Shown: piece after piece, positions 1 to 64,000 of the stretch
How the letters are laid out: the number at the start of each line of letters is the position of its first letter
Position numbering within the stretch: the stretch's first letter is position 1
Assembly: GCA_963812605.1 (NCBI GenBank)
Contig: CAWEWF010000006.1
Coordinates: 96,001 to 160,000 of the forward strand
Origin: an uncultured Verrucomicrobiae bacterium
GTDB lineage: Bacteria > Verrucomicrobiota > Verrucomicrobiia > Palsa-1439
Length of the DNA: 64,000 nt
Direction of reading: 5' to 3'
Notes under the pieces: model-generated
Seen by the model: only the letters and a program-made list of their open reading frames with translations
The model's database searches: none
Told to the model about the DNA's origin: nothing
Position numbers and translations under genes: made by a program

Positions 1-1239
1 ACTTTCAAATTCAAAGTCGTCAAGATCAACCAGGAGCGCCATAACATCGTTCTCTCACGGCGCGAGTTGATCGAGCAGGAACGGGAAGACAAGCGCCGCA
101 CGCTGCTGTCGAGCATGCAGGTCGGCCAGATCCGCACCGGCGGGGTCAAGAACCTCACGGACTTTGGCGCGTTCATCGATCTCGACGGCCTCGACGGATT
201 GCTCCACATCACCGATATGAGCTGGGGCCGCATCAATCATCCCTCCGAGTTGCTTAAAGTCGGCGAGACGATTGAGGTCATGATTCTGGAAGTTGATCGC
301 GAGAAGGAACGCGTTTCGCTTGGCCTCAAGCAGCGGAACCGCAATCCCTGGGACAACGTCGAAGTCAAATATCCCGTGGGCAGCAAGGTGCGCGGCAAGG
401 TCGTCAGCGTCGTGCCGTACGGCGCCTTCGTCCAGTTGGAGGACGGGGTCGAAGGCATGGTGCACGTCTCCGAGCTTTCGTGGACCAAGCGCGTAGCGCG
501 GGCTTCTGATGTGTTGAAGGTGGGCGAGGAAATCGACGCGCTCGTGCTCGAGATCAAGCGCGAGGAACAGAAAATATCCCTCGGCATTCGCCAGCTCGAA
601 GCCAATCCGTGGTCGCAAGTGCCCAAGAAATATCCGCCGGGCACGAAGATCACAGGCAAGGTGCGCAACCTCACGAATTTCGGCGCGTTTGTCGAAATCG
701 AGGAAGGGATCGACGGCATGGTGCACGTCTCCGATATGTCGTGGTCGCGCAAGGTCACGAATCCCGCCGAACTGTTGAAAAAGGGCCAGACCGTCGAGGC
801 CGTCGTGCTCGAAGTGGACAGCGGCAACCAGCGCGTTTCGCTCGGCATGAAACAACTGGAAGACGATCCATGGCGGAGCATCGACCAGCGTTACAAGATG
901 GGCGATCTCGTGAAGGGCAAAGTCGTCAAGCTCGCGTCATTTGGCGCGTTCATCGAATTGCCCGACAAGCTCGAAGGTCTCGTCCACATCTCGCAGATCA
1001 GCGAGGATCATATCGACAAGATCAAGAATGTGCTCAAGGTAGGCGACGAAGTTTCTGCTCGCGTCATCAAGGTGGATGCTCCCGAGCGGCGCATCGGTCT
1101 GAGCATCAAGGCCGCCAATTACAGCACCGACCAACTCGAGGCCGAGAAAGAGCAGTATGAAGCCGCGCTCAAGCCGGGAGAGGCCATCGTCGATCTCGAG
1201 CACGCGTTCGAGCAGGCCGAAGAGGAGAAAAACCAGTAG
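1..1239 (+). CDS. rpsA: 30S ribosomal protein S1 (5'-partial; frame open from base 1)
   Basis: Tandem S1 repeats (KNLTDFGAFIDL..GLLHITDMSW; VVPYGAFV..GMVHVSELSW; LTNFGAFV; LASFGAFI). Confidence 0.97.
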   Translation, partial: TFKFKVVKINQERHNIVLSRRELIEQEREDKRRTLLSSMQVGQIRTGGVKNLTDFGAFIDLDGLDGLLHITDMSWGRINHPSELLKVGETIEVMILEVDREKERVSLGLKQRNRNPWDNVEVKYPVGSKVRGKVVSVVPYGAFVQLEDGVEGMVHVSELSWTKRVARASDVLKVGEEIDALVLEIKREEQKISLGIRQLEANPWSQVPKKYPPGTKITGKVRNLTNFGAFVEIEEGIDGMVHVSDMSWSRKVTNPAELLKKGQTVEAVVLEVDSGNQRVSLGMKQLEDDPWRSIDQRYKMGDLVKGKVVKLASFGAFIELPDKLEGLVHISQISEDHIDKIKNVLKVGDEVSARVIKVDAPERRIGLSIKAANYSTDQLEAEKEQYEAALKPGEAIVDLEHAFEQAEEEKNQ

Positions 1240-1263
1240 CCGTTTCACCTCGAATCTAGTACA

Positions 1264-1307
1264 AGAAACCCAGCCCCGAAAGCTTTCGGGGCTGGGTTTC
1301 TGTTTTT
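1264..1307. terminator. Intrinsic terminator between convergent rpsA and hicA, possibly bidirectional
   Basis: Perfect 38-bp palindrome AGAAACCCAGCCCCGAAAG/CTTTCGGGGCTGGGTTTCT followed by a T run. Confidence 0.9.
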
Positions 1308-1323
1308 ATACTCAGCCGAATGC

Positions 1324-1554
1324 TTAGAATCTCTTGAAATAAAAATCGTCGCGATTGATGCCAAGGTCTTCGACGATGTCGGCGATTATCCCGCGCGGTA
1401 CGTCACCGGGGTGGTAGGCGAACGTGATCAAGCGGTCGGAACGAAATGGATTGGAGTAATGACGATGGCTGCCACTGGTTCGCACGAGCACACATCCGAT
1501 TTCGCGCAGACGCCGTTCCAATTGCCGGGAGTTGTAGGAAGGATACTTGCCCAC
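1324..1554 (-). CDS. hicA: HicA-family toxin (mRNA interferase)
   Basis: 76 aa; LREIGCVLVRTSGSHRHY (GSH motif) and H-P-G-D-V-P-x-G-I-I pattern. Confidence 0.85.
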   Translation of the reverse strand: MGKYPSYNSRQLERRLREIGCVLVRTSGSHRHYSNPFRSDRLITFAYHPGDVPRGIIADIVEDLGINRDDFYFKRF

Positions 1555-1556
1555 GG

Positions 1557-1775
1557 CTAAACCGTCAGGACAAATCGGTCACGGAACGCGGGCGGGATCG
1601 GTCGTCCGGTTTCAAGCAAAGCTTCCAAATGCACTTTGGCGGCCTCTTGGAATCGAAGTATAGCTTCGCCGCGGTCACGACCGTGTGCATGACAGCCCGG
1701 CAAAAGCCGCGACTTGGCAATCCACAAGCCGTCTTCGTCTCGGCGCACCTGCATTCTCGATATCGGAACAATCAT
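1557..1775 (-). CDS. hicB: HicB-family antitoxin, short form without C-terminal DNA-binding domain
   Basis: 72 aa from ATG 1775; DEDGLWIA..LPGCHAHGRDRGEA..EAAKVHLEAL..G.PIP; abuts hicA. Confidence 0.85.
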   Translation of the reverse strand: MIVPISRMQVRRDEDGLWIAKSRLLPGCHAHGRDRGEAILRFQEAAKVHLEALLETGRPIPPAFRDRFVLTV

Positions 1776-1920
1776 GCTTCGTGAACAATACCCGATGTCC
1801 CGTGCATGGTCAATGCCGCCCTCAGGGCCAATCGTGCAGAATATTTTCAGTCTGGCTTCATATAGCGGCTGGTAATTCAGCTTGCCGCGCTTGCCAAGCG
1901 CGGCTACAACACGTCGAGAC

Positions 1921-3105
1921 ATGGGAACTCCCGACGAACAATTGGATCTTCTCGCACAGGGTTGCGAGAGCGTCGTCACCCGCGACGAGTTGAAGAAAAA
2001 ACTCGGGTTGGACCGGCCACTCCGCGTCAAACTCGGTTGCGACCCGACCGCACCCGATTTGCATCTCGGCCACAGCGTCGTGTTGCGCAAGCTCCGCCAG
2101 TTTCAAGACCTCGGCCACAAGGCGGTGCTGATCATCGGCGATTACACCGCGCTCGTGGGCGATCCGACCGGCCAGAACAAGACGCGACCTATGCTTAGCG
2201 AAGCCGATATCGACCGCAACGCGAAGACGTATTTCGACCAGGCCGGGAAGATTCTTGATACCGCTCCGGACAAACTGGAAATCCGCCGCAACAGCGAATG
2301 GCTGGCCGGGATGCGTCTGGTCGACGTGCTCAAGCTCATGAGCCAGATGAGCGTGGCGCGCATGCTGGAGCGTGACACCTTTGAGAAACGCTACAAGGCC
2401 GATGTGACCATTGGCCTTCACGAGTTTCTCTACCCGCTCATGCAGGGCCATGATTCGGTCATGGTCAAAGCGGATGTCGAACTAGGTGGGACCGACCAGT
2501 TATTCAATAACCTGGTCGGGCGCGACCTGCAGCGCGATGCGGGCCAGGAGCCCCAAGTCGTCATGATTCTCCCCATTCTCGAAGGACTCGACGGCGTCGA
2601 GAAGATGTCCAAGAGCAAGGGCAACTACATCGGCATCAGCGACACGCCCAAAGATATGTTCGGCAAGACCATGAGCATCGGTGATGAGGCGATGTGGAAG
2701 TGGTACGTGCTTCTCCTCAGCAAGACTCCGGGTGAAATTGCCGACTTGAAAAAGGGTCACCCGATGGAAGCGAAGAAGGCCCTCGCCCACGCCATCGTCG
2801 CGCAATATTACGATGCCACGTCCGCCGACCACGCGCGCGAGGATTTTGAGAAACAGTTTTCAAAAAAAGACCTGTCGGAAATCGCGGAGAAACTCAGTGT
2901 GCCAGCCGGTGAGATTTGGATTGTCGAGTTGGTAGAGAAAACCGGGAAGTTCAAAAGCCGTGGTGACATCCGCCGCATCATCCAACAGGGCGGCGTCACG
3001 TTGGACGGCCAGAAAATCACCGACGACAAGACCAAGGTCAATGTCCGCGATGGGCAGGTCCTCAAAGCCGGCAAGCTGGTCGTCGTCAAGCTGACGGTTG
3101 CCTAA
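1921..3105 (+). CDS. tyrS: Tyrosine--tRNA ligase
   Basis: GCDPTAPDLHLGH (HIGH), GGTDQ, KMSKS, C-terminal S4-like domain; ATG 1921 chosen as start. Confidence 0.97.
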   Translation: MGTPDEQLDLLAQGCESVVTRDELKKKLGLDRPLRVKLGCDPTAPDLHLGHSVVLRKLRQFQDLGHKAVLIIGDYTALVGDPTGQNKTRPMLSEADIDRNAKTYFDQAGKILDTAPDKLEIRRNSEWLAGMRLVDVLKLMSQMSVARMLERDTFEKRYKADVTIGLHEFLYPLMQGHDSVMVKADVELGGTDQLFNNLVGRDLQRDAGQEPQVVMILPILEGLDGVEKMSKSKGNYIGISDTPKDMFGKTMSIGDEAMWKWYVLLLSKTPGEIADLKKGHPMEAKKALAHAIVAQYYDATSADHAREDFEKQFSKKDLSEIAEKLSVPAGEIWIVELVEKTGKFKSRGDIRRIIQQGGVTLDGQKITDDKTKVNVRDGQVLKAGKLVVVKLTVA

Positions 3106-3126
3106 CGCCGCCCTTTCTCGTACACT
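3098..3126 (+). promoter_or_regulatory. Sigma70-type promoter upstream of tRNA-like unit 1
   Basis: TTGCCT-N17-TACACT, ending 13 nt before the unit at 3140. Confidence 0.65.
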
Positions 3127-3139
3127 CCCTAACTTGGAC

Positions 3140-3198
3140 CGGGACGTAGCTCAGCTTGGATTAGAGCGTCCCGAGCACGAAGTGGCTCGGGAAGGTCG
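3140..3198 (+). repeat. tRNA-Pro-derived unit 1 (5' acceptor strand, D arm, substitute hairpin, variable loop; no T arm)
   Basis: CGGGACGTAGCTCAGCTTGGATTAGAGCG-TCCCGAGC-ACGAAGTG-GCTCGGGA-AGGTCG. Confidence 0.85.
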
Positions 3199-3225
3199 CC
3201 GGATAGCTTTATATTGTAAAATGTA

Positions 3226-3311
3226 CGGGACGTAGCTCAGCTTGGATTAGAGCGTCCCGAGCATGAGGTGGCTCGGGAAGGTCGGAGGTTCAAATCCTGT
3301 CGTCCCGACCA
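3226..3311 (+). ncRNA. tRNA-like unit 2: complete tRNA-Pro-type scaffold with the anticodon arm replaced by an 8-bp stem and 8-nt loop
   Basis: Acceptor CGGGACG/CGTCCCG + ACCA, D arm, T loop GGTTCAAATCC; TCCCGAGC-ATGAGGTG-GCTCGGGA in the anticodon-arm position. Confidence 0.75.
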
Positions 3312-3320
3312 CTTTTTCCC

Positions 3321-3641
3321 ATGTATTTTGTTTACATTCTCCAGAGCCTGAGCACTGACCGGTTCTACGTTGGTCAGTGCGATCACCTCATTGAGCGATT
3401 CCTTGAGCATCAGCGTGGCGCCAATCTGGCAACTCGCAATCGTGGCCCATGGTGGATGCCCTATTTCGAAATCCATTCCAGTCGCTCCGACGCTCTCAAA
3501 CGCGAACGTCAGATCAAATCCGCAAAGAGCGCGGAAAGCATACGCCGAATCATCAAGAGCGGTACGTCCGAATTGTACGCTTCGGAGCTCAGCTTGGATG
3601 AGAGCATCCCGAGCACATCAATGCTCCGGGAAGGTCGTTGA
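3321..3641 (+). CDS. Small stand-alone GIY-YIG nuclease
   Basis: MYFVYIL..FYVG..ER..EH..T...GPW..FE....A..RE.QIK pattern; starts 9 nt after the CCA of unit 2. Confidence 0.9.
   Translation: MYFVYILQSLSTDRFYVGQCDHLIERFLEHQRGANLATRNRGPWWMPYFEIHSSRSDALKRERQIKSAKSAESIRRIIKSGTSELYASELSLDESIPSTSMLREGR
3560..3637 (+). repeat. tRNA-Pro-derived unit 3 (degenerate, overlaps the GIY-YIG 3' end)
   Basis: CGGTACGT-[CCGAATTGTACGCTTCGG]-AGCTCAGCTTGGATGAGAGCA-TCCCGAGCA-CATCAA-TGCTCCGGGA-AGGTCG. Confidence 0.75.
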
Positions 3642-3666
3642 TATCGCCACCCCGTTCGCGTACACT
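3638..3666 (+). promoter_or_regulatory. Sigma70-type promoter of the tRNA-Pro gene
   Basis: TTGATA-N17-TACACT. Confidence 0.7.
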
Positions 3667-3678
3667 CTTCCCCGGTTC

Positions 3679-3718
3679 CGGGACGTAGCTCAGCTTGGAT
3701 TAGAGCGCCTGCCTTGGG
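3679..3718 (+). pseudogene. 5' half of tRNA-Pro(TGG), interrupted in the anticodon loop (candidate att site)
   Basis: CGGGACGTAGCTCAGCTTGGATTAGAGCG-CCTGC-CT-TGG-G, then unrelated sequence with no 3' stem, T arm or CCA. Confidence 0.8.
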
Positions 3719-3834
3719 CGTCAAGAAAGCACTTTTCTGCTTTTAGCTATCGCTATCTTAGCCAATGTTTACGGCATTTTTCTGATTTCCGCTTTTGCCC
3801 GGTTTAGCCGAAATATGCCCCAAAAGACCAATGG

Positions 3835-3859
3835 AGTATCAAATGGCAGTATCAAATGG
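3835..3859 (+). repeat. Tandem 12-bp direct repeat AGTATCAAATGG x2 (candidate integrase arm-type sites)
   Basis: Copies at 3835-3846 and 3848-3859, about 120 bp inside the putative att. Confidence 0.5.
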
Positions 3860-4087
3860 GCACTTCGATGAAAGCCCCTGCCGTCGGAGAAATTGGCGTC
3901 AATACGATCTGATACAAAGGAACCAAACCGAGTGCGGCGCTCGGAATATTCTTTCGGTCAGATTCAGAATTCCCAAATAACAAAACTCTTTTGCAGGGCC
4001 ATTGGGGTATGGATTCAACACGTCCAATCAGCATTAATGGGCGGAGGTTAAAACCTGCCGCCCACCAATGAAGAATCATAACTCTCG

Positions 4088-4783
4088 TTATGGAAGCAAC
4101 TGACGTTCCAAGGTCATCTGTCCGAATGGAAGAAGAGTGACGTTTGTAGATCCATTTTCAAAGATGACGTTGGCAACGCCAATCAGGTGCGCCTCGCCAG
4201 CAATTTCCTTGTCCTTAACTTTGTCATCCAAGTCTTTGACCGCCGCATCCGCGAAACCTCGGTCGTGTCCACGATCAATATCCACCAGTACCGCTCGCGG
4301 ACAACCATTTGTGGGATTCAGGTAAATCCTTCCAGCAACTGTCAGGAATCCACCCACCAAAAAGCCATTCGTATTAACGCCCATGCGCATGACAAAGCGT
4401 TCGTGGTTCGGACCCAGCGATGAAGCGCTGTCCTGGCCGGTCAAAGCGTAAACATTTGTGCTACTCGCAATGTCCAAGATGTTGCTCGAAAGAGCGGCGT
4501 CGAAGACAACTAATTTCGCCGACGCCGAGTCGCAGCTAATCTCCAAGGCCAATACACGGTTGGTCTGCACTACAGTGGGACTCTCGCCCAAAGCCAGATT
4601 AACCAAGTCATGCCCCGCAAAGGTATCGAACGCGAGCAGATCCGTGTTGGTAGCTACGGGATTTGGCACTTGAAATGCCGCGTTGACTACAGCGGTATCG
4701 CGGAATGTGCCGCCGTTTACCGAAACCGCGAACGCCATTACCACAAAAGCTGCCCCAATTCTTACCCATCCTTGTGCCTTCAT
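4088..4783 (-). CDS. Secreted hypothetical protein
   Basis: Signal-peptide-like N-terminus MKAQGWVRIGAAFVVMAFAVSVNG; long open frame. Confidence 0.65.
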   Translation of the reverse strand: MKAQGWVRIGAAFVVMAFAVSVNGGTFRDTAVVNAAFQVPNPVATNTDLLAFDTFAGHDLVNLALGESPTVVQTNRVLALEISCDSASAKLVVFDAALSSNILDIASSTNVYALTGQDSASSLGPNHERFVMRMGVNTNGFLVGGFLTVAGRIYLNPTNGCPRAVLVDIDRGHDRGFADAAVKDLDDKVKDKEIAGEAHLIGVANVIFENGSTNVTLLPFGQMTLERQLLP

Positions 4784-5043
4784 CGATGCATTACTCCTAA
4801 CTCGGTTTGTTTTACAGCCGGGATTGCTGGCCGAGTGCGCAGTCCCAACCACTTTCATAGACCCGTTTATTTAGTATGGGCGGTCCAATTTCCGGACGCT
4901 GATAATGTCTGGCGACGATTGGGCTTACAATCGGCTCTCAACGGAAAAATCCCTAGGATAGTCCCCTATATCGCGTTGCAGCGTGCAAGGGTTGCAGAAC
5001 CCGGCAATTTAATCGTCGATTGATGAAAGACGCGAGCTAGCTG

Positions 5044-5471
5044 CTAGTGTTGGGCGCTTCTTTGACGCCGGATTCTTTGTGTAACTTCCAGCTCCCAACC
5101 GCGACGCACAACGGGACGAAAACGCGACCAAGCATTTTCTTCGCCCGGGTACGCCCTTTCCCAATCTTCCTCCAATTTGGAATCCAGATCGCCGTTCCAA
5201 ACGGAGAACTGTTTCCCGTACCGCAATTGGGCTCCATACCCAAAGCGGTATGCAGGCTCGACTTCCTCAAAGGTAGGAATCTGGCGAGGAGGTATGGGTT
5301 CCTTGCCGGCTGCCTGCTTCAAAGTATCGCTTACTTGCTGATTGGTATCAGGCTCATTACCCCCAAAGTCGTGCTTCGTTTGATCCCAGTCGCGTTGCAC
5401 GGCGGTTTTGACTCGCTCCCAAGCCGTGTCGTTTTCTGGGTCCACCAAACTGGATTCTTGTACTTGCCCAT
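5044..5471 (-). CDS. Hypothetical protein, one frameshift near 5445
   Basis: MGKYKNPVWWT joins PENDTAWERVK..RDWDQTKHDFGG..EPAYRFGYGA in another frame. Confidence 0.6.
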
Positions 5472-5651
5472 TCTGTTTCGCGCCTCCATGGTAGTCTTTT
5501 GGTTATACTGCGATTGTTCACGAACCTAAACCATGAGACTTGGGAGTTCTATGAGGCTGCGACCCGAATTGCTCATAGGCCGAATTCCTAAAGCTGGCCG
5601 TCAGGCTGGAGCGGCCGTTGACGAACATGCAGTAGCGGTGGAGAATAAGGC

Positions 5652-5888
5652 ATGGAGCCAATTTCAGAAACTTACCGAAATCATCAAATTGAAATCCTAG
5701 ATGAACCTTTCGCCATCGAGACTCTGGCAATGGGGACTCTATCGCCCAACATCGGGCGCAAGGCGGTCATAAAAGTCGACGGCGATGATGTCACCGATAA
5801 ATGTGATTCTGGCGACAAGTCATCGCCTGAATCGATGATTGCCAGCGCACGCCGATATGTCGATCAGAAGTTTTTCTCGAAAACGTAA
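5652..5888 (+). CDS. Hypothetical protein (78 aa)
   Basis: ATG with upstream GGAG/AAGG; protein-like composition. Confidence 0.5.
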   Translation: MEPISETYRNHQIEILDEPFAIETLAMGTLSPNIGRKAVIKVDGDDVTDKCDSGDKSSPESMIASARRYVDQKFFSKT

Positions 5889-6049
5889 ACACCAATACCC
5901 TCCACCCGCTGCTACCGAGTACAGTTGGTGCCCTAATCTGGCAATTTCGCAACTTGCGTCGGGTTGTATGAGTGAAATAAAATGCCGACGTGGCAAAGGT
6001 CCGTTTCGCTACTTCTCAGACTCAACCGTTCGTTTGAACCCGTGAAAGA

Positions 6050-6556
6050 CTAGTTGGCGATACGCTCCGCTGTGTTCTTAGTCATTACCCGACGGATGAG
6101 CTGCAAGGCTTCTTGGATGCGAAATGATTTGCGGATGTAGCCGTCAATCTGATGGCGGGCGAGGATCGGGCGCAATCGTAGTTCCTCAACGCCTGAAACA
6201 ATAATCACTTTCACGTCTGGACTCAGTTTCTTCAGGCATTCGAAAGTTTTGGATCCGTCAAGCTGCGGCATGTTGTAGTCCAGCAATACCAGGTGGAATT
6301 TGTCCTTCTCACGCGCGAACTTCTCGAGAGCCCTAACGGGATTCGCCTCTGAGATAACTTCGAATCCGAAGGGCTCGAGCAGTTGCGTGATAAGGGTGCG
6401 AAACTCGTCGTTATCGTCAATCGCCATAACTCGGAAGCTGGCGCTGGCCGGCGCAACTGAGTTGACCGCGTCGATGCCCAATTGTACGAGTGTGTCGGCT
6501 TGTTCAGTTGGTGGTAGCATCCAATCCTTTTTTTTGCGCGTATTGACATACAGCAT
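6050..6556 (-). CDS. Single-domain response regulator (receiver)
   Basis: VMAIDDN..LVLLDYNMPQLDG..IIVSG..YIRK. Confidence 0.85.
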   Translation of the reverse strand: MLYVNTRKKKDWMLPPTEQADTLVQLGIDAVNSVAPASASFRVMAIDDNDEFRTLITQLLEPFGFEVISEANPVRALEKFAREKDKFHLVLLDYNMPQLDGSKTFECLKKLSPDVKVIIVSGVEELRLRPILARHQIDGYIRKSFRIQEALQLIRRVMTKNTAERIAN

Positions 6557-6862
6557 TACGCTTGCCAGCTTGATGGCGAACCGCCTTTCTTCCCTAAATC
6601 AGCAGTATCCGGTGGGCGCGACGACAGTTTCCATTCGCCGGTTGCGAATCTCCTATTCCGGCTTACGTTTCAACGGGGGAGTCGAGACGCTCTCTTTTGG
6701 GTAGGATTATTCAGCCGCATTGGGTCGGCTGGGTTTGCTAAAAGTGGAGCCTCGACTCTCCCTTTTATTTCCGTGGCCCACATCCTTCCCGCCAAAACGG
6801 GCGGATGATCCATTAAGGGTACTATAGCTCTTGCGGTTCGATTTCCACCCCGAGGATTTCAG

Positions 6863-7508
6863 TTAGCGATCCAGGATCTCGCTTATCTTTTTAAGGTCGA
6901 CGATGAACTTTTTAGTTTCGCGCTCTCGTGTCTTTCGGTCAGGAACGCGCAACAACGAAGAGGGGTGCACAGTGGCAAACACAAACGGCGCCAAAGAAGA
7001 TTCGACCAGTTTACCGCGATCTTTCATGACTCGGAAATCTCACCCTAAAAGAGTCTTGGCCGCTGTAGCGCCGAGGCAGACAATGATTCGTGGTTTAACA
7101 AGCGTGATCTCGGCGTCCAGCCAGGGCCGGCACGCTGCGATTTCCGCCGCATTGGGTGTGTCGTGCATGTGGCGCTTGCCTGCTGGTTTCCACTTGAAAT
7201 GCTTTACGACATTGGTCACATAAAGTTTGGAGCGATCAACGCCTGTCGGCCTGAAGAGAACGATCGAGAAGCTGTCCCGCGGTACCCACAAACGGTTTTC
7301 CTTCGATGTCCTCATGAAAACCCGGTTGCTCACCAACCAGCATCACTTTCGCGCTCGGTTTTCCCTCGCCGAAAACCGTTTGCTTTCCAAGCCTCCATAA
7401 ATGACATCCTTTGCACCCTTTGGCTGATTTCTGAAGCGAAGAAAATGTTAGATGGGCGGGAATCAAATCCGCCGCGGAGGCGGAATGTTTCTTTTTATTT
7501 GACTCCAT
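6863..7508 (-). pseudogene. udgX: UdgX-family uracil-DNA binding protein, 2 frameshifts
   Basis: CKGCHL, VGEQPG, PFVG, YVTNVVKHFKW..GKRHMH, ACRPWL, LGATAAK, ATVHPSSLLR split over different frames. Confidence 0.8.
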
Positions 7509-7715
7509 ACTTACTGTACTCCACTCTCAATGAGCGCTCATTTATTAGGATTGACGGACTTTTGCCTGGCTTACGAGCGGCCTCTTTTTGGCCACTGGCT
7601 TGTTCTCTGCGGCGACGCTCCCCGGGCCGTTCGCGATTTCTGAGGTTCACGCGGAGAACACTTATTCGGCCGTGTGCTCACAGTTTTTTGTTCCGTCACA
7701 AAGTTTCCTTCTTTC

Positions 7716-8831
7716 TTAACGAGAGTCACCTTTTGGGAATAGCACCTTGTCGGGGTGCGCTCTCAGTTCCACAAGCAATTGTTTGATGAGCTTCGTCTTG
7801 ATCCGACCGGCTTGCTTGGGATGAACGAGATACCGGACTATGGCCTCGACCCAAGTATTGTCGTTGATCCGGAAGAAAGCCGAAGGATGTTCACGCACTT
7901 CAAGTTCGTCCACCGGCGCTTGTGCCAGTAGGTGACGGAATTTATCCACACCCATTTTCATGTCCTCACCGATTTCTCGTTGGACAACTTTTTGCATCGT
8001 AGAAGCGACGAACTCGAAGTCGCTCTGGTAAGCTATCTGGAATTTGATTTCGTTCCAGACATACGGGAATAGTGGCCACGAATAATTGTAAACTGCAGTG
8101 TTGAATACCGACGAATTGGGAAATTGAATAATCCTCCCGCTCGGATGGTCGCTCGATAAATAATCACCACCGAACTCCCAAAGCCGTGTGTCCAAATAGC
8201 CAACTTCGATGACATCCCCGGAGGAGTCGCCAATCTTGATCCTGTCGCCGATTCCGTAAGGGTGACGGATCAAAATATAAATCCAGGCAAAAAAACTGGC
8301 CAGTGGGGACTGAAGAGCGAGTCCCAAGATGAGGGAACCGAGTCCCAGGGAAACCGCTGCAGCGTACCAATGTTGAAAAATCAGGGAAAGCGTGCTGAAA
8401 AGTAAAACAATTCCGGTGACCAGCCACAGGATTCTCTTCAGATTATACCGCGACGCAGCGTCTTCCAAATGCTCAATGGTATATATCTGAATCAAAAATG
8501 CCACGCAGACCGCCGCGGCACAAATAATGGCAGCCGTAACCGCGGACACAACAAGGGGAAAGGATTCTTTTGCGTGTGCGAATAATTGCGATGCCAAGAG
8601 CAAACGTATTACAATTAAAAGAGCGAGAATTGAGGCTGCGATAGCCAGAGACTGATGGTGGTCAACCGACGAATTTGTCAGACCGTCGTGTACGGACCTG
8701 GTCTGGCTTAGCTCGCGTTGTACGTCTTGTGGTTTGGGCTCTTCTGAGTTTTCCTGCTTCATTTGCTCTTGGCCAAATCCCTTTCGGCCGGACATGCCAA
8801 TGAACCTACATAAGATAGGCGACAACATCAA
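7716..8831 (-). CDS. Small-conductance mechanosensitive channel (MscS family); start uncertain
   Basis: TM helices, GLALQ, PY.IGDRIKIG..GDVIEVG, PNS. Confidence 0.85.
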   Translation of the reverse strand: MMLSPILCRFIGMSGRKGFGQEQMKQENSEEPKPQDVQRELSQTRSVHDGLTNSSVDHHQSLAIAASILALLIVIRLLLASQLFAHAKESFPLVVSAVTAAIICAAAVCVAFLIQIYTIEHLEDAASRYNLKRILWLVTGIVLLFSTLSLIFQHWYAAAVSLGLGSLILGLALQSPLASFFAWIYILIRHPYGIGDRIKIGDSSGDVIEVGYLDTRLWEFGGDYLSSDHPSGRIIQFPNSSVFNTAVYNYSWPLFPYVWNEIKFQIAYQSDFEFVASTMQKVVQREIGEDMKMGVDKFRHLLAQAPVDELEVREHPSAFFRINDNTWVEAIVRYLVHPKQAGRIKTKLIKQLLVELRAHPDKVLFPKGDSR

Positions 8832-8867
8832 TTGGGTCGGATGCGGATTGCTTTCTCGGAAAATGAC

Positions 8868-10157
8868 CTAAAAGGATGTTACCGCAAGGCCTACCGCGGC
8901 TGCGGCCATGACGCCTACTGCTGACCAACCCAAAAGATTCGTCCATGGCCCGTTGGTTTTATCACCCATGATTTTTGGATTATTTGAGATCAGCAAGATC
9001 AGGACGAGCAGCGGCGGAGCGAGAAATCCATTGATGACGGCCGTCCAAAAAAGGGCTTTCATCGGATTGATGCCCAGGAAATTTATAGAGACACCGAGTA
9101 AAGTGCAAACTAGCATCACCGTGTAGAATCGTTTTGCGGCGCCGAGCTTCGCATCAAGGCGGCCGCGCCATCCGAACATAGCGCAAACAGCGTAGGCTAC
9201 CGACCCCGTCAAAATAGGTACTGCCAGACAACCGGCTCCGATCAGACCGACTGCCAACAGAATGTACGCACCCTCGCCCGCCAATGGGCGCAATGCTTGC
9301 GCCGCATCGGTGGCTGATTGAATATCCGTCTTCCCGACTTTGAAAAGTGTGGCGCCGGAGGAAAGAATGATGAAATACATCACGACATTGGAAAAGAGCA
9401 TTCCGGTAATCGTGTCCCAACCAGCTGCCCGTAACTCTCCTTTTGTACTCCCCTTGCGCGCTGCCACTGTCGTTCGTCCTCGTTTAATGTCCTCTTCTAC
9501 TTCCTGATTGCTTTGCCAGAAGAAGAGGTAGGGCGAAATAGTGGTTCCCAAAATGGCAACAAGCGCCGACAGAAATTTCCCGTCGAGACTCAGGCGAGGC
9601 ACAAGAGTCCCGCGTATGACTTCCAGGAAATCAGGTTTGGCAAAGAGAGCAGCCCCAATGTAGGCGAATAGCGCAAGGCTCAACCACTTAAAGACTTGAG
9701 CGATTAAGCGATAAGAACCCCATACTTGAAGTGCCAGTAGAAGTAAGCCTACTGGCAACACCAGAACGCGGATCGGAATCGGTGCCAAAAGATTGATCGC
9801 CGCCGCTATCGCGCCGATGTCAGTTCCCGCGTTGATTGTATTCGCCACGGCTAGCGCGATGATGACCACAAATAGGAGCGAACGCGGATAGTGTTGTTTT
9901 AGTACGCCGGTCAATCCCCGACCAGTGACCATGCCGATTTTACCGCAAATATACTGTACAGCGGTCATTAGGGGAAAAGTGGCTAATGCGGTCCATAGAG
10001 TAGCGTACCCTAGAGAGGCACCCACTTGGGCGTAGGTTGCGATCCCCGAAGGATCATCATCGGACGCTCCAGTCACGAAGCCAGGGCCAAGTGTCTGCAA
10101 AAAGCGAACGAAGGGATTCTTTTTTTCTGCTCGCTCCTGATGCGGTTGTTTCGCCAT
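8868..10157 (-). CDS. NRAMP-family divalent metal transporter
   Basis: GPGFVTGASDDDPSGIATY, GTTISPYLFFWQ, many TM segments. Confidence 0.9.
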   Translation of the reverse strand: MAKQPHQERAEKKNPFVRFLQTLGPGFVTGASDDDPSGIATYAQVGASLGYATLWTALATFPLMTAVQYICGKIGMVTGRGLTGVLKQHYPRSLLFVVIIALAVANTINAGTDIGAIAAAINLLAPIPIRVLVLPVGLLLLALQVWGSYRLIAQVFKWLSLALFAYIGAALFAKPDFLEVIRGTLVPRLSLDGKFLSALVAILGTTISPYLFFWQSNQEVEEDIKRGRTTVAARKGSTKGELRAAGWDTITGMLFSNVVMYFIILSSGATLFKVGKTDIQSATDAAQALRPLAGEGAYILLAVGLIGAGCLAVPILTGSVAYAVCAMFGWRGRLDAKLGAAKRFYTVMLVCTLLGVSINFLGINPMKALFWTAVINGFLAPPLLVLILLISNNPKIMGDKTNGPWTNLLGWSAVGVMAAAAVGLAVTSF

Positions 10158-10169
10158 AGCCGAGTTTGA

Positions 10170-11096
10170 CTATGCCGCTGTTGTTTCGCCGCCAAGCAGT
10201 GTCAAAACCTCGCCAGTGATGTAGCCGGAGTCCGCCTCGGAGGCAAAGAACACGTAGGCAGGAGCGATTTCTTCCGGCTGCGCTGGGCGACCCAGTGGAG
10301 TATCGGCTCCAAATAGTCGGATCTCCTTTTCGTTTTTTCGTTCGGCAGGGTTAAGCGGCGTCCACACAGGACCCGGTGCGACGCAATTCACTCGAATGCC
10401 GCGTTTAATCAACATTTTCGCCAGGGTCTTCGTGAATGCGTGAATTGCGCCCTTGGTAGAGGAGTAATCAAGGAGGCCCTCGCTGCCTTCCAAGCCAGTG
10501 ATGGAGCCGGTATCGATGATCACCGAACCTTTTTTCAGGTAAGGCAACACCGCTTGGACTATATGGAAATAGCCGTAGATATTTGTGCGGAAAGTCTTGT
10601 CCCACTGTCGCTCAGTGAGCTTTTCGATTTCGTCGCAGTGACATTGAAATGCGGCGTTGTTAACGACGATGTCGAGTTTGCCTAATTGTTCGAGCACCTT
10701 TTTGACGGCGTGCTTGCAGAAACTGGCGGAACGCACGTCCCCGCTAATATCTATCGCGCTACGACCGATGCTACGAACGGTTTCGACAGTAAGGGCCGCA
10801 TCCTTTCGTTCCTGAGGTAAATGCAAAATCGCCACGTCCGCGCCTTCCCGGGCCAAAAGTACTGCTACAGAACGCCCGATGCCGCTATCACCGCCGGTAA
10901 TTAGGGCGACTTTGTCATTCAGTTTGCCGGCCGCGTGATAATGTGACGCGAGAAATTGTGGCGGCGGATTGAGGCGGTACTCCTGTCCAGGAGGGCGCTG
11001 ATTTCGTTGTGATGGAAACGGAGGTTTTGGTTTGACGCTTGTAGAGCTTTTAGCCTTCATACTGGACAAAATATATGCCCACCTCCTGTGAAACAA
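10170..11096 (-). CDS. SDR oxidoreductase (general-stress YghA/YhxC type)
   Basis: ITGGDSGIG, NNA, YSSTK, GPVWTP. Confidence 0.92.
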   Translation of the reverse strand: MFHRRWAYILSSMKAKSSTSVKPKPPFPSQRNQRPPGQEYRLNPPPQFLASHYHAAGKLNDKVALITGGDSGIGRSVAVLLAREGADVAILHLPQERKDAALTVETVRSIGRSAIDISGDVRSASFCKHAVKKVLEQLGKLDIVVNNAAFQCHCDEIEKLTERQWDKTFRTNIYGYFHIVQAVLPYLKKGSVIIDTGSITGLEGSEGLLDYSSTKGAIHAFTKTLAKMLIKRGIRVNCVAPGPVWTPLNPAERKNEKEIRLFGADTPLGRPAQPEEIAPAYVFFASEADSGYITGEVLTLLGGETTAA

Positions 11097-11477
11097 TGGG
11101 ACAACGGCTGATTGATGACTCGGAACAAAGCAGAGCGGTCACGGTCCCGTATTCCCTTAATGAGAGGAGGGAAGATGTAAAAGCGATCTGGCTTGGGGGC
11201 CAACTGCGGGGATAGCACACCCCGAGAAACGTGCCCGAACGAAGGGGAATGATTGCGACAATGTGCACAACTCCTATCGTCGCTTCGATTCTCACAACGG
11301 CCTCCATCTCACATCGCGCGAACCTACTGGCTCGGACGGATTCGGGGATCGCCGCCCTCTGCGTCGTGAGCGAAGCAACCTTACGGGTTGCACAAAGACA
11401 AATGGGGAGTATCATCGCAACGTCGAATCGCATAATCAAAGACGTTTTACGGCGCTTCTCGCGAATGGAGACAAACT

Positions 11478-11675
11478 ATGCCGCTGATTAATGTCGTAGT
11501 GACCCTGATTGTGGTCGGAGTCCTGCTCTGGCTTGTTAACAATTACATCCCGATGGATGGCAAAATTAAACAAATTCTTAACGTAGTGGTGGTGATTTGC
11601 GTAGTAGTTTGGCTGCTGTATGCTTTTGGAATTATCAATCACGCCGGGGATATTAAGGTTCCGCAGGTGCATTAA
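11478..11675 (+). CDS. Small membrane protein (Thivi_2564-like)
   Basis: LIVVGVLLWLVNNYIPMDGKIKQILNVVVVI; GGAG RBS. Confidence 0.8.
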   Translation: MPLINVVVTLIVVGVLLWLVNNYIPMDGKIKQILNVVVVICVVVWLLYAFGIINHAGDIKVPQVH

Positions 11676-11727
11676 GAAAGATTTCTCCATCGCCAGCGGG
11701 AAAATCTCGTTGTTAGAATGCTGCATC

Positions 11728-11991
11728 CTAGACACGGCGGATTCCGGAATTCAGCTTTTGTGCCGGGCCGTCAAGATCTGCCGAGGTTTCGGTGGAATCT
11801 AACCGAACGACCTTCATGCACATACGGGTGATCTCGTTGACAACACGCCGTAAATCCTTCCTCGGAAAGCGCTCCGCGATGAGTACTCGGACGCTGGTCG
11901 TAATGTCCTTGGACATTAACTCCAAGGTCTCCCGCTCGCTGCGCAGGAAATCGCGAAGCACTTGGCGCGGGTTGTCACCTGTGCGCAACAC
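11728..11991 (-). CDS. Hypothetical protein, last gene of the xis-like operon
   Basis: Overlaps the upstream ORF end, same strand. Confidence 0.45.
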   Translation of the reverse strand: MLRTGDNPRQVLRDFLRSERETLELMSKDITTSVRVLIAERFPRKDLRRVVNEITRMCMKVVRLDSTETSADLDGPAQKLNSGIRRV

Positions 11992-12187
11992 ATCTAGGGG
12001 ACCATTGGACCTTGCCGTAGGCCGACGCGACGGGCAAATGATCGAGGACGGCGTATTCCCAACCGTGTTCGCCGACCCGCTTGCACAGCAGCACTTCGCT
12101 CTGGTTCAGATGCATCAACGACATGCACACTTCCCATGGACCGCGATCCCCAATCGAATCGGGTAATTCATAGAGACCAGGCAGCAT
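11975..12187 (-). CDS. Hypothetical protein (xis-like operon)
   Basis: Overlaps both neighbouring ORFs. Confidence 0.45.
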   Translation of the reverse strand: MLPGLYELPDSIGDRGPWEVCMSLMHLNQSEVLLCKRVGEHGWEYAVLDHLPVASAYGKVQWSPRCVAHR

Positions 12188-12410
12188 TTGGGATTCCAGT
12201 TGGCCGAGATTCTGTGCCGACGTTCTCGAGCTCGCGCAGCTTGTCGCCGATCATACAGAGCGCTTGGTAATCGCCTCTGATTGCCACAAACGCTTCAGAA
12301 TACGCGGCGTATTCCGTGTCGCTCATTCTTTTCAGAGAAGAGCGAGTTAATTCCTTTCGCCCCTGGCCATTTCTTTTGATCACGCGTCTCCTTTCCGTCC
12401 GCTCATTCAA
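12168..12410 (-). CDS. Hypothetical protein (xis-like operon)
   Basis: Start overlaps the 3' end of the HTH gene. Confidence 0.5.
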   Translation of the reverse strand: MNERTERRRVIKRNGQGRKELTRSSLKRMSDTEYAAYSEAFVAIRGDYQALCMIGDKLRELENVGTESRPTGIPNAAWSL

Positions 12411-12627
12411 CCTTCAAGAGCTTGAGCAGTTCCGAGCGAGGAATGAGCAGTTTGCCACGCAATACCCGGCAAGCGCGGAGCTTCCCGCGCTGTATCATCC
12501 GATAGACGCTAAAGTAGTGGACACCCAAAAGTTGCGCAGATTCCTCAACGGAGTAGGCAAGGCGTTCTGAATCCGGCCGTGCGGGTGCCTGTGACGGAGT
12601 ATTCATTGCTCCATTGTTTCCTGACAT
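12403..12627 (-). CDS. Excisionase-family helix-turn-helix protein
   Basis: LAYSVEESAQLLGVHYFSVYRMIQRGKL..GKLLIPRSEL. Confidence 0.85.
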   Translation of the reverse strand: MSGNNGAMNTPSQAPARPDSERLAYSVEESAQLLGVHYFSVYRMIQRGKLRACRVLRGKLLIPRSELLKLLKVE

Positions 12628-12660
12628 GGACACAGTTTAGAAGAAAACTCACTCTCTCCT

Positions 12661-12678
12661 TGTTCCCGTTTGGGAACA
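12661..12678 (-). promoter_or_regulatory. ICE core box copy 1, TGTTCCCAAACGGGAACA
   Basis: Identical 18-mer at 48008 and 56516; 21 nt upstream of a TAAACT -10-like hexamer. Confidence 0.75.
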
Positions 12679-12691
12679 ACTCGCATATGGG

Positions 12692-15600
12692 CTAGGTACA
12701 GCGCGGTTTCCCTGCCCGCATCACTCGCAAGGTAAAACCATTGCCATTCTCGAACGCTTCCACACGCGCTGTGATTTCCAGCACCGGATAGCGCACCGTC
12801 GCCAGCCCGTAACTGCGATAGGTGTCGGCGAACAACTCCGTTTCGACGATCCCTGTCCAGTCCGCGATAGTCATGAACTTCATCAGTTCACCTGTGACCT
12901 GTTGGTGTAGCCGATCCTCGATTATCAATCCGCAACAAGTCACGGTTTCACCGGTGTGCTCCGCCAAATTCGCCACCGCGCAGTAAGTGTCCCAAGCCAC
13001 ATCGGGATGCAATTCCAACGGATGCCCCGAAACCGGAAAATCCAGCAGTTCGGACTCCGCTCGTAATAGGTCCAGATGCGTTGGCTCGCTCAAATCCACC
13101 GGTGGACTGCGCTCGTGGCACGAGTCGTTCAGGAGCCACGCCTGTTCGCCGCAACGATTGCCACCCACGAGATGCTGAATCCCCCAGAACTGCTCGGTGC
13201 GGGATCGGCCAAAACCGTCGAACGCTCCAACCCGCGCCAGCAGCTCCAGTTCCTCACCGCTGGCGCCGACACGCTGACAGAAGTCCTCCAGCGAAACGAA
13301 CTCACCGCGCTCGCGCTGCGCGAGGATGCGCTCCTGTGTCCGTTCGGTTAGCCCTTTCACCCGCACCGCTGGTACCCGGATCTTGCCGCCGCGCACAGCA
13401 AAGCCAGGACCCGGGTCGTTGATCCAGGGGGATAGAAGTGGAATCCGCAAGCGGTGGCATTCGAGGATGTAAACCAAAGGACGGTAGAAGCCTTTGCCAT
13501 TGGTCAGCACAGCCGCCATAAACTCCGCCGGGTAGTAGTGCTTCAGCCAGGCCGCCTGGTACGCCTCGACCCCGTAGGCGGTTGAATGGGCCTTGCAGAA
13601 CGCGTAGCCACTGAAGCCACAAACCAGTTTCCAGACCTCGGCGATCTCTTCCTCGGTCCGACCCAGCCGTTTGGCGCACTCGGCAAACTCGACTCCGATT
13701 CTCTCGACTTCCATCCACTTCTCTTTGCCCAATGCGCGACGCAATACATCGGCCCGTCCCGGCGGCAGTCCCGCGAACGCCTCGCAGATCTGGAGAATGT
13801 GTTCCTCATATACGACCATTCCGTACGTGCTTTTTAGGCATTCCGATAGCGACACATGCGGATAGACGGTTGGTTCCAGCCCCTGATAGCGCCGCGTGAA
13901 GTGCTGTTTCTTATTTTCGTTGGCGGCACCTGGACGGATCACGCTGACGATGGCGATCAGCCCGTCGATCTCGCGCACGTTGCACATCCGGCACAATGAG
14001 AGCATCGCGGGACTCTCAATGTGATGCACCGCCCGTGCGCCGCCGTCTGCGATCATTTCCCATACGGCGGGATCTTCCCACGGCTCAAGACCTCCAAGGT
14101 CGACGGTAATCCCTCGCGAGACCAGCGACTGTCGGGCATCGCGCATCGCGGCGAGTCCACCCTGGGCCAGAATGTCGATCTTGACCAAGCCGATGGCTTC
14201 TACCGCATCCATATCGAAGTGTGTCGTCGGGTAGCCCTTGTTCGACTCGAAACACGGTACCAGATTGGTCATCGGCACGCTCGAAAGCACCAGCCCGCAC
14301 GGGTGCATCTTGGGGTAACGCGGGAAGCCATCGAGGAACTGTGCCATCTGCAACGCTGATTTGTACGGCTCTTCGTTGACCGGCAGATCCCGGACCTCCT
14401 GTGTTTGCGCGACCGCCTCAACGAGATCGTGGGCTGCGGCGTGCGGGATCTTCTCGGTGAACCGCCGCACCTGGTACTCCGACACACCAAGAACTTTGGC
14501 GACCTCAGCGAAGGCGCTGCGGGCTTGGAAAGTCGAGAATCCGCCGACGACCGCCGTGTGCATGGGACCGTAGCGCTCGAAGATCAGATCGACGACATCG
14601 TCCTTCCGGTCGTGGGCAAAATCGAGATCGATGTCCGGCAATTTGTTCAGCGCCATCCGATCCTTGTTAAGGAACCGGCGAAAGTAGAGATCGAAACGGA
14701 TGGGACAGACATCGCTGATCCGCAGGCAATAGCAGACAAGGGAATCCGCCGCGCTTCCGCGTGTAATCCACTCAATGCCACGGCACTGGCATTCCTGCAG
14801 GATGTCCCAGACCACGAGAAAATACTCCTCGTAACCGACCTCAGCGATGATCGCCAGCTCTTCCTCGACCTGCAGCAGTACTTCGGCTTCGCGACCTGAA
14901 TACCTTTGCCGCAGCCCATCAAGCACCAACTTCCGGAGGAACAACCGTGGACTCGTACCATCGGGCGGATTGAAGCAGGGAAAGTGCAGTCGCCCAAAAT
15001 CGAAGTCAAACGAGCAGCGATCGGCGATTTCGATAGTCCGAGCGAGCGTGTCGATGCGACCGTTGTATGCCTCCAGCACGTCGTCAGCCTTGGCGAAGTG
15101 AAAGTCGCCGCCGAGACGCTTGTCAGGATGCGCCTGTCGCAACAACGTCAGGGTCCGGACGCTCTGTACTACATCGTACTTCCAGCGGTCTGCCGGCTCG
15201 GCGTAGTGAATAGCGGGCAAGGCCACATCAGCCGCGTGGTAGAACCGTTGGGGGAAATGTCGCTTGAGTGTCTGATCGGAACCGACCGCGAGCAGGCCAG
15301 TCGTGTCTTGCTTCAGAAGGGTTTCCGGTCGAGTCAGGATCCGGCACAAGTTCCGGTAGCCCGTTGTGTTCTGGACGAAGAGCAGCAACCGCGAGCTTCC
15401 TCGACTCACTTCCGCGCCGATGATCGGTTTGATGCCGGCAGCCCTGGCGGCGGTCGCGAACTCCACAGCTCCGTGAAGATTGCCGATGTCGGTGATGGCA
15501 ACAGCGGGCAGATGACGCTGGACGGCGAGATCAACAATGGCTTGAATCGACAAGGTTGAGTTCAGAAAGGAATAGAAACTGTGGACATTCAGTGGAACAT

Positions 15601-16840
15601 AGGGGGTCGTGATGGAGTGGGTAGTGGTTCGTTTGGCCAGCTCTGAAGCGAACCTCCGCGAAGGCTTCATTCGCTCCGCCAGCAACAAGTCATGACCACG
15701 CATCACGGCCCTGCGCCCGTGACTTCCCCGAAGTTCATCAATCACTCTCGACAGGTGACGGCGCGCTTCGTGTTGTCGGGTATCGGCATCCAGCGGCAGT
15801 TCCGTGCGTACGAATCCCTCGTAAAGATTGGTGAACTTTAGCGACACGAGCCGCAGGCTAACGCGTCGTTTCCAGGCCTGTTTCAGCATCGGGCGGAACC
15901 GCGAATAAAGGTCCGTCTCAAGGTCCGTCGGTTCCGAGAGACTTTCACTGTGTTGGTCTTCGGCCATATCGTTGTACCGGACTTTGACTGTCACCGTCCG
16001 GACGCTCATGCCATCCTCTCTGACTTTGACCATCAGCCCGTCTGCCATACGTCGTAATGTCGCTTCGATGAATTCTTCGTTGGTGGTGTCCTCAGAAAAA
16101 GTCTCCTGTTGGCCGTAAGACTTGGCGGGAGCGGCTTCACGAATAACCGGGCGATCATCACGACCATTCGCGTATTCCCGGATTTGGAGAGCGCTACGCC
16201 CCAGGAGCATTGCCAGTAAATCAACGGGCGTGGCGGCAATCTGTCCAATGCGCGCCAGACCACCGGTGTTCAGGCGTTGCGCAGTCTTGGGTCCAATGCC
16301 TGGCAGCCAACGATTGGCGAGTGGATGAAGGAAATTCGTCTCCTGTCCGCGCGGAATCATCGTGAACGCAGCTGGCTTGTTTAATTTCGAGGCGATCTGG
16401 CTGATCAACTTGTTGCTGCCGATACCCTCGCTGACGGTGATCTTGAGGGACTGCTGGATGGCGGTACGGAGCGTCTGCGCAATGTCGGTGGGAGATTTCC
16501 TCGCACCCGTCAGGTCGAGGTAACCTTCATCGATGGAGCCGACCTCGACATCCGGGGTAAAATCGTGAGCGTAGGAGAACATCCAGCGGGAGAACCGTTC
16601 GTACTTCTCGTAGTCGCCCGGCAGCACGATCAATTTGGGACAAAGTCTGCGAGCCCGAACCGTCGGCATGGGCGTGAAGATGCCGAATTTCCGGGCCTCG
16701 TAAGAGGCTGAGGCGATGATGCCGCGCTTCTCGCCGCCAACCGCAATGGCCCTGCCGCGCAATCGAGGATCGGCGGCCTGCTCCACCGATGCGAAGAAGG
16801 CGTCGGCATCGAGATGGACGATGGCTCTTTGCATGGACAT
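12692..16840 (-). CDS. Fusion of a Y-family (DinB/Pol IV) polymerase and an error-prone C-family DnaE2 polymerase
   Basis: N-terminal HLDADAFFASVE, ASYEAR, SIDE; then PHP (HSFYSFL, AITD), RGSAA, PDIDLDF, KIDIL, YAFCKAHS, OB fold; one uninterrupted 1382-aa ORF. Confidence 0.9.
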   Translation of the reverse strand: MSMQRAIVHLDADAFFASVEQAADPRLRGRAIAVGGEKRGIIASASYEARKFGIFTPMPTVRARRLCPKLIVLPGDYEKYERFSRWMFSYAHDFTPDVEVGSIDEGYLDLTGARKSPTDIAQTLRTAIQQSLKITVSEGIGSNKLISQIASKLNKPAAFTMIPRGQETNFLHPLANRWLPGIGPKTAQRLNTGGLARIGQIAATPVDLLAMLLGRSALQIREYANGRDDRPVIREAAPAKSYGQQETFSEDTTNEEFIEATLRRMADGLMVKVREDGMSVRTVTVKVRYNDMAEDQHSESLSEPTDLETDLYSRFRPMLKQAWKRRVSLRLVSLKFTNLYEGFVRTELPLDADTRQHEARRHLSRVIDELRGSHGRRAVMRGHDLLLAERMKPSRRFASELAKRTTTHSITTPYVPLNVHSFYSFLNSTLSIQAIVDLAVQRHLPAVAITDIGNLHGAVEFATAARAAGIKPIIGAEVSRGSSRLLLFVQNTTGYRNLCRILTRPETLLKQDTTGLLAVGSDQTLKRHFPQRFYHAADVALPAIHYAEPADRWKYDVVQSVRTLTLLRQAHPDKRLGGDFHFAKADDVLEAYNGRIDTLARTIEIADRCSFDFDFGRLHFPCFNPPDGTSPRLFLRKLVLDGLRQRYSGREAEVLLQVEEELAIIAEVGYEEYFLVVWDILQECQCRGIEWITRGSAADSLVCYCLRISDVCPIRFDLYFRRFLNKDRMALNKLPDIDLDFAHDRKDDVVDLIFERYGPMHTAVVGGFSTFQARSAFAEVAKVLGVSEYQVRRFTEKIPHAAAHDLVEAVAQTQEVRDLPVNEEPYKSALQMAQFLDGFPRYPKMHPCGLVLSSVPMTNLVPCFESNKGYPTTHFDMDAVEAIGLVKIDILAQGGLAAMRDARQSLVSRGITVDLGGLEPWEDPAVWEMIADGGARAVHHIESPAMLSLCRMCNVREIDGLIAIVSVIRPGAANENKKQHFTRRYQGLEPTVYPHVSLSECLKSTYGMVVYEEHILQICEAFAGLPPGRADVLRRALGKEKWMEVERIGVEFAECAKRLGRTEEEIAEVWKLVCGFSGYAFCKAHSTAYGVEAYQAAWLKHYYPAEFMAAVLTNGKGFYRPLVYILECHRLRIPLLSPWINDPGPGFAVRGGKIRVPAVRVKGLTERTQERILAQRERGEFVSLEDFCQRVGASGEELELLARVGAFDGFGRSRTEQFWGIQHLVGGNRCGEQAWLLNDSCHERSPPVDLSEPTHLDLLRAESELLDFPVSGHPLELHPDVAWDTYCAVANLAEHTGETVTCCGLIIEDRLHQQVTGELMKFMTIADWTGIVETELFADTYRSYGLATVRYPVLEITARVEAFENGNGFTLRVMRAGKPRCT

Positions 16841-16946
16841 CTGCCTTCAGTCCGCCCCCTTCGTCGTCCCCGTTATCAGGATGTTGTGGGCCGGTTAAGG
16901 CACGGAGGTAGGGCCGACAACGAGGACGACGGTGAAGGTGGATTGA

Positions 16947-17564
16947 TTATTTTCGTTTGCGCATCAAGGCCACCATTACCCCTTGGATGACCAGTTCAGT
17001 CGCGGGAATCAATTTGGGGTATTTGGGGTTTTCGGCTTTCAAGTACGGCTTGCCGCGTTCCGTTAAGTAAGTCTTCAGGGTGCTTTCGTTGTCAATCAGT
17101 GCCGCAACCGTGTCCCCGGGACGGGGCTCTAAGCCATGTTCGAAGACCGCAATATCCCCGTCGACGATGTACTTACCAATCATCGAATCGCCACGCACGC
17201 GAAGGGCAAAGGTGCGGGCTGTTGGACGGATGCCCAAAGTAGCGACATCCACACTGATGCAACCCTCGGCCTCTTGCTTCTGTTCCTCGGAATAACCCGC
17301 GGGGATCGTGCCATAGAGCGGGATGTCAACGACCTGGCTCCGCAGTTTGTCCAGTGCTGACACGACCTGCCAGGAGCGGGCACGACCGGGGCGGTGCTTG
17401 AGTGCGCCTTTGCCGATTAAAGCGCGGATGTGGTTGGCCGCTCCCGTGGCACTGCGAAAACTGAAATGCCGTGCGATTTCCCGCACGCTGGGAATTTGAC
17501 CCGTCGCCTGACGCTGTAAATCAATGAAGTCTAATATTTGCTGTTGGCGTTTGGTTAATTCCAT
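16947..17564 (-). CDS. lexA: LexA repressor
   Basis: LTKRQQQILDFI..PSVREIA wHTH; IPAG cleavage site; GDSM and TLK catalytic motifs. Confidence 0.93.
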   Translation of the reverse strand: MELTKRQQQILDFIDLQRQATGQIPSVREIARHFSFRSATGAANHIRALIGKGALKHRPGRARSWQVVSALDKLRSQVVDIPLYGTIPAGYSEEQKQEAEGCISVDVATLGIRPTARTFALRVRGDSMIGKYIVDGDIAVFEHGLEPRPGDTVAALIDNESTLKTYLTERGKPYLKAENPKYPKLIPATELVIQGVMVALMRKRK

Positions 17565-17607
17565 AGTGTACATTTGTACACTACACGCGTATACTTGCCG
17601 CTGTCAA
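17564..17607 (-). promoter_or_regulatory. lexA promoter with candidate SOS box
   Basis: TTGACA-N18-TAGTGT on the minus strand; inverted repeat TAGTGTACA-TT-TGTACACTA (17564-17583) covers the -10 and abuts the ATG. Confidence 0.7.
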
Positions 17608-17647
17608 GAGTCTCGAATGGACCGGGGGTTGCGACTACAATTAACTT

Positions 17648-18433
17648 ATGCTCGGCGCAGAAACACCAGCACACGCCACGCTCAAGAAACTGGCCGTTCA
17701 GTGGGCGCAACTGCAGCGATATCCCATCTGCGGAATCGAGGTCCGCCTCCCCCATTCCAACTACCGAGCAGATGTCGTGGCGTACCGGCCCGCAACCCAG
17801 CGACTCCCCTTCCCCGCCAATGGGAAGGCGCCGCATCGGTTGGTCCGTCAGCCCGTTGTTGGCAGGACGGCAGTGTTTGAATGCAAACAGGCCCGGTCCG
17901 ATTTCCTGAAGGACTCGCATTCAATCGACGAGACAACAAACCGGTTGAAGGCGCTTGATGAACGACGGTGGACGCTGGAGCGGCTGTTGGGAATGCACCA
18001 GCCGTCGTTACGGAAAGGAGAGTCGCTGTTTGCCGAATACGACGCCATCGACATCTCCAATTTCGAACACAAAACCTATCGAAAGGTGATTCGGGAGATT
18101 TCCATTTTGCAGGCTCGCCTCTATGGCAAGACCAAGTTTGACAAGGTCGCACGGTACTGCTGCGCGAATCTTTGTTACTTGGTGGTGGAGGACGGAATCC
18201 TCAAGTGTCACGAGGTGCCGTTGTACTGGGGGTTGCTGGTTCGGCGGGGCGAAGCACTACTGCTAAAGAGAATGCCGCTGTGGCAGGATGTACCGATACC
18301 GACTCGACTGGAACTGCTGCAGCGAATAGCCCTGACCGGGACACGACGATTGAACGGGGCCTCGGACCTGTCGGAGGTGCATTCGACGGACGAACGACCA
18401 CAGTCAAGAGGTTGGGTTAGTTCTGTTCAATGA
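17648..18433 (+). CDS. PD-(D/E)XK nuclease-like protein, MmcB-like
   Basis: GIEV..RADVVAY..VFECKQARSDFLKD..CYLV..E.P..WGLL. Confidence 0.6.
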   Translation: MLGAETPAHATLKKLAVQWAQLQRYPICGIEVRLPHSNYRADVVAYRPATQRLPFPANGKAPHRLVRQPVVGRTAVFECKQARSDFLKDSHSIDETTNRLKALDERRWTLERLLGMHQPSLRKGESLFAEYDAIDISNFEHKTYRKVIREISILQARLYGKTKFDKVARYCCANLCYLVVEDGILKCHEVPLYWGLLVRRGEALLLKRMPLWQDVPIPTRLELLQRIALTGTRRLNGASDLSEVHSTDERPQSRGWVSSVQ

Positions 18434-20069
18434 GTGCCATTGGAGGTTCGTTCATTACTTCTTGCACCTTGAGTTTTAACGCATCCGTAGTCACCGGTTT
18501 TTGGAGAAAAGGAATTTGTTTGTCGAACATCCCGTTGCGAATGCCAAGTTTCTGAGGGTAGGCGGAACAGAACAGGATTTTGGTTGTGGGAAAGCGCGAT
18601 CCAACCTTGAAAGCCAATTCCTTGCCACCCATAACTGGCATTACCAAGTCCGTCAATAGAAGATCGATTCTTTGTTCACTAGAACGCTCCAAGATCCGAA
18701 GAGCTTGCTCGCCGTTTTCTGCCTCGAGGACGGTGCACCCCATTTCCCGCAATATCGAAGTCATGAATTCCCGTATCACCTGTTCATCTTCCGCTACCAG
18801 CACGGTGGCAGGGCTCCGAGAAGAATCGGGCGACTCAGAAGACGCCGTTCCAATCAAAGCCTCTTGCTCAGCCTTCCTGTCGATAGCCCGATCGGGGTCA
18901 ATCGATTGATTGAGTTTTGGGGATTGTATTCGGGGCAAGTAGATCGCGAATGAAGTGCCCTTGCCCGGTTCGCTATGAACGACGATGTGGCCGCCGCTTT
19001 GGTGGATTGTTCCGTAGCATGTAGACAAGCCAAGACCCGTGCCCTTGCCGGGCTCCTTCGTCGTAAAGAATGGCTCGAACAAGTGTTTCCGTATTTCTTC
19101 TGTCATACGGTGCCCGTGTCCGTGACCTTGAGCATTATGTAATCGCCAAATGGAACCCCGGCATAGTGATTGATATTGTTTTGCGTAACGGTCAGATTGG
19201 CTGTGGCTACGGTAAGCGTTCCTCCGCTGGGCATGGCATCCCGCGCATTAATGACCAGGTTAATGACGACCTGTTCCAGGCTGTTTACATCGACCTCACA
19301 CCATCCAAGATCAGATTCTACGAGCGTAACAAATTGAATGCTGCTGCCCAACAACGGCGTCAGCATGGGCTTCATCGCGCTAATCGTAGCGCCAAGATTC
19401 AATGCCCCGGTTTTTAATTCCTGTTTGCGACTAAATGCCAAGAGACGTACCACGAGGGAACGCGCCTGGTCAGCTGCACTTTGAATATGCTGGAGCTTCG
19501 CACGTTGCAATGCACTTAGATCCTTCTCTCTAATCAGCAATTGAGATTGACCGAGGATGACAGTGAGGACGTTTTTGAAATCATGGGCAGCGCCGGCAGC
19601 CAAACGACCCATTGCTTCCATTTTTTGTGCCTGCCGTAATCGGTCTTCGCTTTGTTGTAATGCCAATTGGACCCGCCGTTGTTCCCGGCGGATATCTGCT
19701 TCCTGGAGTCTCCTGCTGAACAACGGGAGCGAGACGCGTCAAGTTGCTTTTCATGACGTAGTCGTGAGCTCCCCGTTTCATGGCCAATACTGCGGTCTCC
19801 TCGCCAACCGTGGCGGATACTAGAATAAATGGAATGTCGCGCCCGACCTCCTTGAAAACCTGAAGCGCCGCCAATCCGTCAAAATTTGGCATATGGAAAT
19901 CGCTGATAACGATCTGCCAATCCTCACTTTGTAATGCCGCTCGTAGGGTGGCCGCATCGTCTACGCGCTTATGCTGCGGTTCAAAGCCGTTTTTCTTGAG
20001 TTGGCGCAAGAGGAGGAAAACGTCTTTTTCTGAATCGTCTACAAACAGGACTCGCAGGGGTTCGCTCAT
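18417..20069 (-). pseudogene. Hybrid histidine kinase (REC-HisKA-HATPase-REC), 2 frameshifts
   Basis: REC (20069-19720), AHDFKN H-box and NLVINARDAMP (19723-19103), FEPFFTTK..GTGLGL plus REC (19106-18417). Confidence 0.85.
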
Positions 20070-22021
20070 TTACGTAGTTTCTCCTGCGGCCCCGGCCCGA
20101 CTTTGTTCGCAACGGCCAGCGTAAAACAAAATGTTGCGCCGTGGTCAATCGCGGCCGAGGCCCAAATTTTGCCGCCGTGGCGAGCGATGACACGCTGAAC
20201 TGTCGCGAGACCGATGCCGGTGCCTTGAAAGTCGGAAGCTTTGTGTAGTCGCTTGAAAGGCGAAAATAACTTTTGCGCCTGCTGCATATCAAAGCCGGCG
20301 CCATCATCGCGAACGTAGAAAACCTGTTCACCGTTTGATTGCAATAACGAGCCGACTTCGATACGCGCGCGCGGTTGCTTGGAAGTGAACTTCCAGGCGT
20401 TATTGAGGAGGTTCTCCAATACGACGCGGAGGAGCTGCGGATCGGCTTCCGCGATTAGGTCGTTGGCGATCACGAAATCAACCGCTCGCTCCGGTGCGCT
20501 CGCCTTCAGATGATCAGCAATGTCGGCTGCCATCAGACTCAAATCGACTTCTTGGCGGAACATTTCGGTGCGCATCATTTTGGAAAGGGCCAGCAAGGCG
20601 TCAATAATCTCGCCCATTTGATGACAACTATTGCGGACGTGTTTCAGATGGTCCAATCCCTCTGTGTCCAAGCGGTCAGCGTAGTCCTCGATGAGGACCT
20701 GACTGAAGCCATCTATATTTTGCAATGGGGAACGAAGATCGTGGGATACGGAATAGCTGAAGGCTTCGAGTTCTTTATTGGCCGCTTCCAGCTCCGCGGC
20801 GCGTTGTCCGAGTTCTTCATTGAGATGAATGACTTTTTGTTCGGTTTGTTTACGCTCGCTGATGTCGCGAAGGGCGCTGGTGACGAGGATGCCTTGTTCG
20901 GTCTCCAGCGGTTTCATGGAGATTTCGATGGGCAATTCGCGCCCATCTTTGTGGATGGCGCTCAATTCGATACTCGTGCCCATCATCTGCTCACCGCGAT
21001 TGCCAAAGTAAATAGCGTACTGCTGCAGGTAGGTTTTCCGATAGCGCTCGGGGACAAGGATGGCAACGGTTTGACCGGCAAGGTCCTGGGAGGTGTAGCC
21101 GAGCAGTTTTTCCGTGTGGGAATTGCTGACGACAATTTTACCCTCCTTGTTAACGATCACGATTGCGTCTGGTGAGGATTCGAGAAAGCCGTTTAGTTTT
21201 TCCCCGAGCTTGCCGTTCTCCAGCATCAACCAATAGGTGGTGAAGCTGCATAATAGCAAAACAACGGAGGCCAGCGAACCGGCCTCGACCAAGGCCACTT
21301 TGACAATATGCGCGTGCTGTGACGCGGCGGTGGTTTGGACGACAATCTGGGTTTGGGCAGCCTGGTCCAACACCTGAAGCTTGGCCGCAATGGTTTGCAT
21401 GCTGTCGTACCCCTGATCGGCGAACCCGCGTTGTCCGACGGCCCGAAAAACATTTTTGTTACCTAGGTCCACCATTTGTTTGAGCACGGCCAGATGGGCG
21501 AGGATTAGATTGTTGAGTTCTTCGAACTGCTTGGAAGTGGCGGCTGTTCCACGCAACATGTTCTGGAGGTTTTCGAGTTCAGGACGCACGGATTGTACCG
21601 CACCGTAATACTGATCTAGGTGCGATTGCTTGCCGGAGATGGCAAAGCCACGGGCGCCGCTTTCGGCTTCGTGCAAGGTGGCGGTCAGGGAATGCAGGTC
21701 GAGAAGTAATTGTCCTGTGCGTCCAATTGCATTACGTATCTCCTGTTCCTGAGCAAAATTATCAAAGACGCGCTGACCTAAGGAAACCAGTGCGTAAATT
21801 GTGCCGAAAAGAACTGCAGCGGGAAGCAAAATACTCCGGCAACGTTCTCGTATTCGTGGCTTCTTCGCTCGCGGGGTTAGCTGAGTCTGGGCAACTCTAG
21901 GAACAGCAGGAAGGGCTTCGTTCGCGGTCGGCGGCGACCCGATCCTAGCCCCGTCCGGCACGCTGGACTTTGCGCCCTCGACAAACACATCTCTATTCTG
22001 TAGTTCCTCAGTAAGATTCAA
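20066..22021 (-). CDS. Sensor histidine kinase (CHASE3-PAS-HisKA-HATPase)
   Basis: AESGARGF CHASE3, PAS, SHDLRSPL, NLLNNAWKF, GTGIGLA. Confidence 0.9.
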   Translation of the reverse strand: MNLTEELQNRDVFVEGAKSSVPDGARIGSPPTANEALPAVPRVAQTQLTPRAKKPRIRERCRSILLPAAVLFGTIYALVSLGQRVFDNFAQEQEIRNAIGRTGQLLLDLHSLTATLHEAESGARGFAISGKQSHLDQYYGAVQSVRPELENLQNMLRGTAATSKQFEELNNLILAHLAVLKQMVDLGNKNVFRAVGQRGFADQGYDSMQTIAAKLQVLDQAAQTQIVVQTTAASQHAHIVKVALVEAGSLASVVLLLCSFTTYWLMLENGKLGEKLNGFLESSPDAIVIVNKEGKIVVSNSHTEKLLGYTSQDLAGQTVAILVPERYRKTYLQQYAIYFGNRGEQMMGTSIELSAIHKDGRELPIEISMKPLETEQGILVTSALRDISERKQTEQKVIHLNEELGQRAAELEAANKELEAFSYSVSHDLRSPLQNIDGFSQVLIEDYADRLDTEGLDHLKHVRNSCHQMGEIIDALLALSKMMRTEMFRQEVDLSLMAADIADHLKASAPERAVDFVIANDLIAEADPQLLRVVLENLLNNAWKFTSKQPRARIEVGSLLQSNGEQVFYVRDDGAGFDMQQAQKLFSPFKRLHKASDFQGTGIGLATVQRVIARHGGKIWASAAIDHGATFCFTLAVANKVGPGPQEKLRK

Positions 22022-22320
22022 ATGCGTGATCCTCTGGCGGTTGAATAGCCTAATTCATGCCAGAAAACCTTCGACGACAGACCTTTGCGCTAGGAAAAAC
22101 GCCTAGGAACCTCATAATTAATATGCTCCGCCTGACTAGGTACGAACTGTCCACTAGATCCCGCAACTTCGGCATGCGGATATCTCTCATCCAACCCGAA
22201 TTTTTTAACATTATCGGTTTAGCGAAAAAAGGGTGGCGACGAGGTTGATAATTCTAAATTGGGGTCTACCTCAACCTTTACCGGCTTGAATTAACCTATT
22301 AGTCGGACGAGATTGGGCGA

Positions 22321-23043
22321 ATGTGCGGTCGCTTCACTCTGTCCGCTGACTTGAAGAAAGTGGCCGAGCGTTTTGGCGCGCCTCCATTGCCTGAGTGGGG
22401 TTCGTCCCCGCCGCTGGACCCAATACCAGGTCATCTCAGTACTACTTTGGGGCCGCGCTACAACATCGCGCCGACGCAATCCGTGATTGTGGTGGGTGAT
22501 GACGGCAAACGGTACCTGAAGCCGATGCGATGGGGGCTGATACCGAGTTGGGTGAAGGATCCGGCAATCGGAAATCGGATGATCAATGCCCGCGCCGAGA
22601 CCATTGCCGAGAAACCCGCGTTCCGTGCAGCGCTGAGGAAGCGTCGCTGCCTCATTCCCGCCGACGGATTCTTCGAGTGGCAGAAGCTCGGCAAACTGAA
22701 GCAGCCTGTCCGCATCGTATTGAAAAACCGTGAGACGTTTGGATTCGCTGGATTGTGGGAGAAGTGGAAATCACCCGAAGGCGAAGAAATCACATCATGC
22801 ACCATAATTACGACCGAAGCCAACGAGCTGCTCAAAACAGTCCATGATCGCATGCCCGTAATTCTCACACGTGAAGATGAGGCGGTATGGCTTGATCCCA
22901 AAACCCAGGAAACTGAGAAGTTGCTGCCGTTACTGAAGCAGTATCCGTCCGACAAGATGGAATTTTACCCTGTGTCACGAGACGTAAATTCGCCAGCCGT
23001 TGACAAACCGAGCAATATCGAGCCGATTAAAGATGGCCTGTGA
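22321..23043 (+). CDS. SOS response-associated peptidase (SRAP/YedK/HMCES family)
   Basis: N-terminal MCGRF, RYNIAP, WGLIP, INARAET, HDRMP. Confidence 0.93.
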   Translation: MCGRFTLSADLKKVAERFGAPPLPEWGSSPPLDPIPGHLSTTLGPRYNIAPTQSVIVVGDDGKRYLKPMRWGLIPSWVKDPAIGNRMINARAETIAEKPAFRAALRKRRCLIPADGFFEWQKLGKLKQPVRIVLKNRETFGFAGLWEKWKSPEGEEITSCTIITTEANELLKTVHDRMPVILTREDEAVWLDPKTQETEKLLPLLKQYPSDKMEFYPVSRDVNSPAVDKPSNIEPIKDGL

Positions 23044-23646
23044 TGCTTCGGAGTTTTATCGAATGGTGTACGCACAAGGTGCCGACGCTTGTGCCGGGAT
23101 CTCGCGTTGTTATGCTGAATAAGCAAATACAGTGACCGCGGTTGGTGGATTGGCAAGCGCTATTGACGGAGAGATTCCGTAGGAATACGATGCTCTGCGA
23201 TGTTTTGAAGCTATGATGAAGGTAGCGCATGAACCAACGCACGACACTCCTAACCTGTAGCTGCCTGGAATTTACCAAACCAGTTTCATGGTTTAAGAAG
23301 GTCAGCTTCAAATGCCCTACCTGTGATGGCCTGATTGACGACAAGCTGCTCCAGGAATTAGCAACAGCAGGAGCGGCAATCCTGCGTCGGCAACTCCTAT
23401 GAAACAGCATTCTCGCATCAAAGCCCTGTCGAACCGTTAGCGCGACAAGGGAGCCGCCTTCTACGCGGGCAAGACATTCATGGTTGTGAGCTGGGAAAAA
23501 CGGCGAACGACCGGAATTTAGAATTGATCGAAACATAAATGACCGAAAGGAGCGAAGGTGAAAAGAATATTGCGATTGTTTGCGTGCTTCGACTTTGGGA
23601 TTGCTGGCGGCAAGTAAGCGCTGGTGTGCAGTTGGTTACGCCGCGC

Positions 23647-24189
23647 TCATTGGTGTTGACCGCCCCGTGACAAGATCTCCCATTTCTTCAGATCGAATTC
23701 GGATTGGCTCGATAGCCCGCTTTGATGCGCCCGATAAAGCGCTAGGACTTGGTCGATTGCTTCTGCTTGTTTGTCCTTTGGCTTGCCCCGCATCGCGACT
23801 TTGGCACGCGACAACTCACTTGCAGTCAAGGCACCCACTCGGACCAACGCAACCAGTCCTTCCGGCCCCTTGGTGGCTTCTGTTGGCGGGACAGCACCGT
23901 CCAACTTGTCGGTTGGCTCCTTTTCTGCCCCGGGTACACCGCGAAAACGCGTCTCGGCACTGGCGCCGCCGTGATAGATCTCCATGATCTCCCGGCCGCG
24001 AGCGCTGTCAGTCGGTACTAACTGGGACCCAGAGCAGACCAAGCACAGATTCTTGCTCAGGGGCGGAATGAATGACTCACTGACAGAGCCGCAGTTGGGG
24101 CAGATGTACTCGTATCGAGCGGGGTTTCTGAGTTCATACCAGACCCCGAATATCATGCACACCACGACAGCAATGACGAAAGCCAACAT
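23647..24189 (-). CDS. Membrane-anchored hypothetical protein with zinc ribbon and SHOCT-like C-terminus
   Basis: N-terminal TM, CPNC/CLVC, L..A.QSGL.SQ.EFDLKK.EIL. Confidence 0.55.
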   Translation of the reverse strand: MLAFVIAVVVCMIFGVWYELRNPARYEYICPNCGSVSESFIPPLSKNLCLVCSGSQLVPTDSARGREIMEIYHGGASAETRFRGVPGAEKEPTDKLDGAVPPTEATKGPEGLVALVRVGALTASELSRAKVAMRGKPKDKQAEAIDQVLALYRAHQSGLSSQSEFDLKKWEILSRGGQHQ

Positions 24190-24415
24190 AGCAAGACTCC
24201 CTTTGGCAGCCGAGAACTGTAGCCGTCAACAAGAAAAGTCAGACTCTGGTATCTGTTCTCCGTGGCCAGGGTTGCTGCTAGCGCCGTACCATGAGTAGCA
24301 CAATTGTACAGGCGACTATCCCAAGCTAGGGCGATCAGTCGCTTCTCATTGCGGGTATATGCGGCTCCGCCAGAATTCTCGGAATCCCTGGAAATTTCTC
24401 TGGTGGCCATAAGAT

Positions 24416-24658
24416 TTACTCCGCCTGCGAAACCTGTATCGTTCTGCTTTCAAAGTCCTTGCCGTCAAATCGGTCAACTGCTCTTCATGCCTCCTTTTCA
24501 GTCGCCATCTCCACGAATCCAATTACCTTTGAGATGCGCGTGGGGCCGTCCGTGACTACATCGCAGGTGATGACTCTTCCTGCCCCTTCGAACAGTTGCT
24601 GTAGTTGAGAGTCGGTGGTGTCGACCGACAGACGGTGAACATGTAAAAGCGTTGACAC
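24416..24658 (-). pseudogene. RRM RNA-binding protein with an in-frame TGA
   Basis: LHVHRLSVDTTDSQLQQLF..SKVIGFVEM..EA*RAVDRFDGKDFESRTIQV. Confidence 0.7.
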
Positions 24659-24749
24659 CTGGTTTTCTTTTCCTCTCTTTGTGGAAGGATAGAGGATCGA
24701 CCGATTCTGCGCCATTGGGGGAAATCCGAAAGTGTTTTAGGAAGTAGGC

Positions 24750-25223
24750 CTAGATGCTGCGTGGCTTCCCCGCCCGAGGCACCCGCAATGTGTATCCGTT
24801 GCCATTTTCCCAGCGCCAGTGATAAAAAGGAGTGAAGGTCAGTCCCCCAGCGATAAACCCGACGACATCATTCGTCCGCCGGGATTTGAAAAATGAACCA
24901 TGTCCGCAATCGTGGAAGATGATGAAGATACGAACCACGAATCCGCCCGCCAACACTACTAGCGGCACTGTCAGCCAGACGGAAATCGCCAGGCTGCGAT
25001 ACATGTGGTACCAAAGTAGAGCATAGCCGCCGAAGGTGTTGACGATTAGCCAGACAGCGCGCACCGTCGACGGGTGCTGGCAGCGCTCCGCAATTTCCTT
25101 CCAAACGGGTGTTTCCGACAGATCTTGTTTGGCGTCGCATGTGTGTCTCGACCTTCTAAAGGTACTCCAAGACGACAGGAACTGCAATTCGAGGCAGTTC
25201 AACGTTACGACTGCTGCTGCCAA
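24750..25223 (-). pseudogene. Fatty-acid desaturase N-terminal fragment fused to a DnaE2 C-terminal remnant
   Basis: FIIFHDCGHGSF His box, ends at HWRWE, then ENGNGYTLRVPRAGKPRSI. Confidence 0.75.
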
Positions 25224-25811
25224 ATCGCATCCCTAGCCATGTCATTGCCCCCGCGCCGTTAGGCAGTTCGGCTGAACATCCACAGGCAACTGAGGAATAA
25301 TATTAACCCAATCAATACTACCAAGCCTTTCTGGGAGCGAATGGACAGAGTCGATGTTGGGTTTGAAAAAACACCCAGCAAGTGGTTGTATCCGGCAGTC
25401 TCGGATTTGCCTTGCACTCGGTTCCTACAGACAATCACCCAAACCGGAGCGATCAGCCGCTCCTCGGCGCGAGTAGATGCGGCTCGGTCAGAATTTCCGG
25501 ACTTCTTTGTTGTTGGCATACGGCTTCCTCCCCACCCGCGTTTCACTTTGAGGACCCGCCCTTCTTGAGGCGTATTGCGCATGCAAGTATGACCATTTCT
25601 GAAAAACTGTCAATCTAACAATCGTCCTGCAAGGCACAATTTTACTGCCTTAACAGCCGATGCGCCGCCATAGCCCAGTATTCATAGCAACGATTCCGGG
25701 CAGTTCGCTCCTTGCCCACCACTGCCGAATGGCGTTTAGCGCAACCAAATTTGAGCCAATGGACTTTCGCTGTTGTTGGCGGTAGACTTTAAGAAGAAAG
25801 AGAGGTTTTCT

Positions 25812-26048
25812 ATGAAGAATCCTACCGAAGAACAAGTCAGGAAACGCGCTTATGAAATTTACATGAGACAGGAAAACCATGGAAAAGACGTGGACAACTG
25901 GCTGGAGGCCGAACGCGAACTCAAGCTAATGTCAGAAGTTGACGCACCAGAAGCAACCGTTGCGAAACGAGAATCGACCAGAGGGGGCGAAGATGTGAAC
26001 GCCACAGTCAGTTCAGGACGGAAGGGAGAATTCAAGAAAGGGTTCTGA
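25812..26048 (+). CDS. DUF2934-like small protein
   Basis: EEQVRKRAYEIY..DNWLEAEREL; GAGG RBS. Confidence 0.8.
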   Translation: MKNPTEEQVRKRAYEIYMRQENHGKDVDNWLEAERELKLMSEVDAPEATVAKRESTRGGEDVNATVSSGRKGEFKKGF

Positions 26049-26099
26049 CAGGGTGAACTTTGCTTCAATTGCGAATACCCCGCGACTATAAAGGGATCA

Positions 26100-26270
26100 G
26101 TGGCATAGCGGGTTAGACCGGAGATCTCGTGGATGTTGAGTTTTGCCATAAGAACCTGCCGATGTTTGTCGACAGTCTTGGTGCTGATACCAAGTTCCGT
26201 CGTGGTCGCGTTGTTGGTCTTGCCTTCGGCAATCAGCCATTACCAGTAACGCGAATTGGCGTGGGCAAAG
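26100..26270 (-). pseudogene. LuxR/NarL HTH C-terminal remnant
   Basis: LIAEGKTN..ELGISTKTVDKHRQVLMAKLNIHEISGLTRYA; no receiver domain or clean start. Confidence 0.65.
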
Positions 26271-26424
26271 GAATTGAACCTGGTGGTGTGATGGGCATAA
26301 GTGCCTTGTCAGGTGAGTGTCAGGGTGATAGTTTTTGGCGAGGCAGGTTCATGGGGGAACTGACGGCTGGATCCGGCGGGAAGTATTTGGGCAATTGGCA
26401 TTATGGTTGCTACTTGATGCAATC

Positions 26425-26856
26425 ATGCCATCCACAGACCAGTCCGAGTTGACGAAGCCTTACGCTAACATTTACGAATTTAAAACGCTTCTCTTGGTGG
26501 ACGATGATCGCCAGTTGGCGGAAACTCTCCAGTGGATCCTGGCTAGCGAGAACTTCCTCGTGGAGGTTGCTCATAATGGTGATGAAGCAATGGCGAAGAT
26601 TTCAGCCAATCATTACGATGCGGTCGTCTGTGACATCATGATGCCGCAGATGAAAGGCGACGATTTTTTTCGCCAAGCCACAGAGATCCGACCGGGATTC
26701 AAAAGTCGCTTCATCTTCATGACTGGCTTTGGCAATGATCCAGAAGTCCGTTGCTTTCTGGCTAAGTCCGGCGTGAAGTGCCTGAGCAAACCATTTCCCG
26801 TCAAGAAACTGATTGAATGCGTCAGGGAACTGCTCGCCGCTCCGACCGTCTCCTAG
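26425..26856 (+). CDS. Single-domain response regulator
   Basis: LLVDDD..VVCDIMMP..FMTG..KPF. Confidence 0.85.
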   Translation: MPSTDQSELTKPYANIYEFKTLLLVDDDRQLAETLQWILASENFLVEVAHNGDEAMAKISANHYDAVVCDIMMPQMKGDDFFRQATEIRPGFKSRFIFMTGFGNDPEVRCFLAKSGVKCLSKPFPVKKLIECVRELLAAPTVS

Positions 26857-26925
26857 GCCTAATTTCAACCCGTCTGACCTGTTCGTCATGTATGCCTAGA
26901 CTACTACTCCCTGTGGACAAGGAAC

Positions 26926-27387
26926 TTGGAAGAAGTTCAAGCTGGCAAGCTGATTGCTATTTGCAGAAGCATGCCTCGCAGCAATCGAAGCAAAAAAGAT
27001 TGCGTTCTTGTCATTGACGACGAGAAAGCAATTCTCGAAACGATCAAGGACGTCGTGGAATGCTATGGTTTCAAAGTGCTTACGGCTTCCAGTGGAAAGG
27101 AAGCCATAGCTGTCTTTCGCAATAACCGGAACGACATCGGGATGGTTTTGTTAGATTACTTGCTACCCGATATGTCAGGCGAATGGATCTTTGAGAATCT
27201 GCGAGCCCTGCATCCAGGCGTACGCGTGGTTCTATTGACCGGTTGCGAAGAATCGGTGGCTGATCGAATGCTCAAAAGGGGCCTCCGGGGGTACCTTCAA
27301 AAGCCCTTTGATTTACCTGAGTTTATCCAGAGCGTTCGCGACGCAATCAATGCCCCTGCGCTAGACACAGAACAATTGCTCGCCTGA
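26926..27387 (+). CDS. Single-domain response regulator (start uncertain)
   Basis: VLVIDDE..LLDYLLPDMSG..LTG..KPF. Confidence 0.85.
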   Translation: MEEVQAGKLIAICRSMPRSNRSKKDCVLVIDDEKAILETIKDVVECYGFKVLTASSGKEAIAVFRNNRNDIGMVLLDYLLPDMSGEWIFENLRALHPGVRVVLLTGCEESVADRMLKRGLRGYLQKPFDLPEFIQSVRDAINAPALDTEQLLA

Positions 27388-27432
27388 ACAGAACATAATT
27401 CCCTCAGATCTGCGGCTATTGACTCATCTGTC

Positions 27433-27663
27433 CTAACGCTTGCCGGCCTTGCGGCCGCCTTTCCGAGAGGCTGCCTGATTCGGCTTTTTACCGCGACCCG
27501 AGCCGCCGTTCTTCTTGCCGCCGTGGTCGGTTTTATTCACGGTCGCCCATGCGCGACGTTCGGCTTCTTTCGTACTGAGGCCACGTTTTTCGTAACCTTC
27601 CTCGATATGTTCGGCCTTGCGTTTTTGTTTGTCGGTGTATTTTGCTTTGCTGCCGCGCGGCAT
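27433..27663 (-). CDS. Small basic stress-associated protein (often annotated plasmid stabilization protein)
   Basis: MPRG.K..YTDKQKRKAEHIEEGYE.RG....EAERRAWATVNK; GGAGG RBS. Confidence 0.8.
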   Translation of the reverse strand: MPRGSKAKYTDKQKRKAEHIEEGYEKRGLSTKEAERRAWATVNKTDHGGKKNGGSGRGKKPNQAASRKGGRKAGKR

Positions 27664-27757
27664 GTTGTTCCTCCTCTTTTTTGTCCGTGCGCAAGTCCTG
27701 AAAGCGCTGTGCTCTTTCAGCTTTGGTCTAGCACCCACTTTAGACCGCCCAGTTTTT

Positions 27758-28258
27758 TTAGACCTGCGCCTCCGCTTGATTGTAAGCGTTCTCATTCACG
27801 GATAAGGCGATTTCGCTGAGCTTCTCATCTGCCGCGCTCTCTTCTTTGAGCGTTTGCTGTAATAATTCTTCTCCCTTGACGTCCCCTAGTTGCTTCGCGA
27901 AGGCAACCAGCGTACCGTAGGCCGCGATTTCATAATGTTCCACGCGTTGTGCCGCGCCAATCAGCCCCGCATCCTTCAAGGCGCCTTCGCCGTCCTCGTC
28001 GATCATCTCGCTGCCTTCTTTGACGAGTCCTTTCATTGCATTGCAGGTTTTCGCCTCGGGCTTCATGCCGAGGTTAGCGAACACCTGCTCGATGCGCTTA
28101 ACATGGCCTTCGGTTTCGGAGAGATGCGATACAAATGCCGTCCGTAGTTGTGTCGAACTGGATGCCTCCGCCATTTTGGGCAATGCCTTCACAAGTTGTT
28201 GCTCGGCATCGTACACATCCATCAACTCATCCAGGTACAAATCTCGGAAGTTTTCCAT
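27758..28258 (-). CDS. YciE/YciF ferritin-like protein (DUF892), copy 1
   Basis: ELMDVYDAEQQL..HLSETEGHV..AAQRVEHYEIAAYG. Confidence 0.9.
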   Translation of the reverse strand: MENFRDLYLDELMDVYDAEQQLVKALPKMAEASSSTQLRTAFVSHLSETEGHVKRIEQVFANLGMKPEAKTCNAMKGLVKEGSEMIDEDGEGALKDAGLIGAAQRVEHYEIAAYGTLVAFAKQLGDVKGEELLQQTLKEESAADEKLSEIALSVNENAYNQAEAQV

Positions 28259-28489
28259 GACTGAATCCCCTTGTTAATATTTGTTTCTAAGTTCATCAGC
28301 ATTATTGATGACATGGGCAGGTGTGACAATCCGTCGGGACGCCGTTTTTCTGCTAAGAAGAAAGCAATTTTAGCTCTAGGAGATGCGCCTAAAATGCGTC
28401 CGTTTCCTCCAATCCCGATCAAAGAAAGAGAACCTCAATGAGAACGCAAAATGCTAAAAGCATCTCGTGCCAGCCTCTGGAATGGGGGG

Positions 28490-30112
28490 TCATTCCTTCT
28501 GAATCACTGGAACCCAACACGACACGATTACTCCGCCACCATCATCGTTGTGAACTGATAGCCTACCATCCATCATATGGGCGCGATATCGCATGATACG
28601 CAGTCCCATGCCAGTCGAGCCTGGCGCGCCAGCCGGCAGTCCGACGCCGTCGTCTTTGACGGTAAGCATCCATGCTGCCTTTTGTCTCGATAACCGGACG
28701 AGAATCTGTTTTGCTTTCGCGTGTTTGACGGCATTGTGGAGAGCTTCCTGCGCGATGCGATAAAGCTGGATCACTTGTCCATCGTGCAATCCTGCGAGAT
28801 CCTCCTCGGCTTCAACGTCGCACCGCACCCCGAAGCTTTCCTGGTTTCGGCGCGCGAGTTCCAAGAGAGCCACCAGCAACCCGTATTTCTCGACTTCGAC
28901 CGGATAAAAACCCTTTGCCAATTGTCTTGCCTTGTCGGCGCTTCCTCGCAGCATCATTTCCAGCCGCTGTGCCTCAGTGGCTTGTTTCGGTGCTGCTTTC
29001 ATCAGATTCATTTTCAGCACATCCAGCATCATCGCGATGCCAGTCAACTCCTGCCCCAACCCGTCGTGCAATTCCTGGCCTAGCCGCTCTTGTTCAGCCT
29101 CCGCAGCCCCTGCAACCTCGGCTTCCAATCGCTTTCGCTCGGCGGCCTCCGTTTGCAATTGCTGAGTCTGCTCGGCGACGCGCGATTCAAGAGTAAGCCG
29201 CCACCTCCCAAGTTCGTCTTCCATACGTTTGCGCTGGGTAATGTCGCGCGCAATTTTCGATGCCCCGATGATCTTTTGGTTGGAGTCGATCACGGGAGAG
29301 ATTGTTAGCGATATATCGAGCAATGCACCGTCTTTTCGGCGACGGACGGTCTCGTAATGTTCTACGGACTCTCCCCGTCGGATACGCTCCAGAATCCCAG
29401 TCTCTTCATCGGATCGCTCGGGCGGTATGAGCATGGTTATCGATTGGCCAATTGCTTCCTGAGCCGTGTAACCGAACAATCTTTCTGCCCCCTTGTTCCA
29501 AGTCATGATGATACCGTTCAGGTCCTTGCTGACGATGGCGTCATCCGATGATTCTACAATCGCGGCTAGTCTGGCGCGCGCCTCTTCTGCTTGTTTGCGC
29601 TCGGTTATGTCCAACAACATATTGACGCCACCAGTGATGGTTCCGTCCGGATCCCGCAATGGCGTTGGATACGGCGTAAACCAGATGCGCTTGCCATCGG
29701 GTCGTTCGGCGATCGCTTCCACGTCGCGCAGAATACGGCCTTCCTTTAGCGCAATCGCCATCGGGCATTTATCATGCGGCATTGGCGTGCCATCGGGATA
29801 ATAGAGCTTCCAGGTTACGCACCACTGATCGCTGCCCAGTTGTGGCGTTCGGCCAGAGAATTCCACAGCGGCCGCGTTGAAGTGCGTGAGTCGCCCTTCC
29901 GCATCGGTGGTGTAAATCGCTACCGGCAACGCGTCGATCATCTGCCGAAAACGGCGTTCGCTTTCGGGCAGCGTTCGCTCAACTTCCTTCTGATCGGGAG
30001 GTATGGCACCCAGAGGTTGTGTTAATCCGACCTCAGGGCACATGCTCTCCAACAGAATGTGTCCCTCCACTTGTGCTGCTAACGGTGAACTCTTCGCCAT
30101 GTTGCCCTCCAT
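28490..30112 (-). CDS. PAS-PAS sensor histidine kinase (HisKA_3)
   Basis: Two PAS/PAC domains, ELHDGLGQ, QEALHNAVKH, DDGVG, GMGL. Confidence 0.9.
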   Translation of the reverse strand: MEGNMAKSSPLAAQVEGHILLESMCPEVGLTQPLGAIPPDQKEVERTLPESERRFRQMIDALPVAIYTTDAEGRLTHFNAAAVEFSGRTPQLGSDQWCVTWKLYYPDGTPMPHDKCPMAIALKEGRILRDVEAIAERPDGKRIWFTPYPTPLRDPDGTITGGVNMLLDITERKQAEEARARLAAIVESSDDAIVSKDLNGIIMTWNKGAERLFGYTAQEAIGQSITMLIPPERSDEETGILERIRRGESVEHYETVRRRKDGALLDISLTISPVIDSNQKIIGASKIARDITQRKRMEDELGRWRLTLESRVAEQTQQLQTEAAERKRLEAEVAGAAEAEQERLGQELHDGLGQELTGIAMMLDVLKMNLMKAAPKQATEAQRLEMMLRGSADKARQLAKGFYPVEVEKYGLLVALLELARRNQESFGVRCDVEAEEDLAGLHDGQVIQLYRIAQEALHNAVKHAKAKQILVRLSRQKAAWMLTVKDDGVGLPAGAPGSTGMGLRIMRYRAHMMDGRLSVHNDDGGGVIVSCWVPVIQKE

Positions 30113-30517
30113 GAGGAAACCTAATGAATTGCTCGGATATGACTGGTTTGTGGCAAGTCTGCATGAAACAGCGAAGTGTGTCTTCCTGGTTTCATCTTGA
30201 GCTTCTTCACCTTACTAATTATCTCGAGAATCAGCTTGGTTCGATCTGCAAGAGGAACACGTACGCTCGCACTCAGCCCTATTATGTAGAGCCAGCTGGG
30301 AATGCCAATCAGAACGAGCCCTATTTTATACTAGGAAAACTTCCTAGAAAAAAGGCCCTTTGGAGAGCGCTCAAATCAGTTACGCCGTATGCTCATTGAG
30401 AAAGCCTGTCTCGGCACAGCATTAGGAGTCGTTCTTATGATGACATGGGGCCTTTGACAACTAGCGGAGCGCCCGAAAGCCCACTATCATGCAATACTCG
30501 AAAGGAGGATTCGAAAA

Positions 30518-33119
30518 ATGAAACCAGGGAACAATCTTCAAATTGATGGGAAAACGGTGCCTGTCTCCAATTTGGACAAAGTTCTTTATCCATCTTGCAA
30601 TTTCACCAAGGGCGAAATCATTGATTACTACATTCGCATCAGCCGGTTCTTTTGCCTCATCTAAAAGACCGCCCTCTTAGCCTTAAACGCTACCCGGGGG
30701 GTGTCGAAAAAGAATACTTCTATGAAAAGCGTTGCCCTCCGTATCGTCCCAAATGGGTAAAAACCATAGGAATGTGGAGCGAGGGAAATCAGGAGACCAT
30801 TCACTTTTGTGCTGTGGACAACCTGCCCTCCCTGGTCTGGGCGGCTAATTTAGCGAACTTGGAACTGCACACCTATCTATGCAAGCGTCAAAAATTGACG
30901 AAACCTACCGTTGTGGCGTTTGATTCGGATCCGGAGACGGCACCGATGTCCTGAATTGTGCCAGCCTCGCGCTCGCCCTGCGTTCTTTGTTTCAACGGCT
31001 GGATTTGGAGTGTTTCGTCAAGACCTCCGGCTCAAAGGGACTGCAGATCTACGTCCCCTTAAATACGCCAGTGACTTTCGACGAGACGAAGCAATTCGCC
31101 AAGGCCATAGCGGAAGAATTAGCCACGCAGTTACCACATCAGGTCACCGCAGACATGAAAAAGAGTCTTCGTCGCGGGAAGATATTTGTGGATTGGAGTC
31201 AAAACGACCAACACAAGACCACGGTCTGTGTCTATTCGTTGCGCGGTAAGGAAAAACCAACGGTTTCGACACCATTGAAATGGTCCGAACTGCAAGCGGC
31301 GCTCGCCGACAAGAATGCCGACGCGCTGGTGTTCACGTCCTCGATGGTGTTAGACCGCACCAAGCGTTTGGGCGATCTGTTTGCGCCGGTACTATCGATG
31401 AAGCAGAAGTTGCCTAAATTGAAGAGCCTCATGAAAGCGCTGGCTCACGACGCAACGGGTAATCTTGCGCAATACAAAAACAAACGGGATTTTAGCCAAA
31501 GCTCCGAACCCAGTGGCGACCTTTCTGAGAAGTCCAACAGCGCACTTTTCGTTATCCAGAAACATGCCGCCAGTCATCTTCACTATGACTTCCGGCTGGA
31601 AGCGGACGGTGTTCTAAAATCTTGGGCCGTTCCCAAGGGTTTACCACTCCGAAAGGGCGAAAAGCGGCTTGCCATCCAAGTCGAAGACCACCCATTTGAC
31701 TACGCGCGGTTTGAAGGGACAATTCCCAAAGGCAATTACGGTGGCGGAACGGTTATGGTGTGGGACATCGGTAACTATGCGGTCGTGGACAAAGACATTG
31801 GGGAAGCGTTAAGGGCGGGCAGCATACATTTGCGCTTGGAGGGTAAGAAACTTCGCGGAGATTGGACGCTGGTCCGCCTGAAGAAGGCTGAGGAAAAGAA
31901 ACAGCCTTGGTTGTTCATTAAGAGCGGCTCTGACCATAAGCGGATCACTTCCCAAGTGGAGGACCAGTCCGCTCTGAGCCATCGTTCAATGACAGAGATC
32001 TCAAAGGCTAATGACGCGCAGTGGGACTCGAACGAAGGACGTTCCCCGCGGCTGTCCAGTTTCACAGCGAAGCTTCGCAGTCTACCGAAGAGCAAACCGG
32101 CGTTTATGGAGCCCATGAAAGCCCGATTGGCGGAACGGCTTCCCGCCGACGCAGAGTGGCTATACGAAATAAAATTTGATGGCGTGAGAGCGATCGCGAT
32201 AAAAGACGGAACGGGAATCAAACTTCTTTCCCGCACTCATCATTCTTTGGGCCCGAGTTTTCCAGAGGTTGTCAGATCGTTGCGCGAAATGCCCAATAAA
32301 TCCTTTGTGCTTGATGGCGAAATTGTCGCCTTGGATGATCAGGGTCGTTCCTCATTCCAGTTGCTGCAGCCATTCATTCACGTCGAAGACTCTCCGGATA
32401 CCAGACCACCGATTGTGATGTACTTGTTCGATATATTAAATTTGGAAGGAAAAAGCACTACGGCACTGCCGTTGCGCGAACGCAAAGATCTCCTCGAAAC
32501 ACTTCTTCGCGAAAGGCCAGCTGGCCTTCGACTATCCGGAACTTTTCGAGAGAAACCCCAGCAGTTACTGAAACATATTGAAAAACTTGGTCTGGAAGGC
32601 TTGGTGGGCAAGAGGCCGGATTCTCGCTATGAGCCGGGCAAAAGGTCGGGTTCGTGGATCAAGATCAAGATCGTCAGCGAACAAGAATTCGTAATTGGAG
32701 GCTATACAGAGCCGCGCGGATCGCGGGAGTTGTTCGGATCTTTGGTCCTTGGATACCACCGTAGCGGCAAACTGCTTTATGCTTCCAAGGTCGGAACGGG
32801 GTTTGATTCCCGTACACTTCGCACTTTGTTCTCCCAGTTTCAAAAGCAAAAGTCAAATCGCTGCCCATTTGATGATCTCCCGTCCAAGCACTCCGACGTT
32901 AACGGGTTAAGCGCATCCGAAATGAAACGATGCACTTGGCTAAATCCTAAGCTGGTTTGCCAAGTTCGCTTTAGCCAGTGGACGAAGGACGGTCACCTGC
33001 GGCAACCCGTGTTCCTGGGATTACGTGACGACAAGCCACCGGGAGACGTGGTCCAGGAAGGACCGGTTATCACTGCCGGAAGCGCGAAGCCTTGCAAAGC
33101 CTCTGGCCGTCACCGTTGA
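30518..33119 (+). CDS. ligD: DNA ligase D (polymerase-phosphoesterase-ligase), 2 frameshifts in the polymerase domain
   Basis: SNLDKVLYP, KTSGSKGLQ; FVIQKHAASHLHYDFRLE; EIKFDGVR, LDGE, EGLVGK; AGGAGG RBS before ATG 30518. Confidence 0.88.
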
Positions 33120-33163
33120 TCCCATTTCTGTGAATTGATCGCCCAGTTTCTCCGCCGGCTTCA

Positions 33164-33694
33164 TTATTCCGTTCGGATCTGAATTATGGTCCGCTTTATT
33201 TCTCCCTTCAAAAAATCGATCGATTCGCGCTCGGCTGCTTCTAGTGCATTTACCGCGGCAGTCTTTTTATTCCGCGCATTTATGTCATACAAAGCGTCGA
33301 CGATTGCTGTCGAACGAATAACGACCGTGAATCTCTTTTCAGGCGACGGGATGGGCTTGCGGGTCTGTTTTGTTGCAGTTCGCCTAAGCGGGGATTTGCT
33401 TGTTACCCCTTCTTCCTCTACCAGATCAAGGTTGATTCCAATAATTCGCTGCTCTTCGAATTTGCTCAGAGGTTTGGGAAACAGCAGATACAGCGCATTT
33501 TTGTCCTTGTGAAAACCAACAAGACCGAATTCGGCTTTATTCCCAGCAGGATGCGTTTTAATGGTCATAACACGCCTTTGCTTCGCGGCCTGCAAAAAGG
33601 CTGCGTCTGGCTTACCCCAAAGAGATACGAACTTGGGTTTTCCGCATTCTTCAATGACTTTGGCAAACCGGGCGGTTTGATTTGCAGAGTTCAT
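33164..33694 (-). CDS. Hypothetical protein
   Basis: 176-aa ORF with GGAGG RBS, convergent with ligD. Confidence 0.6.
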   Translation of the reverse strand: MNSANQTARFAKVIEECGKPKFVSLWGKPDAAFLQAAKQRRVMTIKTHPAGNKAEFGLVGFHKDKNALYLLFPKPLSKFEEQRIIGINLDLVEEEGVTSKSPLRRTATKQTRKPIPSPEKRFTVVIRSTAIVDALYDINARNKKTAAVNALEAAERESIDFLKGEIKRTIIQIRTE

Positions 33695-33767
33695 CTAGAA
33701 GCCGCCTCCTAGGGTTAGGGAATGGTGATACCGGAGGCTTCTCCTCCGGGAATTCCCGGCCGAAAGA

Positions 33768-34265
33768 TCAATTGCCGAACGGAATGATGAGTCGCACGCC
33801 CGCGTAACATGGCTTGTTGTCCTCCCCGATGTTTAGGTCAAGCTTTACGCGCGGATTGTTGTGAGAATCTCTGGGAGAAATTTCTCGCGTGGGTCGCAAG
33901 GTGCCCTGGTCGAAACCAAAGTCGACATGGTTCTCAATGGACTTGGCCAGGTGGTCGACAGCAAAGACGATTGTGTCCAAGTCATATTTGGCACTTTCTA
34001 TTTCCTGTTTAAACGGCGAAGTGGCATCTCCAAGGGGGGCATATTCCGATTCGAAACGCTCCCAATCTTCGGAATCTGTGGGCGGCGGCCCCTGTAATGG
34101 GGCAAGGCGCACGTCACGCTCGTCAAATATTCGCGCGGCCGTCGATTCTTCGTTGTTACTCGGAACAATCTCCACTGCACTAGCGGGCTTGGAACTGGTG
34201 GAGTGTAAAGCAAATTCCGACACCGGCACTGCGGTAGCCATCATCAGAAAGCAGATGCAAAACAC
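33768..34265 (-). CDS. Hypothetical protein, probably exported
   Basis: Hydrophobic N-terminus; C-terminal YAGVRLIIPFGN. Confidence 0.5.
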   Translation of the reverse strand: MFCICFLMMATAVPVSEFALHSTSSKPASAVEIVPSNNEESTAARIFDERDVRLAPLQGPPPTDSEDWERFESEYAPLGDATSPFKQEIESAKYDLDTIVFAVDHLAKSIENHVDFGFDQGTLRPTREISPRDSHNNPRVKLDLNIGEDNKPCYAGVRLIIPFGN

Positions 34266-34550
34266 CCGCGCACATCTTGTGAATGTAAAATGTCGTGCGC
34301 GAGCAAATGCACAGTCTTCCGTGCCTACGTCTTCTCTCTGCGAGCCAACAGCACCGTCATGACAACCAGGCCGCCGCGAATTAGCGGCCGCTCATATGAG
34401 CGATCGTGATGACATTTCGTTCGCCATGGCTTTTAATATTAAGACTTGGAATTCGTTCAAGCTATCGGTACAGGCCCTATTGTGAACTAGGAGAACGACT
34501 GGTAAATCAACCAGTTTGCAGTTCGTCCTCAAAACACCCATACTGCGGCG

Positions 34551-35597
34551 GTGACGCCCTCCAAAATCTCAGCCGTTATCGCTCCAGGAGTGCTGCTGGT
34601 GATTCTCATTTGTTTGTACGCCGCCCGCGAGGTAGCTGTACCGGTTGCGCTGGCTTGTCTGCTAGCCTTCTTGCTGGCTCCTGTGGATCGGAAATTGCAG
34701 AAATCTGGATTCACTCGTTCCCTTTCGGTAGCGCTCATCTCTATATCATCCCTGCTCGTCGTGGGAGTCATCGCCTGTGTTGTAACGACCCAGGTGAAAG
34801 ATTTCGCCGAACAGTTGCCGGCTTACAAAGGCAATATCAAGAAACGGATCCAGGAATTGCGACAACATGGCAGTGGTACAGCCCTCGCCAAAGCGCGCGA
34901 TACCGTCGAGGAAGTAGCGGGCGAAATGACGACTAACGCGGCGGCAAATACTCATCCTCCTCCTGTACCGGTCACCGTGCAAAGTGGTACAACTCAGAGC
35001 CTCCTGTCCGTGCTGTCTCCTGTCTTGGGAACGCTTTTTAATATTCTTCTCATAATCGTCCTCGTGGTTTTTATGCTTTTGGAGCGCGAACACCTACATG
35101 ACCGAATGATCCGTTCCTTCGGAGAGTCGCATAAAGTCGCCACCCGGAAGGTGCTCGATGAGGCAGCGCTTTTGGTCGGCAGTTATCTGAAAGCTCAGGG
35201 CCTTGTAAACCTATCCGTGGCGACAGTCATTGGCCTCGCGCTTTTTATATTGGGCGTCCCTTACGCGTTGTTATGGGCCTTTACTATCGCAATGCTGCGA
35301 TTTATCCCATACATCGGCATCTGGATCGCCGCGACTCTTCCCTTGCTTGTTAGCCTGGCAACTTCAACTAACTGGTTTCAGCCTCTCGGTGTCGTTGGAG
35401 CCTTCGTTGTCTTCGAGCCGTTGGTGGGCATGATTCTCGAACCGATACTGTTTGGTCGCACCATTGGCATTTCAAAACTTGCCATGCTCATTTCCATTAC
35501 CTTTTGGACGTGGATGTGGGGACCAGCCGGTTTACTGCTCGCCACCCCTTTAACCGCCTGCTTGGTCGTGATCTCCCAACACATACCAGAATCTTAA
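34551..35597 (+). CDS. AI-2E family transporter, probably 3'-truncated
   Basis: PVALACLLAFLLAP, LRFIPYIG, EP..FG, FW.W.WGP.GLLLATPLT. Confidence 0.85.
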   Translation: MTPSKISAVIAPGVLLVILICLYAAREVAVPVALACLLAFLLAPVDRKLQKSGFTRSLSVALISISSLLVVGVIACVVTTQVKDFAEQLPAYKGNIKKRIQELRQHGSGTALAKARDTVEEVAGEMTTNAAANTHPPPVPVTVQSGTTQSLLSVLSPVLGTLFNILLIIVLVVFMLLEREHLHDRMIRSFGESHKVATRKVLDEAALLVGSYLKAQGLVNLSVATVIGLALFILGVPYALLWAFTIAMLRFIPYIGIWIAATLPLLVSLATSTNWFQPLGVVGAFVVFEPLVGMILEPILFGRTIGISKLAMLISITFWTWMWGPAGLLLATPLTACLVVISQHIPES

Positions 35598-35999
35598 TTT
35601 TCTAGCCGTGCTCTTAAGCGAAGAGCCGGCGACGTAGTTGGGTTCGGCCAGGCACGTTCCACGAATTGGCTAGAGAGAATCGCTGGCTCATTTCGTAGGA
35701 CATCTGGGCGTTGTTCTCCTGCGAGCCCTTATTTCTCCCGGCCACAGTGCCGGCAATTTGCTGACGGTTTTCCTCCTCCAAAAGCCATTGCAAGAGCTGG
35801 CTAGTTCGCTTTGAGGTTTCCACTCGAAGCGAATCGGTTGAAACATCTCAACCGTCCTAGGTAGGCACCCTACTCAATGTTCAGCGGGCTGCTGATTGTT
35901 GTTTAAATCGTACAAGGCGAGTATGCGACATGCGAAATCGGCAGACAGTTTGCAGAACGCTGACAAAAGCGAACGCCTAAACAAAAGGGAGTGGCAGAA

Positions 36000-36491
36000 A
36001 TGAAATACAAACTGAATGTTCTCACTGCGGCAATTGTAGTGGCTGGATTGATTACAGCAAGCGCCCAAGACACAAATGAAAATCCGAATTCGTCATCCAC
36101 TAAACCGTGGCGCAATTCCTCGGTGAGCGGCTCAAACGACGTCAGTCGTTCAGAACTCGCGGGGAACACAAACGCCGTCTCCGACGCAGATAACACCGGT
36201 CGCAATGCACGCGACCGTGATGGCAACACCCTGACACCACTCAATCAGAGCAACAGCCAGACGGACTTGAACATCACCTCGCAGATTCGCAAGGAGATCA
36301 TTGCCGACAAGAATCTCTCGGTAAATGCGCACAATGTGAAAATCATTACCGCGAACGGCTACGTAACTCTCCGGGGATCTGTAAACACGTCCACTGAAAA
36401 GCGTGAGATCTGCGACGTAGCCAAGCGGATAGCGGGTTCTCAGAATGTGCAGGACCAGCTCGAAGTCAAAACTGATAATTCTTCAAATTAA
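36000..36491 (+). CDS. BON-domain secreted protein
   Basis: Signal peptide; DNTGRN.RDR..LTP..Q; IRK.I..LS.NAHNVKIIT..G.VTLRG.V. Confidence 0.88.
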   Translation: MKYKLNVLTAAIVVAGLITASAQDTNENPNSSSTKPWRNSSVSGSNDVSRSELAGNTNAVSDADNTGRNARDRDGNTLTPLNQSNSQTDLNITSQIRKEIIADKNLSVNAHNVKIITANGYVTLRGSVNTSTEKREICDVAKRIAGSQNVQDQLEVKTDNSSN

Positions 36492-36524
36492 TTTCACCAA
36501 CCCAAACCACACTAACAAAAAGGA

Positions 36525-37088
36525 ATGACTCCTATGTCCAAGAAATCAGTATTCTGCATTGCCACGTCACGTAGCCAAGCCGAGGATATTGTGAGCCGCT
36601 TGAAAAACGCCCAGTTCTCCAACAACGACATCTCCGCTCTCTTTGCGGATAAAGCTACAACCCGCGACTTTGCGCATGAAAAGAACACCAAAGCGCCCGA
36701 GGGTGCCATCACCGGCGCTGGTACCGGAGGTGTGATCGGCGGCGCATTGGGATGGATTGCCGGCATCGGTGCTCTGGCGATTCCCGGCACCGGACCTTTC
36801 ATTGCGGCTGGTCCCATCATGGCGGCATTAAGTGGCGCTGCGGTCGGCGCCGCAGTCGGTGGTGTTGCGGGCGCGTTAATCGGCATGGGAATTCCCGAAC
36901 TTGAAGCCCGACGATACGAGGGCAAAATCAAGGACGGCAATATTCTGATCTCCGTGCATACCGAGAACTCGGACGAAATCAAGAGAGCCAAACAGATTTT
37001 CGAGGTTGCCGGTGCGCAGGATATTTGCACCACCGGTGAGGATTCTGTTCCGAAGAGCAAATCCCAAACAGTCGTTACCCGTTCCTAG
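36525..37088 (+). CDS. General-stress membrane protein with glycine zipper (DUF3341-like)
   Basis: GAGTGGVIGG..GIGALAIPG.GPFIAAGP..GMGIPE.EA.RYE. Confidence 0.8.
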   Translation: MTPMSKKSVFCIATSRSQAEDIVSRLKNAQFSNNDISALFADKATTRDFAHEKNTKAPEGAITGAGTGGVIGGALGWIAGIGALAIPGTGPFIAAGPIMAALSGAAVGAAVGGVAGALIGMGIPELEARRYEGKIKDGNILISVHTENSDEIKRAKQIFEVAGAQDICTTGEDSVPKSKSQTVVTRS

Positions 37089-37194
37089 CAACGGGTGCTC
37101 AAATACGCTGCCTCGCTGCTGACAGTCGTACATCACGTCTGTCAGCAGCCAGCAACCGAGAAACATAACTAAATCAATAAGAAGGAAGTTTATC

Positions 37195-37698
37195 ATGGAT
37201 AATCTGAGAGACTTATACGTAGACGAGCTGAAGGATGTTTACAACGCCGAGCACCAGTTGGTCAAGGCCTTGCCCAAAATGGCGAAGGCTTCCAACTCAT
37301 CTCAACTACGCATGGCGTTCGAGGGTCATCTAAAAGAAACGCAGGGCCACGTCAAACGGCTCGAAGAGGTATTTGCAAACTTAGGTGTGAAGCCCGCAGG
37401 CAAGACCTGCAAAGCCATGAAGGGGCTCGTCAAGGAAGGTGGCGAAATGATCGAGGAGGACGCCGACGGCGCTTTAAAAGACGCGGGTCTCATCGGCGCC
37501 GCTCAACGCGTGGAACATTACGAAATGGCCGCCTACGGCACTCTCTGCGCCTTTGCGAAAGAGCTCGGCGACGAGCGAGGCGTGAAACTGTTGCAGCAGA
37601 CGCTGGAGGAAGAAGGAGCCGCGGACACAAAGTTGTCGGGGCTCTCGAAGACCATCAACAAAGAAGCGCGTCAGCAAGGCTCACAGAGCGCCGACTAG
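37195..37698 (+). CDS. YciE/YciF ferritin-like protein, copy 2
   Basis: ELKDVYNAEHQL..AAQRVEHYEMAAYG. Confidence 0.9.
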   Translation: MDNLRDLYVDELKDVYNAEHQLVKALPKMAKASNSSQLRMAFEGHLKETQGHVKRLEEVFANLGVKPAGKTCKAMKGLVKEGGEMIEEDADGALKDAGLIGAAQRVEHYEMAAYGTLCAFAKELGDERGVKLLQQTLEEEGAADTKLSGLSKTINKEARQQGSQSAD

Positions 37699-37714
37699 TA
37701 ACCGGCATTGTTTG

Positions 37715-37758
37715 AATGAGGCTCGCGATCCCCCCAGGATTGCGAGCTTCATTTTTTT
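37715..37758 (+). terminator. Intrinsic terminator
   Basis: AATGAGGCTCGCGATCC/GGATTGCGAGCTTCATT stem followed by a T run. Confidence 0.8.
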
Positions 37759-37796
37759 GTCCCAACCGGAAAATTGGTGAAGTCTGCCTGAGCGGG

Positions 37797-38933
37797 TTAC
37801 TTATTCGGTTCGCCGGTGATGTTCCCATTTGCGGTCGAGCCCTTCCCTAGATAGCCCTCCAGACTGGGAAACAAGGCTTGGATATAAGCATTGCGCAATA
37901 ATTCGCCAACCGTTGCAAAAATACCGGTGCCGGGGTTACTGATGTCACCACTGAGTGGAATGCGCGTAGCGATCTGATCCTTCGGTTGATTCTTGAGGAT
38001 CTCGGCGACACCCGCCACAATCGTCTCCCAGACAACCTTGAGCGGATTCTCCTTCGCTTCCTTCCAACGAGCAATCTCCAAGTGCTTTATAATCGGTTTT
38101 ATATAACCCTGCAATTTTCCCTGATCGACTTGCATCTCTGTAAAAACACTGAACCTGCCCGCCGATGCCGATACCCCTCCGTACGCTTCTAGGAAATCAT
38201 TCCACTCTGTCAGATCTATATCCGTCATTTCCGCCGCCAATTTGAAAGTTGGCTTGGCGTCGAACGGATCGGCCGTCAGATGAAACTTGAATCCTCCTCG
38301 TTGCGAAACAACGCCGGCGGCATCAATAGTTGCCACGAGCGTCTGGGACAAACGTCGGGAATTTGTTAGATTAACGGCGACAACATGGGTTTGGGTCATG
38401 TAGAGATCGACATTCGGCTTCCTGGAGAAATCGCGGAAATGAATTTGACCATCCTTGACCTCGAAGCGGTTAATCTTCAACGGGAATAGCTCTTTGACAC
38501 GCGCAATCCAACTCTTATCCACGGAAGTCTGCGAGGTTTCCGGGGCCGGGCTATTGACAAAGTTAAGGGAGGGGCGATCTATCAGAACCTTCGCCACCAG
38601 CGCTCCATGGAATAATTCGGCCCATTGCACAGAGAGATCAACCGTGTCGGCCGAAAAGAACGGGACGGGAACGGAGCCGGATGTCTTCTCAAGCTTGATC
38701 TTTTTGACCTGGTATGCGCCGCGAAACAGATTGACGTAAAGCGATCCTACATCTGCCCGATAACCCGGAATCTTATTTAGGGTATGCAACACATAGTGGC
38801 GAATTGCAATGGGTAGCAAGGCGTGCGCGAGTACCACAATCGCCACGATCCCCCCGAGGATGTAACCCAGTTTGCCACGGTCCTTTCGAAGCACAACAGT
38901 TGCCGGTGGTGATTCTCCTGAAGGCCGCGTCAT
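37797..38933 (-). CDS. DUF748/AsmA-like protein
   Basis: N-terminal TM anchor, beta-rich body, GYIKP, ATRIP.SG, LRNAYIQAL. Confidence 0.75.
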   Translation of the reverse strand: MTRPSGESPPATVVLRKDRGKLGYILGGIVAIVVLAHALLPIAIRHYVLHTLNKIPGYRADVGSLYVNLFRGAYQVKKIKLEKTSGSVPVPFFSADTVDLSVQWAELFHGALVAKVLIDRPSLNFVNSPAPETSQTSVDKSWIARVKELFPLKINRFEVKDGQIHFRDFSRKPNVDLYMTQTHVVAVNLTNSRRLSQTLVATIDAAGVVSQRGGFKFHLTADPFDAKPTFKLAAEMTDIDLTEWNDFLEAYGGVSASAGRFSVFTEMQVDQGKLQGYIKPIIKHLEIARWKEAKENPLKVVWETIVAGVAEILKNQPKDQIATRIPLSGDISNPGTGIFATVGELLRNAYIQALFPSLEGYLGKGSTANGNITGEPNK

Positions 38934-39003
38934 AATGTTTGAAGTTTTTGTTTTGATTGCTTCCTCACACGTCCCGATCATTCGATTCGTTGTGAGTCCT
39001 TGC

Positions 39004-39405
39004 TTAATCACGGTGAATAGAATAGCGCAACGAGCGTAGAACTGCCGTTACTCCTGTGCGAAGTAAATTCATGTTTCTTACGATGGAATGAACGGGCGGC
39101 TCAACCGCCGAACCTACTTCTTTCAGAAAATGATCCGCGCCTTCCGTCCATTTGCGCACCGTGGCGACGACTTTTTCTATTTCATCCATTTGCGCGCTGG
39201 CTCGCCTTGAAATCTCGGTGACGTTTCTAATCAGTTCATGGCTATGTTGAACCAGCGTCAGCATGGCGGATTTCGTTTCCTCCGCTGACTGTGCGACATT
39301 CTTCAGATCCCGGCGAATCATGAAGGCAATGGGAATCACGCCCGCAACCAGGATGATGATTGCCAGGGAAGCAAGAAACAGGGCCACTTGTAAAGCAGTT
39401 GACAT
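39004..39405 (-). CDS. DUF948-like membrane-anchored coiled-coil protein
   Basis: N-terminal TM followed by a heptad-rich helix. Confidence 0.65.
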   Translation of the reverse strand: MSTALQVALFLASLAIIILVAGVIPIAFMIRRDLKNVAQSAEETKSAMLTLVQHSHELIRNVTEISRRASAQMDEIEKVVATVRKWTEGADHFLKEVGSAVEPPVHSIVRNMNLLRTGVTAVLRSLRYSIHRD

Positions 39406-39636
39406 ATCTCCGTTCGAATTGGCTGCCAGTGTATCCTCTAATCAGGCCGGCACAAGACGGTGAGGGGCTGATTCTGCATCCAGATTAATTCCTAGCTCCT
39501 GCGCTGGACAATCTGCTCGTTTGCCGAATGTCACGGCGGCAAATCCTTCGAACTCCTTGACCCATCGATATTTTCAGGGCCGCCATTCCTGGCGAGAGAA
39601 CTACTCCTCGCGTAATCCCTCCGGCAGTAAGGCAAA

Positions 39637-40536
39637 TCACCTCACACGCCCGGGAACTTTGATCGCATGCTCTTCCGCAGCGACGTAGCCGTGATAATGA
39701 TCGGCGAACACCTTGGTGAATTCGGCACCGTAAAAAACAATCATGGCCGAGTAAGACACCCAAAGCAAAATAAGAATGACTGAGCCTGCGGCGCCGTAAC
39801 CAGACCCGGGCTCAGCTTTTCCGAAGTACAATCCCAGTCCAAATTTCCCGACTTCAAATAATAATGCCGTAAGAAAAGCGCCGATCCACACATAGCTCCA
39901 TTTTATTTTGGCATCGGGCAGGAGTTTGAACATCAAGGCAAACAAAACCGAAGTAACGGAGTAGGAGATGGCAACATTGACTGCGTGGAACAGAAACATG
40001 ATGTAGGCGGGCCACCGCGCCTCCATCCATTTGCTTAGCGCGGCAAGCGCGGTTGTGACCACCAACGACACCAAAAGTACGAATGCAATTGATAGAATGA
40101 GACCGAATGAGAAGAGGCGAACTTTGACCAGCGTCCAGATACCGGATTTAGAAGGCTCCGCTTTTACCTCCCAAATAATATTAAGCGATTTCTGCAGTTG
40201 AACAAATACACCAGTCGCGCCTACAAGAATAGTCGTAATTCCGATGACGGTGGCCCAGATTGAAGTGGTACCGCTACTGGCTTTCTCGACCATTTCCTGT
40301 ACCTGGTCGGCAACACTATTTCCCATGGCTCCACTGATCTGGCTATGCAAATCACCCATTACGGCATCTCTTCCAAAGAAATATCCAGCGATTGTAATTA
40401 CGAGAATCAGTAGGCCGGGTAATGAGAATATCGCGTAATACGCGATCACGGCGCTTTCCCGAAACGGATCCTTTTGGTTCCATTTCGTAAACGCAGTCCC
40501 AAATAGCTGAGTCGTTTCCTTGAGCTTGGTGATCAA
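39637..40536 (-). CDS. YihY/BrkB family inner membrane protein
   Basis: AYYAIFSLP, LQKSLNIIW, YGAAGS....LLWV.YS....YGAEF. Confidence 0.9.
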   Translation of the reverse strand: MITKLKETTQLFGTAFTKWNQKDPFRESAVIAYYAIFSLPGLLILVITIAGYFFGRDAVMGDLHSQISGAMGNSVADQVQEMVEKASSGTTSIWATVIGITTILVGATGVFVQLQKSLNIIWEVKAEPSKSGIWTLVKVRLFSFGLILSIAFVLLVSLVVTTALAALSKWMEARWPAYIMFLFHAVNVAISYSVTSVLFALMFKLLPDAKIKWSYVWIGAFLTALLFEVGKFGLGLYFGKAEPGSGYGAAGSVILILLWVSYSAMIVFYGAEFTKVFADHYHGYVAAEEHAIKVPGRVR

Positions 40537-40589
40537 CAGTGAGTAAAGGTGTGATTGTTGCTAGAAGGAATCAGACCTGACGACCACCA

Positions 40590-41396
40590 TTACGCAGCCT
40601 TTTTCGCCCGTTTGCCGGATTTCTGCGATTCCCTTACGCTTTGCCGCAAGACTTCCACCAAATCAATAATCTTCGTGTTCTTTGGTTTCTTCTCCGCAAT
40701 CGGTTCAATTGACTTGCCGCCTTTGCGGGCCTTGTTACGGATCAATTTCAGAAGCGCATCGCGATAATCGTCGGTGTATTCCTCGGGTTTCCAAGCGGTC
40801 GTCATGTTTTTAATTAACTCTCCAGCGATGGCGACTTCCTGGGAGGATGGGCTCACCTTCGCTGGCGCCCGCAATTCATCCGGGCTTAGCAATTCATCGG
40901 CAAAATGCATCAGTTCCAATACCAGGAGTTCAGCACGCGGCTTAACCGCAGCCAAATACTGGCGAGTTTTGATCACCACTTTCGCGATGCCAACTTTTTG
41001 GCTTTTTGCCAGAGCTTCCCGTAGCAGGGCATAGGCTTTGTCTCCCCCCTTTTGTGGCTCCATGTAATACGGCTTTTGGAAAAACATGGGATTGATCTCT
41101 TCGACGGGCACAAAGTGAATGATGTCGACGGTTTGCGTTGCTTCGATATCGACTCTTTTGAAATCCTCCTCCTGCAGCACTACGAATTTATCCTTTTCGT
41201 ATTCGTAGCCTTTGACGATCTGTTCCCAAGGAACCTCTTTACCGTCTTTTTCTGCGACGCGCTTATAATTGACCGGACTCAGATCTGATTTGCGAAGTAG
41301 GCGAAATGAAAGTTCTTCTTCTTTGGTTGCGCGAAAAAGAGCAACCGGGATGCTCACCAGTCCAAAGCTAATAGTGCCTTTCCAAACGGATCGCAT
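40590..41396 (-). CDS. ku: Non-homologous end-joining protein Ku
   Basis: MRSVWKGTISFGLVSIPV, IVKGYEY, PYY, AYALLREAL, Y.DDYR. Confidence 0.95.
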   Translation of the reverse strand: MRSVWKGTISFGLVSIPVALFRATKEEELSFRLLRKSDLSPVNYKRVAEKDGKEVPWEQIVKGYEYEKDKFVVLQEEDFKRVDIEATQTVDIIHFVPVEEINPMFFQKPYYMEPQKGGDKAYALLREALAKSQKVGIAKVVIKTRQYLAAVKPRAELLVLELMHFADELLSPDELRAPAKVSPSSQEVAIAGELIKNMTTAWKPEEYTDDYRDALLKLIRNKARKGGKSIEPIAEKKPKNTKIIDLVEVLRQSVRESQKSGKRAKKAA

Positions 41397-41476
41397 ATTT
41401 CCCCCCAGATTAAGGCCGGTACGGCTGTGCAGGACGGCTCACTCTGGAAGCGAGCCGTCCTCAGGTCTTGGTCGAG

Positions 41477-41746
41477 TTAGGACCGCTTGTGCTTCGAATC
41501 GTGGCCGGCATCCTTGCCGGAATCGAAAACCGCCGCGAGTTCGGATTTCCGGTCATGGATGAATTCCTGGGCGGTCTCAATGGTTTCTTGAGTCTTCTCT
41601 TTCAGCTGCTTGCCTTTTTTCGCCAGCAGTTTGCGCGTTTCAACACCCGATTGCGGCGCGTACAGCAACGCTACGACAGCTCCCGCTGCCGCACCCATCA
41701 AAAAAATACTCACGCTACTTCGCTGGATTGCCTTTTCTTCACTCAT
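41477..41746 (-). CDS. YtxH-domain protein
   Basis: FLMGAAAGAVVALLYAPQSG.ETR. Confidence 0.88.
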   Translation of the reverse strand: MSEEKAIQRSSVSIFLMGAAAGAVVALLYAPQSGVETRKLLAKKGKQLKEKTQETIETAQEFIHDRKSELAAVFDSGKDAGHDSKHKRS

Positions 41747-41816
41747 TTTCGAATTCTCCTTTTCTTTTGTTCAAATGGCCGGTCCGTCATATTCATGGCC
41801 CTTGCATTTGAAACCA

Positions 41817-41957
41817 TTATTTACCGAACATTTTGGCTACGATGAAAATAAGAATTGCGCCGCCGAGACCGCCTCCGAACAAAAGGTAAATGAGTGAATA
41901 GCCAGCGGCGGCAATGACCGGCGTAAATAATCCGAGTATCATGTTTTTGCCCTCCAT
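41817..41957 (-). CDS. Small hydrophobic protein (46 aa)
   Basis: YSLIYLLFGGGLGGAILIFIVAKMFGK; below the ORF-track length cutoff. Confidence 0.5.
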   Translation of the reverse strand: MEGKNMILGLFTPVIAAAGYSLIYLLFGGGLGGAILIFIVAKMFGK

Positions 41958-42237
41958 GCTGATCGTTGCGGGTTCGTAAACACGCTCTAATGTTCACTAT
42001 TCACAAGAAGTCCGCAATCGGCCCTTGAACTGTTTCTCGCCTAAGAATCTTTCCTAAATCGCACCTCCACATCCAAAGCCCTAAAACGCGTTGTTAGGCT
42101 GCGCTATTTGGCCCGGCACTAGGATTCAGACCGTAGCCGAATTCGGCGCTTCGTCTAATGACGGGCTGCTCTCGATTGATTACTATTCGTTCATGATCTT
42201 GTTACAGGATGAGACCACCGGGAAAACCAGCCTAGCG

Positions 42238-43257
42238 ATGTCTTCATCAACTCAATGCTTAATCACCGGTGGCACTGGCTTCATTGGGCGTCATGTAGTG
42301 TATGGGCTACTCTCCCGGGGGGTGCCGGTGCGTGTGTTTTGCCGCACGCCGAAAAAAGCGCGACGGTTATTCGGAGACCAGGTCGTCCTTGCGCGCGGGG
42401 ATCTGCGCGACCGCAACAGCGTCGAACGGGCCATGACAGGTTGCGATTATGTGATTCACCTGGGCGCAACCTTTCAGTTTGGACGCAGGACGCGAGAGGA
42501 AAATGAGTTAACAAACATTTCTGGTACGCGATACCTGTTGGAAGCCGCGGAGAGAAACAGTATCCGGCGCTTTGTGCATATAAGTTCCTGCGGTTTATTG
42601 GAGGGCAGCAGCGACTTGCTGACCGAGTGCGATTTTCCGGCGGATGTTGACTTTCGAGAATCGTACCGTTACTCGAAGTGGCGAGCCGAAATACTTGCGG
42701 TAGAGGCCGCCCATCGCGGATTGCCGCTGACGATTGCTAGTCCTACAAGTCCACTCGGGGCCGGAGACGAGGCGCCGACGCCAACGGGTCGAATCGTGCG
42801 GGATTACTTACGGAACCGGTTCCCTTTCAGCGCCCGTGTGGGGTTGAACTTTATTCATGTAAAGGATTTAGCGGATGGAATCGTGGCGGTTGCCGAACGC
42901 GGTCGAACGGGTGAAAGGTACTTACTCGGCCATCACAATGTGTGGCTTGACGATTTCCTTGAGGTTTTGTCTCGACTAGCTCGACGCCCGGCTTCACGAC
43001 TGGTCTTGCCACAATCCGTAATCACACTGGCCGGACGGATAGGCGAGGTAATCGGAAGTGAATGGATCTGCCGGGAGACCTCGGCCCATGCCCGTCGACG
43101 GCAGTGGTTTGACTTTACGAAAGCGGAGCGAGAGTTGGGTTGGTGGGCGCGCACGCCATTGGAAACGATCGCCTTTGATTCCATCCAGTGGTTCCATGAA
43201 ACGCCAATTCCTAACCCGAATCTCTTGCTCGCGAAATCCAAGGTCTCGGCATCTTGA
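42238..43257 (+). CDS. NAD-dependent epimerase/dehydratase (HpnA-like)
   Basis: ITGGTGFIG, Y..SK, G.GD..PTPTG. Confidence 0.85.
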   Translation: MSSSTQCLITGGTGFIGRHVVYGLLSRGVPVRVFCRTPKKARRLFGDQVVLARGDLRDRNSVERAMTGCDYVIHLGATFQFGRRTREENELTNISGTRYLLEAAERNSIRRFVHISSCGLLEGSSDLLTECDFPADVDFRESYRYSKWRAEILAVEAAHRGLPLTIASPTSPLGAGDEAPTPTGRIVRDYLRNRFPFSARVGLNFIHVKDLADGIVAVAERGRTGERYLLGHHNVWLDDFLEVLSRLARRPASRLVLPQSVITLAGRIGEVIGSEWICRETSAHARRRQWFDFTKAERELGWWARTPLETIAFDSIQWFHETPIPNPNLLLAKSKVSAS

Positions 43258-43296
43258 ATTGTTGTTAAAAACTTCATGGCTACTTTTCCGAAATCA

Positions 43297-43647
43297 TTAA
43301 CCCGACCATCGGCGCTGAAGCCTCACGATCATTTCATGCGGGACCGTTGTTTTTGGAGAATGTCCTGCGGAAGTTGTTCGCTGCATCAACTCTGTCAGGA
43401 CCTCATGTATCCCCCGCTCCCTATCAAGTTTGGGGTATAGGTCGGACAGACTGATATTGAATACCCTGACGAAGTATAAAAGTTCGTAATCGTCCACATG
43501 CACCAGCCGAGATTCGATCTTCGCTACGCTTACACGATCAATATCCCAGCCCAATAGCTGCAACTTCGTCGAGAGTGTGTTCTGAGACCACTGACGTGTG
43601 TATCGCAACTTTCGCACCTGCGGCCCGATCATGTTCAGATACTTCAT
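43297..43647 (-). CDS. XRE-family HTH regulator
   Basis: NMIGPQVRKLR..WSQ..L..KLQ..GW..DR..VAKIE. Confidence 0.8.
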   Translation of the reverse strand: MKYLNMIGPQVRKLRYTRQWSQNTLSTKLQLLGWDIDRVSVAKIESRLVHVDDYELLYFVRVFNISLSDLYPKLDRERGIHEVLTELMQRTTSAGHSPKTTVPHEMIVRLQRRWSG

Positions 43648-43978
43648 TTATTCGGCTCTCTCTTACCAAATTGGAATTGGAATGGGTGCCCGAGTAATCG
43701 GATTTGTCGTGAGAATACGATGAGGGTTGCGGCAGTCAGGCGGGAATAGGCCACCGGAACCGCCAACGGCCGGAGCAGTCCCCAAAATCCGTCAAAGCAA
43801 CCGATGCACAAAGGAGTATTCATCGCGCACCCCTCTTCTAACCCGGCGCGCGGAATTCGTCATGACAGGAAAAGGAAGATTCTCATGTAGGGAAAAGGAA
43901 TAGGCCTGTTGGTCCCAGGTCTCTACAGGCTGCTGTCGGCCATCCGCAAAGCGTGCTCAAACCCAAGCAACAGGTCCG

Positions 43979-44692
43979 TCAGGAAGATGAAGAGGCTTCA
44001 TGCCACCACAAAACAGCCGCCCGAAGAACTGCGGGTGCGGAGTCGACTCCGAGTTTCACCTTGATGCGCTGACGATAAAGCTCAACGGTCTTGTGGTCGA
44101 GCGATAGTTCGTCAGCGATCTCCTTGATATCCAATCCCCGCCCCAGCATCTCGAACACCTGTAATTCACGTGGGCTAAGCCTCCCAAGCGGATGTCGCGC
44201 TTCTACGGTTTCACGCGTTAGCGCGCACCCGGTAAACCACTGCAGCATTCGCGGGCTAAGATAAACTCCGCCATCGAGCACCGTCCGGATAGCGTGAACA
44301 ATGGTGTGCACATCTTGTCCCTTGTTCATATACCCATACGCGCCCAAATCGAAACATAAGGGAGCGTACAATTCTTCGTTGTGAGCGGAATGGACAAATA
44401 GCCGAAGATTCGGATAACGAATGTGTAAATCGCGAATCAGATCCAGCCCGTGGGAATGTTTCAGGGCGATGTCGATAATGACGAGCTTAGGACACAGTTG
44501 CTCAACCAACTCTAGTGCGGGTTGTGCGTCCTCCGCCTCACCACAAACGTTCATGTCCGATTCGCCATTAATCACGAAGCGAAGAGACATTCGCACGCTG
44601 GTATGATCATCGACTACGAACACGCCGCGTTTGTGCGGCTCTACCGTCTCCGCCAGGCGTTCCCGGTCCATAACCGTTGGCCTTTCTCCCAC
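43979..44692 (-). CDS. NarL/LuxR-family response regulator
   Basis: VVDDH receiver plus LSPRELQVF..G....EIA..L....KTV..Y...IK.KL. Confidence 0.9.
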   Translation of the reverse strand: MGERPTVMDRERLAETVEPHKRGVFVVDDHTSVRMSLRFVINGESDMNVCGEAEDAQPALELVEQLCPKLVIIDIALKHSHGLDLIRDLHIRYPNLRLFVHSAHNEELYAPLCFDLGAYGYMNKGQDVHTIVHAIRTVLDGGVYLSPRMLQWFTGCALTRETVEARHPLGRLSPRELQVFEMLGRGLDIKEIADELSLDHKTVELYRQRIKVKLGVDSAPAVLRAAVLWWHEASSSS

Positions 44693-44801
44693 CCGACCTT
44701 GGCCTTGAAGGCCTGTAAGTTACTACGCCGTAAGGCTGTAAGTCCAGACAATTCCGATAAATCTGGGGTTACCAATCCCTCCAAGCTGGTTACCACAACC
44801 C

Positions 44802-45161
44802 TCAAAGTTCGCTTACCTTGATTCTGGCAACGTATGCCTCCTCGTGAATCGCGATCGCAACGTACCGCGCCGGCAGTTCTCGCACCCAATCAACCGCAAG
44901 CTTTTGAAATGCCAGGCCAAGTTCGCGCAAATGCTTTCCGGTGATTTCCACTTCGTGTCCGGCAAAACGAAGATTGAGGACATCATCGTCACCGTGCCGC
45001 TCAAATCCCACGGCGCTAAGATGACCATAGGGAAACAGACGAAAATTGCCGTTTGAGAACTCAACCCTCAGCGACAGGGCTCGCGTGTCCTTGTTCCAAC
45101 TAACGTAATTTTTACTGACGGTTTCAGTAGCGGGGCGGTCGTCAACTTGGTTGGTTTTCAT
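44802..45161 (-). CDS. Hypothetical protein downstream of the relaxase
   Basis: 119-aa ORF with GAGG RBS, co-oriented with the relaxase. Confidence 0.6.
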   Translation of the reverse strand: MKTNQVDDRPATETVSKNYVSWNKDTRALSLRVEFSNGNFRLFPYGHLSAVGFERHGDDDVLNLRFAGHEVEITGKHLRELGLAFQKLAVDWVRELPARYVAIAIHEEAYVARIKVSEL

Positions 45162-45272
45162 GGCTTCACCTCGACAGTCCGGGACTGATGAATGTCCCGT
45201 TCCCTTCTGGTCGCGATGAGCTCGCGTATCCGGTGACTCATGGCCTCCGCCAGGACTCGCGGTCGGGGACAA

Positions 45273-47975
45273 CTACGACAAATTCCATGGAATTCCGAGC
45301 CTTTGGACAAATTGCTTGTTCGCCAGCTCCATAGCCAAAGTGCGGTCACCCGTAAGGAGAATGTTCTCGCGGAGTTGCTCTTTGTCGCTGGTGAAAATCT
45401 TGATACCCCGGCGTCCCCGGGAAATCGTGACATACCACTGTTGCCGGTTCGTGGCCGGTTTGATGGCCGAGTCTGAAAAGAGGACGAAATCGACTGTTTT
45501 ACCTTGGGACGCATACGACGTGATGGCAAAACCGCGCACGAACTGCCGGTAATTCCGACCGAGAATCCGTCCGTCCTGGAGCTTGACGCGGCCATCCGCC
45601 AGTACTTTATCAAGCGTAACCAGTTCCCCGTTCGCGATACGTTGGCCTTCGCCGGTCCTGCCATTGGCTTTCAGTTGCAGTCGGTCTCCGGCAGCCAGCG
45701 CCAATTCTCTGGGCTGACAGACCGTCAGACGATCCAGGAATTTGAAGGGGACCGTCCGCACGGTGTTGGCAGCTTCCAAAACCAAACCGTTGCGGGTGAT
45801 GGCCACCAGCCGGCCTGTTTGACCTTTCTTGAAGCCGGCCGCATTGCGATTGAGCACGATTATGGTGTCGTCTCTGTAAAAGCGGCGATCACGCTTTTGC
45901 GCGTCCGTGAGGTCAACCGGCTCCAGCGCGGTCACTATCTGCTCATACGTGGCGATGAAGCCACGGGATTTCAGGGCCAAGCGCACGCGGTCATTCACTT
46001 TGTGGATTTCCGACCAGGTTTGCGAAACCACCACCACCGTCTGACGTTCTTCTGCAAGCGTCAGGTAATGCTCAGCAAGACGTTCCTGTTGGTCGAGTAA
46101 TGTGCAGGTGACAATTGCCCCTTGCTGATCCAAGCGGCGGAATGATTTGCTCAGTTTCCCTTCGGCAGCTTCTTTCACAGCTTGTCGGTATTGCTCAATC
46201 TGCCGTCGTTCCGCTCTCGTCTTGGCGCGAGCGGGATCTTGGCGGCGAATCTCCGTCAGTTCCGCTGCTCTCAGCCCCGAATACTTCTCAATGGCTCGCA
46301 GTGCATCGGACGCTTCCACCGCTCCGTGTTGACGCGTGTCCCCGGACAGAATTACACGGCCAGCATTATCGCTGACGTACTGGAGAAGTTGTTGCATTTG
46401 CTTCGCCCCAAGCTGACCGGCTTCATCCACAATGACGACCGTGCCGCGGATCAGTGACTGTTTCGTGAGAAACTCACTCACCGTCTGAGCGCCCTCCAAT
46501 CCATCGCGCTGTAGGTCGATGACTTGCTGGCGTTGCGGCGCGATCACCTGGATTGTGTGCCCCGCTGTCTGTAATGCGGCTCCCACCCCTCGCAGCACGA
46601 AACTCTTCCCAGTGCCGGCACCGCCGCGAAATAGAGTGACGAAGTCCCCCGAATTCAGGATGCGTTCGACTGCTTGCCGCTGATCCCGGTCAATCCGGGG
46701 ATTCGTGTGGGAAGAAACTGCGCATAGTGGATCGAACTGTCCGATTAGGTCCTTCGCCATGCACACGATGTCCCATTCGCGCTGCAACGTTTGGAAGGTC
46801 GTGACTTGGTGCGGGCTCCCCTTATTGCGGATGTAGTCCCGTTTCTGCGTAATTGCCTGCAATTCTCCAATCTCGATATTTTGGCCGCGCGCATACTCCA
46901 ACGCATGGCGCCAAAGTTCATGCTCAAGAACAACCGAGCGACGGTCGAACAAGTGTTCCTCCGCCCACATGACAGCGGACAAGGCATCGCTTCTGATTCG
47001 CCGGTCCTGTTTCGGCGACTCACTCTTTAGATCAACCAGGGACTGCTTTTCCGTGGCAGAGATTTGGTTATCCCAGTGGCATCGTAAATCCTCCAGTCGA
47101 ATCCCTTTGATTTTGCGCAGCCGTTCGCTTTGGGCAATGCCTTCGCGAATGTCCTTCACATTGCCATCGCGCAGATGCGGTTTCTTCGTCAGTAACGCCT
47201 GCGTCTTTTCATCAATCTCCTGATGGCGCTTCGAGAACCGCTGGCAGAGTTCCTGGGAGAGACCCTTGATCTCGAAGTCGCCACGTCGATGGTTGTCCAA
47301 TTCGTATCCGAATTCCCCAAGTTCTCGCGCCAGCGCATGATAATAGACGTTCTCGACGTATTTCCGTGCCCGCAACATTTCGAAGTTTTGTAACGCCTTC
47401 CAACGGTTTTCTTCCGGATCGAATGTGGCGTTGAATAGGATGCAATGGCTGTGCAGGTGTGGGTCTAAAGCCCGCGAGGTGTCATGTTGAAAGACAGCGC
47501 AGACGATATTCGCCGTGGTTCGGTCAGACAAACTCCCCTCAGCGTGTACCCGCGTGGTAGCGAATTGCTCCAACTCTCCGAGTGCCGCCACGACGGCACG
47601 GTTGTGGGCCTCGACAATGCGGGAGTCGCGTCCGACTAATGCGGCAATCGAAACCGATTTGGGAGGCGAAAAGGTGAAATCATAGAAAACGCGGCGATTC
47701 GCCACCTCGCACGTCTTGCCGTCCTCATTGACCTCGTTTCGGGTGGTCTTGATCCGTTGCGTTAATCGCTTGCCCGTGCGGGGATCGAGGTTGTCGCAAA
47801 GCTGGAGGAACTCGTCGCGCCTCACCGTTCCCGCGATCTGGAGAGACTCCGCGCCTTTGCCGAACCACTGTCCAGCAATGGATTGTCCTTCGCTGTAATA
47901 GTCGCCCGCACCCAGGTGTTCTTCGAAGTACTCTTTGGCATTCGCCAGACGGTACTGCGTTTTGGGTGACAGCAT
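45273..47975 (-). CDS. MOBF relaxase-helicase (TrwC/TraI-like)
   Basis: EYF..GDYY tyrosines, DFTFSPPKSVS, HDTSR..DPHLHSH (HUH), GGAGTGKS, DEAG, GD.RQ, SQG.T, SRGR. Confidence 0.93.
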   Translation of the reverse strand: MLSPKTQYRLANAKEYFEEHLGAGDYYSEGQSIAGQWFGKGAESLQIAGTVRRDEFLQLCDNLDPRTGKRLTQRIKTTRNEVNEDGKTCEVANRRVFYDFTFSPPKSVSIAALVGRDSRIVEAHNRAVVAALGELEQFATTRVHAEGSLSDRTTANIVCAVFQHDTSRALDPHLHSHCILFNATFDPEENRWKALQNFEMLRARKYVENVYYHALARELGEFGYELDNHRRGDFEIKGLSQELCQRFSKRHQEIDEKTQALLTKKPHLRDGNVKDIREGIAQSERLRKIKGIRLEDLRCHWDNQISATEKQSLVDLKSESPKQDRRIRSDALSAVMWAEEHLFDRRSVVLEHELWRHALEYARGQNIEIGELQAITQKRDYIRNKGSPHQVTTFQTLQREWDIVCMAKDLIGQFDPLCAVSSHTNPRIDRDQRQAVERILNSGDFVTLFRGGAGTGKSFVLRGVGAALQTAGHTIQVIAPQRQQVIDLQRDGLEGAQTVSEFLTKQSLIRGTVVIVDEAGQLGAKQMQQLLQYVSDNAGRVILSGDTRQHGAVEASDALRAIEKYSGLRAAELTEIRRQDPARAKTRAERRQIEQYRQAVKEAAEGKLSKSFRRLDQQGAIVTCTLLDQQERLAEHYLTLAEERQTVVVVSQTWSEIHKVNDRVRLALKSRGFIATYEQIVTALEPVDLTDAQKRDRRFYRDDTIIVLNRNAAGFKKGQTGRLVAITRNGLVLEAANTVRTVPFKFLDRLTVCQPRELALAAGDRLQLKANGRTGEGQRIANGELVTLDKVLADGRVKLQDGRILGRNYRQFVRGFAITSYASQGKTVDFVLFSDSAIKPATNRQQWYVTISRGRRGIKIFTSDKEQLRENILLTGDRTLAMELANKQFVQRLGIPWNLS

Positions 47976-48007
47976 CGAACACACATACCGCTATTCGCAG
48001 GAAATTG

Positions 48008-48025
48008 TGTTCCCAAACGGGAACA
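48008..48025 (+). promoter_or_regulatory. ICE core box copy 2
   Basis: TGTTCCCAAACGGGAACA in the divergent relaxase/mob intergenic region. Confidence 0.75.
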
Positions 48026-48039
48026 ACTTGTCTTGTGGA

Positions 48040-48112
48040 ATGCGCTTTACTACAGCGCATGGAAAGATGGCACGCCCGACCTCTAACTCGCGTTAGAAGG
48101 CTGTGTACCACC
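48040..48112. other. Candidate oriT
   Basis: Two inverted repeats (ATGCGCT/AGCGCAT; CTAAC/GTTAG) followed by GGCTGTGT, next to the relaxase start. Confidence 0.4.
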
Positions 48113-48133
48113 GGATGACAATTTGATGCGCCA

Positions 48134-48487
48134 ATGAATGAACCGTCCACGTCCGATCCAATGAGCCACCGGTTTGCCGAGGCGGTGCGAAACTATGCTC
48201 CGACCGTGCCACGGAAGCAGCAAAAGCTCCTCACGCTCAAGTCGGGGATTGCCGAGCTTCGGCGCAAGGGCGCGTCGTACAAGACCATCACGGACATTTT
48301 GCGTGCCGCGGATGTGCCAGTTTCGCGCACGACTGTATCGCGGTTTTGCCGGGACGTTCTGCAGTCGGCCCATCCACGGAAGCGGCGCCGTCCCGCTTCC
48401 CGAAGCTCACCAACTCAACCATTGCACACTTCCGTGCCGCCCGTGAGCACCGGCGGGCCGCGAATCGCAGACCCCCGGACCATCTAG
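48134..48487 (+). CDS. Small HTH protein, possible relaxosome accessory
   Basis: IAELRRKGASYKTI..IL....V.VS.TTV.RFC. Confidence 0.65.
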   Translation: MNEPSTSDPMSHRFAEAVRNYAPTVPRKQQKLLTLKSGIAELRRKGASYKTITDILRAADVPVSRTTVSRFCRDVLQSAHPRKRRRPASRSSPTQPLHTSVPPVSTGGPRIADPRTI

Positions 48488-48489
48488 CC

Positions 48490-49182
48490 ATGCAAAGGCA
48501 GCTAAACCTGATTCTTAACGGAAAGGGCGGCGTCGGTAAGAGTTTCTTTGCGGTCAACTTTATCCAATACCTCAAGGACCAACAACTCAAGCATGTTGCC
48601 ATTGATACCGACAACGAGAACTCGACCCTGAAGCGCTTCCACCCGGAGGCTCGATTCGTGAATCTGGAGAAGTCACGGGAAATCGACGAACTCGTTGCCG
48701 CCGTCGAAACCGCGCCGCTGGTGGTGGTCGATTGCCGGGCCGCGTCGACGGAACTGTTTCTGACCTATTTCACCGAATTGGCCGTCTTCGATGTCCTCAA
48801 AAGTATGGACGCGGTTCTGACAGTTGTATCACCTATCAATCATGATCTGGACAGCGTGGAGCAGGTTCGGTTCATCGCGAACTCATTCAACAGCCGCTGC
48901 CGGTATCTGATGGTGAAAAACCGCGCTTTTACCGAACAATTTGCCATTTACGACGCCAGTGAGACTCGGAAGCAACTGTTGAATGATTTGGTCGCGAAAG
49001 AAATGACCATTCCAAAGCTCCAAGACTGGTTGGTTGCCGCGTTGCACCAGTACAATCTCGCCGTCGGCCAAGCGGCTCAGGACGTAAGGTTCACCCTCAT
49101 GGATCGCCAGAGGCTGAAGAACTGGCAACGGCAGTTCGCCGGGGAGATCGAATTAGTACACGAGGTGGTTCTGCCGGCATGA
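48490..49182 (+). CDS. ParA/MinD-like ATPase of the mob region
   Basis: NGKGGVGKS deviant Walker A, IDTD..N, VVVD. Confidence 0.8.
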   Translation: MQRQLNLILNGKGGVGKSFFAVNFIQYLKDQQLKHVAIDTDNENSTLKRFHPEARFVNLEKSREIDELVAAVETAPLVVVDCRAASTELFLTYFTELAVFDVLKSMDAVLTVVSPINHDLDSVEQVRFIANSFNSRCRYLMVKNRAFTEQFAIYDASETRKQLLNDLVAKEMTIPKLQDWLVAALHQYNLAVGQAAQDVRFTLMDRQRLKNWQRQFAGEIELVHEVVLPA

Positions 49183-49541
49183 GCACCGAAGACCGAAAGC
49201 TGGCCCTCAAGAATGCCATTCTGGAGTGGCGGAAGAAGTACACGGTGCAAGACGGCGATCCGATGCTGGCCGCCGTGGAATTGTGGGAAATCTACTTCAC
49301 CCACGCCCAACTCAATGGCCCAAAGGAACGGCTGCCGTCATTTGAGGATTTTCGGGACACGATGGAACAGTGCGAACGGTTGAGTGGTGATCTTACAGGA
49401 CGAGCCGCCGAGATCATTGAGGAATTGCGTGCCGTGCCGAAAATCAGGAGCGACCTGAATCGCTTCCCGATGTTCGCGTTGGTATTCACCGCCGCGCTGG
49501 CGCTGCTCGCGGGCATCCTCATCGGGAGGCTAGTGCAGTGA
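49179..49541 (+). CDS. Hypothetical protein with C-terminal TM helix
   Basis: ATGA overlap with the upstream gene. Confidence 0.7.
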   Translation: MSTEDRKLALKNAILEWRKKYTVQDGDPMLAAVELWEIYFTHAQLNGPKERLPSFEDFRDTMEQCERLSGDLTGRAAEIIEELRAVPKIRSDLNRFPMFALVFTAALALLAGILIGRLVQ

Positions 49542-50812
49542 GCAGCACGCGGCATCTTGGATTCACAACAGCCGGTTTGTCTCTAGCAGCCGGGGCGTAC
49601 TTTCTCATGAGCCAAGACCCACCGCTCTCATGGGTGTTGGCTGGGATGTTCGGTCTTATCGGCGGCTATGCGACTGCCACTTCTCTTCGCACGAGACGTC
49701 GTCCGATCGTGCGATTGAAGGGGCTGGCGTGGACGCAGGAGGATTTCTGTCGCGGTTGGCTGATCACCGGGGACACCGGCTCCGGGAAAACGCGCTCCGG
49801 GATCACACCACTGCTCTACCAGGTATTCCACAACGAGCCGCGCTGGGGCGGGCTCTGCATTGATGACAAAGGCATTTATTGGGAAACGCTTTCGGAGATG
49901 GCCCGACACTTCAACCGGCAAAACGATTTGATCCTGCTCCAGGTCAGACCGGACGACGCCCCGCTTAGTTGGAAACCAACCCACACCTATAATCTCACGT
50001 CCGATGCTGGCATTCCGTACAGCACGTTCGCCAAATTCGTCGTTGATACCGCCGCCAGCCTCGGCCAACAGGGTGACAAGAGCTTCTTCAAGAGTCAGGC
50101 GCAGACGCACATTGCCCACGCGTTGGAGGCGCTGTATGAGGTTCAGGCTGACGTGACATTGGAGAATGCCCACGAGCTACTGCTGAACGAGGAAGAATTG
50201 GACGACACGCTGGCCGAGTTGTCGGACGGCTACCCAACTGAGCGTCGCCGTGCGCTCGTGGAGCATTTACAGCATCGTTATCTCAATCAACCGCCCGAAC
50301 AGATGGGCGGCGTGAAGGAGACCGTCGCCAATTATCTGCACAATTTCCTGACCCCCGACATCGCGCAGATCTTCTGCCCTGCCGCCAACACGTTTCAACT
50401 GAGCGACATAGACCGTGGAAAAATCATCTGCGTCGCCATGCCTCAGAAATTCCAGACGGAACGCCGGTATGTGAACACGTTTTTGAAAATGCTCTTCTAT
50501 ACGCACGTCTTGCGGCGTTTCGACCGGCCGAAGGAACAACGCAAGAACGACAACCTTCTGATCTTGTGGGCTGACGAAGCGCAACGATTCGTTACCTCAA
50601 ACGACGAAGGAATGAGCGACTACAACACGATCGACGTGATCCGCGAGGCGAACGCAGCCGTCGTGGCCGCCGCCCAATCATCCACGTCGTTCATTCCGCC
50701 TTTGGGCAGGGACAAAGCAAAAGTGCTGTTGCTGAATTTGCGGAACCGTATCATTTTCAAAGCTGCCGACGAGGAGGGCGCGCAGGAGAGCGCCGATTTC
50801 CTCGGCAAACGG
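49538..50812 (+). pseudogene. Type IV coupling protein (TraD/VirD4-like), 3'-truncated at about 50812
   Basis: Two N-terminal TMs, ITGDTGSGKT, WADEAQ, AAQS; after SADFLGKR the ORF runs into antisense of another gene. Confidence 0.8.
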
Positions 50813-52475
50813 TGTAACTTCGATGAGTTGGGTTGCCTCTTTGAGTTCACGAATCCATGCAAGCGTTGGCTCAATTGTCTGCCACTTGGTTTCGATACCG
50901 CGAAACAACCCGCCGAGCAAAGTCCCCGCCGATGAACCCTCGAACGCGACTCGATTTCTTTCATGTGTTTCAAGTTCGTCAAGGAGCGCGACCGCGTCTT
51001 CATCCGATGGAAACGGTGAATTTAGAAAGGATCGCACAGACTTGCGTACTTTGTGGTAGCGCATGGAGAACCACCGCGACCAGTGACCAGTGAATGAACG
51101 CAATTCGCGTCTCTGGACGGTCATCGTCTCGATATCAGGTAAATCACCAAAGACGACTCGGCCAGAGTTTCGGTCACGAAAGTCTTGAAGTTTGCGACTC
51201 TCTGCAACTGCTGTTGAAACGATTTCAGCATTCGCTTTTGAGCAGAGGGCTTCAATTGGTAGTCCGGTCGGAGCTTGCGGACGATTGAGAAGGAATAGAA
51301 CTAGCTTTTTCGCCTCATGGATCTGATCCAGGCTCTCAGGCGGAAGGAGCGGCCAACCCTCAAAATAACTACTGAAAGCGTTCATCGCGGTCTGTAGAGC
51401 AGTACGCAATCTCTCCACCTTGTCAGCTAGTTGAGTTACAGATTCCAGCGTCTGGTTCTGTAGTCCAAGCTCATGAATGAACCTAGCTCCCTGTCGTTGT
51501 GTGTCGAGGAGTCCGTCGTCAGGAGGTTGTCCAATTTTAATCTCTGGAAACCAGCTACATAATTCTTCAAAGCACTTTTGGTACGCCTGGATGGCTGAGG
51601 TAAACAACTGTAGCGTCTCCGCCGGGCCGGAATCCCCAACGAGTCGAGCAACAACATTTTCAGCACCGTTTGTCGGGATTTTGAGCAACTTCGCAGGAAT
51701 ATCCGTCAACGCCGCGAGAAGTCGAAAATCTCCAATCCTGAGTGTCGCTCTCTCAAAAACCCCGGTCGACAATTCGAGTGGAGTCTTGCTAGCAATATCA
51801 TGCACAAGACCTGAGAGTTGAGAGAGACCTTGTTCAAGTCCAGGAAGCTTGCAAAGCGGAACGTTCCCCAGCGCATGCTGACATAAGCAAAGTGCAGATT
51901 CATCCAAGATACCGGTCGCTGCCCCGTCGAGTAATCGGTTTGAATCAGCAACGCGGGAATTCAGCCGCGCGACACTAGTATGGTAGCGCGAGAGTCGTTG
52001 AACAAAAGCTCGCGCATCGCTTTGCTTTGCAGGATCATCTAGCACATGGAGTGCAAGCAGCAACTTGCCTCCGTTTGGAACGTGTAAATCCGGATTCGAG
52101 CGATGACTGGCCAGCACCTCAATATGTTTCCATGCAATTTCGGCTTGATCGGCTGGTTGGTTGGCGAACCCTAGCGCATTTACGCCCGCTGGATTTAGGG
52201 ACGCGTAGGCGAAAAGATCCTCAGCCCAGCGTAGTATTTCATTAAGCTCGTCGAGGGAGACTTTAGACGATGCCACAGAACAACGAGGGCTGACGACTGA
52301 TGCGACTGCATTGAGCGCTTCCGTGGCGCGAGCCGCGACATAGCTCCGATTGTCGGCGGTAAAGCGGAGATGTCTTTGGGCCTTCGTTAACTGGCGATAG
52401 AACTCCTCTAAATCTCGTTCGAATCTGGCAGTCGCTGTAGTGTTGTCTGGTGTCTGCCATAGAAACTCTAATAGG
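50813..52475 (-). pseudogene. Internal fragment of a large helical protein, probably the middle of a DUF4011/DUF3320-type SF1 helicase
   Basis: About 550-codon open frame without natural ends; RWFS.RY..VR and LLGGLFRG.ET.W pattern. Confidence 0.5.
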
Positions 52476-52532
52476 TTCGCCCCGCTCAATCATGCCGACA
52501 AGTTCCTCTACGGATGCTTCAGCTTTTGCCAT
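52476..52532 (-). pseudogene. N-terminal stub of a DUF262 (GmrSD-type) protein
   Basis: MAKAEASVEELVGMIERGE, a start I recognise from DUF262 proteins, breaking off after 19 codons. Confidence 0.6.
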
Positions 52533-52708
52533 TTGTTAAACCTTCGTTTTGGTAGTGGGTGTATCAAGGGGGTAAGCAAGACAGTAGCAAGCTCGGCAAG
52601 CGAGCGCAACTGCTTCCAATGGGGCCGCGAGAGCAATGGGTGAGCGGGATCAGACGGGCCGAACTGGCGGCGGAATTGAAAGCGAGGAGTTTTGCCCGAA
52701 GCAGAAAA

Positions 52709-52936
52709 TCAGGAAGAGGGAGGCCGCAATGTGGATGCATCAACTCCGGCCCAACGACATACTTCTCGGTGCGTATTTTTACCGTAATTGCGCGGGTTTC
52801 GGTACGGATACAGGGTTCCGTTTTTGAGCGCTTTGATAATCGCCTCTTTCTCAATCGCAATTCCCCCCTTTGTCAGGCAGTTCGTGGTTCTTCGGGTCAA
52901 GCCGTTAGGAAGAATGATCGATTTCATGCGCCTCAA
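52709..52936 (-). CDS. Small protein resembling the RNA polymerase alpha C-terminal domain
   Basis: GLTRRTTNCL..GI..RNYGKNTHREV compared with alpha-CTD L(S/T)VR..NCL..NLG.KS..EI. Confidence 0.45.
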   Translation of the reverse strand: MRRMKSIILPNGLTRRTTNCLTKGGIAIEKEAIIKALKNGTLYPYRNPRNYGKNTHREVCRWAGVDASTLRPPSS

Positions 52937-52945
52937 TTCTGTCGA

Positions 52946-54505
52946 TTACGTCAGCCTGCCTTGCAATGCCTTTTCAGAAACCAATCCAATTGCGATGGTT
53001 AATTCGGTTTCAAAGGCCCGAGTAACGTCCACAAGCCCCGATTTGGCATGTGTGGCTTCATGTATCAACGTTCCCGCATAATCTTTAACAGAGTTCAGTT
53101 GCTTCCGAAGAACAATAATTGTTTCGGAGGCCGGATCCCAAAGACCAAGGGTCTCATCTTCTGACGAGAAATCCTTACGCATCGTCTTTGAGATTTTGAT
53201 GTCTCGCACAATTCTCGGCTTGCCACCGACAAGTCCTAAAATATCATTCGATAAATTAAAAATCGTCCGCTCCTTCTCGCTGAGCCTTTCTATCGGAACA
53301 AACTCAAATTCGAAGCTGTCATTATAGTTCGTTACAAATTGCGAAATATCGACAATCGGTCTGCCCGAAAAATCCGTACTGCCCTTTATTTTGTCCTTGA
53401 GGTTCTCCGGGATCGAAACAATTTGATGTCCGCTCGCTTTGGCCTCTTGGATCATGTCTGGATGCATCATGATGTCCACCGATGAAACAAACAGAACCTT
53501 CCTGTCCTGATTGAGGATTTTGACAGCATGCTCCTGCACGTCTATCCACGAAAGTTCGTCATGAGCTGTTCCTTCATCAATTTTCTGCAAATCGTCAGCC
53601 AGAAGCGTTGCTACCTTGGCGGATTTACAGTTAAGCAGCGTCTTCTTCACGCAGTCAGTGTAAGCCGTTCTTCCAACGTTTGATCTTTCGCGATTGAGAG
53701 CCTTTTTAATGGGAGCGGTTAACTGCGTAATGTTGTAGCTAAAAAGAAAGTTCTCTTCTTCAGCAACCCTAACACCGTTAATGTAGATCTTGCCGGTGCT
53801 CCCAACTTTACCCACCACGTCTCCCGCCTTTGTTGATTCCAAGACCTGCTCCCCGGTAAACCTCAGAAACAAATTCTTTGCCCTGGCGATGTCATCGTCA
53901 GTTACGCCATCAATTATAAATTCCGTCCCAACAAATGTGTCGTCTGTTGGATCAGAAATATTGGCGTGTAAAGTAATGATGTCTGAAAAACCTTCCTTGG
54001 CGGATCTCGAAAGGGTTATGTCGCCAAACTTTGCCCTGATCAGAACCTTGATTCCCTTCCTGTCAAAGGTTGCCAAGGCGTCTTTTAAGCCAATGCCAAA
54101 TTTACCGATCACCCTTGGGTTTGACAGCTTCTCCTGATTCTCGTTTTGAGTGAGGTGGGTGTATTTCAATCCTCTTCCGTAATCTCTAATGCGCCACTGC
54201 TTGCCCTGCTTGGTAATCTCAACATCGCGTGTATTCGTTAGAAGCTGTTCGTCGAGTGCGTTGGCAATAATCTCACGAATGGCGTGAGATGTTTCCCAAT
54301 TCTCAAGGATTCGTTCGATGTTAAGGTCGAATTGTTTCACAGGGCCATGTTTGGAAAGGTTTCCTGCCGCTCCATCGAATGCAGAACCCGCCTGTGGAAC
54401 AACCAAGTCTGTTCCACACTTGGGGCAATTGACAGATGTGCCCGCCCCGGCCTCATCAATTGCAATATGCTGTCCGCACTTCTTACACGCAAAGGTGATG
54501 TCCAT
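52946..54505 (-). CDS. Zinc-ribbon / GHKL ATPase / HEXXH domain protein
   Basis: CKKC..CPKC; AIREIIANALDE, IRDYGRG, GKFGIGLK; C-terminal LIHEATH; GGAGG RBS. Confidence 0.75.
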   Translation of the reverse strand: MDITFACKKCGQHIAIDEAGAGTSVNCPKCGTDLVVPQAGSAFDGAAGNLSKHGPVKQFDLNIERILENWETSHAIREIIANALDEQLLTNTRDVEITKQGKQWRIRDYGRGLKYTHLTQNENQEKLSNPRVIGKFGIGLKDALATFDRKGIKVLIRAKFGDITLSRSAKEGFSDIITLHANISDPTDDTFVGTEFIIDGVTDDDIARAKNLFLRFTGEQVLESTKAGDVVGKVGSTGKIYINGVRVAEEENFLFSYNITQLTAPIKKALNRERSNVGRTAYTDCVKKTLLNCKSAKVATLLADDLQKIDEGTAHDELSWIDVQEHAVKILNQDRKVLFVSSVDIMMHPDMIQEAKASGHQIVSIPENLKDKIKGSTDFSGRPIVDISQFVTNYNDSFEFEFVPIERLSEKERTIFNLSNDILGLVGGKPRIVRDIKISKTMRKDFSSEDETLGLWDPASETIIVLRKQLNSVKDYAGTLIHEATHAKSGLVDVTRAFETELTIAIGLVSEKALQGRLT

Positions 54506-54699
54506 GCTGGCTCCTCCAGTTCCTTGTATCCTACATCGGGACTGCTTTTGCTGGCAACGCTCCAGAACTGGCCTGTGAACGTTTAGGATAGTAGTTACAC
54601 ACATTGAAATTCGACATTCCAAATCAGCATTGATTTTGGTAGCATCCGCTCGGTCGGTTCCTCTGACCAGGCTCAAATTCGGCGTAGAATGCAGTTGCC

Positions 54700-55421
54700 T
54701 TTGTCGCTGTTTGTCAGACATGAGCAGCAAGACCACCGATTTGATCTTGCGATGGCCACTCTCGCTGCGGAACAAAATGAAGAACCGTTGTTTGTTCGTA
54801 ATCTTGAGAACATTCAAGGAGACGAGCGCGATATCATGATTATTTCTTGCACCTACGGGCCACACACACCGGGCGGAACGCCGACCCAGCGATTTGGCCC
54901 ATTGAATCGAGAAGGCGGTGAGCGCCGTTTCAATGTTTTAATCACCCGCGCCAAGTGGCGAATGGAAGTCTTCTCCTCGATCCGCAGCGACCAGATTCTT
55001 GCAGATGGCAAACGGCAAGGCGTTCGTGACTTCCATCTATTTCTGAAATACGCAGAAAGTGGCATTTTGACCGACCGAGGGGAGGCAACCGGAAGGCAAC
55101 CCGACTCTCCCTTTGAAATTCAGGTGGAAGCCGTTCTCTCGATCCGGTTTTGCTGTCGAGCGCCAGGTCGGCGTGGCTGGTTACTTCATTGATTTGGCTG
55201 TGAAACATCCACATCACGCCGGGCTGTTCGCACTCGGTATTGAATGTGATGGAGCAACGTATCATTCTAGTCGCGCCGCGAGAGATCGTGATCGTCTCCG
55301 TGAGAAAGTTCTCAAGGAACGCGGATGGAATCTCCATCGTATTTGGTCAACGGATTGGTTTGTTAACCCACAGCAAGCAAAAGCAAAGTTGATCCAAGCG
55401 GTGAATCTTGCGTGTAGGTGA
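54700..55421 (+). pseudogene. C-terminal fragment of an SF1 (DNA2/NAM7-like) helicase with Vsr-like/MTES_1575 endonuclease, 1 frameshift
   Basis: NLENIQGDERD, FGPLN.EGGERRFNVLITRAK, SPFE, IDLAV, IECDGATYH, RDR.R...L...GW...RIWSTDW. Confidence 0.85.
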
Positions 55422-55571
55422 AATCGGCGGAACCTGATCTAGAGGTCGGTCTACCGGTAAGGCTTGCGGAAGTGGTTGTCGCCATCCAGATGAAAACTTC
55501 CCGCCAGGTTTCGCCGTCGTTCCATCCATCGGCAACAACTAGTTCTTGCGAACGTCAGCCAAATGTAGCAG

Positions 55572-56485
55572 TTAAGCAATCAGCAAACAATTCGCCTGCT
55601 CGTCCATCACCAATTTCCCGCAGCCAGTGCCGCCCGTCAGCAGGTCAACCACCACAGCGTCGCCAATGAGTTTTTCCACGGCGTCACGCATCGGGCGCGC
55701 CCCGAGCTTGGGATGGAAACCGCGACGGACAAGGAATGGCAGCACGGCATCGTCCGGTGTGAGTTCGTGGCCTTTAACTTTCAGGAACTCTAATTCCTGA
55801 GTCAGCAGAAGCTGCGCGATCTCCAACTGGTGGTCGTAAGTCAGTCGGTTGAAGACCAGCTTCTCCGTGATACGCGCATACAATTCAGGGCGCATCTGAT
55901 TGTTGTGCGCGCGTCAGGACGTGGCGTTCCATCGTGGCCGGCGTTGAGTATTGCAGGTTCATCAAGTCGGCGCTGCCGATGTTAGATGTGAACACGACGT
56001 AGAACCCACTCAATTCCAGCGTCTCACCGCTGGCCATCGTCACGCGTGCTGCGTCCAGGATTTGCAGAAAGACATCCAGCACGCGGGGATGTGCCTTTTC
56101 GATTTCGTCAAACAGCAGCGTGCCGACTCTCGACTTGTCATAGACCATCCCCAACGTCCCCCGCTCACCGAGCTTGCCGCCAAGCAACAGCCCCAAACTC
56201 TCCTGAGTCTGATATTCCGACATGTCAAAACGAAACACGTGATCTTTGCTCATCAGAAAACTGGTGAAAGCCAGTGTGACTTCAGTCTTACCCACGCCGG
56301 TCGGGCCAAGGAACAGAAAACTTCCTCGCGGGCGGCCTAGCTTCGTCAGGCCGAGTTCACCGCGCTGAAGTAGCGACACGATCCGCGGCAACACATGATC
56401 CTGTCCGCGAATGCGCTGCCGCAGAGGCAATTCCAATTCATGCAGTTTTTCATTGCGAGTTTGCCGGAGGGATAGTCGTTTTCAT
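55572..56485 (-). pseudogene. Stand-alone ClpB-like AAA+ (D2) ATPase, 2 frameshifts
   Basis: IRGQD, FLFLGPTGVGKTE, FDMSEYQ, LFDEIEKAHP, TSN, RPEL..RI, GARPMR. Confidence 0.8.
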
Positions 56486-56515
56486 CGGCTCATATGTTGC
56501 CGCCCCCGTGAAAAT

Positions 56516-56533
56516 TGTTCCCAAACGGGAACA
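56516..56533 (+). promoter_or_regulatory. ICE core box copy 3
   Basis: TGTTCCCAAACGGGAACA, 21 nt upstream of TACAAC, ahead of the tra operon ATG at 56569. Confidence 0.75.
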
Positions 56534-56568
56534 GCAAGCGCGGCTAATCCGCTGTACAACGCTGGCAC

Positions 56569-56872
56569 ATGAAAACAATATTCTTCACATACGACACTGC
56601 GGTTCGCTCCGATTCTGGCTCAGGCTGGCGGCGGCACGACCTTAACGCAAGGCACCAGCAGCGCGTTGGGCATCGTCATGCTCATCGGGTTCCTCTTCGG
56701 GACAATTTGCGTGATTAGCGGCGGGTTTGCGATTCGCCGTGGCGACACCGATTCCGGGAAACTCTCCATCGTCGGCGGCCTCATCATCGCCGGCGCTCCC
56801 GTGATCGTAAAGGCACTTTTCGTCGCGTTCGGCATCGGCACTTCCACTGTTGACGTGGGTACATTCCAATGA
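56569..56872 (+). CDS. VirB2/TrbC-like pilin (frameshift near 56600)
   Basis: PILAQA..ALGIVMLIGFLFG..GD...GKLSIVGGLII, two hydrophobic helices; first gene of the operon. Confidence 0.6.
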
Positions 56873-57194
56873 ACAACCAAACGCTAAGACTGACCGAGAC
56901 CAACAGCGCCGACGATTCCAAAGGGCGGACATGGGGGCTGGAAGGCAATCTATTCTGGTACATGACCGGCGGCTGCTTCGCATCCGTGATGACATTGTTG
57001 ATTACGTTCAGCGTCGCGAAGGTGTCATTTCAGGTTCCTTGGTATTCGCGGCAATTCCGTTACTGCTCACGCTCCTGTACGTATATGGCTTCCGACAGGG
57101 AAAACCGCCGGGCTACGACACGGATTGTTTGGATTAATGGATCAAGGGTTCTGGCTTCGGCCCTGATTTGTGCCGCCAGCCCGGTATCCGCTAA
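56869..57194 (+). CDS. VirB3-like membrane protein (1 frameshift)
   Basis: TNSADDSKG..WGLEG, TM segments, then GKPPGYD.D in a second frame; directly upstream of virB4. Confidence 0.55.
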
Positions 57195-57203
57195 AGGGCC
57201 AAC

Positions 57204-59928
57204 ATGTTCGATAACGCCCCACACGGCTATTTCATCCGCGACCTGATTGTCTTCAACGGTCTGCGCCAGGGCTGCTTCGTTTCCAAAGGATTCATCTTCG
57301 AACCACCCGACCTCGACAACGCACAGGTCTCCGACCTGAACGAGTTCCAGGAACAAATCACACTCCTGCTGGCATCGCTCGGCGACGCTCGACGGCTACA
57401 AGTGCAATTTTACTGCGACTCGGACTACCGCGCCCCGCTGCTCCGCTACAACAGGAAACCGAGAAGATGCAGAACGTCTGGACGAAACGCTGCCGCAACG
57501 AGAGGTTCATGCGTTACTGGCAGGCGATGGCAGACCGCAATCTCCGCCGTCAGCGTCTCATCCTCTACATCTCGCGCAAGATAGACACCTCGCCGAAGGC
57601 CACCAGCACCGCCGAGGCGCTGGCGGCGTTCTACGAGATGACGCTGGAGCAGATGCAGGCGGAATTCGCCCAGGTCCACGAGATGCTGGCCAGCATTTTC
57701 TCCGGCCAGGGCGCACGCATCATCCCGATGACCGATGCCGACCATTACCGGCACTACAAGATGTTCCTGAATCCGTCTCTGGCCGACCGTTTCGATTACG
57801 ATATTTTCGACGCCTTCGACCCGGAGTTTCCATCCAGGAGAACTGCTGGCACTGCGAAGGCAACGGCCAGACCGATTTCGGTTTCTGCATGGACGGCCAT
57901 TACCACTCCATCATCGCCCTCACGCGCTGGCCGAAAATGACCTATCCCGGGATCGTCCACCGCCTCACCAATCTGCGGCTGCTCGACTACACGATCACGG
58001 TCAACGTCGATCCGCTGCCCGTCCGCCAGGAAATCCTCAAGGAGGAAAAGGAACACGACCGTATCGCCGGCGACTACGCCAGCGAAAAGAAAATGTCACT
58101 GCTGACCGTGATGGAAAAGAAGCAGCACAAAATCGCCGCACTCGCAGGGACACGCTGCCGTTCCACGCGCAATTCATCGTGCGCATGTGGGACAAGACCA
58201 AGGACGGTTTGTCCGCAAAGACCAGCGCGATCAAGAACGCCATCAACTCGATGAACAGCGCGCAGTATTTCGAGAGCACTCTGCCAAGCACATCGAGAAA
58301 GCTGTTTTTCCAGACGTGGCCGGGCTGGACATGGGGACGTTACGAACATCGCAAACTTTACTGCGAAAGCCGTTACCTCGCCGACATGCTCCCGTTCTGC
58401 GCCACCTTCACCGGTCACCTGGAAACCGCCGAGGCGATCTACGAAGGCTCGGCGAGCAATCTCGTCGGCATCAAGACGTTCTCAGGGCAGGCGTCGAACG
58501 TCTCGCCGCAGCACGCCGTGTTGCTGGGCATGAGCGGAGCGGGCAAGTCCGTGACGGTATGCGATCTGCTTTCGCAAACCGAAGGCTACTTCGCTTACAC
58601 CGTCATCATCGAGGAAGGACTGTCCTACGGCATCTACACGCAGACGGTTGATCCCGACGCCAAGCCAATCATCATCCAGCCGGACGGCAACATGACCATC
58701 AATTATCTCGACACGAAAGGTCTGCCGCTGACGCCCGACCATCTCGCGTCCGCGACGGCGCTGGTTGCGCGCATGGTTGGCCTCAGCCAGCACGAAGACA
58801 AACAGATGCTCCGGCAGGCGCAAATCGCCAAGTACATCAATCTGCTTTACGAGGATGTTTTCCAGGACTGGTCGAGCAAACGCTCCGACCAACTGCTTGA
58901 CATCGCCCGGCATGCCTACGCTTTGAGCCACTACCGGCACGAAAGATGCCGCCCGGCGCAACGACGCTCGAAGCCTTTGCGGACTTCCGCGACTGGAAAG
59001 CGAAGCACGAGGACGAAGCCCGCGCGTATCTCGACCAGTTCGACGAAGGTGAGGTTCTCAAGTTTCTCAAAGACCCCAACACGAGCAAAGAGGTCCGCAA
59101 CCTCGCGTTCGCCTATTTCACAGCGGAAGAATTTCCGACGCACCGGATGTTGCAGGAGTTGATGTTCCTCGATGCGTCCGGGGCTGAGCGCGATCAAATC
59201 CACGAGATCGCTACGCTGCTCCTGCCGTGGTGTCGCGACGGCAACTACGGTGCGCTGTTCGACGGCGTCACCAACATGTCCCTGACCGGGAAGATTGCCC
59301 ACTTCGAGTTGGGATACATCCCGGACTCGGCGAAGGAATTGCGAGCCGCGGCCGGGTTCCTGATCACCAACGATGCTCGCAAACACATCATCACCCTGCC
59401 CCGCGCCGTTGCGGAAACGAAACGTATACGAGGAAGTCGCCCGCTTCCTCGACATCCCCGGCGGCGAGGAGATCGTCAAGGAGAGCTACGCGCAGCTTCG
59501 GAAGTTCAACTGCTGGAACATCTCGATCGTACAGCAGTACGCCCGCTTTAAGCAGAGCCGCATCCGCTCGGCGGTGTTCGGCAACAGTCGGCAATTTTTC
59601 CTGATGCGTCAGAACGACCGGGCTGACATCGATGACATCAGCCAGGATATCGCCATCCCGGAAATTACCAAGCACACCATCATGAACTATCCCGCTCCCC
59701 GACCATCAGGTCGGGCAGAAGTATGCGGCGTTCACCTATCTGCAAATCGACTCCCTCCGACCGATTTGCGGGACAGTTCACAACATCACCTCACCCGAGA
59801 TGCTGTATTGCAGCAGTTCCAGTGGCCAACATTTTGAGAAGCGGGCCAAGGAACTGCGTGGCAGTACCAACGTCGTCGAGGGCATCATCCGCCACGCCAG
59901 TCCCACCCCGGTAGCCGAACCCGTATGA
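57204..59928 (+). pseudogene. VirB4-like conjugation ATPase, multiple frameshifts
   Basis: LGMSGAGKS Walker A, VYEEVAR Walker B-like, RKFNC....VQQ; spread over at least 6 frame segments. Confidence 0.8.
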
Positions 59929-60337
59929 AAACACCCCCTCTCATCATCCTCGCCTGCGTTTCACTCCTGATAACCGGCTGCGCCGCCTCGCGACCCATTG
60001 GCGATCTAGCAATGGGCGCCGGCGGCGCAGCACTCGCCAATGACTTGTCCCATGGCAATTTAGCCATCACCGCCGCCGGCGCCGCCGGTGGCGTCCTTGT
60101 CAGCGAGGGGCTGCACTACGCCAGTCAGAAGCAGGCCGGGAACGCTTACAACTCCGGCTACGAGAAGGGGCGCAGTGACGCTGTGAAACAGCAGTACTGG
60201 ATATTGGTCAACCAACAAAAGGAGAAAGCCGAGCAGAACCAAGACAACATCCGTTACTACGAGATCCCGGTCCCGAACAAACCATCGACGGAACAATTCT
60301 AAACCCAACAACCAAACTCCTACGAATCGAGGAATAA
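59925..60337 (+). CDS. Conjugation-associated lipoprotein (frameshift near the 3' end)
   Basis: Lipobox LLITGC, glycine zipper, G.SDAVKQQYW. Confidence 0.65.
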
Positions 60338-60341
60338 GGCC

Positions 60342-61144
60342 ATGAAACATATGCTCGCCGTTATCACCGCCAGCTTGCTCTGCGCCGCATCCAGCCGCGC
60401 CCAGTACGTCGTGTACGACCCCGCGATGCACTCACAAACCATCATTGATGAAGCCCGGAACATGGCTGAGTTCGTGCAGATGATCGACAATCAGGTCCAG
60501 CAAATCACCACGATGACCTCGCAGCTGCAGCAGTTTGGTAATCCGGCTTTGGTAATCCGCGAATCCTCAATCTGGCTGGCTTCACGGGCTTGATTTCCGA
60601 CCTCCAAAATACCGGCGTAGGTCAGGCCTTTGGCCAGCTCGAAAATCTCGCCCAAGGAGTCAATGCCATGGAATACGACGCCAACGGCCTGTATCACAAC
60701 GTGGGGAGGACGTTCACCACCCCCGATGGCCATTCCGTGTCGCGAGCCGCCAACCTCTACCGTCAATTCGCCGCCATTAATGAGACGACCCGGAACTTCA
60801 CCGGTGTGTATGCCGACGTGATTTCCCGCCGCGACTCGCTCCGGCAAGACATTGCCACCACCACCGAACAACTTCGGGCAGCCACCACCGCCTCGGAGGT
60901 ACAAAAGCTCACGGGCATCTTGATTGGACTCAACGCCGAGCTTTCCGCCACGGACAAGGAACTCGACCACGCCACCAGCGTGAGCCTTGTCCAGAATGCC
61001 GAGAACCAGAACGACCAGGCCAAGCAGCAACAGGCGCGTGTCGAGGAGCAACAGGCCGAGTTTTCGGAAGGAATCCGTAAGTACAACAACACGATGGCTC
61101 TCAGCACAGAACCGGCCGCGTTCACGGACAACGCCCATGAGTAA
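60342..61144 (+). CDS. VirB5/TrbJ-like protein (frameshift near 60540-60590)
   Basis: Signal peptide plus AQYVVYDP; Gln-rich coiled coils. Confidence 0.65.
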
Positions 61145-61301
61145 AAAATCGATCGTCGCCTTCGTTGCCGCCTTGGTGATTGCCACAGTGGTTGGCGCCG
61201 TGCTCACCGCGCGGCAGGCTAATCCAAGGCGGGCAACTTCTCCAGCCGCCCAAATCAATAAGGCGTTGAATCTCGCCACCGCGTCGCCGCACTTCCCTTA
61301 A
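61137..61301 (+). CDS. Small membrane-anchored protein, possible entry exclusion
   Basis: 54 aa with N-terminal TM between virB5-like and virB6-like genes. Confidence 0.4.
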   Translation: MSKKSIVAFVAALVIATVVGAVLTARQANPRRATSPAAQINKALNLATASPHFP

Positions 61302-61311
61302 TGGTAGTTGC

Positions 61312-62457
61312 ATGAACAACTTCGACACTCTATTTCCGAACTTTGCGGCAAGTTGCTCCGCCTTGAAATCGGTGTTGATGCCGGTGGCGTATCTACTTCT
61401 CGTCACCGGCATGGTGTTGTCCATGATCGCGGGTCGGCGCAGCGCCGGGCCCGTCCTACGAGGGCTGGGACGGACCATCGTGTACATCATCGTCCTCACG
61501 CAGTTGGTGAATTGGGGCAATCAGATTGCCACCATTATCGATAGCACGGTCACCAATGTTCTTCACGCCGATCCCAGTAACGTGTACCAGCAATACAATC
61601 AGGCGTTGCAGGCCCAGCAATCCACTACGTCTCAAAACAGTTGGTGGGAAAGACTGTTTAATGTGGGCACGTCCATCTTTGAGGCGCTTATCTCTGGCCT
61701 GCTCTGGATCTTCGGTTTACTGGCCAGTGTCATTGTTTTCTACGCCTACCTGGTCCAAAAGTTCATTCTCTACCTCGGCTACGCTCTCTCGCCGATCTTC
61801 ATCGGCTTTCTGGCGATTCGCGCCCTGAACCAAATCGGTACGAACTATCTGTTGTCGCTCGTCGGGGTCATGCTCTGGCCACTCGGCTGGGCGGCAGCCT
61901 CACTGGTCACGGGAGGATTGATCACTTTCATGACCGACCAGAGTTTTCTTTGGAATCAGTCGCTTGGCGGGGCGGCGGGGTACGCGTTTCAGAATTTCAT
62001 CGGGGTCGCTGCGCTCGGCCTGTGGGTGATCTTCAGCACCATTGCCGCGCCTCTCATCATTCAACGAGCCATCACTCACGGCATTCAGGCCGGTGCCGCT
62101 CTGGTCAGCGGAGTGACTACCGCCGCGACCACTGCCGCCACTGGCGGATTCATTGCGGCCGGAACTTTCGGAGCAGGTGGAGGCGTTACCGGGGCGGTGA
62201 TGGCCGCCGCCGGTGGTGTCACGGCAGCCGGGGCCACGCTGGTTGGTTCTTCAATCAGCGGTAGCACGTACTCGCCGACAGGCTCGATGATTACGGCCTT
62301 GGGGCAGATGCGCAACGCAGGTGCGGGTGGGAAGAAGCATGGAAGTGACGATACGACCAAAACAACACAAGCGCCGGCCACCATGGACACAAGTGGCGAC
62401 AATGCCGTGCAAGCGTTGCTGCGCAAAACGAAGAACCCGCACACCCCATCAGCATGA
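61312..62457 (+). CDS. VirB6/TrbL-like protein
   Basis: Multi-TM core, LSPIFIGF, Gly/Ala-rich tail. Confidence 0.75.
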   Translation: MNNFDTLFPNFAASCSALKSVLMPVAYLLLVTGMVLSMIAGRRSAGPVLRGLGRTIVYIIVLTQLVNWGNQIATIIDSTVTNVLHADPSNVYQQYNQALQAQQSTTSQNSWWERLFNVGTSIFEALISGLLWIFGLLASVIVFYAYLVQKFILYLGYALSPIFIGFLAIRALNQIGTNYLLSLVGVMLWPLGWAAASLVTGGLITFMTDQSFLWNQSLGGAAGYAFQNFIGVAALGLWVIFSTIAAPLIIQRAITHGIQAGAALVSGVTTAATTAATGGFIAAGTFGAGGGVTGAVMAAAGGVTAAGATLVGSSISGSTYSPTGSMITALGQMRNAGAGGKKHGSDDTTKTTQAPATMDTSGDNAVQALLRKTKNPHTPSA

Positions 62458-63122
62458 ACACACTTGAGACAAAGCTCCGAGAAACCCCGGTGCCGAAAAC
62501 CGAGCGGCCCAATCTGTCCCGCAAGAAATTCGATCCGACGCGCATCTTCGTCGACCGGGACCGGCTCGCATGGTTCTGGTTTGTCGTGGCCGCACTGATT
62601 CTCGTGGGAGCGGCCATTGACCGCTTCTTTCTGGTGCAGACGTTCAAGCAGCGCGAGCGCGTGGTCGTTCTTGATCCATCCGGTACATTTCACCTTGCGC
62701 CACTACTGAAATTCGAGGAGGCCAAAGACCTCCACGCGGAGCAAAGCACACTGGCCACCGTCGCCTTTCTGGAGCGCAACCCCAAAGGCTTTGACCACGA
62801 TGATCTGCTAAAGCAGATGTTCTTGAAGAACGCCCTGGTCAAGGCTCAGACCTTACAGACTTTGGAAGGGGCGGAGTTCGTCGCGAAGCAACTGCATCAG
62901 AAAGTCGAGATTGCCAAAATCACGATTCTCCAGACCCGCGAGAACTTCGTTCTGACCCAGGTGAGCGGGCAACTCGTGCGCACTGGCATTTTCCAGGACA
63001 GAGCCTTCGCCGAAGCTGTCCCCTTCACCCTCGCCTTCAAGTTCCAGCGCAACCCCAATATGGTCCAGAACGGCAGATTCCCAACTGCCGTGTCCGACTT
63101 CAAATATGAAACATCTCCCTAA
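62454..63122 (+). CDS. VirB8-like protein
   Basis: Single N-terminal TM, VVVLD..G, operon position. Confidence 0.6.
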   Translation: MNTLETKLRETPVPKTERPNLSRKKFDPTRIFVDRDRLAWFWFVVAALILVGAAIDRFFLVQTFKQRERVVVLDPSGTFHLAPLLKFEEAKDLHAEQSTLATVAFLERNPKGFDHDDLLKQMFLKNALVKAQTLQTLEGAEFVAKQLHQKVEIAKITILQTRENFVLTQVSGQLVRTGIFQDRAFAEAVPFTLAFKFQRNPNMVQNGRFPTAVSDFKYETSP

Positions 63123-63993
63123 ACACATCGCCCTGCTATTCTTGCTGGGCCTTCAGTCAAGCTCCGCAAGGGGAGCCAACCCCATCGCGGAATACCGCCT
63201 GGACGAACATACCGTGTATCCAATCCCGGTATCCCGCAGCCACGTGACAACGATCAGTTTCCCCGGGCCGATCTCGGCGATTGATGCGGCGAATGTCACG
63301 AGCGACCCAAAAATCCCCGGACTGTTTCAAATCGCCCACACGAAGGGCTCGTATTTTGTGTCTGTGAGGGCGTTGGTCGATAGGGCGACGACCAATATGA
63401 ACATTCGGTGGAACAAGAAGACCTACGTGATCGAATTGGTCGAGAGTTCCTCACCGCTTTACTCCGTGATCTTTCAATACGACGCCGACGCCGACATCCA
63501 CCCCACCTCTGGTCGTGTCACACCGAACCGCCTAATAGCGCTCCTGGACAAGGCCAAGGCCTATCCGTTTCTCAAGGAGTACCACGCCGATGCCGTTGCC
63601 CAGGTCGACTATGTTAATTTCAGCAAGAACCCGCGTGTCCTGGACTACCGGGATTACGAGGTTCAACTCGACGAGGTTTTCCGGTTTAACCCCGAGGACA
63701 CGCTGATTTTCCGGATCCTCCTGCGCAACAATACCGACCAGCCGATTCAATATCGGCCCGAAGGCTTTTCACTCCGCGTCGGTGAACGGACATATCCAGA
63801 ATCGATCAGCGACGCGAGCGGCACAATCCCGCCGCAAGGCCAGGCGCCTGCGTACTTTGCCGTAACCGGGACACCCAACGGCGGACGCAATGACCTGTCT
63901 CTGAAGAACGATTTCACAGTCCTTCTCGACCGCATCGAGATGAACACACCACCGCCAAAACCGGTGCAGACCAAATCGAAACCGTTGAAATGA
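63106..63993 (+). CDS. VirB9/TraK-like outer core protein
   Basis: Signal peptide, VY.IPV....TTISFP, TNMNI; the next ATG overlaps at 63990. Confidence 0.6.
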   Translation: MKHLPKHIALLFLLGLQSSSARGANPIAEYRLDEHTVYPIPVSRSHVTTISFPGPISAIDAANVTSDPKIPGLFQIAHTKGSYFVSVRALVDRATTNMNIRWNKKTYVIELVESSSPLYSVIFQYDADADIHPTSGRVTPNRLIALLDKAKAYPFLKEYHADAVAQVDYVNFSKNPRVLDYRDYEVQLDEVFRFNPEDTLIFRILLRNNTDQPIQYRPEGFSLRVGERTYPESISDASGTIPPQGQAPAYFAVTGTPNGGRNDLSLKNDFTVLLDRIEMNTPPPKPVQTKSKPLK

Positions 63994-64000
63994 ACCCACG

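Follow-up and report, generated by a model that had tools for sequence, protein, structure and literature searches.

A candidate selfish GIY-YIG nuclease cassette within partial copies of a tRNA-Pro gene in a Verrucomicrobiae bacterium

The window analysed here, 64,000 nucleotides of DNA from an uncultured Verrucomicrobiae bacterium, holds near its left end a series of units derived from tRNA-Pro. They follow a tyrS-like gene on the forward strand (1882..3105; Pfam tRNA-synt_1b, E = 6.6e-71, plus an S4 domain), which adjoins the tRNA-Pro(TGG) locus on its left as a conserved neighbour and likewise lies upstream of tRNA-Pro in the related genomes G006, G011, G010, G012 and G015. A 15-mer from the D arm occurs four times in the window (at 3146, 3232, 3584 with one mismatch, and 3685) against an expectation of 0.06, in agreement with a preliminary description that had placed four tRNA-Pro-derived units and a GIY-YIG open reading frame (ORF) here. 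All four are on the forward strand. Unit 1 (3140..3198) consists of tRNA-Pro positions 1-29, a hairpin at 3169-3192 and AGGTCG, without a T arm; it is the host-side 5' remnant of tRNA-Pro. Unit 2 (3226..3311) is a full-length spare copy in which a hairpin at 3255-3278 replaces the anticodon arm. It retains the D arm, the T arm and T loop, the acceptor stem and ACCA, with one non-standard pair, a mismatch, in the T stem. Unit 3 (3577..3637) is a degenerate tRNA 5' half followed by a hairpin with a one-base bulge (3607-3631) and AGGTCG; it has no T arm and is overlapped by the 3' end of the GIY-YIG ORF. The replacement of the anticodon arm in units 1-3 was correctly described: each reads TCCCGAGC-loop-GCTC(C)GGGA between AGAGCG or AGAGCA and AGGTCG, with three differing loops. 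Unit 4 (3679..3720) is the first 42 nt of tRNA-Pro(TGG), and a fifth hairpin unit (unit 5) follows the real tRNA-Pro(TGG) beyond the window.

Unit 2 scores 42.2 bits with the Rfam tRNA model (RF00005; cut-off 29, E = 3e-07, model positions 1-71). Where a tRNA has a 5-bp anticodon stem and a 7-nt anticodon-bearing loop, however, unit 2 has an 8-bp stem with an 8-nt loop, and 14 nt occupy the place of the 7-nt anticodon loop. ARAGORN called no tRNA in the window, and the folding energies are unexceptional (z of -1.1 to -2.5). Two promoter-like regions on the forward strand accompany the units. TTGCCT-17-TACACT at 3098..3126, recognised by reading the sequence, lies before unit 1 and appears to be the native promoter region of the tRNA-Pro gene, since the stretch that precedes the single tRNA-Pro of G006 is its syntenic counterpart. 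TTGATA-17-TACACT at 3638..3666 precedes the functional tRNA copy, and in G009 a comparable stretch lies between the relic spare copies and the real tRNA-Pro. Of the two N17-TACACT promoters that had been proposed, the one before unit 4 passes a promoter scan, whereas the one before unit 1 falls below its threshold.

The gene between units 2 and 3 (3321..3641, forward strand) encodes a single-domain GIY-YIG nuclease of 106 aa. Its start lies 9 nt past the ACCA of unit 2 and its stop 1 nt past the AGGTCG of unit 3, as previously reported. Pfam PF01541 matches residues 1-71 (E = 3.9e-11; 43.5 bits, cut-off 22.6) and is the sole Pfam family above its cut-off in the protein. Intact orthologues have 88 aa and are 70-77% identical. 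They end at a stop codon at tRNA-like positions 8-10, where this genome has GAG, and the final ~20 residues of the 106-aa ORF are read-through into unit 3. Y5, Y16, G18, R26, H30 and E62 are invariant in an alignment of four orthologues; we take these residues to have catalytic roles in the GIY-YIG domain. Among solved structures the sole match was a weak one, to the UPF0213 protein 1zg2 (E = 0.049).

The genome is metagenome-assembled (15 contigs, 90% complete), and repeats of 29-86 nt can be mis-joined in such an assembly. It is nevertheless hardly credible that mis-assembly created the tandem units. Two DNA runs, both of one study that may include the source sample, gave contigs that agree with 0 differences over 2998-3148, 3201-3375, 3268-3455 and 3455-3605, and these contigs cover unit 2 together with the beginning of the ORF, the ORF itself, and its end with unit 3. 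The full tandem order is without independent confirmation, because no contig spans the whole array; among public runs, none contained more than 27% of the sampled words. Homologous arrangements are also present in independent genomes, including an orthologous unit 1 with an identical loop in G012 (L007).

Unit 4 had been grouped with the others as a mimic within one module. It is instead an exact 42-nt direct repeat of C6:166888-166929, the beginning of the genome's sole tRNA-Pro(TGG) (C6:166888), and it is the left scar of an integrase island of ~67 kb that split the real tRNA-Pro(TGG). The island extends over 3721..64000 and on to window-equivalent position 70887, so that most of the window is integrated island. 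At 70887 lie the integrase gene and the intact tRNA-Pro(TGG), with Phage_integrase matches on two adjacent ORFs directly upstream of the tRNA. In G006 the site is uninterrupted, with tyrS, tRNA-Pro and a 3-keto-disaccharide hydrolase gene contiguous; G015 has the same island and the same 42-nt scar, an intact 377-aa integrase and no cassette. Islands inserted into tRNA genes by tyrosine integrases are a full fit for unit 4 and the 67-kb insert, and share with them terminal repeats of tRNA sequence, an integrase beside the tRNA and an empty site in a relative. Since the island carries the tRNA 5' part, the displaced fragment is the 5' half, which is the less usual polarity. The island, presumably of the tyrosine-integrase type, would at a later stage have entered the functional tRNA-Pro copy by a crossover in its anticodon loop, leaving unit 4 in place and shifting the intact tRNA 67 kb downstream. 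The four units of the window are thus of two unrelated origins. We lean towards reading the locus as a layered scar field at a single tRNA-Pro(TGG) gene and not as a purpose-built system of tRNA mimics, and with similarly measured confidence we regard units 1-3 and 5 as spare partial tRNA copies made by a cassette of ~0.5 kb.

Comparison with the same locus in congeners separates the spare copies from the resident tRNA. In five of them (G017, G003, G011, G013 and G010) the position of unit 2 is held by a real tRNA-Pro, 9 nt ahead of the orthologous ORF, and unit 2 is, to judge from these loci, a derived state. Behind the ORF in these loci lies a spare copy in the order D-arm piece, hairpin, AGGTC and 3' part. 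Over 33 nt, G003, G011 and G010 show 100% identity between this 3' part and the resident tRNA; G017 has a second hairpin instead of the T arm, and the copy in G013 has decayed. This downstream copy is intact in four of the five loci, and the intact ones lack a pairing 5' acceptor strand. The comparison with empty loci that had been suggested is available as well: G005, G006 and G007 each have just one tRNA, without a spare copy. G009 carries two spare copies without a nuclease gene, together with a foreign-looking promoter and 5' tRNA part.

These loci bear on the proposal that unit 2 and units like it are functional tRNA-shaped RNAs, serving as a guide, a regulator, a processing signal or an anticodon-less decoy. 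The retained acceptor stem, D arm, T loop and ACCA of unit 2 and its passage of the Rfam cut-off are in keeping with such a role. Since unit 2 lies 9 nt before the ATG, transcription from a tRNA promoter and tRNA-type processing could release the mRNA. We nonetheless consider a functional RNA very improbable. The position of unit 2 is taken by a real tRNA in the five orthologous loci, and the spare copy that is conserved there is the one downstream of the ORF, which cannot pair with a 5' acceptor strand of its own. Units 1 and 3 have no T arms, unit 2 has its T-stem mismatch, spare copies in other loci are variously truncated (several without a T arm), and the folding z-scores are modest. Two RNA runs yielded contigs only of the conserved T-arm part and of the relatives' island ends, all from other organisms. 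The guide, regulatory and decoy options of the preliminary description are thus unsupported.

The hairpin itself is specific to this locus in the genome. In 4.17 Mb, the TCCCGAG..CTCGGGA type occurs only at C6:99169, C6:99255 and C6:99607, with a variant at C6:166998, and this distribution is that of a palindrome confined to the tRNA-Pro locus, not of a genome-wide REP-like repeat. A broader genome-wide search for CCGA hairpins is not a specific marker, because it returns mostly other palindrome families. Among 13 distinct tRNA-Pro hairpins, 90.4% of the cells pair and four of the eight pairs show a compensatory change, a result exceeded by none of 500 shuffles. Hairpins of 23-31 nt flank the ORF on both sides here and in relatives. 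Hairpins with CCCG or CCGA arms are 10-24 fold enriched beside the ORFs, with 52 in 52.2 kb against 6 in 141.7 kb farther off in the relatives, and 73 in 56.9 kb against 20 in 166.8 kb in a broad set of genomes. A derivation of the hairpin from the tRNA-Pro acceptor stem, whose 3' strand resembles TCCCGA, was considered and rejected, because cassettes at tRNA-Met, tRNA-Thr, tRNA-Gly, tRNA-Ser and tRNA-Ala, which have other acceptor stems, carry the same core.

Homologous nuclease genes are closely tied to tRNA genes. Of 71 GIY-YIG places in 26 of 41 related genomes, 53 have an ARAGORN tRNA no more than 300 nt away, in 51 cases on the same strand, and in the broad set, which covers many phyla, the same holds for 66 of 80 loci; these locus counts overstate the number of separate events, because close relatives are not independent. 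The remaining 18 of the 71 places have no nearby tRNA call, and eight of these form one clade without any tRNA link. Nuclease clades track tRNA identity, with 27 label changes in the tree against 48.3 in shuffles and a value as low in none of 200. The tRNA-Thr clade includes both upstream and downstream arrangements, and a second large clade (tRNA-Val, tRNA-Ser(GGA) and tRNA-Pro(GGG)) lies 86-181 nt from the tRNA, mostly without this type of hairpin. The ORF stop codon falls within a tRNA or tRNA-like 5' part, at positions 8-10 in four tRNA-Thr loci and the tRNA-Pro spare copies, 13-15 at tRNA-Gly and 20-22 at tRNA-Ser. Both the expected enrichment of tRNAs in the flanks of homologues and the covariation of the stems were therefore found, and the idea of a compact tRNA-parasitic module around the GIY-YIG gene with its hairpin-substituted copies holds in relatives and in other phyla.

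Could these associations have arisen passively, with partial copies left by integrases or replication slippage, palindromes inserted later and the GIY-YIG gene a mere passenger? Unit 4 is indeed an integrase scar, other palindrome families exist in the genome (one of them matching exactly the hairpin in the tRNA-Pro(CGG) cassette), and spare copies without a nuclease gene are present in G009 and at this genome's tRNA-Gly(CCC). We still hold a passive origin to be improbable. The true integrase scar is free of hairpins and ends in the anticodon loop, so that the cassette copies differ from it in kind, and no integrase adjoins the small cassettes in the loci inspected. The interlocking of the ORF stop codon with the tRNA-like 5' part and the association of gene, tRNA and hairpin across phyla likewise count against it.

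A stronger competitor is a classical homing endonuclease with the native anticodon-arm DNA of tRNA-Pro genes as its target, the hairpin copies being alleles made immune by loss of that target. The anticodon arm is the part missing from most spare copies, the nuclease clades follow tRNA identity, and SegB, a GIY-YIG enzyme, is described as cutting inside tRNA genes (PMC2330249; PMC13096335). However, an intact tRNA with the presumed target is kept in nearly every occupied locus. For immunity some disruption would suffice, yet one palindrome type, with compensatory changes, is always found, whatever the tRNA type or phylum. Elsewhere these palindromes also stand in place of T arms or lie within D loops, and nucleases 57-70% identical to the present one are found at four tRNA species with differing anticodon arms, the palindrome type being shared at tRNA-Pro(GGG), tRNA-Pro(CGG) and tRNA-Ala(GGC). 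Because a cuttable tRNA persists and the substitute is always the same kind of palindrome, this explanation is weakened, and we regard it as rather unlikely.

The reading that we prefer, to which we would assign a probability of roughly 55%, is that the cassette is a selfish, recombination-driven unit of nuclease and hairpin, comparable to the Ssn nuclease/hairpin pairs and to the phage enzyme SegB. The cassette, ~0.5 kb long, would consist of one single-domain GIY-YIG gene set in a circularly permuted partial copy of a host tRNA gene, in the order tRNA 3' half, 9-nt spacer and ORF, with the last codons and the stop within the tRNA 5' half. Its insertion would yield one intact tRNA and one spare copy, the latter with its anticodon arm swapped for the cassette's own palindrome (YCCCGA..TCGGGR). 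The tRNA halves of the cassette may act as portable homology arms to a conserved gene, and homologous recombination could therefore insert it: a crossover in the 3' half would place the nuclease gene downstream of the real tRNA, and one in the 5' half upstream. The break that sets off recombination would come from the nuclease, and its most likely place is the enzyme's own palindrome in single-stranded form, as for the Ssn nucleases. Such a break could lead to spread, tandem arrays and gene conversion between copies. Units 1, 2, 3 and 5 would then stem from repeated insertion and recombination, and unit 2 has the look of a real tRNA 5' half joined to the spare copy that follows it. An intact tRNA beside a nuclease acting on the DNA of tRNA genes would impose a permanent cost, which counts against this reading. 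Neither a circular or excised form of the cassette nor a fresh insertion was observed among the loci.

Small nuclease genes tied to short single-stranded hairpins are familiar from REP/BIME palindromes with RAYT transposases and from IS200/IS605. The enzyme here has a different fold, in which no HUH or Y1 motif was seen, and its hairpins are confined to tRNA gene copies instead of being intergenic-wide; the small cassette is equally unlike a tRNA-gene island, with no integrase, a length of only ~0.5 kb and a spare copy marked by a palindrome. SegB is likewise set apart from a protein of 88-106 aa by its size and by an extra DNA-binding part. Membership in its family is also contradicted by TIGR01453, a model of group I intron and phage GIY-YIG endonucleases, which matches only residues 2-36 of the protein at 18.8 bits against a cut-off of 56.05. 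In T-even phages SegB is a free-standing GIY-YIG homing endonuclease of tRNA gene clusters that, according to the accounts cited, cuts within tRNA gene DNA, favours the inheritance and amplification of the region that it occupies, neighbouring tRNA sequence included, and brings about tandem segmental amplification, a process dependent on homologous recombination (PMC2330249; PMC13096335). The physical tie of a GIY-YIG gene to tRNA genes, in the 53 and 66 loci counted above, is SegB-like. SegB, however, is a phage protein with a recognition site of ~27 bp centred on a T-arm motif, whereas the proteins here are bacterial, and its loci, as these accounts present them, are not described with hairpin-substituted partial tRNA copies.

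A close likeness is that to the Ssn family, described as single-domain, site-specific GIY-YIG nucleases for single-stranded DNA with flanking hairpin repeats, NTS/SRM (Chenal et al. 2025, PMC11893778). Ssn proteins of ~94 aa (about 90-100) have the GIY-YIG domain only, as do the proteins of 88-106 aa here; the Ssn gene lies between inverted repeats of 20-50 nt, to which the hairpins flanking the ORF here correspond; and the repeat core here has CCCG..CGGG in common with the Neisseria NTS as printed (PMC11893778). The Ssn authors note a resemblance to an insertion sequence, and their Discussion raises the comparison with REP/RAYT and IS200/IS605 (PMC11893778). Unlike in the Ssn loci as described there, the hairpins here lie inside partial tRNA copies, exactly at a former cloverleaf arm. 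The word 'tRNA' occurs 0 times in the main text of that paper, whose supplementary lists may include tRNA-adjacent homologues. The published SRM search pattern (PMC11893778) fits none of the hairpins here, with 0 matches either in the 71,006 bases that surround the 71 places or at 2900-3900 of the window; it has 31 matches genome-wide. The literature searched on GIY-YIG proteins with tRNA genes, homing and Ssn yielded mitochondrial, phage and Ssn papers, and the bacterial layout was found in none of these.

More tentatively, and with odds somewhat below even, such cassettes could be minimal selfish elements across bacterial phyla, each an Ssn-like GIY-YIG nuclease of ~90 aa with its cognate palindrome. 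Circularly permuted halves of a tRNA gene would serve as portable homology arms into that gene in any genome, and the palindrome, sitting where an arm of a DNA cloverleaf would form, would be the single-strand cleavage site. Cutting would lead to copying of the cassette, to tandem arrays and to spare copies kept identical to the resident tRNA. If this is true, many bacterial phyla carry in their tRNA genes a tiny, nuclease-only mobile element, overlooked by annotation pipelines, which display it as a 'GIY-YIG family protein' and odd pseudo-tRNAs, and a recurrent class of pseudo-tRNA and 'tRNA-like' calls would be explained. Ssn-type nucleases, which attract interest as tools for single-strand DNA, would also gain a natural genomic context and many new enzyme-site pairs, and the elements would form a bacterial parallel to the SegB-driven amplification of tRNA genes in phages.

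A search for partial tRNA copies by exact 13-mers flagged four of the 47 non-array tRNA genes of this genome, two of which are neighbours sharing a T arm; the exact criterion is too strict for decayed relics such as that at tRNA-Gly(CCC). Within one genus, the nuclease orthologue at tRNA-Pro(TGG) is patchy, being present in 7 of 18 genomes, and in G012 the gene is truncated. Some spare copies form tandem arrays, and spare copies have the T-stem variant of their own genome's tRNA; these four features are signs of selfishness.

The tRNA-Pro-derived array could be re-found at the coordinates of the preliminary description, including its D-arm repeats, its hairpin units and its GIY-YIG ORF. The window contains four copies of a D-arm 15-mer, at 3146, 3232, 3685 and, with one mismatch, 3584, where 0.06 copies would be expected. 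In units 1 (3140-3198), 2 (3226-3311) and 3 (3577-3637, with a one-base bulge), the stretch from the D arm to AGGTCG is taken up by a hairpin, TCCCGAGC-loop-GCTC(C)GGGA, with a different loop in each unit. Unit 2, which ends in ACCA, exceeded the cut-off of the Rfam tRNA model (42.2 bits against 29), and the Rfam alignment placed 14 nt at its anticodon loop and one non-standard pair in its T stem. ARAGORN called no tRNA anywhere in the window. The ORF (3321-3641; Pfam E = 3.9e-11) starts 9 nt past the ACCA of unit 2 and encodes 106 aa, while intact orthologues have 88 aa. Since the orthologues' stop codon, a tRNA-like triplet at positions 8-10, reads GAG in the source genome, the last ~20 residues represent read-through into unit 3. 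Promoters had been claimed at units 1 and 4; only the site before unit 4 passed a consensus scan, and that at unit 1 fell below it. Throughout 4.17 Mb, the TCCCGAG type of this hairpin is confined to the tRNA-Pro locus, so it does not represent a genome-wide repeat. Contigs from two DNA runs of a single study, possibly of the source sample, matched with zero differences across unit 2 and the beginning of the ORF, across the ORF itself, and across its end and the beginning of unit 3, with no contig covering the entire array.

Of 18 genomes in the genus, seven have an orthologue of the nuclease, the source genome counted; the nucleases of the other six (G017, G003, G011, G013, G010 and G012) are 64-87% identical to that of the source genome. 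In the first five of these, a real tRNA-Pro(TGG) sits in the exact place of unit 2, 9 nt ahead of the ATG, and a tRNA-like piece lies 3' of the ORF in 5/5. A spare copy (an extra, partial tRNA copy) is recognizable in four of the five (G017, G003, G011 and G010) as a tRNA-like 5' part with an unpairable acceptor strand, a hairpin and AGGTC; in G013 it has decayed. In G003, G011 and G010, AGGTC is followed by 33 nt (T arm, acceptor 3' strand and ACCA) that are 100% identical to the resident tRNA, and in G017 the T arm has given way to a second hairpin. Behind the spare copy, the host flank resumes like that behind the lone tRNA of G005; G006 and G007 also have a lone tRNA at this locus. The order in G012 is unit 1 with the same loop as in the source genome, a real tRNA, a spare copy and a truncated nuclease gene. 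From this order, we read unit 2 of the source genome as what looks like a fusion of the 5' half of a real tRNA with the spare copy that followed it. The T-stem variant of spare copies matches the tRNA of their own genome (GCAGG/CCTGT in the source genome and G012; GCTGG/CCAGT in G003, G011 and G010).

The tRNA-Pro locus of G009 (L033, C6:395300-395630) holds two spare copies and lacks a nuclease gene. Here the promoter-like stretch before the real tRNA-Pro resembles that before unit 4 of the source genome and is unlike the native one kept in the close relative G007 (L034); in G009 the native stretch precedes a spare copy. This suggests that flanking sequence was imported along with a cassette.

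The arrangement extends well beyond tRNA-Pro. In a related set of 41 genomes including the source genome, homologues occur in 26 genomes at 71 places, 53 of which have an ARAGORN tRNA no more than 300 nt away. All but two of the 53 (51) are on the same strand as the tRNA, which is upstream in 38 and downstream in 13. Of the 18 places with no nearby tRNA, eight group in a clade of their own. Nuclease clades track tRNA identity: 27 label changes were counted, where shuffled labels averaged 48.3 and none of 200 shuffles went as low. This contrast is inflated by near relatives, as related genomes are non-independent samples. The tRNA-Thr nuclease clade includes both upstream and downstream arrangements. 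The loci examined at tRNA-Met, -Thr, -Gly, -Ser and -Pro have a partial copy of the same tRNA on the far side of the ORF, spanning tRNA positions 42-76 at loci with an upstream real tRNA and 1-30 or 1-36 at those with a downstream one, and these partial copies carry a palindrome at the place of the anticodon arm. The ORF terminates inside the 5' part of the tRNA or tRNA-like copy: its stop codon occupies positions 8-10 of the tRNA-Pro spare copies and at four tRNA-Thr loci, positions 13-15 at tRNA-Gly and positions 20-22 at tRNA-Ser.

A broad scan with one genome per species yielded 80 loci, from Verrucomicrobiota, Kiritimatiellia, Lentisphaerota, Chlamydiae, Bacteroidota, Patescibacteria, Gammaproteobacteria, Ignavibacteria, Chloroflexota and others. 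A same-strand tRNA lies within 300 nt at 66 of them, and 8 of the 14 misses are at a contig end. At tRNA-Pro(GGG), tRNA-Pro(CGG) and tRNA-Ala(GGC), nucleases 57-70% identical to the source-genome protein are accompanied by the same hairpin type, at some loci with spare copies in tandem arrays. A second large GIY-YIG clade lies 86-181 nt downstream of its tRNA, which is tRNA-Val(GAC), tRNA-Ser(GGA/TGA) or tRNA-Pro(GGG) (L043, L047, L055, L056, L067-L069, L075, L077, L078 and, in the source genome, G000:C10:189561-190060). Its spacers consist of tRNA 3'-end repeats and hairpins other than the CCCG/CCGA type, and it may represent a different cassette design.

Irrespective of tRNA type, the palindrome has the core CCGA..TCGG or CCCG..CGGG, and it also occurs in place of T arms and within D loops. 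In a set of 13 distinct tRNA-Pro hairpins, pairing in the outer helix reaches 90.4%, with compensatory change in 4/8 pairs (exceeded by 0/500 shuffles). Hairpins of the CCCG/CCGA type are concentrated beside the ORFs, with 52 in 52.2 kb versus 6 in 141.7 kb farther away in the related genomes, and 73 in 56.9 kb versus 20 in 166.8 kb in the broad set.

The observed order of the cassette is a tRNA 3' half, a short spacer and an ORF ending within a tRNA 5' half, with an intact tRNA on one flank and a hairpin-bearing spare copy on the other; the real tRNA occurs on either side. The tRNA halves could allow a unit of tRNA-like copy and ORF to recombine with a resident tRNA gene; the product would be tRNA, ORF and spare copy after crossing over in the 3' half, and spare copy, ORF and tRNA after crossing over in the 5' half. 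The nuclease would provide the break. In our view the probable site of action is the palindrome of the cassette itself, in single-stranded DNA, because the substitute always belongs to a single sequence type irrespective of tRNA type and phylum, because it shows compensatory change, and because its CCCG core is common to the Neisseria NTS bound by SsnA (PMC11893778). Alternatively, as proposed in the preliminary description, the native anticodon arm may be what the enzyme cuts, with the hairpin giving only immunity; this would leave unexplained the persistence of an intact target in nearly every occupied locus and the replacement of other arms too. The activity, mobility and expression of the cassette are all inferred.

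By analogy, the cassette may work like the Ssn family, single-domain GIY-YIG ssDNA nucleases with NTS/SRM hairpin repeats, since it too combines a single-domain GIY-YIG enzyme with flanking hairpins (PMC11893778). However, the published SRM pattern of that family is unmatched by the cassette hairpins, and these are tied to tRNA copies, whereas the main text of the Ssn paper nowhere mentions tRNA (PMC11893778). The link to tRNA genes and recombination-driven amplification recall SegB, a homing endonuclease of T-even phages (PMC2330249, PMC13096335), but the cassette nuclease is not a sequence member of the SegB family. Our literature searches turned up no account of such a bacterial element, a GIY-YIG cassette lodged in a tRNA gene that is partly duplicated and has arms replaced by hairpins.

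Unit 4 has a different origin. It is identical to the first 42 nt of the sole tRNA-Pro(TGG) of the source genome (C6:166888-166966), about 6.9 kb past the window end. Just upstream of that tRNA, on the opposite strand, two adjacent ORFs (296 aa and 118 aa) jointly cover the Phage_integrase profile (positions 5-71 and 107-172), so the integrase gene appears split. The congener G006 has the uninterrupted order of tyrS-like gene, promoter, one tRNA-Pro and 3-keto-disaccharide hydrolase gene, the last of which likewise lies behind the tRNA-Pro in the source genome. In G015 the same 42-nt scar stands behind tyrS, and the insert, a homologous island of about 47 kb, has next to the tRNA an integrase gene that is intact (377 aa). 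Taken together, these observations identify unit 4 as the left attachment scar of an ordinary integrase island of ~67 kb in tRNA-Pro(TGG), whose interior is 3721-64000 of the window and runs on to C6:166887. The nuclease cassette is absent from the tRNA-Pro locus of G015.

Just within the island's left end, AGTATCAAATG occurs twice in tandem (3835-3858); at the right end, a similar motif, CAGTATCAAATGG, separates the tRNA from the start of the integrase (C6, about 166815-166840), and the left end of the G015 island carries a AGTATCAAATG-type motif too. These motifs may be integrase arm-type sites. Directly 3' of the intact tRNA is a further unit, unit 5, made up of a D-arm piece, TCCCGAGT-CCCAAAAC-ACTCGGGA, AGATC, a perfect T arm and the acceptor 3' strand; its hairpin stem shows a compensatory change from C-G to T-A.

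Elsewhere in the source genome, a palindrome family CCCCGAA-n-TTCGGGG has 32 copies, including one in the window at about 1264-1301 (C6:97264-97301), and many are exactly CCCCGAAAGCTTTCGGGG. The palindrome is identical to the hairpin behind a GIY-YIG paralogue at tRNA-Pro(CGG) (C14:406521), and paralogue and palindrome may together form an Ssn-like pair of enzyme and repeat that has gone beyond tRNA genes. Two more palindrome families have 43 and 13 matches. At G000:C7:23770-24010, a tRNA-Gly(CCC) has on both sides decayed partial copies that carry CCCCGAA..TTCGGGG hairpins, with no nuclease gene; the tRNA-Gly(CCC) of G004 and G010 has an intact cassette. Finally, 17 ARAGORN tRNA genes, several with low Rfam scores, lie within about 6.6 kb at G000:C14:750058-756692, a tRNA gene array of the kind found on mobile elements.
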